Source of the DNA: Dehalobacter restrictus DSM 9455
Lineage (GTDB): Bacteria; Bacillota; Desulfitobacteriia; Desulfitobacteriales; Syntrophobotulaceae
Reading direction: 5' to 3'
DNA length: 32,000 bases
Assembly (NCBI RefSeq): GCF_000512895.1
Contig: NZ_CP007033.1
Location: 124,659 to 156,658, forward strand
In this document: positions 1 through 32,000 of the stretch, one piece after another
How the letters are laid out: the number at the start of each line of letters is the position of its first letter
Numbering within the stretch: the first letter of the stretch is position 1
Notes under the pieces: model-generated
The model's input: only the letters and a program-made list of their open reading frames with translations
What the model was told of the DNA's origin: nothing
The model's database searches: none
Translations under genes and position numbers: made by a program

Positions 1-350
1 CGCTGGAATACCTGGTGGGCAAGTACCGTGGGCTGGCAGGACAGCAAAAGGAGCGAAGAACGGATCAATCTCAGAATTCTGCCGGATCAGGCTCCACTCT
101 GCTTATCCCTCCGATGCATTTGACACCGAGGGAAGCATGGCTGGCAGCCAAGAGACCGGTGAAACTAAAGGATGCCCTTGGTTTAATTTCCGGAGAAACT
201 ATTTCGATTTATCCCCCCGGCATCCCGCTTATTGCAGGAGGAGAAGAAATCACCTCTTATGTACTGGAATATCTGAACAGGGCCAGAGAGTATAATTGGC
301 AGGGATGGGATGGTTCGGAACGCGGAGAAATTCTCGCAGTGAATATTTAA
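1..350 (+). CDS. 3' end of an Orn/Lys/Arg decarboxylase family (PLP-dependent) gene; the 5' part lies outside the window
   Basis: The frame is open from the window edge, with no stop upstream of listed ORF 15..350. The C-terminal motif IYPPGIPLIAGGEEIT is typical of the Orn/Lys/Arg decarboxylase C-terminal domain. The gene sits upstream of holB, as the yaaO-like gene does in Bacillota. Confidence 0.6.
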   Translation, partial: LEYLVGKYRGLAGQQKERRTDQSQNSAGSGSTLLIPPMHLTPREAWLAAKRPVKLKDALGLISGETISIYPPGIPLIAGGEEITSYVLEYLNRAREYNWQGWDGSERGEILAVNI

Positions 351-363
351 GGTGGATACGATC

Positions 364-1209
364 ATGGGGATCAATTATACATTATTAACAAAAGCAGCAC
401 TTGAAGGAAAACTGGCCCATTTTCTCTTATTTCACGGCAGCGGGATGATCGAAAGAGAAAGGGCTGTTCGAGATCTTGCTCTCATGTTAAACTGTAGAAA
501 AGAAAATAAACCCTGCAGGGAGTGTCCGGATTGCAAAAAGATGTTATCCGGCAATCACCCTGATTTTCATATGATCAAGCCGCAAAAGACATCGATTGGC
601 ATCGAACAGATTATTCAGATTCAGGGGAAACTATATCGTAAGACCTATGAAGGGAAATTCCGGATATGTTTGATTGACCAGGCAGACAAGCTTACACTCC
701 CTGCTGCGAATGCGCTGCTTAAATTGGCCGAGGAGCCACCAGATCATACGTTAATTGTCTTAAGTGCAGGAAATGCCGAGGGAATTATTAATACCTTAAG
801 GAGCCGCGCTCAGGAAGTCTATTTCTCTTCGCCGGCAGAAAGCGATTGGCTGGAGGAGACGGATGCTTTCCGGCTTAGCGGCGGAGATCCAGATCTGGCA
901 AGGAAAATCCAGGAAGTTGGTCTAAGCCGGATCAAGAGCCTGTCAGGAAATTATCTGGAGGCCATTGATAAAAAAGATTTCCTCAAAATGTTTGCGCTTT
1001 TTCCGATGGAAAGAGAAGAAGGCCAGCTTCTTCTGCAGGTCCTGGCTGTTGTCCTGAAAGAAATGGTGATTAAAGGGCAGCAGTCACCTCAAGTTCTCAA
1101 AGAAATTACACAAATGACAGAAGCCGTCCGCAGACAGGTTAATCACAGGCTGGCGCTGGAAGTACTGGCCCTAAAACATTTGAAATTGGGAGGAACCGAT
1201 ATTGGCTAA
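364..1209 (+). CDS. holB: DNA polymerase III delta-prime subunit
   Basis: Contains an AAA+-like N-terminus (HFLLFHGSG), the Cys cluster CRECPDCKKMLSGNHPDFH, and LRSRAQ (SRC-like) motifs. The ATG at 364 is preferred over the GTG at 352 because AAGGTGGA lies 7 nt upstream. Synteny with yaaT-yabA supports the call. Confidence 0.8.
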   Translation: MGINYTLLTKAALEGKLAHFLLFHGSGMIERERAVRDLALMLNCRKENKPCRECPDCKKMLSGNHPDFHMIKPQKTSIGIEQIIQIQGKLYRKTYEGKFRICLIDQADKLTLPAANALLKLAEEPPDHTLIVLSAGNAEGIINTLRSRAQEVYFSSPAESDWLEETDAFRLSGGDPDLARKIQEVGLSRIKSLSGNYLEAIDKKDFLKMFALFPMEREEGQLLLQVLAVVLKEMVIKGQQSPQVLKEITQMTEAVRRQVNHRLALEVLALKHLKLGGTDIG

Positions 1210-1954
1210 AGTTGTTGGTATTCGTTTCAAAAAAGCCGGCAAGATCTATTATTTTCTTCCCGGCAGCCTCGATATAAAGCCGAACGACGGTGTTATTGTG
1301 GAGACGGTACGGGGAATGGAATACGGTAAAGCGGTCATTTCGTTAAAAGAGATTTCCGAAGAGGAAGTGGTATCGCCGCTCAAAGAGGTGCTGCGCTTAG
1401 CAACACCCGAAGATGAGGAAATCTATCAAAACAATGAGAAGAAAGAAAAAGAGGCTTTTCAGATATGCCTCAAAAAGATTCATGCCCATCAGCTTCCGAT
1501 GAAACTGATTGATGTAGAATATACTTTTGATGGCAATAAGATTATTTTTTCTTTTACAGCCGAAGGCCGGGTGGATTTCAGGGAACTGGTGAAAGATCTG
1601 GCCTCCGTATTCCGTACCCGCATAGAACTTCGACAGATCGGGGTGCGGGATGAGGCGAAGATGCTCGGAGGACTCGGTTCCTGTGGCAGGGAACTGTGCT
1701 GCAGCTCTTTCCTGGGAGATTTCGAACCGGTATCGATCCGGATGGCCAAAGATCAGAATCTTTCGCTTAACCCGACAAAAATTTCCGGCATCTGCGGAAG
1801 GCTGATGTGCTGTCTTAAATATGAGAATAGCTGCTATGAATGCCACAACACATTAAATAAGGGACCCAAAGAGAATCGGATTTTCTCTGAGGTATATGAT
1901 AAGGAGAGCCAAGAAGAATTGCGCAAACTTGTTGCCGAAGAAGCGGAGGAATAG
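1202..1954 (+). CDS. ricT: PSP1-domain protein (stage 0 sporulation protein YaaT / RicT)
   Basis: N-terminus VVGIRFKKAGKIYYF and the Cys-rich block GSCGRELCCSSFL...GICGRLMCCLKYE are typical of YaaT. TTG start with GGGAGG 8 nt upstream. Overlaps the holB stop by 8 nt. Confidence 0.8.
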   Translation: MAKVVGIRFKKAGKIYYFLPGSLDIKPNDGVIVETVRGMEYGKAVISLKEISEEEVVSPLKEVLRLATPEDEEIYQNNEKKEKEAFQICLKKIHAHQLPMKLIDVEYTFDGNKIIFSFTAEGRVDFRELVKDLASVFRTRIELRQIGVRDEAKMLGGLGSCGRELCCSSFLGDFEPVSIRMAKDQNLSLNPTKISGICGRLMCCLKYENSCYECHNTLNKGPKENRIFSEVYDKESQEELRKLVAEEAEE

Positions 1955-1956
1955 AG

Positions 1957-2265
1957 TTGGGCCAGCTATATCAGGCAATTACGGAAGTTGAAGAAAATAT
2001 CTCAACGCTTTTAAGTGAAGTAAAAAGCCTTAGGCAATATGTTGAGTATCTGGAAGAAGAAAACGTCAAACTAAAAAGGCAGCTTTGTGCCGTCTCAGAG
2101 GCAGATACGGTCAGGGTACAGAAAAATGCAGCCAAAATCCAAAAGGAAGCACAGGAAAATCTCGAAAAGCTCTATCAGGAAGGTTTTCATGTTTGCCATA
2201 TTTATTTCGGGGAACCCGTTGAAGGAAGCTGCCTTTTCTGCAATGCTTTTCTTCGTAAAGACTGA
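1957..2265 (+). CDS. yabA: DNA replication initiation control protein YabA
   Basis: About 100 aa, with an N-terminal coiled-coil (LRQYVEYLEEENVKLKRQL) and a C-terminal Zn motif (CHIYFG...CLFC). Lies directly after yaaT, as in Bacillus. Confidence 0.75.
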   Translation: MGQLYQAITEVEENISTLLSEVKSLRQYVEYLEEENVKLKRQLCAVSEADTVRVQKNAAKIQKEAQENLEKLYQEGFHVCHIYFGEPVEGSCLFCNAFLRKD

Positions 2266-2280
2266 CGACCGGAGGATATC

Positions 2281-3113
2281 ATGCCGCAAATAGGGACTTT
2301 GTATGTCTGTGCCACCCCAATCGGCAATTTAGGAGATATTACGCTTCGGGTGCTCGAAACACTGAAAGCAGTCGATTTTATAGCCGCGGAAGATACGAGG
2401 CATTCGAGAAAACTTCTTGATCATTATCATATTAAGACCCCTCTTTTAAGTTACCATGACCATAATGAAAAATCGCGTGCCGAGGAGATTGTTCGCTTCT
2501 TAAAAGAAGGAAAAAGCGGTGCGTTGGTCTCTGATGCGGGAATGCCCGGGATATCTGATCCCGGTCATATACTTATTGCCCGCTGTCAGGAAGAAAAAAT
2601 CTGTGTTGACGTTTTGCCTGGCGCCAATGCTGCTTTAACAGCACTTGTTCTGTCGGGAATGCCGGCGGAGAATTTTCTTTTTCTGGGATTTTTGCCTTCG
2701 ACAAAAACAGAGCGCAAGAAAATTCTTAGAGAAATGACCGAGATTCCTTACACCATTATTCTCTATGAGGCACCTCACCGGATCAAAGCAACGCTGGAAG
2801 ACATTCTGGAGATTCTTGGGAACCGTCAGACCGCAGTTGCCAGGGAGCTGACTAAACTGCACCAAACGGTACACAGGGGTCTCATAAATGAACTTCTGCA
2901 GGAATTCCGGCTTGCACCAGTAAAAGGTGAATGCTGTATTATTCTGGCACCTGCAGAAAAAACATTGATCCCGGGGACCCTTCCCTTTGGATGGAGGACC
3001 TCCGAAAATTTGAAAAAGACGGCAAAGATCGCAAGGAAGCAATGAAAATGGTTGCTAAAAAATATGGTATGAGTAAAAGTATGATTTATAAGGCTTTTCT
3101 GGATCAGAAGTGA
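2281..3113 (+). pseudogene. rsmI: 16S rRNA (cytidine1402-2'-O)-methyltransferase RsmI, interrupted by a 1-nt frameshift (possibly an assembly artefact)
   Basis: N-terminus GTLYVCATPIGNLGDITLRVLETLK and SDAGMPGISDPG are RsmI hallmarks. The expected C-terminal helix-turn-helix-like tail (KEAMKMVAKKYGMSKSMIYKAF) is encoded in the -1 frame (ORF 2931..3113). The frames join at the A6 run 2957..2962. Combined length is about 277 codons, normal for RsmI. Confidence 0.7.
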
Positions 3114-3122
3114 CAAAATGGA

Positions 3123-3156
3123 CAAAAAAAACAGGAAGTAACTATTTACCTCCTGT
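3123..3156 (-). terminator. Rho-independent terminator of abrB
   Basis: On the minus strand the sequence reads ACAGGAGGTAAATAGTTACTTCCTGT (8-bp stem with one mismatch) followed by TTTTTTTT. It lies 17 nt after the abrB stop. Confidence 0.6.
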
Positions 3157-3172
3157 CTGGAAAGCCAGATGT

Positions 3173-3439
3173 TCAACCGGCTTTATTTTCTGAAGCAGCA
3201 GCTTCCCCCATTGCCGCGGCACATTCACGACAGACATTCTTCCCGCGGAATACTTGAACATTGGAAGCATTGCCACAGAAGACGCAAGCTGGCTCATACT
3301 TTTTAAGTATGATTTTTTCTTCGTCAACATATATTTCCAAAGCGTCTCTTTCATCAATTCCTAATGTTCTGCGAAGTTCGATTGGTAATACGACCCGACC
3401 CAATTCATCAACTTTTCTCACAATTCCTGTAGATTTCAT
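3173..3439 (-). CDS. abrB: Transition-state regulator AbrB (SpoVT/AbrB swapped-hairpin DNA-binding domain)
   Basis: MKSTGIVRKVDELGRVVLPIELRRTLGI...LEIYVDEEKIILKKY is near-identical to the AbrB N-domain. The start is moved to the ATG at 3439 (MKSTG), with AAAGGGG 9 nt upstream. Confidence 0.85.
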   Translation of the reverse strand: MKSTGIVRKVDELGRVVLPIELRRTLGIDERDALEIYVDEEKIILKKYEPACVFCGNASNVQVFRGKNVCRECAAAMGEAAASENKAG

Positions 3440-3618
3440 AATTTTCATCCCCTTTCTCAACAAGTTTCGACATATATCATCCTAATGTTACCAATCATGT
3501 CTGAAAAAGTCAATAGGCGAAAAGTTTTAAAAACGCTTTTTTATCAGAAAAAATATATAGTGTATTCATGATATCCAAAATTATAATATTTAGTTTACCG
3601 AAATAGTCTCGTTGGGCC

Positions 3619-3648
3619 TTGACAGTATTTGCTGAAATTTCCTATATT
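3619..3648 (+). promoter_or_regulatory. Putative sigma-A promoter of metG
   Basis: TTGACA (3619..3624), an 18-nt spacer, then TATATT (3643..3648), about 85 nt upstream of the metG GTG start. Confidence 0.4.
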
Positions 3649-3733
3649 TATTGAAGAGAATGCAAACATAGCAAACCTTGAAACTACTGATGATAACGAA
3701 TTGTCTACCGTAAATAAAAGGAGGTCTATTCCT

Positions 3734-5731
3734 GTGAAATATTATATTACCACACCTATTTATTATCCCAATTCCAGTCCTCATATCGGGACTGCGTACA
3801 CGACTATTGCTGCCGATGCGATGGCTCGTCTGCGAAGAATGAAGGGCGATGATGTCTATTTTTTGACCGGGACGGATGAGAATGCGCAAAAAATTGTACG
3901 GACTGCTGAAAATGCCGGGATGGATCCGCTTACATATGTTGACGGGATCGTCGATAAATTTAAGGAATTCTGGAGACTGCTCGACATTTCCAATGATGAT
4001 TTTGTCCGGACAACAGAAGAGCGGCATGCCAAAGTCGTACAGCAAATATTTACAATGCTCTATGAAAAGAGCGATATTTACAAATCCGAGTACGAAGGTT
4101 GGTACTGTACACCATGTGAAACTTTCTGGACAGAAAACAAACTTGTTGACGGAAAATGTCCGAATCCAGATTGTGGAAGAAATGTGGAACTTCTGAAAGA
4201 AGAAAGTTATTTTTTCAGGATGTCCAAATACAGTGGCAGACTGCTGCAATATATTCAGGACCATCCCGATTTTATTCAGCCTACTTCGAGAAGAAATGAA
4301 ATGATCCGGTTTATTGAAGGCGGGCTTGAAGATCTCTGCGTATCGCGTACGACCTTCCAGTGGGGCATCAAGGTTCCTTTTGATCCGAAACATGTGGTCT
4401 ATGTCTGGCTCGATGCTCTGATTAACTATATCTCTGCGCTGGGCTATCCCGACGGCGAAAAATACAAAACTTACTGGCCGGCCAGTGTTCATCTTGTTGG
4501 CAAAGATATTGTCCGTTTCCATACCATTATCTGGCCAATTATTTTGATGGCGCTTGATCTTCCTTTGCCCGAGAAGGTTTTTGGCCACGGATGGTTCTTA
4601 AGCAAAGAAGGTGGAAAAATATCCAAGTCAAGAGGAAACGTTCAGGATTCGTTTCAGTTGATTCAGAGATATGGCGCTGATCCCATTCGGTATTTCCTGT
4701 TAAGAGAACTACAGTATGGGATGGACGGTACTTTCTCTGAGGATGATCTGGTCGAAAAATTAAACAGTGATCTGGCGAATGATCTCGGAAATTTTGTGTC
4801 TCGCACCTTGGCCATGGTCGTAAAATACCGGAATGGAATTGTCCCGGAACCCGGAGAAGATACCGATTTGGAGAGGGAGATCAGAGATTTAAGCAGCAAG
4901 GTAAAACAAGGGACGGAAGAAAAAATGCTGGCCTGTGATACGGCGGCGGCGCTTGAGGTTATCTGGCAGTTTGTCAGCAGGTGCAATAAATATGTCGATG
5001 AGACAGCTCCCTGGAATCTGGCAAAAAGTGAGGATAATCAGGACAGGCTGGATACGGTGCTTTATACATTTATGGAGTGCATCAGGATCCTTGGCATTTT
5101 ATGTGCCCCCTTTATGCCGGGAGTACCGAGAAAAATCAAACCCCTCCTGGGAGATACAGATTTCTTCAAGGACTGGGAACAGGCAGACAGCTGGAATGTT
5201 ATTCAGCCGGGCACGGCCATCCGAAAGGGAGAAGCCATTTTCCCGAGAATCGATGTCTCCGCATACCTTGAGCAGGTCAATTCTGAAATGGAAAGGTGTG
5301 TCACACAGGTGCAGGGTAATACAGGCCATCAACAAGAAGTAAATCTAGAAGTCAGTCCTTCGCAACTGGGAAATTTGCAGCAAATGGCGGAGATGGTTCC
5401 GCTCAAGGAAGAAATCAGCATTGAAGAGTTTGCCAAAATGGATTTTAGGGTTGTTAAAGTGCTGCAGGCAGAAAAAGTAGAAAAAGCTGACAAACTGTTA
5501 AAACTGGAAGTTGAAATGGGTGGGGAGCGTAGAACAATTGTATCCGGTATTGCTCAGCATTACAGCCCAGAAGCGCTTGTCGGCAAAAAGGTCATTCTGG
5601 TTGCGAATCTTAAGCCTGCCAAGCTCCGCGGAATCATGTCCCAGGGGATGATTCTGGCAGCTTCGCAGGACGGAGAGCTGGAAGTACTTACAGTTCAGAA
5701 AGATCTTCCGACAGGGGCTCAGGTCAAATGA
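3734..5731 (+). CDS. metG: Methionine--tRNA ligase with a C-terminal tRNA-binding (Trbp111/EMAP-like) domain
   Basis: Contains YITTPIYYPNSSPHIGTAYT (HIGH region), KISKSRGN (KMSKS), and Zn knuckles CTPCE...CPNPDCG. The GTG start at 3734 has AAAGGAGG 9 nt upstream. The listed ORF start at 3629 lies in the leader. Confidence 0.9.
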   Translation: MKYYITTPIYYPNSSPHIGTAYTTIAADAMARLRRMKGDDVYFLTGTDENAQKIVRTAENAGMDPLTYVDGIVDKFKEFWRLLDISNDDFVRTTEERHAKVVQQIFTMLYEKSDIYKSEYEGWYCTPCETFWTENKLVDGKCPNPDCGRNVELLKEESYFFRMSKYSGRLLQYIQDHPDFIQPTSRRNEMIRFIEGGLEDLCVSRTTFQWGIKVPFDPKHVVYVWLDALINYISALGYPDGEKYKTYWPASVHLVGKDIVRFHTIIWPIILMALDLPLPEKVFGHGWFLSKEGGKISKSRGNVQDSFQLIQRYGADPIRYFLLRELQYGMDGTFSEDDLVEKLNSDLANDLGNFVSRTLAMVVKYRNGIVPEPGEDTDLEREIRDLSSKVKQGTEEKMLACDTAAALEVIWQFVSRCNKYVDETAPWNLAKSEDNQDRLDTVLYTFMECIRILGILCAPFMPGVPRKIKPLLGDTDFFKDWEQADSWNVIQPGTAIRKGEAIFPRIDVSAYLEQVNSEMERCVTQVQGNTGHQQEVNLEVSPSQLGNLQQMAEMVPLKEEISIEEFAKMDFRVVKVLQAEKVEKADKLLKLEVEMGGERRTIVSGIAQHYSPEALVGKKVILVANLKPAKLRGIMSQGMILAASQDGELEVLTVQKDLPTGAQVK

Positions 5732-6525
5732 TTTGGGATACGCATGCGCATCTGGAAGACAGCCAGTTTAGCCCGGACAGGGGTGAGACCATAGCCCGAG
5801 CTACCGCAGCTGGCGTAACGACGATTGTAAACGTCGGATCTACCGAAGCGACAAGTCAGAATTCGGTGAGGCTGGCTGAAGAATACCCGTTTATTTATGC
5901 AGCAGTAGGCATTCATCCGCACGATGTTGAAGCTTGTACGGATAAAACCTGGGAGACGCTGCTCAGATTGGCGCAGAACCCGAAAGTTGTTGCCTGGGGA
6001 GAAATTGGCCTGGATTATTTCAGGGACATTTCTCCCCGGGATGACCAGCGCAAGTGGTTTATTCATCAATTAAAACTGGCCAATGAAGTTGGTTTGCCGG
6101 TGATCATCCATAACCGGGATGCACACGGGGATATTCTCCAAATTATAAAAAATCATCCTCCTGAGGCAGGCGGCGTTTTTCATTCTTATTCGGGTTCCTG
6201 GGAAATGGCAAAAGAACTTTTGGCCATGGGTTTTTATTTGTCTTTTTCGGGGCCGCTTACTTTCAAAAATGCCCGCCATGCCCCTGAAGTTGCGGAGAAA
6301 GTGCCGGAAGACAGGTTCTTAATTGAGACGGACTGTCCGTATCTTACCCCGGAGCCCTACCGCGGTAAACGAAATGAGCCTGCTTATATATGTGAAGTAT
6401 TGGCGAAAATTGCGGCAATCAGGGGAATGGAGGTCAGGGAAGCAGCCCGTCTGAGCAGTGAAAATGCTCGCAGATTGTTCAGAATTGATCAGTTTCAGTG
6501 TGAGATAGGAAGTAATCTTCAGTGA
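5728..6525 (+). CDS. tatD: TatD-family metal-dependent DNase/hydrolase (YabD)
   Basis: MIWDTHAHLE..., GEIGLDY, IHNRDAH and ETDCPYL are TatD motifs. ATGA start/stop overlap with metG. Confidence 0.85.
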   Translation: MIWDTHAHLEDSQFSPDRGETIARATAAGVTTIVNVGSTEATSQNSVRLAEEYPFIYAAVGIHPHDVEACTDKTWETLLRLAQNPKVVAWGEIGLDYFRDISPRDDQRKWFIHQLKLANEVGLPVIIHNRDAHGDILQIIKNHPPEAGGVFHSYSGSWEMAKELLAMGFYLSFSGPLTFKNARHAPEVAEKVPEDRFLIETDCPYLTPEPYRGKRNEPAYICEVLAKIAAIRGMEVREAARLSSENARRLFRIDQFQCEIGSNLQ

Positions 6526-6934
6526 TCTGCTGCAAACCAAACGGAGAGACGGAGAGACGTATTATTATTCTGAAAATTTTGGCGGTTTCTTGTCAAAATG
6601 GTCATTTTTTCTATTGTGAATACTCCCGGTCTAATGGTAAAATGTACAGTGTATAGGAAAAATGTAAATGCCAAATCAGATTAGACTCGTTCAAGTTTCG
6701 AAAGGGCTAATAATTTTTTTCACTATCTTGTAGATACAGTTATACACTTCTAGCGGCAAAATGTGTTTTGGAACTGGAGCCTTCGATTAAGAAAACACAT
6801 ACCAGACAGGAGGAGTGCAATATTTCTCAGTTACCTGAGGATATTATTTCAGTTGTAGAAACAAGATATTAGCATTAAGCAGATGCGAACTTTTAACAAT
6901 TGCTTTGCATTATTAATTTTAAGGAGGAAATAAA

Positions 6935-7573
6935 ATGATTGATCTGAAAGTGTTAACAGATGCCGTAGGTGACCTGGACGAAGATAAACTGATGGGGATG
7001 CTGAATGACTTTGTTGCATCGAAGCCTACCGAAGAAGAGGCTCAGTCCGTCGTTGGTGCCTGCCAGCAGGGAATGGCAAAAGTAGGGGAACTGTTTGAAA
7101 GCGGCGAGTACTTTGTAGGCGATTTGATCTTTGCCGGTGAGCTCTTAACCCAGTCCATCGATATCTTGAAACCGGTAATCGGCAGTGACAAATCCGCCAA
7201 AGTAGGCAAGATCGTACTGGACACTGTCGAAGGTGATTTGCACGATATCGGCAAGAACATTTTCAGAAGCATGTCTGAAGCAGCCGGATTTGAAGTCTTT
7301 GATTTGGGGATCGACCAAGGCCCAAGCGCATTCATTGAAAAAGTCAAAGAAGTACAGCCGGATATCGTAGGGATGAGCGGTGTACTGACGTTGGCCCTGG
7401 AAGCGATGAAAAAGACGGTAGATGAATTGAAAGCTGCTGGCGTGCGTGACAGCCTCAAAATCATTATTGGCGGAAACCCTGTAACAGAAGAAGCCTGCAG
7501 ACAGATCGGTGCAGATGCATTTACCACGAATGCAGCCGAAGGCGTTAAGATTTGCCAGAGCTGGGTAAAGTAA
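6935..7573 (+). CDS. Stand-alone corrinoid (cobalamin-binding) methyl-carrier protein, MtaC/MtbC/MtgC-like
   Basis: A B12-binding cap helix domain is followed by a Rossmann domain with the DxHxxG signature (GDLHDIGKN), SxL (MSGVLTL) and GG (IIIGGNP). AAGGAGG lies 7 nt upstream of the ATG. Confidence 0.85.
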   Translation: MIDLKVLTDAVGDLDEDKLMGMLNDFVASKPTEEEAQSVVGACQQGMAKVGELFESGEYFVGDLIFAGELLTQSIDILKPVIGSDKSAKVGKIVLDTVEGDLHDIGKNIFRSMSEAAGFEVFDLGIDQGPSAFIEKVKEVQPDIVGMSGVLTLALEAMKKTVDELKAAGVRDSLKIIIGGNPVTEEACRQIGADAFTTNAAEGVKICQSWVK

Positions 7574-7640
7574 ATATCTGATGTAAAAGCCGAAGCGACC
7601 ATGTTCAGCAGAACTAAGGCGTTTTGGATGTTAGCGAGGA

Positions 7641-7678
7641 GATAAGGGAAATAGTCCACTGGGACTGTTTCCCTTATT
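7641..7678 (+). terminator. Long hairpin downstream of the corrinoid protein gene (probable terminator)
   Basis: GATAAGGGAAATAGTCC-ACTG-GGACTGTTTCCCTTATT forms about 16 bp including G-U pairs. It lies 68 nt after the stop. The downstream T-tract is poor (TGTGCTGTTT). Confidence 0.5.
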
Positions 7679-7695
7679 GTGCTGTTTGGAGCTGC

Positions 7696-7721
7696 AAAAA
7701 CGCCTCAATATAATGAAGCGT
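7696..7721 (-). terminator. Rho-independent terminator at the end of the acs operon
   Basis: The minus strand reads ACGCTTCA-TTATAT-TGAGGCGT (8 bp including one G-U) followed by TTTTTG. It lies 40 nt after the DUF3786 stop. Confidence 0.55.
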
Positions 7722-7761
7722 CCTTGTTAAGCTTGCTTGGATTCATGTTATAATAATCTAT

Positions 7762-8367
7762 TTACTTCGCGAGCTCCTTCAAAAAGCTTAGCGCAATATC
7801 GCAGACAACAGCATGATCTTCAGCGTTGAAGTAATCCAGTGTATTGGCATCAAAAAGAATATTGGCTCCCGTGGCAAATTCCTCGTCGCCGTTCCAGAGA
7901 ATAAAGGTGACATAAATGTTGTTTATAAACTGAAAACGGTAGCTGAGGTCTCCGTGCGTTGTTTTCACTGCATTCAGCTTTTGCATCGCGCGTTCGAGCG
8001 CAGAAAAATCCTTACCAAACATTCTGGCCAGCCGCATGATACAACGGCCGTAAAAATTCCGGTAGTACACCTGTCCGCCGGAGACTTCCTGATAGGTGAT
8101 GTTCCTTTGTGTAGGAGGTGTACCCTTGGCGTGGACCAGGTAACGCAGGATTAACGTCATAACCGGAAAGTTTGTAATTTCGGAGCGGTTTGAATCGTAG
8201 ATTTTCCCTGAGGGGTAGGAGACAAAATAAGTTCTGCCCATTAGAAAAACACAAAACTCTTGCTTTTGGCTGTCATACGCTGTTCCGGATTTCCGGGATA
8301 TTTCCACAGGGTCACAGTCTATGAGCTTTGTGCGGATAAATTCATAATGCATCGGTGTATCGGACAC
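7762..8367 (-). CDS. DUF3786-domain protein of unknown function (last gene of the acs operon)
   Basis: The family was recognised from the overall sequence (MHYEFIRTKL...GRTYFVSYPSGKI...ILRYLV...), recalled from acs and corrinoid-methyltransferase neighbourhoods. GTG start with AAAGGAA 7 nt upstream. The family assignment is from memory and is not verified. Confidence 0.6.
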   Translation of the reverse strand: MSDTPMHYEFIRTKLIDCDPVEISRKSGTAYDSQKQEFCVFLMGRTYFVSYPSGKIYDSNRSEITNFPVMTLILRYLVHAKGTPPTQRNITYQEVSGGQVYYRNFYGRCIMRLARMFGKDFSALERAMQKLNAVKTTHGDLSYRFQFINNIYVTFILWNGDEEFATGANILFDANTLDYFNAEDHAVVCDIALSFLKELAK

Positions 8368-8379
8368 GGTTTTATTCCT

Positions 8380-8571
8380 TTACGCTTTTTCGGTAATCAG
8401 GATTTTATGTTCCAAAAGCTTAATTTCCTGAATTATACCGTTAATCGTTTTTTCGTCTCCCAATAAACCTGTTAAAAAGATTTTACCAGAGTCAACCTTC
8501 ATGTTCGCAACATTTTCCATAACCATTTTTTCTCCGTCAGGAGTCAGAACATAAGCATTCGATTCACACAT
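8380..8571 (-). CDS. cooT: CooT-family nickel-binding CODH maturation protein
   Basis: 63 aa beginning MCE (Cys2 is the Ni ligand in CooT), with a predicted all-beta small protein fold. GAAAGGTG lies 7 nt upstream. Located inside a cooS/acs operon. Confidence 0.7.
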   Translation of the reverse strand: MCESNAYVLTPDGEKMVMENVANMKVDSGKIFLTGLLGDEKTINGIIQEIKLLEHKILITEKA

Positions 8572-8615
8572 ACTATATCACCTTTCTTAACAGTTATTCT
8601 ATGGTTTTATTTCAT

Positions 8616-10550
8616 TCAGATGATTTTGCGCGGATCCTTGACCGTTGGAAATCTTTCTATTTCGGTGTGGGGAAGGAAACAGGCGGATATGAATTCTCCC
8701 ATGTAGGAGCTGTCGGTACTGAGTTCCAGGTAAGTCATATGAGAGGCAATATCCTCGGCTTTTTTTCTGGCGTCAGTGCTTCGCAGGGTCAGATAACTGC
8801 CCATTAAGGAACTATTGCCGAGATATTTAAACTTTTCGACTGGAAGGTCCGGGAAAAGCCCAATGGTTATCGAGTTGTTCATACTAATATTTGTGCCGAT
8901 TCCGCCGGCAATATATATTTTGTCTATTCCGGAATAATCCATACCCATGCTGTTTAATAATACTGCTACAGCAGCGTAGACAGCGCCTTTGGCCCGGATA
9001 AAATTTTCCAGATCAATTTCCGTAATCGTAATATCTTTGGGGATATAATATTCTCCTCTGAAAGCGAACACGTATTCACCGATTCCATATTCGTCAAAAC
9101 GGATACGGCGAGTTTTTAGATTTCGGTTCAGACGTCCCCGGCTGTCAATAATGCCTGCTCGGAACATTTCGGCAATAGCATCAATGATTCCCGAGCCGCA
9201 TAAGCCAAGTGGAAGTTGGTTGTCAATCGTATCTATTGTAGGCTCAAAAGTTTTTCTGTCAATCCTGACATTTTCAATTGCGCCTGGTGCCGCACGCATC
9301 CCGGAACTTATTTCTCCGCCTTCAAACGCAGGCCCGGCGGAACAGGCACAGGTGAGTAAAAAGTCTTTATTGCCAAAGACAATCTCGCCATTGGTACCCA
9401 GGTCCATAAAAAGAATATTCTGATCTTCTGACCACAGGCCGGAAGCCAGGATGCCAGCAGTAATGTCTCCGCCGACATAGCTTGAAACTGAAGGCAAAAT
9501 ATATAAAAGGCTCTCTGAGTAGGCTTCTAACCCAAGGTCGGCAGCTTTAAGGTATTCAGAACTTAGGAAAGCGGGAATATAGGGTTCTTTCCGCAAATAG
9601 TCCGGATAAACGCCTAGCATAAGGTGCATCATGGTTGTATTCCCGGAGGCAACCATCACACTGATGTCGTCTTTGGAAATATGGGTTTCCTGTCTCATTT
9701 TCTTAAGCAAGGGATTAATCGTTTCTTTGATAATGGCATGAGTTAATTCCTGCAAGCCATTTTTCTTGGTTGCATGAATAATTCGATTGATTACATCAGC
9801 ACCATATTTAATCTGAGCGTTTCCGGCAGAGGCTTTGGCTATAATCTTTCCGTTATAAAGATCGACCAGGAAGGCAGCTACAGATGTAGTTCCTACATCT
9901 ATAGCTGCTCCATATAGCCTGTCGGAAGTATCATCAGGTTCAATATTGATAACTCTGATTCTTTCGCTGTTTTCTGCAAAATACGTAACAGTCGCGTGAA
10001 AATCATTTTCTCTTAGAACATGAGGGATCTTTTTTAGGATTGGTAGTCGACAAAGGGCTTCACTGTAAGAAATATTTTTAAGCAGATGTCTTTTAATTCT
10101 GTCCCAGTCAGAGATGCAGTCATCAAGGCTTGGTAGGTCTAACTCCATATAGGCCTTTTGCATCGGGGAGTTAAATAGAATATGGTTCTCGGCAGCCAGG
10201 TTAATGACCGTGTCGATAATCTGTTGATCTTTCGTTCCAGCCAAGTCCTCAACTTTCATTCCGCTTAGTGCGGATGTCTGGATAGCCGGCACTTCAACAG
10301 TAATATCGCCATTAATTTTGGAATTACATGCTAAGACAAAACCCTGTGCTAGTTCAGATTCAGTAATGTGATGGCTTTTACGAAAATTTACACTGCCTTT
10401 AAGAACCTTTAGCTTGCATTTGCCGCATGATCCGAGTCCATTGCAAGGCGCATCAAGGAAGATACCAGCTTTGCGGGCCGCATCGAACAGTGTCTCACCT
10501 AATTTAGCAATCACAACGGTGTTTTCAGGGATAAATTTTACTTTAAACAT
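8616..10550 (-). CDS. acsV: Reductive activator of corrinoid enzymes (RACo / AcsV): N-terminal 2Fe-2S ferredoxin plus ASKHA ATPase domain
   Basis: N-terminal plant-type ferredoxin motif CNGLGSCGKCK...LAC. ASKHA-type motifs AIDVGTTS and DLGTNGE. The ATG at 10550 (MFKVKFIPE) is preferred. Lies directly downstream of acsB. Confidence 0.85.
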   Translation of the reverse strand: MFKVKFIPENTVVIAKLGETLFDAARKAGIFLDAPCNGLGSCGKCKLKVLKGSVNFRKSHHITESELAQGFVLACNSKINGDITVEVPAIQTSALSGMKVEDLAGTKDQQIIDTVINLAAENHILFNSPMQKAYMELDLPSLDDCISDWDRIKRHLLKNISYSEALCRLPILKKIPHVLRENDFHATVTYFAENSERIRVINIEPDDTSDRLYGAAIDVGTTSVAAFLVDLYNGKIIAKASAGNAQIKYGADVINRIIHATKKNGLQELTHAIIKETINPLLKKMRQETHISKDDISVMVASGNTTMMHLMLGVYPDYLRKEPYIPAFLSSEYLKAADLGLEAYSESLLYILPSVSSYVGGDITAGILASGLWSEDQNILFMDLGTNGEIVFGNKDFLLTCACSAGPAFEGGEISSGMRAAPGAIENVRIDRKTFEPTIDTIDNQLPLGLCGSGIIDAIAEMFRAGIIDSRGRLNRNLKTRRIRFDEYGIGEYVFAFRGEYYIPKDITITEIDLENFIRAKGAVYAAVAVLLNSMGMDYSGIDKIYIAGGIGTNISMNNSITIGLFPDLPVEKFKYLGNSSLMGSYLTLRSTDARKKAEDIASHMTYLELSTDSSYMGEFISACFLPHTEIERFPTVKDPRKII

Positions 10551-10601
10551 GTTGCACCACACCCCTTCTGATAGGACAGTCCTATAACAGTACTGCTTAA
10601 A

Positions 10602-12728
10602 TTACATCAGCGGATCCATTGTTAAGGCAGGGTGACCTTTTTCACTTAAATACTCTAAGACTGCTTCGGATTCTGAAGCAATTGTTTCATCGCAGATCAT
10701 ATCGACAAAATTGTCTATTCCATACATCTCTTTGGCGGTTGCATTCAGTTTGTCAGCAACAAATTCTTTAAGCTCTTTTGGCATCCAGACAATACGCCCA
10801 GGACCACCTTCAGCTGAGATGAATTTTTTGGAGGAGATGAACTGTCTGCCGTGTCCCATAAATCCAGGAGTCTGAACGCCGCCACCTGTCATGGAAGCCA
10901 GTTCGCCGAACGTCATGCCCACCGGAGATACGCCGGAGAACTCTCTGTTCACGATGACAATGCCGTTGGCTTCCGGCATAATGCCAGCAATACATTCAAA
11001 GCAGCCGCAGGAAGTCATCGGATCTTCCAGTAAACTGTACAGCGTAATCTGGCTCAAAGCGCCTTGGGAGTGCCGTTCCACGGTTTTGTTGACTTCTTGC
11101 CAGATACCTTTGACAGGATCATCAACAGGACCTTTGTTAATTGGCTGACAAGGACCGGTTGGATCGAGCTCAAAAGTAGCTTTGGAATCAAGCCAGCTTA
11201 CGGCGCCGCATAATCCTAGTCTTTCCGGTGTAACAATGCACACATGGGAAGGGGCAAAGGACTGGCAAAGAATACAGGTATAAAAAGTGTCGACACTTTC
11301 ATCAGTCAGACTGGCAATACGCTCGTCTCTTGCTGCATATTTGGGAACAACCTGCTGGGTTTTCACTTCTTTGACTTTGTCAGGATCAGTAATAATCGTG
11401 ACCTGACATTTGTCGACGACTGCGCCAAACTCGTCCAGCATCTTGGCATACAGCACTTCACCAAAATGGCGTAGTCTGAAGCCTTTTTCGTAAGCATCCT
11501 TGCTGATACGGATCCAGGTGGCGTCTCTCTGGCCGACGTGCATGATGCCTTCAATATAGTTCATAAAATAGTGGATTCTTCTTTCCAGAACCGGCTCAAA
11601 ATCTGAATGCATGCTCTTGCCGGCTACTTCGACGAGTACTGCCAGAGGCATTCTTCCGGGGACCTGCTGCACGGTGTCAATATCGTCACCAATGATCACA
11701 ATCTTATGATCCTCAATCTCACTGGCTTCTCTTTGCGTAACAAGCTCCCAGGACTCTGTTTTGCTGCCGCCGAATTCAACAAACATAGCATCTTTTCTGA
11801 TTCTCTCTCCTTCAAAAGCAGCAGCAAAAGCAACCGGAATCGGAATTTCTGTGATCTTTATCTTAATGCCTCTGATCTCAAGGGAAGTTGCAGCCATTTT
11901 ATCGTAATCTTTTTGGGTGATAAGCTTCATCGGGACTTCGGCAACATCCTGGTCGGTTACAACCGGGAAGCCGAGGTTAATCGCAGCTGCGCCTGCAGCA
12001 ACTTTGTAATTGCTTAAAGGTCCTACTGCATTGACAAAAGCTTTCAATCTTTTATAGGTATAACGCTTGAATTCTTCCCAGTCGCCAGGGGTCAAGGCTC
12101 CAAAGATTAAAGCAGCGCGGATGGTTACCGTAACGACGTGGATTACAGAGGTCATGTTATAACCTAAAGGCATGACCCTGAACTCAAGTCCTACTTTGAC
12201 CCCGCCTTCAATGGCCTGATCGATGACTTTACCGACAAGGAAGGTTAAAAGCCCTTTAGCTTGGTATTCTTTGATGACTTTGGCGGCTGATTCGGGGTCC
12301 GGAAACTCACCAATGATAACCGCTTGCCCCGGGATATCGTCCATTACGAGACCAACACCCCAACCGCGGATAATCGCATCCGTCAAAAAACCCATGCACG
12401 GAGCTTCATAGGGCTTTTCGTCCACGACATACTTTAAAGCTTCAATAATTTCGGAAGAGACAGCAGCTGCCATGCCGGCATTCTCTGCTTCTCGAAGCTG
12501 TTCTTTTTCCACAATAAGGCTTCTGACAAGGTCTAAAGCACCTTCAAGTTCTCCCAGGGTGCCTATTTTTTTGCCGGTAATGGCATAAATAAGGGACAGG
12601 GAGTAAGCGGTATCCGGAAAAGCAACTTTATGCTCTCTTCCTTTTAAGGAGATTGCTTTTTCAACATATCCGGCAGCAGTATCGAGAGCTTGCTTGGCGC
12701 CTGCAAATATGGTGCTATATAAATTCAT
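10602..12728 (-). CDS. acsB: Acetyl-CoA synthase (A-cluster subunit, CODH/ACS alpha)
   Basis: 708 aa. Carries the A-cluster ligand region CILCQSFAPSHVC...LCGA...TSCGCFECIAG (the Cys-Gly-Cys motif). Confidence 0.95.
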   Translation of the reverse strand: MNLYSTIFAGAKQALDTAAGYVEKAISLKGREHKVAFPDTAYSLSLIYAITGKKIGTLGELEGALDLVRSLIVEKEQLREAENAGMAAAVSSEIIEALKYVVDEKPYEAPCMGFLTDAIIRGWGVGLVMDDIPGQAVIIGEFPDPESAAKVIKEYQAKGLLTFLVGKVIDQAIEGGVKVGLEFRVMPLGYNMTSVIHVVTVTIRAALIFGALTPGDWEEFKRYTYKRLKAFVNAVGPLSNYKVAAGAAAINLGFPVVTDQDVAEVPMKLITQKDYDKMAATSLEIRGIKIKITEIPIPVAFAAAFEGERIRKDAMFVEFGGSKTESWELVTQREASEIEDHKIVIIGDDIDTVQQVPGRMPLAVLVEVAGKSMHSDFEPVLERRIHYFMNYIEGIMHVGQRDATWIRISKDAYEKGFRLRHFGEVLYAKMLDEFGAVVDKCQVTIITDPDKVKEVKTQQVVPKYAARDERIASLTDESVDTFYTCILCQSFAPSHVCIVTPERLGLCGAVSWLDSKATFELDPTGPCQPINKGPVDDPVKGIWQEVNKTVERHSQGALSQITLYSLLEDPMTSCGCFECIAGIMPEANGIVIVNREFSGVSPVGMTFGELASMTGGGVQTPGFMGHGRQFISSKKFISAEGGPGRIVWMPKELKEFVADKLNATAKEMYGIDNFVDMICDETIASESEAVLEYLSEKGHPALTMDPLM

Positions 12729-12783
12729 GTATATTCCCCTTTCCGTAGAATTCCCCCAGGCCGTTGCAAGACAAGACTATCAA

Positions 12784-13569
12784 TCATAGCTCCAGGTAGG
12801 AATCGGCATATAACATATTGCCTTTAATCATGTCACAGGTTTTGATTGTCTCCATAAGCCTGTGGTCGCAAGGGTTTACAATGGCTGCAGTCAGACCGCA
12901 TTGCATGGCCATTGCACAATAGGTGGCGTCAATGATCGGACGGACATGTTTTGGAGCACCATTGGAGACATTGCTTAATCCAGCATTGGTTCTGAGGCCC
13001 ATTTCCGTGATCTGGCGAATGGTCTCAAGGACTTCCGGTGCTTTTTCCTGCATGCCCTTGATGACCAGAAACAGCGGGTCAAATAAGAGATCCATCGGGT
13101 CGATACCGAGCATCATTGCTTTTTCCAGCATTTCGGTGCAGTAGGTGATGCGTTCTTCAACGTCAGAAGGAATGCCGTCTTTAGCACACAGGGCAATAGC
13201 CATGGCATCGTTGGCGGCGGCGACTTCTAAGAGCCCCAGTCTTGGACCGGCATCGGCAGAATTGATAATCGGTTTGCCTTTGGAACGGTTGTAGACTCTG
13301 ATACCGGCTTCAATTGCTTTTTTATTGGCTGTATCCAAACAAATCGGAACATTATCAAATTCATTCTGCAGAAGCTGAACGGCCCAGGCCATGACTTCTT
13401 CGCCGTCTCTTTCGGCAGGTCCAATATTCAGGTCGAGGTAAACAGCACCGGCATCAAGCTGTTCTTTAGCTCTCTGGAGAATCGGGGCAGGATTACGGTC
13501 AGCGATGGCCTGCCGAATGACTGGAGAAATACAGTGGATTCTTTCACCAATTATTAAAAATCTATCCAT
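12784..13569 (-). CDS. acsE: Methyl-H4folate:corrinoid iron-sulfur protein methyltransferase
   Basis: Pterin-binding (DHPS-like) TIM barrel: IIGERIH..., YLDLNIGP, CLDT, GLSNVSNG. Lies between acsB and acsC. Confidence 0.9.
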   Translation of the reverse strand: MDRFLIIGERIHCISPVIRQAIADRNPAPILQRAKEQLDAGAVYLDLNIGPAERDGEEVMAWAVQLLQNEFDNVPICLDTANKKAIEAGIRVYNRSKGKPIINSADAGPRLGLLEVAAANDAMAIALCAKDGIPSDVEERITYCTEMLEKAMMLGIDPMDLLFDPLFLVIKGMQEKAPEVLETIRQITEMGLRTNAGLSNVSNGAPKHVRPIIDATYCAMAMQCGLTAAIVNPCDHRLMETIKTCDMIKGNMLYADSYLEL

Positions 13570-13650
13570 GTTAGGAGCACCTCCGAAATTTTTTATTGAG
13601 AACAGAATACTTCGAGTTAATACTTCAGGTTAATTCGTATCTTTTTCAGT

Positions 13651-15006
13651 TCAGTTAATGCCTTCCATCGTCCTTAAGAATTTAGGAAGATGCATGGCTT
13701 CATCAGGACCAATGATAACTTCCCAGTCAGGAAGACTGTCCTGGATGTCACCTTTCAGAACGGCAACTTTTCCAGGGATAATAAGCTTTCTGCATTTCGT
13801 TTTGCTTTCAATGCCAGACTCTTTAATGAATTTGGCAATGACCGAGCCGCTAAACTTGCCTGCGGCCCATGCTGTCAGTACAGAGTAACCGCCGGCATCA
13901 GGGATTCCCATCCAGGCCGGTACTTTGGATCTTTCCACTTCACCGGAAACAACAAAGTAAGTCAGGGCAAAGTCGACCGTAATCAAAACAGGTGAGTTGT
14001 CGCCAGGGTTATTGATCGGATAGAATTCCGGTTCAACTCTCATCGGTTTCTGCGGGTCAGTATAGATATTCTGTCTTAAACCGAAGAGCGGGAGAGCGCG
14101 GGTGTAATCCATATCGTCCATAACAATAAGGGAACCATATTTCATGGTGAACAGGGAGGCCAGAGCAACTTCCATAAATTTGTCGCCTTTGGCCAGCTCG
14201 TTGACAAAGACTACGGAAGGATAACCAAAGGTTCTGTCTTGTTCTTTTAAAGCTGTTCTGCGGATCTGCACAGCGTTGGTAAAAGCTTCACGTGCGGAAG
14301 CGTTGCTGATATCCAGCAGTAATTCTTTGTAATCAAGTTTCTGGACATTTTCAACCAGATCATACAATTCAGAAAGTGAGGGGGCTTTTAAGCCGAGAGG
14401 CAGTTTGAGCTCCTTGACCAAAGCAACCATTTCCTGATAGTTGTTGCTGTTAGCACCGAATACGATCGGGAGTTCATCTTTGACCAGTTCCAAAGCATCT
14501 TTCAGCACGGAAACATCGGCGCATACCAGCATATAGGCTACTTTTAAACCGGAAGCTTTGACTTTGTTGATTAAAGCCAGATAAGCGTCTTTGTTTCCAA
14601 CATACTGTAGGGCAGCAATTTCAGCTTTCATTTCTTCGCCGATTCGGACATAGTCGACGTTTTTCATATTGGCGATTTTCGCATCAATTTGTTCCTGGGA
14701 CATCGCATCGGAAAGCAGTACAGCAAATCTGTTGCGGTTGACAAAGGTTTTCTCGTGACGGAAAAGAACAGTTTCACCGCCAAGTTTACATTCGGCTTCT
14801 CCTTTGCCGAAAGTCACGATCTTCATCAGGGGAGCCGTGGACTCAGAGAGCTTTGCCATCGCATCATCACTCATGTGCGAACACTTGCTTATTTCTACAC
14901 CGCCGGCTGCTACCTTCATCGCAAAAGCCATACAGGTAGGAAAGCCACATTCTTTACAGTTGGTTTTGGGAGTCAGTTTATAGATATCCAATCCGGACAT
15001 TGCCAT
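13651..15006 (-). CDS. acsC: Corrinoid iron-sulfur protein, large subunit (gamma)
   Basis: N-terminal 4Fe-4S motif TNCKECGFPTCMAF followed by TIM-barrel and B12-binding domains. The ATG at 15006 (MAMSGLDIYKL) is 9 nt from GGAGG. The ORF-track start at 15012 is only 3 nt from it. Confidence 0.9.
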   Translation of the reverse strand: MAMSGLDIYKLTPKTNCKECGFPTCMAFAMKVAAGGVEISKCSHMSDDAMAKLSESTAPLMKIVTFGKGEAECKLGGETVLFRHEKTFVNRNRFAVLLSDAMSQEQIDAKIANMKNVDYVRIGEEMKAEIAALQYVGNKDAYLALINKVKASGLKVAYMLVCADVSVLKDALELVKDELPIVFGANSNNYQEMVALVKELKLPLGLKAPSLSELYDLVENVQKLDYKELLLDISNASAREAFTNAVQIRRTALKEQDRTFGYPSVVFVNELAKGDKFMEVALASLFTMKYGSLIVMDDMDYTRALPLFGLRQNIYTDPQKPMRVEPEFYPINNPGDNSPVLITVDFALTYFVVSGEVERSKVPAWMGIPDAGGYSVLTAWAAGKFSGSVIAKFIKESGIESKTKCRKLIIPGKVAVLKGDIQDSLPDWEVIIGPDEAMHLPKFLRTMEGIN

Positions 15007-15056
15007 TTTCATTTTCCTCCTTGAATCAAATTACTATCAAAGTCTTCAAATATTAA

Positions 15057-16001
15057 TTATTTCAGGTTATTCACCAAAGCACGGATCGTCTCTGCGGAAC
15101 GCGGATGACGCAGAACAACAGCATCGGAACCGACGGCGATAACACTGGCGGCGGTGGAAACCTCCATGGCAATTCCACGCTCTTCCTGGCAGCCCCATTC
15201 CGGAGAATCTTCCTCTGTAGAGGCAGACTCTTTAACGTCCCAGGTATCAAAAGCAACCGGTGTAATAATCGGCATCTGTAAGGTTTTATCATTTTGACCC
15301 AAAGCAGCCAGTCTGATTCTGTCAATGGTTGAAGCGACATACTCAAAACCATAACCGACAGGTGCGGTCCCGACATTCATTACGATATTTTCGTTTTTGA
15401 CTTCCAGTTGGTTGATTAAAATGTTTAATTGCTTAGCCAGGTTGATGTCAACCGAGGACTCAGCCGCTACTTTATGTTTATAAGCTGTTACGCCGGCTGC
15501 GGCAACATTCTTATAGTTATCTTCAACAGCGGATAACAGAAGGACATTTTTACCTTCCAGCTCTTGGGCTACTTTCTCAAATAATTTAAGGTCTTTCTCA
15601 TAATTTTGTGTCCCGGCAATAACAAGAGGCAGTTTAACAGCATTAGCAACTTCCTTAGCCAGAGTGGCACATTCTTCAAAGGATTTATTTAGGCCGTTCG
15701 GATCTGCGCCTTCAAACCGTAAGCAAATGAAATCAGGTGCAAATTTTTCTTCCACATATTTGGCCCATTCTACAGTATTTCCAACAACCGAACCATAAAG
15801 CTCTTTAAGGCCTTTTACCCAATTTTCCGGGTAAACATCAAGAATTTCTAAACCGATCTTTGTACCACTACCGGTATCACCGTCAAAACTGTAAAACGGA
15901 AACACATTCTGTCCACCGAGCGCTAAGGTGTTTTCCCCTGTCCCTAATTCCAAGTTGTAAATGCTTCCACTATACTTTTGGACTGAGGTTTTAAAAGCCA
16001 C
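15057..16001 (-). CDS. acsD: Corrinoid iron-sulfur protein, small subunit (delta)
   Basis: AFKTSVQKYSGSIYNLELG resembles CFeSP small-subunit N-termini. The GTG at 16001 has AAGGAGGAG 6 nt upstream. This removes the apparent 11-nt overlap with cooC given by the ORF track. Confidence 0.88.
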   Translation of the reverse strand: MAFKTSVQKYSGSIYNLELGTGENTLALGGQNVFPFYSFDGDTGSGTKIGLEILDVYPENWVKGLKELYGSVVGNTVEWAKYVEEKFAPDFICLRFEGADPNGLNKSFEECATLAKEVANAVKLPLVIAGTQNYEKDLKLFEKVAQELEGKNVLLLSAVEDNYKNVAAAGVTAYKHKVAAESSVDINLAKQLNILINQLEVKNENIVMNVGTAPVGYGFEYVASTIDRIRLAALGQNDKTLQMPIITPVAFDTWDVKESASTEEDSPEWGCQEERGIAMEVSTAASVIAVGSDAVVLRHPRSAETIRALVNNLK

Positions 16002-16020
16002 TAGAATCTCCTCCTTCTTC

Positions 16021-16788
16021 TTATAAACCAATTATTTGGCAGATATCTTTAATTGCCCGTTTTGATAAACTGTCATCAGGCAAATTAACCAAGGCTTTTC
16101 CCTGAGAATCATACGCATATATCAATGGATCCAGGGCAATGATTCCCAGCAGTCCCAATCCCTGCAAGGAAATTTCTTCAATAATTCCCTCGTTTAATTT
16201 CCCATCCGGGGCTTTATTGATAATTAAATATTGTTGAGCTACTTTTAAACCTAGTTCTTTGACCAGCTTGTTAATACGGCCTACCGCCTGGACACCGCGG
16301 CGCGAACAGTCACTGACGAGAATCAAAATATCAATGTTTCTTGCTGTTCCGCGGCTGAGGTGCTCCATGCCGGCTTCATTGTCAATTATGACATAGTTGT
16401 ACTTATCAGAGACTTTGTCCAGCTGTTCCCGTAAAATCCCGTTGACGAAACAGTAGCAGCCTTTGCCTTCGGATCTTCCCATGACGAGGAGGTCATAACC
16501 ATTTCCTTCAGTAATACCGGTATTCAGTTGGTACTGAAGGTACTGGGCCTTGGTCATTCCTCCAGGAAAGCCGTCACGCATAGTTTCTCTTAAATTGACT
16601 TCTTCTCTGATTTCTCCAAGCGTAACTTCGATTGTTTCTCCCAGCACTTCGTTCAAGTTAGCATTGGCATCTGCATCGACAGCAAGTACAGGTCCTTGCT
16701 TGTTTTTTACAAGGTAATCGATCAGAAGTCCAGTAATGGTTGTTTTTCCGGTTCCGCCTTTACCTGCTACCGCAATCGTTTTTCCCAT
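16021..16788 (-). CDS. acsF: CooC/AcsF-type Ni-insertion ATPase (MinD/ParA fold)
   Basis: Deviant Walker A AGKGGTGKTT and the metal-binding CxC motif (GKGCYCFVNG). Confidence 0.8.
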   Translation of the reverse strand: MGKTIAVAGKGGTGKTTITGLLIDYLVKNKQGPVLAVDADANANLNEVLGETIEVTLGEIREEVNLRETMRDGFPGGMTKAQYLQYQLNTGITEGNGYDLLVMGRSEGKGCYCFVNGILREQLDKVSDKYNYVIIDNEAGMEHLSRGTARNIDILILVSDCSRRGVQAVGRINKLVKELGLKVAQQYLIINKAPDGKLNEGIIEEISLQGLGLLGIIALDPLIYAYDSQGKALVNLPDDSLSKRAIKDICQIIGL

Positions 16789-16793
16789 CGAAA

Positions 16794-17567
16794 CTACCTC
16801 TTTTCTAGATCAAAGCAGAGCTTAATTGCTTTGACTTCCTCAACAATCTTGCTGTTCATGAAGGGAGACTGATCTGGCCGGTCAGAATTGACGACGTCTA
16901 CGTTGTAAGAGATAAAGCCCAGGCAGGCTTCAGGATCGATATTTTCGAGGATATACGCTTTATCCAAATCGTTTTTGATCTTGTTGCCCACAGCATAAAT
17001 TTTCGGTATGCCAATATCGGAAGCTAATTTCTTAATCTTGTGGTACGTTTGGAGACTCCTAGCTCCGGGCTCAACGACCACAATAAAGGTATTCACACCC
17101 TGGGCTGTTCCTCTGCCGAGATGCTCAATCCCGGCTTCCATATCCATAACGACAACATCTTTATTTTGCAGGACTAAATGAGAAGTAAGTCTTTTCAACA
17201 GGACATGTTCCGGGCAAACGCAGCCGCTGCCGCCGCTTTCGACGGTACCCATCGTCAACAGATTTACACCGTTACAGCAGGTACAGTATTTGTCCGGGAT
17301 ATCATCTACCTGAGGATTTAATTTGAATATTTTACTAAAGGAATCGGTCGGGGTACTTGTTCTTTCTGCAATCAGTTCTTTCATTTCGGCAATCGGCACG
17401 ATCTTGGAAATAATCTCGTCAGGAAAACCAAGGGCTAAAGCCAGATTGGCATCAGGATCGGCATCAACTGCCAGGACCCGGTAGCCTTCCGCTGCATACA
17501 ACCTGCTTAGAATTGCTGCAAAAGTTGTTTTTCCGACGCCACCTTTACCTGTAATTGCTATCTTCAT
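16794..17567 (-). CDS. cooC: CooC-type CODH nickel-insertion ATPase
   Basis: Walker A TGKGGVGKTT and the CxC motif (GSGCVCPEH). Lies directly downstream of cooS. Confidence 0.85.
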   Translation of the reverse strand: MKIAITGKGGVGKTTFAAILSRLYAAEGYRVLAVDADPDANLALALGFPDEIISKIVPIAEMKELIAERTSTPTDSFSKIFKLNPQVDDIPDKYCTCCNGVNLLTMGTVESGGSGCVCPEHVLLKRLTSHLVLQNKDVVVMDMEAGIEHLGRGTAQGVNTFIVVVEPGARSLQTYHKIKKLASDIGIPKIYAVGNKIKNDLDKAYILENIDPEACLGFISYNVDVVNSDRPDQSPFMNSKIVEEVKAIKLCFDLEKR

Positions 17568-17654
17568 TTAAATCACCCCGACGCATCATTTATCTTTTGT
17601 TATCTGTTGCCTGAAGAAATTCTTCTGGCAAAAAAACGACCATGGCCGCGTTTT

Positions 17655-19619
17655 TTAAAAGCCGGCAGGAGCTAAGTCGTCATAGTCGGTAACATTCATT
17701 CTCTGAACGTTAAGCGCTTCGATTTTGGCTCTCTTTTCTTCAATTCTGGCCAGCATTTTTTCTGCGGCTACAGCCGGATCTGTTTCAAAGTAGAATTTTG
17801 CCCCTACCCAGTCTTCCAGTCTGTTTGTCAGGATATCCGTAACTTCCGGGCTTCCAGTTACCGGAGGAACAACGCCTAGAAAGGTATCGATTCCGGAGCT
17901 TACCACGTAGGTACCGATTGCGACAGCTTTTTCGGACATCCATTCCGGAGCTGCACCGACAACCGGCAGTTCGCTCATATCGAGTCCCAGAATCTTGGCT
18001 ACTTCACCAACCAGCTCAAGGATACGGCTGTTGTCAACACAGGAACCCATATGCAGAACAGGAGGAATATCGGCCAGTTCGCATACTTTTTGTAATCCTA
18101 CTCCGCAATACTTGACGGCATCTTTGCTTAAGAGACCAGCTTTGGCAGCAGCCTGAGCCGCACAGCCGGTAACAACAACAATTACGTCATTGGCGAGCAT
18201 CTTTTTAATAATTTCGATATGGCTGTGGTCACCTTTCACCTTCGGGTTGTTGCAGCCGACGACACCGGCTGCGCCTCTTAATACACCAGAGACCAAGCAT
18301 TGCGCCAATGGTTCAAACGTGCCTGGCTTATGCGTATAAGAATTGACAACGCGGTCCAACTGGCCAATAATAGCCTGGTTGCTGTAACCGATCATGCCGG
18401 TTGATTTATGTGTTGGGATGGAAACTTTTTCGTGCTTTCTGTTTGTATAGTTCTCTACTGCTTTCCGAATTATTCCCTTTGCGCATTCATAGGCGTTGTT
18501 CTCATCAAATTCAATATGAACGGCGTCTTTAATTTTGGCAAGTTTTGAGGTGGTGATAAATTTGGTATGGTAACATTGAGCCAGGTTGGCCAGGGAAGGG
18601 AAGATACATTGAACGTCCACAATCATGGCTTCAACGGCACCGGTAACAATCGCGAGCTCCTGCTGATTAAAATTCCCGGCAATTTTAATGCCGTGACGCA
18701 TCGCGACTTCATTGCCGGTACAGCAAATGCCGACCAGGTTGATTCCCTCTGCACCGACACCCCTGGCAAGAGCTTTTAGCTCAGGGTCATCAGCGGCAAC
18801 AACGATCATTTCCGATAAACTGGGTTCATGACCATGCAAGACAATGTTCACCATGTTTTTCTCAATAACACCCATGTTGGCTTCAATTTCTCTCGGCATC
18901 GGGGTTCCAAAGATAATATCGCTGAATTCGGTACCGATATAGGAACCGCCCCAACCGTCGGTCAAAGATGTCCGCATGGAAAGATTGATCATGCTTTCAG
19001 CATCAGCGGTACAGCCCATATGTGTAGCATGCATAATCGATACAACTTCTTTGTCAATAGCATCGGGGAGGATATCATTATCTTCCCAGACTTTTAATCT
19101 TTGTTTAGTAATACTTGGCGGAATAACCATCGAACCAAAAGGCTTGCCAAAGTCATTCAGAGCTGCTTCAGCAACGTCATGGGCAACCTGGTAGATATCT
19201 TTGCCTTCTGTAGCCACACCCCATCTGGCTGCAACATTCAGCAGTTTTTTCTCGTCACGGATTTGATAATCTCCGTCCCGACTTGCCATATGAAGTACAT
19301 GGGCAATATGTCTGCCGTGATCGGAGTGTGCAGATGAACCGCCTGCTACCATTCGGGCATAATGCCTGGAAGCAATAACATCCGCAGTGGCGCCGCAAAT
19401 ACCTTTTTGAACGCCTTTTCCTGGAATCGGGCTGACGCGGCAAGGACCCATGGTACAAATCCGGCAGCATACACCTTGCTCACCAAAACCACATTGGTTT
19501 TTGAGAGCGGCTTTTCTGTCCCAGAGTGTTTCAGAACCGTCATTTCGGGCCTTGACGTAAAGTTCTTGAGTAGCTAAATCTACTGACAGTGTTGTTTCGT
19601 CCAGTAATTTTTCGTCCAT
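17655..19619 (-). CDS. cooS: Anaerobic Ni-Fe carbon monoxide dehydrogenase catalytic subunit
   Basis: N-terminal D/B-cluster cysteines CGFGEQGVCCRICTMGPCRV and C-cluster region motifs (HGHEP, CCTGNE, GSCVDNSR). The ATG at 19619 has GGAGG 7 nt upstream. Confidence 0.95.
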   Translation of the reverse strand: MDEKLLDETTLSVDLATQELYVKARNDGSETLWDRKAALKNQCGFGEQGVCCRICTMGPCRVSPIPGKGVQKGICGATADVIASRHYARMVAGGSSAHSDHGRHIAHVLHMASRDGDYQIRDEKKLLNVAARWGVATEGKDIYQVAHDVAEAALNDFGKPFGSMVIPPSITKQRLKVWEDNDILPDAIDKEVVSIMHATHMGCTADAESMINLSMRTSLTDGWGGSYIGTEFSDIIFGTPMPREIEANMGVIEKNMVNIVLHGHEPSLSEMIVVAADDPELKALARGVGAEGINLVGICCTGNEVAMRHGIKIAGNFNQQELAIVTGAVEAMIVDVQCIFPSLANLAQCYHTKFITTSKLAKIKDAVHIEFDENNAYECAKGIIRKAVENYTNRKHEKVSIPTHKSTGMIGYSNQAIIGQLDRVVNSYTHKPGTFEPLAQCLVSGVLRGAAGVVGCNNPKVKGDHSHIEIIKKMLANDVIVVVTGCAAQAAAKAGLLSKDAVKYCGVGLQKVCELADIPPVLHMGSCVDNSRILELVGEVAKILGLDMSELPVVGAAPEWMSEKAVAIGTYVVSSGIDTFLGVVPPVTGSPEVTDILTNRLEDWVGAKFYFETDPAVAAEKMLARIEEKRAKIEALNVQRMNVTDYDDLAPAGF

Positions 19620-19931
19620 TGCGTTTCCTCCTTCAATAACCATACGTTGTCTTTAAATCGTTTAGCTGCTACAGATGGCTAATACTTAAAGTAAAAAGTG
19701 TCGTGTACTGAGGTTTTAACTCAAATCGGGCCATTTATGAGTAAATTCACAAACTTTTTTAAAGGATCAAAGCTTTATCTCTGGCAGTAAAAATGGTATA
19801 AAAATGACATTATATATTTAAGATTATTATAGTACGAAATTTTTTGGGAATATATTGATCCGTTGTTAATGAACGAAATGGGGGGCTGAATAGCAATAAT
19901 TCAATTCTTAACAGCATAATTTATATATACT

Positions 19932-19941
19932 TGTATATAAA
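19932..19941. promoter_or_regulatory. Near-copy (9/10) of the TGTATATACA palindrome
   Basis: TGTATATAAA within CTTGTATATAAAT. Its centre lies 50 bp from the centre of the perfect copy at 19982..19991. Confidence 0.4.
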
Positions 19942-19961
19942 TAAAAATTAAAAAAGTTATC

Positions 19962-19993
19962 TGTATAGGCCTGTATATTTTTGTATATACAAG
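19962..19993. promoter_or_regulatory. Candidate operator array: TGTATA half-sites at 19962 and 19972, plus the perfect palindrome TTGTATATACAA (19981..19992)
   Basis: The sequence cTGTATAggccTGTATAttttTGTATATACAAGg was read directly. The hexamers repeat at exactly 10 bp. The same 13-mer TTGTATATACARG recurs at 22050 and 28365. Confidence 0.6.
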
Positions 19994-19994
19994 G

Positions 19995-20023
19995 ATAATT
20001 GCACTAAAAGAATTTTTTCACAA
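19995..20023 (-). promoter_or_regulatory. Possible sigma-A promoter of the cooS-acs operon
   Basis: The minus strand reads TTGTGA (20023..20018), a 17-nt spacer, then TGc-AATTAT (extended -10; hexamer 20000..19995). The palindrome starts 2 nt downstream of the -10 hexamer and so would cover the TSS. The hexamers are weak. Confidence 0.3.
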
Positions 20024-20164
20024 GATCTTACTTATCGATCTCACTTAGTAACTTAGCACGTATGGTTAGGATCTCGGGATGTTATGATATTCTGAGGAGA
20101 TCTAGACGACAGGATAGTGTATGCCAGTTTTCCGATGATGGCAGAAAGCTCGTTTTTCAACATT

Positions 20165-21130
20165 TTACAGCAAATCACTACTGTCTTCATCATAATTCCT
20201 CAACTCAATCGATTTTTTTGCTTGGAATATATAATCTAATTCTTTATTGTTGAGATTTAAAGCGCCGATTCCGTTTGCAGTGGCCAGCTCCAAAACGGCG
20301 TGTTTACTTATTCCTGTCATAACCATGTGATCGACTTCATCATAAAAACCTTTTCCATGGGATACCCCGTATGAACCCGCATCGCTGCCAACGGCGATTT
20401 TTACGCCCAATTCAAAGGCTTTTTTGACTTGAGCTTTCTGAGCATCATAAATCCGGGCAATATTCGGCAATTGGTCTGTAAAGCGGCTGTCTTTTGAAGT
20501 AATCAGGTTTCCCAAAGGTGCTAACGTAGGAATCCAGATGGTATCGTGTTCCAGCATCAGCTGCAATTCATTTTCTGTCAGAAAATAACCATGCTCAACT
20601 GTATTTGCACCGGCTTTCACAGCGATACCAACTGCTTCTGCCGAATTAGTGTGGACCATTACGGGAAGGTCTTGATCCTTTGCCGTCTGTATCATGTAGT
20701 ACATTTCATCATAACTGAAATGTGAGCCGTCAACTTTCCCGAATTGATTAAAATCTACAAGTCCGGTCAGTAGTATCTTAAGATGATCAGGATTTGACGC
20801 AAGCAGCTTTTTAAAAACATTTTTGAAATCAGCCATATCGGCGACCGGCTTGCCTAAGAAACTGCCGTAGCATCCTTGTTTGTAGATCGCAAAACCAGGG
20901 GTCCGGAGAATCATTCCTTCTTCAAGGGCCAGTTCTCTGGCCAGAAGAGATACATTTAAGTTATCTCCTCCGTCGCGCAGTGCACAAATCCCCATTTTTT
21001 TATATTTTCTAAGGAAATTGGTAATTATAGTTGGATTGGGGTTATCTTTGTGCTGCAGACGTGCCTCTTGAAAAGCTATTCCATCTAAAGCCAAATGAAC
21101 ATGGGCGTCAACCAATATGTTTTTAATCAT
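20165..21130 (-). CDS. Amidohydrolase-superfamily metal-dependent hydrolase (short, about 321 aa); substrate unknown
   Basis: HxH motif (VDAHVHL), later His residues (VMVHTNS, TVEHGY) and the Asp motif (AVGSDAG) match the amidohydrolase TIM-barrel metal-ligand pattern. The ATG at 21130 has AGGTG 5 nt upstream. Confidence 0.7.
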   Translation of the reverse strand: MIKNILVDAHVHLALDGIAFQEARLQHKDNPNPTIITNFLRKYKKMGICALRDGGDNLNVSLLARELALEEGMILRTPGFAIYKQGCYGSFLGKPVADMADFKNVFKKLLASNPDHLKILLTGLVDFNQFGKVDGSHFSYDEMYYMIQTAKDQDLPVMVHTNSAEAVGIAVKAGANTVEHGYFLTENELQLMLEHDTIWIPTLAPLGNLITSKDSRFTDQLPNIARIYDAQKAQVKKAFELGVKIAVGSDAGSYGVSHGKGFYDEVDHMVMTGISKHAVLELATANGIGALNLNNKELDYIFQAKKSIELRNYDEDSSDLL

Positions 21131-21160
21131 TTTATTCACCTGGCTTTAAAAGGTTTTGCA

Positions 21161-21193
21161 GACCACCAGAAGGGGACCGCCTTTCTAGTGGTC
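21161..21193 (-). other. Stable intercistronic hairpin between the methyltransferase and amidohydrolase genes
   Basis: GACCACCAGAAGG / CCTTTCTAGTGGTC forms about 12 bp with one mismatch and a 6-nt loop. There is no U-tract on the transcribed (minus) strand. Confidence 0.4.
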
Positions 21194-21220
21194 ACAACAT
21201 TTCATTTTTCTCGTCGATCT

Positions 21221-22024
21221 TTATTTCACAGGACCAATTTTACCTTGTCTGAAAGCGGTGCTGAACTTTCTGCAGTTCTTGTCTTTACCCATTAATGCTT
21301 CAGTTGCAAGCAGGGTTGCAATCATATCTCTGCTGCAGGGATCCATAATCGCGGAATCCATACCAAAGAAAGTAGCCAGGGCCAGGAAGTTCTGGTTGAC
21401 AACTTTTCTTAAAGGCATTCCAAAAGAGATGTTGCTCAAACCGGAAGTGATTTTGATTGTCGGGTACATTTCTTTGATTCTTGTCATGCTTTCATTAAAG
21501 GAGTACATAGAATTGTTATCAGTAGACAAAGCAATGACCAAGGGGTCGACATGCATCCTGTCAGGAGTAATATCATATTTAGCAGCTTCCTCAACCATTT
21601 GCTTAGCAATTCTGACTCTGGTGTCAACGTCTTTGGGAATTCCGTCATTGTCGCAAGTCAGCGCAATGACTTCCCAGGTCGTTCCCTTGATAAGCGGGAA
21701 AATGACATCGCATTTGTCGCCTTCCATGGAAACGGAATTGATAAGCCCCGGTCTCTTGGCATATTTAAAAACAGCTTCAATTGCACGCGGATTCGGGCTG
21801 TCAATACAGAGCGGAGTGTCAACGGCATCCTGAACAATATCCATTAACCATTTCAGTGTTTCCACTTCAACATCAGGTGATGTACTGGCACTGACATCTA
21901 GGTAGTGGGCGCCGTCATTGGTCTGGTCAATCGCACGCTGGCGGATAAAGTTAGCATCTCTCTCTTCAATCGCTTTTTTCACGATAGGGATTGTACCATT
22001 GATTTTTTCACCAATAATAATCAT
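21221..22024 (-). CDS. Second pterin-binding methyl-H4folate:corrinoid methyltransferase (MtrH/MtgA/AcsE-like, MT2-type)
   Basis: MIIIGEKINGT..., HYLDVSA, CIDSP and GLSNISFG match the DHPS-like pterin-binding barrel. It is a paralogue of the acsE at 12784..13569. Confidence 0.85.
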   Translation of the reverse strand: MIIIGEKINGTIPIVKKAIEERDANFIRQRAIDQTNDGAHYLDVSASTSPDVEVETLKWLMDIVQDAVDTPLCIDSPNPRAIEAVFKYAKRPGLINSVSMEGDKCDVIFPLIKGTTWEVIALTCDNDGIPKDVDTRVRIAKQMVEEAAKYDITPDRMHVDPLVIALSTDNNSMYSFNESMTRIKEMYPTIKITSGLSNISFGMPLRKVVNQNFLALATFFGMDSAIMDPCSRDMIATLLATEALMGKDKNCRKFSTAFRQGKIGPVK

Positions 22025-22049
22025 TTATCAAATTCACTCCTTTATGAAA

Positions 22050-22062
22050 TTTGTATATACAG
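22050..22062. promoter_or_regulatory. Candidate operator TTGTATATACAGG (perfect core palindrome TGTATATACA 22051..22060)
   Basis: Read directly. It lies between the predicted promoter (22074..22102) and the RBS (AGGAGTG, 22034..22040) of the methyltransferase gene. Confidence 0.6.
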
Positions 22063-22073
22063 GTATGCGCTTA

Positions 22074-22102
22074 GAGTTTAACATTGTTTCTACATACGGT
22101 CA
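22074..22102 (-). promoter_or_regulatory. Putative sigma-A promoter of the methyltransferase-amidohydrolase unit
   Basis: The minus strand reads TTGACC (22102..22097), a 17-nt spacer ending in TGt (extended -10), then TAAACT (22079..22074). Confidence 0.4.
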
Positions 22103-22216
22103 ATATCTTTTTCGACAAAGTATACCTATATTCTAAAAAGATTTAGATTTAAAAAATAAAAGTATCCTACATATTCTATCTTTCATAGACTATTTAAATT
22201 GCTGGGTCAACAAGGT

Positions 22217-23068
22217 TTACCAGTGTTTTTTTCTGGCTGCCCGCAGACAGTTTTTCATCAAAATCGCGGTGGTAATCGAACCTACGCCGCCCGGTACAGG
22301 GGTGATCGCACTGACTTTGTTCACGACTGCATCATAATCGACATCCCCGCACATCTTGCCGTCACCGGCATCGTTGATGCCAACGTCGATGACGACAGTG
22401 TTTTCGGATACGTATTTGTCATCGATCATTTTGGCTCTGCCCATTGCAGCAATGATGATGTCCGCTTTCTTCGCAATTCCAGCCATGTCTTTGGTCTTGG
22501 AATGGCACATCGTTACGGTCGCATTCTCTTTTAAGAGCATCATGGCCAGTGGTTTTCCTACAACGAGGCTTCTTCCCATGACCACTACATTCGCGCCGCT
22601 AAGATTGTAGCCGTAATGGCTCAAGGTTTCCATACATGCTGCGGGCGTGCAGGGCAGGAGTCCGCTCATATCGCCTTCAAATACCTTGGCCAGGTTCAGT
22701 GGATTCATGCAGTCAATGTCTTTATCTGCCGAGATCAGGTGCTTGATGACTTCTTCGTCCAGCTGTTTCGGTAGTGGACGGAACAGCATGATGCCATGAA
22801 CGGTACTGTCATTGTTGACCCCCGTCATGACTTTTGTGAATTCTTCCATGCTGATATTTAAGTCCAAAGGATAGGTCTTGGTTGCAATGCCAAGATTATC
22901 GCAGTTTTTAATAATACTGTTTTCATAGTAAACGTCGTCCGGACGGCTGCCGACGCGAATGATGCCTAAGGTCGGGTTGATGCCTTCAGCTTTTAAAGCC
23001 GCAACTTCCTGCTGGAGGTTTTCTTTCATGGCCTGGACAACGGGTTTAGCGTTAAGAATCTGAGTCAT
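22217..23068 (-). CDS. folD: Bifunctional methylene-H4folate dehydrogenase / methenyl-H4folate cyclohydrolase
   Basis: 283 aa. Contains PTLGIIRVGSRPDDVYY, LLPCTPAAC, VVVMGRSLVVGKPLAMML and ITPVPGGVGSITTA, which are canonical FolD motifs. Confidence 0.95.
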   Translation of the reverse strand: MTQILNAKPVVQAMKENLQQEVAALKAEGINPTLGIIRVGSRPDDVYYENSIIKNCDNLGIATKTYPLDLNISMEEFTKVMTGVNNDSTVHGIMLFRPLPKQLDEEVIKHLISADKDIDCMNPLNLAKVFEGDMSGLLPCTPAACMETLSHYGYNLSGANVVVMGRSLVVGKPLAMMLLKENATVTMCHSKTKDMAGIAKKADIIIAAMGRAKMIDDKYVSENTVVIDVGINDAGDGKMCGDVDYDAVVNKVSAITPVPGGVGSITTAILMKNCLRAARKKHW

Positions 23069-23073
23069 GCTGC

Positions 23074-23706
23074 TTATTTACCTCCCGTAATTGCATTCTG
23101 AACTTCCGCAAAGATGCGGTCGGCTTTGGCGGTATATGTGGTGACAAGTTCGCTCAGTTCGGTCTCGATTTTTTGTTTTAGAACCTGATCTTTCATGATT
23201 TGGGTGTTGATTAAGACATTCAGCTTGGCGCCTTCGAGCGCAGCTTTCAGGAAGGTTACGCCGACACCAACGTCGCTGATCGCAATACGGGTGCCTTTCT
23301 GAGCAAATTCTTCCTGAAGATTGATGCCGTCAGTGCAGCATCTAACAATATCAAGCGGTACAAGTGTTGCTTTAACCAAAGCAGCCTGCAGGGTTTCTTC
23401 TTTGATCCGGATTTCTTCTTCAGTATTTTTGGGCAGTCCGTAAGCCTGGGAAAGCGGATAGAAAGCATCAGCATCTTCCTTGACCAGAACCTGCAGTTTT
23501 TCAATGATCTTCTGGCCTTTTTCCATCAGGACGAGTACATCGGCTTCAACATCAGCATATTTCTTCTTGCCGACAGTTAAACTTCCTACCATGACACCCA
23601 GCGCCATGCCGATGGAGCCAACATATGCAGAAGCACCGCCGCCGCCAGGAACCGGCTCTTTGGAAGACAGAGCATCTACAAATTCGATACAGCTCTTTTT
23701 CAACAT
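23074..23706 (-). CDS. fchA: Cyclodeaminase/cyclohydrolase family protein (FchA-type methenyl-H4folate cyclohydrolase / formimino-H4folate cyclodeaminase)
   Basis: The PVPGGGGASAYVGSIGMALGVMV motif and all-helical composition fit the family. The ATG at 23706 is 9 nt from AGGAG. Lies between fhs and folD, as in acetogen clusters. Confidence 0.85.
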   Translation of the reverse strand: MLKKSCIEFVDALSSKEPVPGGGGASAYVGSIGMALGVMVGSLTVGKKKYADVEADVLVLMEKGQKIIEKLQVLVKEDADAFYPLSQAYGLPKNTEEEIRIKEETLQAALVKATLVPLDIVRCCTDGINLQEEFAQKGTRIAISDVGVGVTFLKAALEGAKLNVLINTQIMKDQVLKQKIETELSELVTTYTAKADRIFAEVQNAITGGK

Positions 23707-23914
23707 AATATCCATCTCCTGTTCTTCATTTTTTTCTAAATTTTTAGCTACTGATTATTGCATGAGCAACCAATATATAGCGATCCCATAGTTATGTTAT
23801 CTTAAGACAAGTATTCTACAAAATACTCAAAGCTTAAATTCTGGCATCTTGCTCTAGAAACTAGTCTGTGTAATACATAGACAACGTCAGTGAATAAAGA
23901 TTAAGAGCATTTAT

Positions 23915-23951
23915 AGAATGAGATGGTAGTACAAAGCTGCCATCTCATTCT
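23915..23951 (-). terminator. Perfect 12-bp hairpin downstream of fhs (probable terminator or RNA-stabilising stem)
   Basis: AGAATGAGATGG-13 nt-CCATCTCATTCT, 27 nt after the fhs stop. No clear U-tract follows it on the minus strand. Confidence 0.45.
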
Positions 23952-23977
23952 TATTGGAAACAATATCAAACTTTATC

Positions 23978-25654
23978 TTAGAATAAGCCGGAAATCTTAC
24001 CGGTGCTGTCTACGTCAATGTTTTCAGCGGACGGTACTTTCGGCAGGCCGGGCATGGTCATGATGTCCCCGGTAAGTGCAACGGCAAAGCCCGCACCAGC
24101 AGAAATCTTCACGCCACGGATCGAGATTCTGAAGCCTGATGGACGTCCCAGTTTCTTCTGGTCATCAGACAAGGAATACTGGGTCTTCGCCATACAGACC
24201 GGAACATCACGATAGCCGATCTTTTCGATGTTCTCGATATCTGCGGAGCTGCTGCCAATGAAGTCAACACCGTCTGCACCATAGATCTTGGTGGCAATTG
24301 CGGTAATCTTGTCTTTGAGGCCCATGTTGATGTCATAAGCAAAGTTAAAGCTTTTCGGGCTGTCAATGATGCGAAGGACTTCTTCAGCCAGTTTCGCGCC
24401 GCCAGGGCCGCCTTTTTCCCAAACTTCGGAAAGGGCTACATTAACGCCCAGTTTCTTGCACTCGTCTTCAATCATTGCCAGTTCAGCTTCGCTGTCGGTC
24501 GGGAATTTATTGATCGCAACAACGGCAGGCAGACCAAAGTTGACGGTGACGTTTTCAACGTGTTTTAAGAGGTTCGGCAAGCCTTTTTTGAGGGCCTCCA
24601 GGTTTTCTTTGTTGAGATCAGCTTTAGCTACGCCGCCATGGGATTTGAGCGCACGAACGGTTGCAACGATAACAACGGCTTCCGGACGCAGGCCACTTAA
24701 ACGACATTTGATATCAATAAATTTCTCAGCGCCGAGGTCAGCACCGAATCCAGCTTCAGTTACAACATAGTCGCCAAGTTTTAAAGCCATCTTGGTCGCC
24801 ATAACACTATTGCAGCCGTGAGCAATGTTCGCGAACGGTCCGCCGTGGATGAAAGCTGGTGTATGTTCAAGAGTTTGTACAAGGTTCGGTTTTAAAGCAT
24901 CTTTCATCAGGGCACCAACAGCACCTTGACATTTCAGTTGACCGGCAGTTATGGGTTCACCGCTTCTGTTGTAGGCGACAATGATTCTCTCAACTCTCGC
25001 TTTGAAGTCGTCAATATCGCTGGACAGGCACATGATCGCCATGATTTCAGAAGCAACCGTGATGTCAAAGCCGTCTTCTCTCGGAGTACCATTGGCTTTG
25101 CCACCAAGTCCGTTGACAATGGAGCGGAGCTGACGGTCATTCATGTCCATGCATCTTTTCCAAGTAATTCTGCGAACATCGATATCCAGCGCGTTGCCTT
25201 GTTGGATATGGTTGTCGAGCATCGCTGCAATCAGGTTGTTAGCAGCACCAATGGCATGAAAATCACCTGTGAAGTGAAGGTTGATATCTTCCATTGGTAC
25301 GACCTGAGCATAACCGCCGCCAGCGGCGCCACCTTTGACACCAAATACAGGGCCTAAGGATGGTTCGCGTAGTGCAATAACAGTTTTTTTGCCGAGATAA
25401 TGGAGAGCATCTCCTAACCCGACAGATGTCGTAGTTTTACCTTCTCCGGCAGGAGTCGGGTTGATGGCAGTAACCAGAATCAGTTTGCCATTCGGTGTGT
25501 CCGCTTTTTGATTCAATAAGTTGTAGTCGACTTTGGCTTTGTATTTGCCATAGGATTCCAGATAATCCTCGGGGATTCCGAGTTCTTTTGCTACATCTAA
25601 TACAGGCAGCATGGTTGATTCCTGGGCAATTTCAATATCACTTTTGAAAGCCAT
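23978..25654 (-). CDS. fhs: Formate--tetrahydrofolate ligase (formyl-H4folate synthetase)
   Basis: 558 aa. Contains [24 protein letters not shown] and the [23 protein letters not shown] signature. Confidence 0.97.
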
Positions 25655-25750
25655 TAATTGTTTTCCCCCTTTTTTTAATTATGGACATCTTTGCTTAACT
25701 TTATTTAGATTTTACGTAAGCACTATCAAATTTTTTCTGGACAAGATGGT

Positions 25751-26605
25751 CTATATCCATAACAGCAGTAGGTTTTTTTTGTACATGAAACTCATCCAGT
25801 AAATAATCCCGACAAACAGGCTGCCGCCGACAATATTTCCGAGCGTAACAGGAATAAGGTTATTCACAACAAACGTTCCCCAGTTAAGGTGAGCAAGTTT
25901 TTCAGGTGTTACACCGAGCGTTGCAGCCTGGGCCACCCAGGTTGGGTTGGCTTTGGCGAGAATGCCGGCAGGAATGTAATACATATTGGCTACACAGTGT
26001 TCAAAACCGGAAGTAATAAACAGCCAGATCGGGAAAAAGATAGCGAGGAGTTTACCGGTAATATCCTTGGCTGCATTCGCCATCCAAACGGCCATACAAA
26101 CCAGCCAGTTGCACAAGATCCCCATGAAGAAAGCTTTCGGGAAAGTCAGGCCCGTCTTGTATGCGGCGACTTTGATTGTAAACCCTCCGAGCAAACCTGC
26201 GGAAAAGTCAAACTGGCCGGAGTAAAGGATAAACAGGACGATAAGCATGGAACCAATAAAGTTCCCGACATAGACAATCGTCCAATTCCGCAGCATCTTT
26301 AGCCATCTTGATTCTTTTTCCATACAAGATACCACAATCAGGGTGTTTCCGGTGAATAATTCAGCTCCGGTGATAACCACCATCATCAGTCCTGTGGCAA
26401 ATAAAGCACCAGCGAGTGCTTTGCCTAAGCCAACAGAAGTGATGGTGTGAATGGCAGTATTAGAGCCTTCCGCCGCGAAGGCAATAAAGGCTCCTGCTAG
26501 GATTGCCAACAGCAGCAATTTCAATATAGAAGAATTCGTTTTATTCTTTCCATATTCTACAAATCCCTCAGTAATCTCTGAAGGAGTCTTAAACATTTTT
26601 TCCAT
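25751..26605 (-). CDS. focA: Formate/nitrite transporter (FNT) family channel, FocA-like
   Basis: A membrane protein with six or more hydrophobic segments and the FNT signatures GAELFTGN and SGFEHCVANMYYIP. The start could instead be the ATG at 26596. Confidence 0.88.
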   Translation of the reverse strand: MEKMFKTPSEITEGFVEYGKNKTNSSILKLLLLAILAGAFIAFAAEGSNTAIHTITSVGLGKALAGALFATGLMMVVITGAELFTGNTLIVVSCMEKESRWLKMLRNWTIVYVGNFIGSMLIVLFILYSGQFDFSAGLLGGFTIKVAAYKTGLTFPKAFFMGILCNWLVCMAVWMANAAKDITGKLLAIFFPIWLFITSGFEHCVANMYYIPAGILAKANPTWVAQAATLGVTPEKLAHLNWGTFVVNNLIPVTLGNIVGGSLFVGIIYWMSFMYKKNLLLLWI

Positions 26606-26645
26606 TTCTCCTACCCCTATTATAAGTGTATTTAGGCTGATTTAA

Positions 26646-26706
26646 AAGGTCATAAAGTTTAAAGGACGGTTACAAAGACTGAATGGCCTTTAAACCTTAT
26701 GACCTT
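26646..26706 (-). terminator. Long hairpin immediately after the metF stop (probable terminator)
   Basis: AAGGTCATAAAGTTTAAAGG / CCTTTAAACCTTATGACCTT pairs at 19 of 20 positions with a 21-nt loop. On the minus strand it is followed by TTTTAAAT. Confidence 0.5.
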
Positions 26707-28268
26707 TATTCTTTTTCTTCGAAATTTGTTCTAGGTTTAATGCCAAGTCTTTCCGCAGAGTGGTCCTGGCCTTCAAAAAAGTTTATCCAGCCTGAAGTAT
26801 GCTGTTTTTCCCAATTGTAAGGGCTCACATGATAGGAATTCAGCTTTTCTTCCTCAGAATAGCCTTTTAAGCGGTAATAGGCTTTGACCCAGATGCACTT
26901 CTGCTTGTCCGGATACACTTCACACCAGCCGTTGTAGCTTCCTTCACATGGGCCGTTCCGTTGGTTCTTGGGACAGTTGCCCATTGGACAGACGTAGGCT
27001 ACATCAATCAGCGCACAGTCACCACAGTCCTGGCAATTGTACATGCAGGATTTGGCAAAGTGCTCAATGCCGTGAAAAGGTTTTTCCAACGCAGAATCTT
27101 TTATGGCATGACAAAATCCACGCATAAAGCCGAACATTCCTTTGTTGGGTTCAAACATCATTTTGTGAACAACTCTGGACATCTTATAATTTAAATCAAA
27201 GCTCTTCTCATAATTGTTGTAGTCATTGGATTTTTGAGCAGTATTCAGGCCGGTCTTTTCATCTTTGGCGTAAACATAGAAACCGTTTTTCTGAGGATAG
27301 TCAAACTCCCGGACATAATCCTGCCAGTTGGCGGCCAGTTCGTTTCCGCGGTCAATAATATATTCAACTTGTTCGTACGTCGTATTATGCCCGCCGAGAT
27401 GAACGCCTTTGTATCCCATACCTTTCAAGATAGCAAAGAGTTTCGCTGCCCTATCGAGCATGGCGGCGGCACCCTTGTCACTGCTTTGTTTTTCCTGTTC
27501 CAGTTCAGCAACGAGCTTGTCCGTAATAACACATCCGGGGACTTTATTCATACTCATCGCTTTGGCAGCACCATAAGTCAGCAGGTAAATATTTCCCATT
27601 AAGCATCCGCGCAGGTTATTGTGCTTCACAAATTGATAGAGTTCGTGGTACTTCCTGACATCGTAGCCAACTTGGGGTATAATGAATTGAGCACCGTTCT
27701 CGATCTTCTTTCTGAGCTTGGTGTACTGGAGCATCTGTTCGGCTTCGGTGGCTTTAAAAGGTGAAACAGCAGCACCCGCAAAAAGATGGGTTGGCTGAAG
27801 TTTATTGACACCTTTAGCTGTGGGGAGTTCCAATCCGTCATTCATCTTGGCGATAAAGGCCAAGAGCTGAGTGGAATCAAGGTCAAAAACCGGTTTGGGC
27901 CGTCCGAAAAAATTACCCGGATCATGGTCGCCGGTCAGTACCAACAAGTTATGGAGCCCCGAACGTTCCAGGGAAAAAAGCTGGCTTTCCAGTTGCGTGC
28001 GGTTTTTGTCCTTGCAGGCAACGTGAATAATTGCATCGATGCCTAAACTTTTGATTTCCCTGCCAATGCCCTCAGGATTAATGCCGACACTTCCACCCGG
28101 GTTGTCAGTCAGACTAACAGCATGGATCTTTTTCCCTTTAGCAGCTTGTTCCGCCAATTGAAGCGCTTTTTCCTGAGAAACTTCTTTAGAGCCGCGGCCG
28201 GGTACGAGTTCCCATGTTACAATAAACTCATTGTTGTCCTGTATTGCTTTACGAAAAGTGTTCTCCAT
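26706..28268 (-). CDS. metF: Methylene-H4folate reductase fused to a C-terminal MetV-type Cys-rich domain (MetF-MetV fusion)
   Basis: The N-terminal ~300 aa form a MetF TIM barrel (VTWELVPGRG, SLTDNPGG, LVLTGD). The C-terminus CMYNCQDCGDCALIDVAYVCPMGNCPKNQRNGPCEGSYNGWCEV matches the MTHFR_C/MetV domain. The ATG at 28268 has AAGGGGGA 5 nt upstream. Confidence 0.85.
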   Translation of the reverse strand: MENTFRKAIQDNNEFIVTWELVPGRGSKEVSQEKALQLAEQAAKGKKIHAVSLTDNPGGSVGINPEGIGREIKSLGIDAIIHVACKDKNRTQLESQLFSLERSGLHNLLVLTGDHDPGNFFGRPKPVFDLDSTQLLAFIAKMNDGLELPTAKGVNKLQPTHLFAGAAVSPFKATEAEQMLQYTKLRKKIENGAQFIIPQVGYDVRKYHELYQFVKHNNLRGCLMGNIYLLTYGAAKAMSMNKVPGCVITDKLVAELEQEKQSSDKGAAAMLDRAAKLFAILKGMGYKGVHLGGHNTTYEQVEYIIDRGNELAANWQDYVREFDYPQKNGFYVYAKDEKTGLNTAQKSNDYNNYEKSFDLNYKMSRVVHKMMFEPNKGMFGFMRGFCHAIKDSALEKPFHGIEHFAKSCMYNCQDCGDCALIDVAYVCPMGNCPKNQRNGPCEGSYNGWCEVYPDKQKCIWVKAYYRLKGYSEEEKLNSYHVSPYNWEKQHTSGWINFFEGQDHSAERLGIKPRTNFEEKE

Positions 28269-28355
28269 AAGTATCCCCCTTTCCAATTATTCTCGAAAAT
28301 CTAACATGAAAATAAAAAATAAAGAAAATAAAAAGAGATAATTGCGTCCAAACAA

Positions 28356-28377
28356 TGTATACTATTGTATATACAGG
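28356..28377. promoter_or_regulatory. Candidate operator: TGTATA half-site (28356) plus TTGTATATACAGG (28365..28377)
   Basis: aTGTATActatTGTATATACAGGgg was read directly. The half-site and the palindrome are 10 bp apart. The operator lies 17 nt downstream of the predicted metF -10 hexamer. Confidence 0.6.
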
Positions 28378-28392
28378 GGTTTTGCTTACTTT

Positions 28393-28421
28393 AATATATC
28401 ATCCGAATTTTCAATAGTCAA
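28393..28421 (-). promoter_or_regulatory. Putative sigma-A promoter of metF
   Basis: The minus strand reads TTGACT (28421..28416), a 17-nt spacer, then TATATT (28398..28393). Confidence 0.45.
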
Positions 28422-28496
28422 TATATTTAAAAGACAAAAAATAAGAGATTTTTTAGAAAATAATTTCTATTTCGACAATAGCCTGAAACTACCGAC

Positions 28497-28526
28497 TTGT
28501 AATGAAGGAAAGTTACGTTTTATAAT
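28497..28526 (+). promoter_or_regulatory. Putative sigma-A promoter of the second RACo gene
   Basis: TTGTAA (28497..28502), an 18-nt spacer, then TATAAT (28521..28526), about 87 nt upstream of the ATG at 28613. Confidence 0.45.
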
Positions 28527-28612
28527 ATGATATGTTAGAATGATTTTTTGGAAAAAGACGGTTGTCCTTCGCTGAAAATGGCAGGTTTCATTATAACAGA
28601 AAGGAAAACAAT

Positions 28613-30406
28613 ATGATGAAAAAAGTTCTATTTCCAAACCAGAATAAAGAAATCTTATGCCAGGAGAATGATACGGTTGCTGTTGCCTGTTCAGGTCTTG
28701 GATATCCGCTTGATCTTGTATGCGGAGGAAAAGGTACATGTAAAAAATGCACAATTGAAATAGAAAGGGACGGCATACGGCAGGAAGTATTGGCGTGTCA
28801 GGAACCAGTAAGCGACGGCTTGATCGTTTATCTTAAATATGGAGACTACAAACATGAAGCCTCGATTTTAACGGACCGCATTGAAACAGAGCTGAACATC
28901 GATCCGCCGGTTAAAAAGATTTTTATTGATAAGAAGTTTCTAAAAACACCGTTCTATTACGGGGACTGGGAACATATTCAAGCCAAGGTTCCGGTCCGGA
29001 TTAATACGCCAGCTTTATGCCTTCTGCAAAAATTATCACAGCTGATGCAGAAACTGGAAATGGACGGCATTACTTTGGTCTTAAGAGACGAACAGCTGCT
29101 TGATATTGAGCAGGGCGACACCTCAGCCAGCAATTATGGATTTGCCGTTGACCTTGGGAGTACCTCTGTTGTGGCCTACTTATATGACCTTAATAGTGGC
29201 AAAAAAGTAGGGGTATATTCCGCCTTGAACGGTCAGATTACGGAAGGCGCGGATGTTATATCCCGTATCATGGCGGCGATGAAGAATTCTGAAGGGCTAA
29301 AAATTCTTCAGCGTAAAGTGGCAGAGACCATTAACGCTCTGATTCTGGAAGCGATACAGCAAAACCAGATCAGCGCCGAAAATATCTATACGATGGTGAT
29401 TTGCGGCAACAGTGCCATGCAGCACATCTTTTTAGGGTTGCATCCTGGATCGCTTGGCAGGACGCCTTACACCAATACGATTTTAAGTGAAGTGTTAACA
29501 ACAGCACGGGAGTTGAGCCTTAACATTCATCCCAATGCCATTATTGATTTTTTACCTTTGATCGGGGGCTTCGTCGGAGCGGACACTTTGGCTGTCCTGC
29601 TGGCTTTGCCTGAAGGGGAACGTCAAGGGAACAGATTGATTATTGACCTTGGAACAAACGGCGAAATTTTATTGGGGAACGAGAAGAAATGGCTGGCCAC
29701 ATCAACTGCTGCCGGACCGGCCCTTGAAGGAGCAACGATCCGCTTTGGAATGCGTGGAACAAACGGAGCCATCGAACGGGTAAAACTGTCGGAAGGTAAA
29801 ATTGAATTAAAAGTCATTGGCGGAGAACAGCCCAGAGGGATTTGTGGCTCCGGTATTGTTGATGCAGTTGCAGAAATGCTGAAAGCCGAGCTGATCAGTA
29901 AAGAAGGCAGATTGCTGTCTCCCGGCAAATATTTAAAAGTTTGTCGGCCGGAAAATCAAAGATTTGCCAATTATCTGGCAAATCTTGACGGGGTCAGCGT
30001 TTTCTACCTGATGGATGAGGGACAGTCCGGTGATAACGACCGAATTTACATCAGCCAAAAGGATATTCGTGCTGTACAGCTTGCCAAAAGCGCCATTTAT
30101 ACAGGATGCATGCTATTAATGAAAGAATATGGGCTGGAAGGAGAAGATCTTGAGGAAATTCTGATTGCCGGGGCCTTCGGCAACTATATTGACGCTCCAA
30201 GTGCTCAGGTACTCGGTTTGTTTCCCAATTTTTCGAATGTACCCATCCGGTCCATAGGCAATGCGGCAGGAGCCGGAGCATCGAATTTTCTACTGTCCAG
30301 AAATATACGGATAAATACTTTGATATTATTGGCAAAGATAACGCATTTTGACCTGGCGGCAAATCCTGCTTTTCAACAGGAATATCTGCAGAATACAGGT
30401 TTTTAA
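28613..30406 (+). CDS. Second RACo-type corrinoid reductive activase (2Fe-2S ferredoxin plus ASKHA ATPase)
   Basis: CGGKGTCKKC...LAC is a ferredoxin motif. AVDLGSTSVV and DLGTNGE are ASKHA motifs. The protein is collinear with the 8616..10550 protein but clearly divergent from it. The ATG at 28613 follows AAAGGAAAA. Confidence 0.85.
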   Translation: MMKKVLFPNQNKEILCQENDTVAVACSGLGYPLDLVCGGKGTCKKCTIEIERDGIRQEVLACQEPVSDGLIVYLKYGDYKHEASILTDRIETELNIDPPVKKIFIDKKFLKTPFYYGDWEHIQAKVPVRINTPALCLLQKLSQLMQKLEMDGITLVLRDEQLLDIEQGDTSASNYGFAVDLGSTSVVAYLYDLNSGKKVGVYSALNGQITEGADVISRIMAAMKNSEGLKILQRKVAETINALILEAIQQNQISAENIYTMVICGNSAMQHIFLGLHPGSLGRTPYTNTILSEVLTTARELSLNIHPNAIIDFLPLIGGFVGADTLAVLLALPEGERQGNRLIIDLGTNGEILLGNEKKWLATSTAAGPALEGATIRFGMRGTNGAIERVKLSEGKIELKVIGGEQPRGICGSGIVDAVAEMLKAELISKEGRLLSPGKYLKVCRPENQRFANYLANLDGVSVFYLMDEGQSGDNDRIYISQKDIRAVQLAKSAIYTGCMLLMKEYGLEGEDLEEILIAGAFGNYIDAPSAQVLGLFPNFSNVPIRSIGNAAGAGASNFLLSRNIRINTLILLAKITHFDLAANPAFQQEYLQNTGF

Positions 30407-30507
30407 AGAAAGTAAATAAATTAGTTGCTTAAAAAATATTGATGGATTTATTAATCTGTTCCTATGTATAATATATGATAACTAAATAATTGCCGAGGAG
30501 TAAGAAG

Positions 30508-31221
30508 ATGGAATTACCAATCTATCAACATATTATTGAAGAGATAAAGAAAAAAATTAAAGAGGGTGTTTTGAAACCGGGAGATGCGATCCCTTCAGAA
30601 AATTCATTATGCGATACCTATGGCGTGAGCCGGATGACGGTCCGTAAGGGTCTGGCAATCTTAGTGAATGAGGGATATATCACCTCTATCCCTGGCAAGG
30701 GTAGCTTTGTGAATGAGCCGGATTCCAAGAAATACATCTTATATTACAACGAGATGGCAAATCTGATTAACACCATCGATACAACCAAGCTGATTGAAGT
30801 TAAAATTATCCTGCCGACACCAAGACTCATTGACAGTCTGAATATACCCCAAAGCAAAAAAATAATTATGGTTAAACGGATCCATTACAGCAATGGAGAA
30901 GCAGTCGCATATGATGAAAAATACCTGATTTACTACAAGGGAATGCCTATCGTTGAAAAAGAAATCAAATACAGTACTTTCCCGGAAATTGTTTCTCGGT
31001 ATACTTCTCTGTTTGCGATTAAGAAAGAATTAACAATTTCTGCCCAAATGCCTGATGAAAAAATATCAAAATACCTGTCCCTGTACAATGCCCTCCCACT
31101 TTTGGTTGTTGAGCAAAGACTGTTTAATACACAGGATAAGCCAATCGGGCTGGGTATTACTTATTATCGAGGAGACAGCTGCAAGCTATCCGCATCCTGG
31201 CCGTTTACCGATATGGAATAG
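30508..31221 (+). CDS. GntR-family transcriptional regulator, HutC subfamily (N-terminal wHTH plus C-terminal UTRA effector domain)
   Basis: The LPSENSLCDTYGVSRMTVRKGLAILVNEGYITSIPGKGSFV wHTH motif, the ~237 aa length and the C-terminal pattern are typical of UTRA. GAGGAG lies 7 nt upstream of the ATG. Confidence 0.88.
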   Translation: MELPIYQHIIEEIKKKIKEGVLKPGDAIPSENSLCDTYGVSRMTVRKGLAILVNEGYITSIPGKGSFVNEPDSKKYILYYNEMANLINTIDTTKLIEVKIILPTPRLIDSLNIPQSKKIIMVKRIHYSNGEAVAYDEKYLIYYKGMPIVEKEIKYSTFPEIVSRYTSLFAIKKELTISAQMPDEKISKYLSLYNALPLLVVEQRLFNTQDKPIGLGITYYRGDSCKLSASWPFTDME

Positions 31222-31238
31222 ACCATTTAACATAATAA

Positions 31239-31279
31239 GACAGTTCGTCATCCATCCTGTCTCTAAACAAAACTAGGGA
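31239..31279 (+). promoter_or_regulatory. preQ1-I-like riboswitch aptamer
   Basis: GACAG-UUCGUCAUCCAUC-CUGUC-UCUAAACAAAACUAGGGA has a 5-bp P1 stem, a loop starting UUC, and an A-rich tail ending ACUAGG. Compare the known aptamers ...CCCUCUAUAAAAAACUAAGG and ...CCCAGUUAACAAAACAAGG. It lies upstream of a YhhQ-type preQ transporter. Confidence 0.5.
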
Positions 31280-31300
31280 AGCTATCGTCTGGTAGTTTTA

Positions 31301-31325
31301 GGGCAGTTACATGCCCTTTTTATTT
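31301..31325 (+). terminator. Candidate riboswitch expression-platform terminator
   Basis: GGGCA-GTTACA-TGCCC followed by TTTTTATTTT. The stem is short (5 bp). Confidence 0.4.
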
Positions 31326-31390
31326 TAACATCCATGGACGGCAAGGGGTGGCACACTTTTGGATCATTATTTATTATTAGGAGAAAAATA

Positions 31391-31939
31391 ATGTTGCTTA
31401 TTCTTTATTTAGCTGCCATCATTATTGCGAATATCATTACTGCAGCGCTGGCACCTTTGCAGGTAGGACCGTTTTTAATTCCTTACGGAAGCTGGCTGAT
31501 AGGGGTGACGCTGGTACTTAGGGACATTATCCAGCGCAAGTACGGGCGAAAAACTGCTTATCTGGCGATTACCACGGCTCTTGTCCTATCGGCTGTTTCC
31601 TCCAAACTTCTTGGAGATACTTTGACCATTACTTTGGCTTCAGCCATTTCCTTTTTGATCTCGGAATCGGCAGACACGGAAATTTATACGAGGCTTAAAG
31701 GCTCTTTCCTGCGTAAAGTGTTTGCGAGCGGGATTGTCAGCAGTTTTCTCGATAGTGTAGTCTTTATATTAATTGGTCTGTCCCCGCTTATTTCAGGCAT
31801 TCTGACCTGGGATTTTGTGCCGAATGCAGTACTGGGGCAGTTTGCTGTTAAGAGTCTGATGCAAGTGCTCGGAATAAGCATTCTGTTTATGATTAAGAAC
31901 CACTGGGAGGTTACCGTAAATGAAAAACAAGGAAACTGA
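31391..31939 (+). CDS. yhhQ: Queuosine-precursor transporter, VUT/YhhQ (DUF165) family
   Basis: A polytopic membrane protein with the FLISESADTEIYTRL motif typical of YhhQ/DUF165. The ATG at 31391 has AGGAG 8 nt upstream. The listed ORF start at 31334 lies in the leader. Confidence 0.75.
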   Translation: MLLILYLAAIIIANIITAALAPLQVGPFLIPYGSWLIGVTLVLRDIIQRKYGRKTAYLAITTALVLSAVSSKLLGDTLTITLASAISFLISESADTEIYTRLKGSFLRKVFASGIVSSFLDSVVFILIGLSPLISGILTWDFVPNAVLGQFAVKSLMQVLGISILFMIKNHWEVTVNEKQGN

Positions 31940-32000
31940 GGGCCTGTCACTTCTGGGATCGGGACAAACACGCTATGTTTTTGATTATGATTCGGACATA

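What the first reader, a model, noticed from the sequence alone, without database searches (positions are those of the whole stretch)
19930..20023. Phased operator-like array with the perfect palindrome TTGTATATACAA at the head of the cooS-acs operon
**What the sequence shows**
- The 520-nt AT-rich gap upstream of cooS contains cTGTATAggccTGTATAttttTGTATATACAAGg.
- This gives three TGTATA hexamers at exactly 10-bp spacing (19962, 19972, 19982).
- The third hexamer forms part of a perfect 12-nt palindrome.
- A 9/10 copy (TGTATATAAA, 19932..19941) lies with its centre 50 bp away, about five helical turns.

**Recurrence and significance**
- The 10-mer TGTATATACA recurs only at 22051 and 28366. 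By eye I found no copy inside any coding region.
- A given 10-mer is expected about 0.03 times in 32 kb of random sequence (32000/4^10).
- Three exact copies that also share flanks (TTGTATATACARG) are far beyond what AT-richness would explain.

**Interpretation**
- The helical phasing suggests cooperative binding of a dimeric or oligomeric regulator over the operon promoter.
- A weak candidate promoter (TTGTGA-17-TGcAATTAT) would put the transcription start inside the palindrome.
Basis: partly seen in the sequence, partly recalled or inferred. Interest (0 to 1): 0.72.

Follow-up and report, generated by a model that had tools for sequence, protein, structure and literature searches.

The report
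Repressor binding sites on acetyl-CoA pathway operons
The repeated TGTATATACA palindromes in front of the carbon-fixation (Wood-Ljungdahl) operons of this Dehalobacter genome are very probably the DNA binding sites of the GntR/HutC-type regulator encoded 10 kb away, and the same regulator and site recur in 64 of 80 related loci from many anaerobic genera, which gives a testable candidate regulator for a pathway whose control is poorly known.

Summary
TGTATATACA occurs exactly three times in 32 kb (19982, 22052, 28366). All three copies are intergenic. About 0.004-0.01 copies are expected by chance. The 10-bp phased TGTATA half-sites are real too.

The window is a Dehalobacter restrictus-type Wood-Ljungdahl cluster on the minus strand. 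The three palindromes head three transcription units:
- metFV-fdhC-fhs-fchA-folD
- a methyl-THF:corrinoid methyltransferase plus an amidohydrolase
- cooS-acs

The protein at 30508..31221 has a GntR wHTH domain and a UTRA domain, so it belongs to the HutC subfamily. HutC itself binds TGTA-N2-TACA.

In 80 loci fetched through this regulator, TGTATATACA is by far the commonest intergenic palindromic 10-mer. Its consensus is ACnTGTATATACAnGT. It lies upstream of 61% of methyltransferase orthologues, 56% of metFV genes and 26% of regulator operons, against 3% of other genes. Extra half-sites are enriched at exactly +/-10 bp.

At metFV and the methyltransferase gene the core lies 13-17 bp downstream of a predicted extended -10, which suggests repression. 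Four of five cooS orthologues of about 80% identity carry the site upstream.

I class it as a new member of a known kind.

The parts
19981..19993 (.). Operator A core: perfect palindrome TTGTATATACAA (10-mer core at 19982..19991), about 360 nt upstream of the cooS ATG
   Evidence: Conserved in Dehalobacter relatives L081 and L082. An equivalent site lies upstream of cooS in L005, L084 (degenerate), L085 and L086.
19962..19977 (.). Two TGTATA half-sites, 10 and 20 bp from the core and in phase with it
   Evidence: Across the family, GTATA is enriched at +/-10 bp. The nearer half-site is kept in L082; the farther one is lost there in a 31-bp deletion.
19922..19941 (.). Two adjacent degenerate units, TATATATACT (2 mismatches) and TGTATATAAA (1 mismatch), in the same 10-bp phase
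   Evidence: matrix scores 6.5 and 12.7. Conserved in L081 and L082.
19995..20023 (-). It ends 3 nt before the core.
   Evidence: Read directly. It matches 8 of 12 positions and so falls below the scan threshold. Its -35 and TG are not conserved in L082. A similar TTGTGA-18-TGgTAAAAT lies upstream of the corrinoid protein gene.
22051..22063 (.). Operator B: TTGTATATACAGG, 27 nt upstream of the start of the methyltransferase gene
   Evidence: It has the highest matrix score in the window, 23.5. The same position (23-48 bp before the ATG) is occupied in 61% of orthologues.
22075..22103 (-). Predicted promoter of the methyltransferase-amidohydrolase unit: TTGACC-17-(TG)TAAACT. The operator starts 13 nt after the -10.
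28356..28377 (.). Operator C: TGTATA half-site (28356) plus core TGTATATACA (28366), in the divergent region between metFV and RACo2
   Evidence: The footprint CCTGTATATACAAyAGTATAC is conserved across lineages whose MetFV is only 59-65% identical.
28393..28421 (-). Predicted metFV operon promoter: TTGACT-17-(TG)TATATT. The operator starts 17 nt after the -10.
   Evidence: 10 of 12 positions plus TG. The -35 TTGAC and the TGnTATATT -10 are conserved in L003, L004, L006 and L008.
30508..31221 (+). GntR/UTRA (HutC-subfamily) regulator, the proposed binder of the palindromes
   Evidence: Pfam GntR and UTRA domains. 100% identical to a D. restrictus protein. Full-length match to NagR/YvoA and DasR structures. 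Below the cut-off of every named NCBIfam equivalog.
7762..19619 (-). Target unit A: cooS, cooC x2, acsD, acsC, acsE, acsB, acsV (RACo), DUF3786
   Evidence: Pfam
20165..22024 (-). Target unit B: methyl-THF:corrinoid methyltransferase (21221..22024) and an amidohydrolase (20165..21139)
   Evidence: Pfam. NCBIfam PRK07535, 370 bits against a cut-off of 259.
22217..28286 (-). Target unit C: fused metF-metV, fdhC, fhs, fchA, folD (methyl branch of the pathway)
   Evidence: Pfam
28562..30406 (+). RACo-type corrinoid activator gene, immediately upstream of the regulator gene and probably co-transcribed with it
   Evidence: Pfam. A RACo homologue lies next to the regulator gene in most related loci.
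6729..6746 (.). Possible weak fourth operator: TGTAGATACA plus TATACA, 206 bp upstream of the corrinoid protein gene 6935..7573
   Evidence: score 12.5. 34% of orthologous corrinoid protein genes in other genomes carry the operator. Not tested further.

Best explanation
The array at 19922..19993 is one of three operators in the window for the HutC-subfamily GntR regulator encoded at 30508..31221.

Binding (inferred). A dimer binds the palindrome through its winged helix-turn-helix domains. The core is TGTATATACA and the family consensus is ACnTGTATATACAnGT. This is the GT-n-TA-n-AC register typical of the subfamily. The arginine equivalent to NagR Arg48 would read the G four bases from the centre. 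The TGTATA half-sites spaced 10 bp apart, on one face of the helix, would recruit further subunits. A tetramer or larger complex would then cover about 50-70 bp.

Effect on transcription (inferred). At the metFV and methyltransferase promoters the core lies 13-17 bp downstream of a predicted extended -10, around +5 to +20. Bound protein would therefore block initiation or early elongation, making it a repressor. At cooS the array lies about 360 nt upstream of the ATG and abuts a weak -10-like element. A small-molecule effector, not identified here, bound to the UTRA domain would release the DNA. This would switch on together the methyl branch, a methyl-THF:corrinoid methyltransferase and CODH/ACS.

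Shown here: the sequence pattern, its statistics, its conservation, its co-occurrence with the regulator, and its positions relative to genes and predicted promoters. Inferred: actual binding, the sign of regulation, oligomerisation and the effector.
For: 1. Rarity. There are 3 exact copies against 0.004-0.01 expected. All are intergenic and each heads a C1-pathway transcription unit.

2. Regulator family. The protein has GntR and UTRA domains. Its closest solved structures over the full length are NagR/YvoA and DasR. HutC binds TGTA-N2-TACA, forms tetramers, protects 51 bp and uses sites with three half-sites (PMC12977541).

3. Residue-level fit:
- NagR Arg48, which reads G-4, and Gly69 are conserved here as Arg42 and Gly63.
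- NagR Arg38, which reads G-5, is Asn here. This matches T rather than G at position -5.
- The recognition helix SRMTVRKGL is nearly invariant in the orthologues. The three loci that carry SRATVR instead all lack sites.

4. Co-occurrence in the 80 regulator-centred loci:
- TGTATATACA is the top intergenic palindromic 10-mer, with 58 copies against 10 for the best unrelated one.
- 59 exact copies lie in 178 kb of intergenic DNA and 9 in 1.1 Mb of coding DNA.
- Site density peaks in the 1 kb on either side of the regulator gene start and falls to about zero beyond +4 kb.
- 64 of 80 loci carry a site.

5. Target specificity. A site with at most 1 mismatch lies within 250 bp upstream of 61% of methyltransferase orthologues, 56% of metFV genes, 34% of corrinoid protein genes and 26% of the genes heading the regulator operon. 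The figure for other genes is 3%.

6. Phasing. Extra GTATA is enriched at exactly +/-10 bp, in 13 and 7 of 116 oriented contexts against about 0.2 expected.

7. Phylogenetic footprint at metFV. The -35, the extended -10 and the operator are conserved while the flanks diverge.

8. The site lies upstream of cooS in other lineages: L005, L084 (degenerate), L085 and L086.
Against: - There are no binding, transcription start or expression data.
- At cooS the array lies about 360 nt from the start codon, and the adjacent promoter candidate is weak and not conserved in L082. The mode of action at this particular operon is therefore uncertain.
- 16 of 80 regulator loci have no site with at most 1 mismatch. 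These include a clade of MAGs that keeps the same recognition helix.
- The loci were chosen through the regulator, so no regulator-free control genomes were examined.
- Genome-wide counts in Dehalobacter could not be made.
- The cooS of Ca. Dichloromethanomonas (80% identical) has no site.
- The regulator scores below the cut-off of every named equivalog, so its effector cannot be inferred by homology.
Confidence: 0.75

Rival explanations
1. The palindromes do bind the same HutC-type regulator, but at cooS-acs it acts as an activator or has a dual role. The array would lie upstream of the real promoter, somewhere in the 360-nt leader region, and would help recruit RNA polymerase or work by DNA looping.
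For: - The array is about 360 nt from the cooS ATG.
- The adjacent promoter candidate is weak and its -35 is not conserved.
- A perfect TATAAT lies about 150 nt downstream of the array at 19832..19827, in a conserved leader.
Against: - At the other two operators the core lies just downstream of good extended -10 promoters.
- In L005, L085 and L086 the cooS site is only 35-103 bp from the ATG.
- Characterised HutC-subfamily members are mostly repressors.
- The TATAAT at 19832 has no acceptable -35 (read).
Confidence: 0.12
2. The motif is an operator, but for a different transcription factor encoded elsewhere in the genome. The neighbouring GntR gene would be a bystander.
For: No binding experiment links the protein to the site. 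16 of 80 regulator loci lack a clear site.
Against: - The motif matches the operator register of the regulator's own subfamily.
- Site density peaks at the regulator gene itself.
- In distant taxa the only site in the locus lies directly upstream of the regulator operon. Examples are C. ljungdahlii and C. ragsdalei (L074, L072), Eubacterium (L076-78) and Alkalibaculum (L070, L080).
- The motif does not resemble the Rex, CodY, CcpA or Fur boxes (compared from memory).
Confidence: 0.07
3. The repeats are not a dedicated operator. They would be a promoter-architecture or DNA-structure feature (a -10-like TATA-rich element or bendable AT-rich DNA), or an RNA element in the 5' leaders.
For: - The motif is AT-rich and TATA-like, and lies close to predicted -10 elements.
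- It would be transcribed at sites B and C.
- With its adjacent half-site it can form a weak hairpin: -4.8 kcal/mol at site C, z = -2.2.
Against: - Conservation is strictly palindromic and extends to 16 bp, with G/C at fixed symmetric positions.
- The core alone does not fold: -0.4 and 0 kcal/mol.
- There is no Rfam match.
- It occurs at only about 3% of other genes in the same loci, so it is not a general promoter feature.
- At metFV the -10 is a separate conserved element upstream of it.
Confidence: 0.04

Closest known systems
HutC, the histidine-utilisation repressor of Pseudomonas, and its Phut operator
   Same: - Same protein architecture: GntR wHTH plus UTRA domain.
- Same operator core, TGTA-N2-TACA.
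- Higher-order binding: tetramer, 51-bp footprint, sites with three half-sites.
- Repression by promoter overlap, and autoregulation (PMC12977541).
   Different: - The protein is not a HutC orthologue: 109 bits against a cut-off of 220 for TIGR02018.
- No hut genes are present.
- The targets are C1, corrinoid and Wood-Ljungdahl genes.
- The flanks AC...GT extend the palindrome to 16 bp.
- The effector is unknown and is unlikely to be urocanate.
NagR/YvoA (Bacillus subtilis) and DasR (Streptomyces), with their dre operators
   Same: - These are the closest solved structures, matching over the full length.
- Same GT-n-TA-n-AC register.
- Arg48 and Gly69, which contact the DNA, are conserved.
- The effector releases the DNA-binding domains by a 'jumping-jack' movement (PMC4333415).
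   Different: - Arg38 is Asn here and the operator has T instead of G at position -5.
- The regulon has nothing to do with N-acetylglucosamine.
- One database source labels an orthologue as an 'N-acetylglucosamine utilization' regulator. Its gene neighbourhood does not support that label.
GntR-family regulator genes noted next to mttB and corrinoid methyltransferase genes in Eubacterium limosum and E. maltosivorans
   Same: The association of GntR regulators with cobalamin-binding proteins, methyltransferases and transporters has been noted in the literature (PMC4791908, PMC9303578). Orthologues of the present regulator lie next to corrinoid protein genes in E. limosum and E. callanderi (L076-L078).
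   Different: Those papers only note that the genes are adjacent. I found no operator, regulon or link to Wood-Ljungdahl operons described in the searchable library.
The Pcauto promoter motif and the TetR-family activator CAETHG_0459 of Clostridium autoethanogenum
   Same: It is the only experimentally examined transcription factor and motif pair for Wood-Ljungdahl genes that I found (PMC6873888).
   Different: - Different protein family, different motif, and an activator.
- The GntR protein pulled down in that study (CAETHG_3915) is not this regulator. Its cloning primer ATGTCATCGCAAAATGTTAC does not match the start of the C. ljungdahlii orthologue, ATGAAAAACTCTATATATTG.

Membership tests
GntR superfamily, HutC subfamily (regulator) | N-terminal GntR-type winged helix-turn-helix domain | tested here: met
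   PF00392, E = 9e-21, residues 12-74
GntR superfamily, HutC subfamily (regulator) | C-terminal UTRA effector-binding domain | tested here: met
   PF07702, E = 1.6e-19, residues 98-230. Full-length alignment to NagR/YvoA (2wv0, 4wwc) and DasR.
GntR superfamily, HutC subfamily (operator) | Palindromic operator in the register GT-n-TA-n-AC (HutC: TGTA-N2-TACA) | tested here: met
   GTATATAC occurs only at the three sites in the window. The consensus from 58 sites is ACnTGTATATACAnGT. The family register is taken from PMC12977541 and PMC4333415. This is a sequence match only; binding was not tested.
GntR superfamily, HutC subfamily (mechanism) | Sequence-specific DNA binding that is relieved by a small-molecule effector | not testable with these tools
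   Needs EMSA or footprinting with candidate ligands
HutC proper, the histidine utilisation repressor (TIGR02018 equivalog) | Score above the curated equivalog cut-off, and hut genes in the regulon | tested here: not met
   109.4 bits against a cut-off of 220. No hut genes occur in the window or in related loci.
Other named HutC-subfamily equivalogs (TreR, PhnR, PhnF, and NagR-like annotation) | Score above the curated cut-off | tested here: not met
   All scores are below cut-off: TreR 96 against 212, PhnR 92 against 297, PhnF 83 against 157.
Autoregulated local repressor whose operator overlaps the promoter | Operator at or just downstream of the -10 and transcription start of target genes, and a site at the regulator's own operon | tested here: inconclusive
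   - With predicted promoters only, the core lies 13-17 nt after the -10 at sites B and C.
- In 26% of loci a site lies upstream of the gene heading the regulator operon.
- In C. ljungdahlii the site follows a TTGACA / TATAAT promoter pair.
- In this window no site lies directly at the RACo2-regulator promoter.
- No transcription starts have been mapped.

The most novel reading that the evidence does not exclude
This could be an undescribed, widely conserved master regulator of methyl-group (C1-tetrahydrofolate and corrinoid) metabolism in anaerobic Firmicutes. In the Dehalobacter lineage it would have been extended to control the whole Wood-Ljungdahl pathway, including CODH/ACS. It would respond to a pathway-level signal such as a folate-bound C1 species, or to corrinoid status reported through the small B12-binding protein co-encoded with it in most genomes, rather than to one growth substrate.
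Probability: 0.3. Interest if true: 0.75.

Novelty: new member of a known kind. Interest (0 to 1): 0.6.

Why it matters
Transcriptional control of the Wood-Ljungdahl pathway is poorly understood. The one experimentally examined factor I found is a TetR-type activator in Clostridium autoethanogenum (PMC6873888).

This work gives a concrete regulator and operator pair with three predicted target promoters. Together these cover the methyl branch, a methyl-THF:corrinoid methyltransferase and CODH/ACS in Dehalobacter. The role of the pathway in Dehalobacter is itself unclear, because isolates do not grow on H2 plus CO2 (PMC4751268).

The same pair occurs next to corrinoid methyltransferase genes in syntrophic acetate oxidisers, sulfate reducers and model acetogens, including C. 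ljungdahlii and Eubacterium limosum, which I understand to be genetically tractable. The prediction could therefore be tested there. If confirmed, the operator could serve as a regulated promoter part for engineering gas-fermenting organisms.

Tried and rejected
- **Structured RNA.** Rfam found nothing in the window at gathering thresholds. The palindrome alone does not fold as RNA, at -0.4 and 0 kcal/mol. With its flanking half-sites it forms only weak hairpins. I rejected an RNA element.
- **Literature.** A search for the 10-mer returned only unrelated papers. Searches combining GntR with Wood-Ljungdahl, corrinoid, MttB or acetogen terms found no description of this regulator or operator.
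- **The mlp gene cluster** (PMC10418091) is a different system.
- **CAETHG_3915**, the GntR protein pulled down on a Wood-Ljungdahl promoter in C. autoethanogenum, is not the orthologue. Its cloning primer does not match the gene start of the C. ljungdahlii orthologue.
- **Experimental transcription start.** I looked for one for the Clostridium orthologue in that paper's supplement and found nothing.
- **Metagenome scan with CooS.** This returned only two loci, both close Dehalobacter relatives. I reached more distant cooS orthologues through a protein search and contig look-ups instead.
I could neither confirm nor exclude it.
- **Not done.** I did not examine methyltransferase loci from genomes that lack the regulator, and I made no structure prediction.
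Full report
**1. What the window is**

Pfam assignments show a Wood-Ljungdahl gene cluster on the minus strand. In the direction of transcription it reads:
- a fused metF-metV (26706..28286), then fdhC, fhs, fchA and folD (22217..23068);
- a pterin-binding methyl-THF:corrinoid methyltransferase (21221..22024), which passes NCBIfam PRK07535 with 370 bits against a cut-off of 259;
- an amidohydrolase (20165..21139);
- cooS, two cooC genes, acsD, acsC, acsE, acsB, acsV and a DUF3786 gene (ending at 7762).

On the plus strand lie a second RACo-type corrinoid activator (28562..30406), a GntR/UTRA regulator (30508..31221) and a Vut_1 transporter. A corrinoid protein gene sits at 6935..7573.

The regulator is 100% identical to a Dehalobacter restrictus protein.

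**2. The observation**

There are two small corrections.
- The second 10-mer starts at 22052, not 22051.
- The likely cooS start is the ATG at 19619, preceded by GGAGG, not 19643. The palindrome is therefore about 360 nt upstream of the start codon.

The pattern is far beyond chance, by each of these tests:

| Test | Observed | Expected |
|---|---|---|
| Exact TGTATATACA, dinucleotide shuffles of the whole window | 3 | 0.01 |
| Exact TGTATATACA, Markov model of the AT-rich intergenic DNA only | 3 | 0.004 (never 3 in 3000 runs) |
| TGTATA-N4-TGTATA | 3 | 0 in 100 shuffles |
| TGTATA in intergenic DNA | 9 | 1.4 |

GT.TA.AC occurs nowhere else in the 32 kb.

The array is larger than reported. Units in the same 10-bp phase start at 19922 (2 mismatches), 19932 (1 mismatch), 19962 and 19972 (half-sites) and 19982 (perfect). 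Site C has its own phased half-site at 28356.

**3. The regulator and its family**

The 30508..31221 protein has a GntR winged-helix domain and a UTRA domain. This is the HutC-subfamily architecture. It aligns over its full length with NagR/YvoA and DasR.

The archetype HutC recognises TGTA-N2-TACA. It assembles up to a tetramer, protects 51 bp, and uses a site with three half-sites (PMC12977541). TGTATATACA fits that pattern exactly.

The NagR-DNA structure gives residue-level detail (PMC4333415). Arg48 reads G-4, Arg38 reads G-5, and Gly69 in the wing contacts the minor groove at -7. In the alignment:
- Arg48 and Gly69 are conserved here, as Arg42 and Gly63.
- Arg38 is Asn here.
- The operator half-site is T-5 G-4 T-3 A-2 T-1. 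The G that needs the conserved arginine is kept. The G that would need the missing arginine is T.

This consistency is an inference, not a measurement.

The protein falls below the curated cut-off of every named equivalog, including HutC at 109 against 220, TreR, PhnR and PhnF. It is an unnamed member of the subfamily.

**4. Comparative test**

An alignment of 35 orthologues retrieved 80 loci from one-genome-per-species contigs. They come from Dehalobacter, other Peptococcaceae, Tepidanaerobacter, Thermosediminibacter, Thermincola, Desulfosporosinus, Desulfotruncus, Ca. Formimonas, Geosporobacter, Clostridium ljungdahlii and C. ragsdalei, Eubacterium limosum and E. callanderi, and Alkalibaculum.

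*Neighbouring genes.* The conserved neighbours are not primarily Wood-Ljungdahl genes. They form a corrinoid methyltransferase system:
- a methyltransferase 63-79% identical to 21221..22024;
- a corrinoid protein 65-81% identical to 6935..7573;
- a URO-D-family methyltransferase, an MFS transporter and a DUF1638 protein;
- a RACo activator;
- a 230-aa B12-binding protein encoded immediately upstream of the regulator.

*The motif in these loci.*
- TGTATATACA is the most frequent palindromic 10-mer in intergenic DNA. It has 58 copies; the best unrelated one has 10.
- 59 exact copies lie in 178 kb of intergenic DNA, against 9 in 1.1 Mb of coding DNA. At least two of the coding copies (L024, L030) fall on the codons for the regulator's own N-terminal P-V-Y motif.
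- The flanks extend the site to a 16-bp palindrome, ACnTGTATATACAnGT.
- Site density peaks within 1 kb of the regulator gene and is about zero beyond +4 kb.

*Which genes carry it.* A site with at most 1 mismatch lies within 250 bp upstream of these fractions of genes:

| Gene family | Fraction with a site |
|---|---|
| Methyltransferase orthologues (usually 23-48 bp before the ATG) | 61% |
| metFV | 56% |
| Corrinoid protein genes | 34% |
| Genes heading the regulator operon | 26% |
| All other genes | 3% |

In the most distant taxa the only site in the locus lies directly upstream of the regulator's own operon. These taxa are Clostridium, Eubacterium and Alkalibaculum, whose regulators are 48-54% identical. 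This is the classic signature used to assign a motif to a regulator.

*Limits of the pattern.* 64 of 80 loci carry a site. The three loci whose recognition helix reads SRATVR instead of SRMTVR all lack one. One MAG clade lacks sites even though it keeps the standard helix.

**5. Phasing**

I took 58 non-redundant site contexts and scored each in both orientations. An additional GTATA occurs at exactly +10 bp in 13 of the 116 oriented contexts and at exactly -10 bp in 7. About 0.2 is expected at any given offset. A secondary peak lies at +21 to +23.

It matches the oligomeric binding documented for HutC.

**6. Position relative to promoters**

All promoters below are predictions.
- **metFV (site C).** TTGACT-17-TATATT with an upstream TG is predicted. 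The core starts 17 nt after the -10.
- **Footprint at metFV.** I aligned metFV upstream regions from Dehalobacter and from MAGs whose MetFV is only 59-65% identical. The -35 TTGAC, the TGnTATATT -10 and the operator CCTGTATATACAAyAGTATAC are conserved, while the sequence around them has diverged.
- **Methyltransferase gene (site B).** TTGACC-17-TAAACT with TG is followed after 13 nt by the core.
- **Other genomes.** The same arrangement appears at Desulfosporosinus methyltransferase genes (TGaTAATAT, then the core). It also appears at the C. ljungdahlii regulator operon (a TTGACA / TATAAT promoter pair, then GTATAC and TGTATATACA).

An operator at about +5 to +20 points to repression.

**7. 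The cooS site specifically**

- *Close relatives.* In L081 and L082, whose CooS is 98% and 93% identical, the palindrome and the first half-site are conserved. L082 has lost the third half-site in a 31-bp deletion.
Its -35 and TG are not conserved in L082. A similar TTGTGA-18-TGgTAAAAT element does precede the corrinoid protein gene.
- *The leader.* The stretch between the array and cooS is 85% identical between the window and L082. Third codon positions of cooS are 75% identical. This suggests mild constraint.
- *cooS orthologues of about 80% identity from other lineages.* Exact palindromes lie 103 bp (L085) and 75 bp (L086) upstream of the ATG. A 1-mismatch site lies 35 bp upstream in L005. 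A degenerate cluster is present in L084. Ca. Dichloromethanomonas (L083) has none.
- *Regulator position in L085.* The regulator gene lies 3.3 kb upstream of cooS and is transcribed divergently from the methyltransferase-corrinoid-amidohydrolase-cooS-acs unit.
- *cooS orthologues of about 67% identity.* Geosporobacter has only TATATATACAtgt. Anaerovirgula and a Clostridium monofunctional cooS have none.

CODH/ACS appears to be a lineage-specific addition to the regulon.

Methyl-branch genes are also covered in other lineages. In Tepidanaerobacter the site heads a methyltransferase-fhs-fchA-folD-metF operon (L009, L011, L014). In Desulfosporosinus a site lies upstream of fhs (L036).

**8. Interpretation**

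The best-supported reading is that the palindromes are operators of the neighbouring HutC-type regulator. It most likely acts as an effector-released repressor that coordinates three C1 transcription units.

| Step | Status |
|---|---|
| Pattern, rarity, conservation, co-occurrence with the regulator, target specificity, phasing, position relative to predicted promoters | Shown here |
| Binding, oligomerisation, sign of regulation, effector | Inferred |

Rivals are given in the rival section with their probabilities. They are activation at cooS, another regulator, and a promoter, DNA-structure or RNA feature. An RNA role is unlikely, because the core does not fold and there is no Rfam hit.

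**9. Novelty**

The kind of system is classical: a HutC-subfamily repressor with a TGTA-N2-TACA operator. What appears to be new is this particular regulator, its 16-bp operator, and its regulon of corrinoid methyltransferase genes and Wood-Ljungdahl operons.

The literature I could search only notes that GntR genes lie next to mttB and corrinoid genes in Eubacterium (PMC4791908, PMC9303578). It also describes an unrelated TetR-type activator for Wood-Ljungdahl promoters in C. autoethanogenum (PMC6873888). I cannot exclude a description in curated regulon databases or in subscription journals.

I class it as a new member of a known kind, with interest 0.6.

Noticed in passing
window 19617..19643: The mechanical ORF start of cooS (ATG at 19643) is probably wrong. 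An in-frame ATG at 19619 is preceded by GAAGGAGG at the right distance, and relatives align from that ATG.
   Followed up: partly
window 19620..19981 (minus strand): - The leader of about 360 nt between the operator array and cooS is 85% identical to L082, where cooS third codon positions are 75% identical.
- It contains a perfect TATAAT (19832..19827) without a good -35.
- A promoter-like site on the plus strand lies at 19804..19833.
- There is no Rfam match and no terminator.
- Its function is unknown.
   Followed up: partly
window 6614..6934: - Upstream of the corrinoid protein gene (6935) lies a TTGTGA-18-(TG)TAAAAT promoter-like site.
- A TGTATA half-site follows 6 nt after its -10 (6650).
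- A near-palindrome TGTAGATACA plus TATACA lies at 6729..6746.
- A terminator-like hairpin with a T-run lies at 6824..6850, inside the leader.
- This may be a fourth, weaker operator combined with an attenuator.
   Followed up: partly
L022 9316..10011, L011 8674..9375, L078 9356..9997 and most other loci: A protein of about 230 aa with B12-binding and B12-binding_2 domains is encoded immediately upstream of the regulator gene in most genomes, often overlapping its start. In Dehalobacter a RACo-type activator takes this position instead. The B12-binding protein could be a corrinoid-sensing partner of the regulator.
   Followed up: partly
L074 9571..10001 (Clostridium ljungdahlii ERI-2): The orthologous regulator gene is preceded by a strong TTGACA / TATAAT promoter pair. 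GTATAC and TGTATATACA follow just downstream of it. About 370 nt with no ORF then separate the operator from the gene, and a second promoter-like site lies near 9911.
   Followed up: no
L024 10015, L030 7751: Exact TGTATATACA copies inside the regulator's own coding sequence come from the codons for the conserved N-terminal P-V-Y motif (CCT GTA TAT ACA). This is a coding coincidence that inflates the count of 'coding' hits.
   Followed up: yes
L029, L069, L079: Three regulator homologues with SRATVR instead of SRMTVR in the recognition helix have no TGTATATACA-like site in their loci. They may form a sub-branch with a different specificity.
   Followed up: partly
window 26706..28286: MetF and MetV are fused into a single 526-aa protein (MTHFR domain plus DUF5981). 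In Tepidanaerobacter, Geosporobacter and Anaerovirgula the two are separate genes. A published proteome of D. restrictus did not detect this reductase, although the other pathway proteins were found (PMC4751268).
   Followed up: no
L083 (Ca. Dichloromethanomonas elyunquensis): Its cooS-acs operon (CooS 80% identical) lies divergent from a separate MTHFR gene and an rnf cluster. No operator-like site occurs anywhere in the 22 kb. I could not check whether this genome has the regulator.
   Followed up: no
window 3173..3463 (minus strand): A small AbrB/MazE-type (SpoVT/AbrB-like) DNA-binding protein gene lies between the housekeeping genes and metG. It is unrelated to the finding.
   Followed up: no

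Follow-up and report, generated by a model that had tools for sequence, protein, structure and literature searches.

A HutC-subfamily GntR regulator encoded in the C1 island of Dehalobacter restrictus probably acts as a repressor on palindromes of a corrinoid methyltransferase module and of clade-specific Wood–Ljungdahl promoters, an explanation to which, taken as a whole, we assign a probability of about three in four. Its basis is in silico: protein family and fold, enrichment of the motif, conservation of its position, and its co-occurrence with the regulator. From these we infer physical binding, repression rather than activation, and the operon boundaries. The result would be an undescribed control circuit for the Wood–Ljungdahl pathway in Dehalobacter and its relatives. 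Throughout, the window denotes the whole 32,000-nucleotide stretch of D. restrictus DSM 9455 DNA that was analysed.

As the initial annotation had stated, the regulator gene lies directly downstream of RACo2, with which it is possibly co-transcribed, because no terminator is predicted between the two:

30508–31221, + strand: regulator gene, encoding a 237-aa HutC-subfamily GntR protein (winged helix-turn-helix, aa 6–68; UTRA, aa 92–224)
28562–30406, + strand: RACo2 (corrinoid reductive activase paralogue), immediately upstream of the regulator

The regulator open reading frame opens with ATG; a GAGGAG ribosome-binding site stands 7 nt before it, and the product is 100% identical to a Dehalobacter restrictus protein labelled 'GntR family transcriptional regulator'. 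The N-terminus is a GntR-type winged helix-turn-helix (Pfam PF00392, 8.5e-21) and the C-terminus a UTRA (chorismate-lyase-like) effector domain (Pfam PF07702, 1.5e-19). By sequence comparison with the PDB, the nearest solved structures, NagR/YvoA (5.5e-21), YydK and DasR, all belong to the HutC subfamily, and the regulator segment SRMTVR...G.G.FV aligns with NagR. An AlphaFold model (pLDDT 77) was matched by Foldseek to YydK, NagR, DasR and PhnF, and also to the TreR and HutC effector domains, with target-normalised TM scores of 0.7–0.87 for the effector domains of TreR, DasR, PhnF and HutC. The regulator is a member of the GntR superfamily, HutC subfamily, with wHTH and UTRA domains, in agreement with the earlier assignment from the sequence; the accompanying claim that it is the only transcription factor of the C1 island also holds, with no second helix-turn-helix protein found among the open reading frames of the island.

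No NCBIfam equivalog cut-off is reached, so the protein takes no name from that resource. We rejected its identification as HutC proper (TIGR02018, 109 bits against a cut-off of 220; 24% identity to true HutC; hutH, hutU and hutI absent from the window and from 85 related loci) and as TreR (TIGR02404, 96 bits against a cut-off of 212; no sugar genes nearby). By sequence comparison, the regulator is best placed in a distinct, nameless orthologous group of anaerobic Firmicutes, kept at 55–99% identity. Neither its sequence nor its model offers a clue to the effector beyond a partial loss of NagR-type phosphate contacts: what we take to be the second phosphate-binding arginine of NagR aligns with His or Leu, so that a sugar-phosphate effector is not indicated.

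The predicted targets in the window are three units and, possibly, a fourth:

22217–28286, − strand: metVF (fused MTHFR), formate/nitrite transporter, fhs, fchA and folD; an operon by strand and spacing only
20165–22024, − strand: methyl-THF:corrinoid methyltransferase paralogue (MT II) and Wood–Ljungdahl-associated amidohydrolase, assigned by Pfam and by NCBIfam NF005719 at 370 bits
8616–19643, − strand: cooS, cooC, cooC, acsD, acsC, acsE, acsB and RACo1, assigned from translations and Pfam
6935–7573, + strand: corrinoid protein (B12-binding), a possible target, 70–78% identical to the module corrinoid protein of other genomes

The palindrome TGTATATACA occurs exactly three times in the window, at 19982–91, 22052–61 and 28366–75, each time between genes. 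Across the whole window there are five sites with at most one mismatch, compared with 0.59 expected; within the intergenic part (3.4 kb, 33% GC), the three exact copies compare with 0.006 expected and the five near-exact copies with 0.195, and dinucleotide shuffles of this DNA reached the observed exact or near-exact counts in 0 of 1,000 cases. When the window was scanned with a position weight matrix trained without it, the top six matches all fell within four intergenic regions 5′ of module or Wood–Ljungdahl genes:

22047–22066, no strand assigned: candidate operator of the pterin-binding methyltransferase/amidohydrolase unit, core TGTATATACA at 22052–61; 24.6 bits, the top site of the window
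19977–19996, no strand assigned: candidate operator 1 upstream of cooS-acs, core 19982–91; 20.0 bits
19917–19946, no strand assigned: candidate operator 2 upstream of cooS, made up of two weaker matches that overlap; 15.3 and 14.1 bits
28353–28380, no strand assigned: candidate operator upstream of metVF, core 28366–75; 14.8 bits
6724–6743, no strand assigned: possible operator TGTAGATACA, core 6729–38 with one mismatch; 12.7 bits

The metVF candidate operator, whose core adjoins a conserved GTATAC half-site (28357–62), lies in the divergent region shared with RACo2 and the regulator, where a site had been placed before. The last operator, which precedes the corrinoid-protein gene (start 6935) by about 190 bp, is tentative because its 12.7 bits are within the range of shuffled sequence. 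At the regulator itself, the half-site reported near 30464 by the initial annotation fares less well: the string TGTATAATATA is present at 30465–75 with a perfect TATAAT inside, but its operator score is nil, and it is better read as a −10 box than as the regulator's own operator. No operator was found near the regulator's start (30407–30507) and some 130 bp separate the shared metVF site from the RACo2 promoter-like site downstream of it, which together make autoregulation in the window doubtful.

The candidate operators sit just downstream of near-consensus sigma-A promoters, at approximately +1 to +20, a placement that fits a repressor. Upstream of MT II, each of the 44 operators follows a sigma-A match scoring 9/12 or better, with a modal gap of 9 nt between the −10 element and the operator. 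In D. restrictus, the MT II unit has a promoter-like site TTGACC-17-TAAACT (22103–22075, minus strand) with the operator 8 nt downstream of the −10, and metVF has TTGACT-17-TATATT (28421–28393, minus strand) with the operator 12 nt downstream. Operator 1 of cooS is abutted by a weak promoter-like pair, TTGTGA (20023–20018)-17-AATTAT (20000–19995), matching 8.5/12, and the cooS candidate operators are 275–350 bp from the start codon. Promoter scans of the window as a whole gave no enrichment over shuffles.

Several features of related genomes link the regulator to the palindrome. The comparison set comprised about 80 genomes, with regulator orthologues (48–99% identity) in 75 loci. First, these 75 loci hold 70 exact palindromes against 1.25 expected, a 56-fold enrichment, and the dyad symmetry extends to 18–20 bp, with consensus ATACnTGTATATACAnGTAT. 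Second, orthologue and motif occur together in about 60 of the 75 loci, across several families of Clostridia; by this phylogenetic footprinting, the recognition of the palindrome by the regulator that had been suggested from the window is a prediction that gains support. Third, a strong site, one that scores 15 bits or more and lies no further than 300 bp from the gene start on its upstream side, precedes 81% of orthologues of MT II, the pterin-binding methyltransferase (n = 54), 83% of metVF genes (n = 6) and 42% of corrinoid-protein orthologues, compared with 0.4% of background windows (n = 2,377). A site also lies just 5′ of the regulator-containing operon in 29 of 54 loci. The T. kivui and C. 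aceticum loci, which have a homologous Wood–Ljungdahl-associated amidohydrolase and no regulator, gave no strong site, and a clade of about five MAGs has regulator orthologues with only a degenerate half-site.

These numbers bear on the possibility that the palindrome is no operator at all, arising instead by chance or from the base composition of AT-rich promoters, or serving as a structural element of RNA or DNA. The motif is indeed AT-rich and resembles −10-like TATA strings, and a motif-first metagenome scan with the 20-bp palindrome returned mostly eukaryote-like TA/TG low-complexity DNA, with no methyltransferase loci among the matches listed. Yet AT-rich intergenic DNA failed on shuffling to reproduce the observed counts, and the enrichment in orthologous loci, the fixed register to promoters and the reach of the dyad symmetry all speak for an operator; as for a structural element, no Rfam family was found in the window at the gathering threshold, and the predicted folding of the 352-nt cooS leader is no better than that of shuffled sequence (z = −1.6). 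We regard this explanation as very improbable.

A second alternative accepts the sites as real HutC-type operators and attributes them to another HutC-family paralogue encoded elsewhere, the island regulator controlling something else. This operator core is common to TreR, CelR and the distant HutC proteins of hut operons, as is even the palindrome extended to 20 bp. Genuine hut operons with the identical 20-bp palindrome appeared in the metagenomic scan, preceded by the site and encoding a HutC 24% identical to the regulator. Because the same palindrome is the classical hut-operon HutC operator, the pairing of regulator and palindrome rests on co-localisation, not on motif uniqueness, and the sites could be contested by a paralogue encoded at another place in the D. 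restrictus genome; in the window, moreover, the regulator's own promoter has no strong site. Against such a paralogue stand the linkage of regulator gene and motif in about 60 loci of several families with positions fixed relative to the adjacent genes, the finding of no other conserved DNA-binding protein in the orthologue neighbourhoods, and the variant operator cores of paralogous regulators (35–41% identity) in other methyltransferase clusters. On balance, control by such a paralogue is quite unlikely.

With the island regulator as the probable ligand of these sites, the extent of its predicted regulon can be read from its neighbourhoods. In most lineages, the module beside the regulator contains the pterin-binding MT II, a corrinoid protein, a CdmB-like MT I, an MFS transporter, DUF1638, a second B12-binding protein and RACo, and candidate operators precede it; orthologues of the MT II/amidohydrolase unit (63–72% identity) adjoin the regulator in most loci, and a B12-binding protein is encoded directly upstream of the regulator in most lineages. 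The MT I is most like CdmB of Acetobacterium dehalogenans (PDB 9rui, 3e-22), in a match that spans residues 109–378 only. A search of the D. restrictus window for MT I, the transporter, the second B12-binding protein and an intact DUF1638 found none of the four. Among the loci compared, Wood–Ljungdahl genes of both branches are linked to the regulator and operators in the Dehalobacter/Peptococcaceae clade only, and the methyl branch only in Tepidanaerobacteraceae/Koleobacter; for Desulfosporosinus, Thermincola, Desulfotruncus, Geosporobacter and others the linkage is to the methyltransferase module alone, their acs promoters lying outside the comparison. The 'dedicated' Wood–Ljungdahl circuit of the initial annotation thus appears too narrow a description, since in the loci compared most lineages link the regulator and its sites to the corrinoid methyltransferase module.

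Within the Dehalobacter clade, the proposal of joint control over cooS-acs, metVF and an accessory methyltransferase is strengthened as a prediction by sites kept in four further genomes. Top-scoring sites lie 5′ of cooS, MT II/amidohydrolase and metVF in three Peptococcaceae MAGs as well as in Dehalobacter sp. DCM (regulator identity 75–86%), and this common layout suggests that the three-unit regulon is conserved in the clade. Operator 1 of cooS-acs aligns with an operator in Dehalobacter sp. DCM, where a second operator is kept at the same spacing as in D. restrictus (60 bp start-to-start); candidate sites upstream of cooS are present in loci L083, L084, L085 and L005, with the cooS-acs gene order unchanged in L083–L085. 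In an alignment of the metVF-upstream region from eight genomes, conservation is limited to the promoter and operator block.

It could be, nonetheless, that the regulator binds all these sites but has its physiological effect on the methyltransferase module alone, the cooS-acs and metVF sites being low-effect relics of rearrangement, or the regulator serving there as an activator or fine-tuner. Such a reading is in keeping with a core regulon that, outside the clade, is the methyltransferase module, with the distance of the cooS sites from the start codon and their weak promoter match, and with proteomics of D. restrictus, in which all Wood–Ljungdahl proteins except MetF were detected (PMC4751268), so that the units are not all tightly shut in laboratory culture. 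What weighs against it is that the cooS and metVF sites are retained in five genomes in which the flanking intergenic DNA has diverged past alignment, which argues for selection; that the metVF operator shares the post-(−10) geometry of the module operators; and that Tepidanaerobacter and Koleobacter have independently placed fhs-fchA-folD-metVF in an operator-bearing operon. We judge the restriction to the module unlikely.

In the mechanism that we favour, a dimer of the regulator would bind the 18–20-bp palindrome just downstream of the −10 element and block transcription, until a small molecule in the UTRA domain released it. The ancestral core regulon would be a corrinoid-dependent methyl-transfer module with two methyltransferases (MT II, a methyl-corrinoid:THF methyltransferase, and a CdmB/O-demethylase-like MT I), a corrinoid protein and a transporter, together with RACo and DUF1638 for reactivation. 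In the D. restrictus clade, the operator would have been placed on three promoters, those of metVF-fdhC-fhs-fchA-folD, MT II-amidohydrolase and cooS-acs, and possibly on a fourth, that of the corrinoid-protein gene. A single regulator would thereby couple methyl-group entry with the methyl and carbonyl branches of the acetyl-CoA pathway.

A broader and rather doubtful idea is that the orthologous group and its 35–41% identical paralogues constitute the transcriptional control still missing for the methyl-group and C1 metabolism of anaerobic Firmicutes, made up of HutC-derived repressors that sense a signal internal to the pathway and not each external substrate. On that idea, the repressors may respond to a C1 species carried on THF or to the state of the B12-binding protein co-translated from directly upstream, the Dehalobacter regulator would by itself switch the entire acetyl-CoA pathway, and the family may descend from hut regulation through the formimino-THF link.

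Regulation of the Wood–Ljungdahl pathway is poorly understood, and the published examples that we found belong to other regulator families. Searches of the literature on GntR/HutC proteins together with Wood–Ljungdahl, O-demethylase, corrinoid or Dehalobacter returned nothing on this regulator and no GntR/HutC regulator for Wood–Ljungdahl genes, consistent with the earlier view that the circuit is not an established model; a 2015 comparative study of HutC-subfamily regulons makes no mention of corrinoid, methyltransferase or folate. A 2026 paper on chloromethane dehalogenation describes corrinoid methyltransferase regulation in anaerobes as 'remains largely unexplored' (PMC13222342). The present prediction specifies an operator, a promoter geometry and four target regions, and is directly testable. 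If true, it would give a handle on when methyl-group entry and the acetyl-CoA pathway are switched on in organohalide respirers, syntrophic acetate oxidisers and sulfate reducers, and possibly an inducible promoter/repressor pair as a tool for genetically difficult anaerobes. As the proposed mechanism is that of a conventional HutC-type repressor, the advance would be a new regulon, not a new principle.

Among known systems, HutC, the histidine-utilisation repressor of Pseudomonas and Klebsiella (TIGR02018), shares the GntR wHTH and UTRA domains and is the top NCBIfam match. Its operator, TGTA-N2-TACA in Pseudomonas (PMC12977541), is the same as the candidate operator of the regulator, and HutC represses from sites overlapping promoters until a small molecule releases it, as proposed for the regulator; the predicted targets of the regulator, by contrast, are corrinoid methyltransferase and THF/acetyl-CoA genes, and nothing points to urocanate. 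The GlcNAc regulators NagR/YvoA and DasR (PDB 2wv0, 4wwc, 4zs8) are nearest by sequence and fold, and the NagR recognition-helix segment SRMTVR is identical in the regulator. They act as dimers on palindromic dre sites, commonly with several operators per regulon, but are only 22–25% identical to the regulator, whose predicted regulon is unrelated to amino sugars.

TreR, the Bacillus trehalose repressor, and CelR, the C. difficile cellobiose repressor, are Firmicute HutC-type repressors that share the operator core with the regulator sites. The operators of TreR and HutC type that the initial annotation had named are found in the literature, and TreR, CelR and HutC are experimentally shown repressors with this core (PMC11356801, bioRxiv 10.1101/2021.06.26.450058, PMC12977541). 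The TreR box is TTGTATATACAA (PMC11356801) and the CelR site AAATGTATATACATTT; the published HutC-family motif, NyGT(A/C)TA(T/G)ACNy (both bioRxiv 10.1101/2021.06.26.450058), agrees with the consensus of the candidate operators. The TreR effector domain scores a TM of 0.87 on the regulator model, whereas PTS and sugar genes are lacking nearby and the operator flanks differ (AC-N / N-GT arms).

Rex and CooA/RcoM control Wood–Ljungdahl or CODH genes. The TetR-family activator CAETHG_0459 acts on Wood–Ljungdahl genes in C. autoethanogenum (PMC6873888). These regulators belong to other families, with other motifs and signals, and none is a HutC-type repressor or is known to join corrinoid methyltransferase modules to both pathway branches. 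The Cdm paper notes that neither cdm nor the other methyltransferase systems have an identified regulatory system (PMC13222342). The D. restrictus window differs from the Cdm systems in having no MT I and no transporter; the conserved core regulon has the architecture of the Cdm (chloromethane) and O-demethylase systems, with MT I, corrinoid protein, MT II and activating enzyme.

The palindrome TGTATATACA occurs exactly three times in the window, always in intergenic DNA: upstream of cooS (site 1), upstream of the methyltransferase/amidohydrolase unit (site 2) and upstream of metVF (site 3). Because the GC content of the window's intergenic DNA is only 33%, we shuffled that DNA alone; three exact copies were observed versus 0.006 expected, and five with at most one mismatch versus 0.195 expected, with none of 1,000 shuffles reaching either count. 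The palindrome reported for the C1 island by the initial annotation is thereby confirmed, and the operator sequences to which it had pointed are found in print for TreR, CelR, the HutC-family consensus and Pseudomonas HutC. A position weight matrix (PWM) scan found no operator in the regulator's own promoter region in the window.

Translations and Pfam matches define an uninterrupted C1 island on the minus strand at 8616-28286, for which, as for the flanking genes, we infer the operon boundaries throughout.

Genes of the window (coordinates, strand, product)
6935-7573, plus, corrinoid protein
8616-10562, minus, RACo1 (corrinoid reductive activase)
10602-12728, minus, acsB
12784-13569, minus, acsE
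13651-15012, minus, acsC
15057-16031, minus, acsD
16021-17567, minus, two cooC genes
17655-19643, minus, cooS
20165-21139, minus, amidohydrolase
21221-22024, minus, pterin-binding methyltransferase, acsE paralogue (NF005719, 370 bits)
22217-23068, minus, folD
23074-23715, minus, fchA
23978-25654, minus, fhs
25751-26605, minus, formate/nitrite transporter
26706-28286, minus, fused MetV-MetF
28562-30406, plus, RACo2, divergent from metVF
30508-31221, plus, regulator, on the divergent side after RACo2
31334-31939, plus, Vut_1 membrane protein, after the regulator

Several gene ends deserve comment. At 19619-19643, the start of cooS is probably the second ATG (MDEKLL...), where Dehalobacter sp. 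DCM begins in alignment. For RACo2, the TTG start assigned mechanically probably lies too far 5′ (28562-28616), with an ATGATG preceded by a purine-rich stretch at around 28613 as an alternative; unlike RACo1, RACo2 has no Pfam Fer2 match. Downstream of the regulator come a terminator-like hairpin (31300-17) and then the Vut_1/YhhQ-like transporter gene, which is missing at this position in the compared locus L001; Rfam gave no riboswitch at 31300-31939. Another terminator-like hairpin (6824-6841), possibly part of a leader or attenuator, separates a tentative operator (6724-43) from the start of the corrinoid-protein gene, and a strong terminator with a 17-bp stem (7641-7678) lies 3′ of that gene.

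The 30508-31221 product, 100% identical to a Dehalobacter restrictus protein, has GntR and UTRA domains (Pfam). It aligns along its entire length with NagR, YydK and DasR, its AlphaFold model (pLDDT 77) retrieved structures of the HutC subfamily only, and it reached no NCBIfam equivalog cut-off. Its orthologous group is tight, with a mean column identity of 72% across 18 aligned members from Peptococcaceae, Desulfitobacteriia, Thermincola, Desulfosporosinus, Desulfotruncus, Tepidanaerobacteraceae, Thermosediminibacter, Geosporobacter and Formimonas. Paralogous GntR/UTRA genes, 35-41% identical, lie inside other corrinoid methyltransferase clusters (L049 5075-5773 and L071 10001-10678), near variant HutC-type palindromes (L049 238 and 3124; L071 7621) with cores CGTGTACACT, TGTGTATACG and CGGTATAGACAAG, which hints at a wider regulator family specific to methyltransferase clusters.

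We estimate a probability of about 0.75 that the island regulator recognises the candidate palindrome operators. First, the phylogenetic footprinting that the initial annotation had proposed, run on 75 orthologue loci (1.23 Mb) from a scan with one genome per species, supports co-occurrence of regulator and motif: 70 exact palindromes were found versus 1.25 expected, and 154 with at most one mismatch versus 35 expected. The aligned sites show dyad symmetry out to around 18-20 bp, with consensus ATACnTGTATATACAnGTAT. Second, with a PWM whose training set excluded the window and its two near-identical relatives, sites of at least 15 bits and no more than 300 bp upstream of a gene preceded 81% of pterin-binding methyltransferase orthologues (n = 54), 83% of metVF (n = 6) and 42% of corrinoid-protein genes (n = 48); the figure for random background windows was 0.4% (n = 2,377). 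The operon containing the regulator is itself preceded by a site at 29 of 54 loci, these sites clustering 730-830 bp or around 1430-1540 bp upstream of its start. The T. kivui and C. aceticum loci, which have the Wood-Ljungdahl-associated amidohydrolase and no regulator, contain no strong site. In a small clade of Bacillota metagenome-assembled genomes (MAGs; L024, L025, L029, L047), where the regulator is 56-58% identical, the site is only a degenerate half-site, AATACATGTATAG(C/T)CAAGG, which stands around 170-190 bp before the methyltransferase gene and has a long leader after it.

Third, a near-consensus TTGACA-17-(TG)nTATAAT promoter lies 5′ of all 44 methyltransferase-upstream operators at orthologous loci, matching at least 9 of 12 positions in every case and at least 10 in 34. 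A modal gap of 9 nt separates the −10 element from the first base of the 20-bp site, and a ribosome-binding site and start codon follow the operator by 30-60 nt. Given this conserved spacing, the operator would cover approximately +1 to +20, the predicted placement being a classical repressor position. In the window, sites 2 and 3 share this arrangement, with gaps of 8 (TTGACC-17-TAAACT) and 12 (TTGACT-17-TATATT) respectively; site 1, before cooS, lies directly against a weaker TTGTGA-17-AATTAT, with a second candidate operator 60 bp downstream. Promoter-like matches overall are no commoner in the window than in shuffles.

Fourth, using the amidohydrolase as an anchor, we recovered the same island from Dehalobacter sp. 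DCM and two Peptococcaceae MAGs. In these and in L005, another relative, the top-scoring sites within 20 kb fall in three regions: 71-312 bp upstream of cooS, in front of the methyltransferase or amidohydrolase, and within the divergent metVF/regulator stretch. The cooS-upstream DNA of two Dehalobacter species is alignable only around both operators, and an eight-genome alignment upstream of metVF retains as conserved blocks only the −35, the extended −10 and CCTGTATATACAATAGTATAC. These sites and alignments point to a predicted three-unit circuit (cooS, methyltransferase unit, metVF) conserved within the Dehalobacter clade. A caveat is that published proteomics of D. restrictus detected all Wood-Ljungdahl proteins except MetF (PMC4751268).

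Elsewhere the setting differs. In most lineages the regulator is flanked by a RACo and a second B12-binding protein, whose gene lies directly 5′ with its stop overlapping the regulator start, and the adjoining operon encodes MT II (the pterin-binding methyltransferase), a corrinoid protein, a 384-aa MT I methyltransferase, a 47-aa protein, an MFS transporter and often DUF1638; DUF1638 and RamA-like proteins are genetically tied to corrinoid reactivation. In Tepidanaerobacter and Koleobacter, MT II, fhs, fchA, folD and metVF (plus gcvH) form one operon with the operator 5′, and in Desulfosporosinus sp. OT a 27-bit site lies 75 bp before fhs. From gene content, methyl transfer from methyl-corrinoid to methyl-THF would be the common theme of the candidate regulon, which THF-C1 and acetyl-CoA genes appear to join in some lineages. 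The dedicated Wood-Ljungdahl regulon circuit of the initial annotation is thus partly supported: its three units are kept together in the Dehalobacter clade, but the circuit does not appear to be dedicated, the methyltransferase module being what is linked to the regulator in most lineages.

Among the module proteins, the second B12-binding protein (around 225 aa, DxHxxG present; 9322-10008 in the compared locus L076 and the equivalent position in around 60 loci) could be a partner or co-sensor of the regulator. Three further module proteins are poorly characterised. MT I (L076 5663-6820) has as its sole solved relative CdmB, a chloromethane:corrinoid methyltransferase (3e-22); the conserved 47-aa protein follows (6832-6975), and a 235-aa Cys-rich protein (12739-13446) weakly matches a MetH activation domain (E = 0.015). 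We found none of these four in the window; the absence of MT I, the second B12-binding protein, the transporter and most of DUF1638 is read as loss in D. restrictus. In tblastn, a 46-aa ORF (20053-20193, minus) is similar to the N-terminal 40 residues of DUF1638 (3e-4). In relatives the DUF1638 gene lies between the amidohydrolase and cooS; its apparent deletion from D. restrictus accounts for the 521-bp gap at 19644-20164. Many acetogens and syntrophs, among them T. kivui, Moorella, C. aceticum, C. formicaceticum, Oxobacter and Koleobacter, encode a member of the amidohydrolase family (20165-21139, minus; L086, L087 and L088) beside genes for the Wood-Ljungdahl pathway or glycine cleavage, where it is a constant, unexplained component of C1 clusters.

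In our literature search we met neither this regulator nor any GntR/HutC regulon comprising these genes; a 2015 comparison of HutC-subfamily regulons is silent on it, and a 2026 Cdm paper describes the regulation of such methyltransferase systems as unidentified (PMC13222342). A motif-first metagenome scan with the 20-bp palindrome listed mostly matches in low-complexity DNA, but at least nine of all listed matches lay around 100 bp from a GntR/UTRA gene only 22-27% identical to the regulator. The two annotated among these nine are genuine hut operons (urocanase, histidase and HutI/HutF-like amidohydrolases), with an identical 20-bp ATACnTGTATATACAnGTAT around 100 bp from hutC on metagenome contigs L117 (3632-3651) and L101 (3344-3363). 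In sequence, the island operator is thus the one known from the eponymous HutC; what ties palindrome to regulator in the proposed assignment is their linkage and shared conservation, since the motif is not unique. HutC-family regulators ordinarily work by this mechanism, so what is new, and useful, is the predicted regulon.
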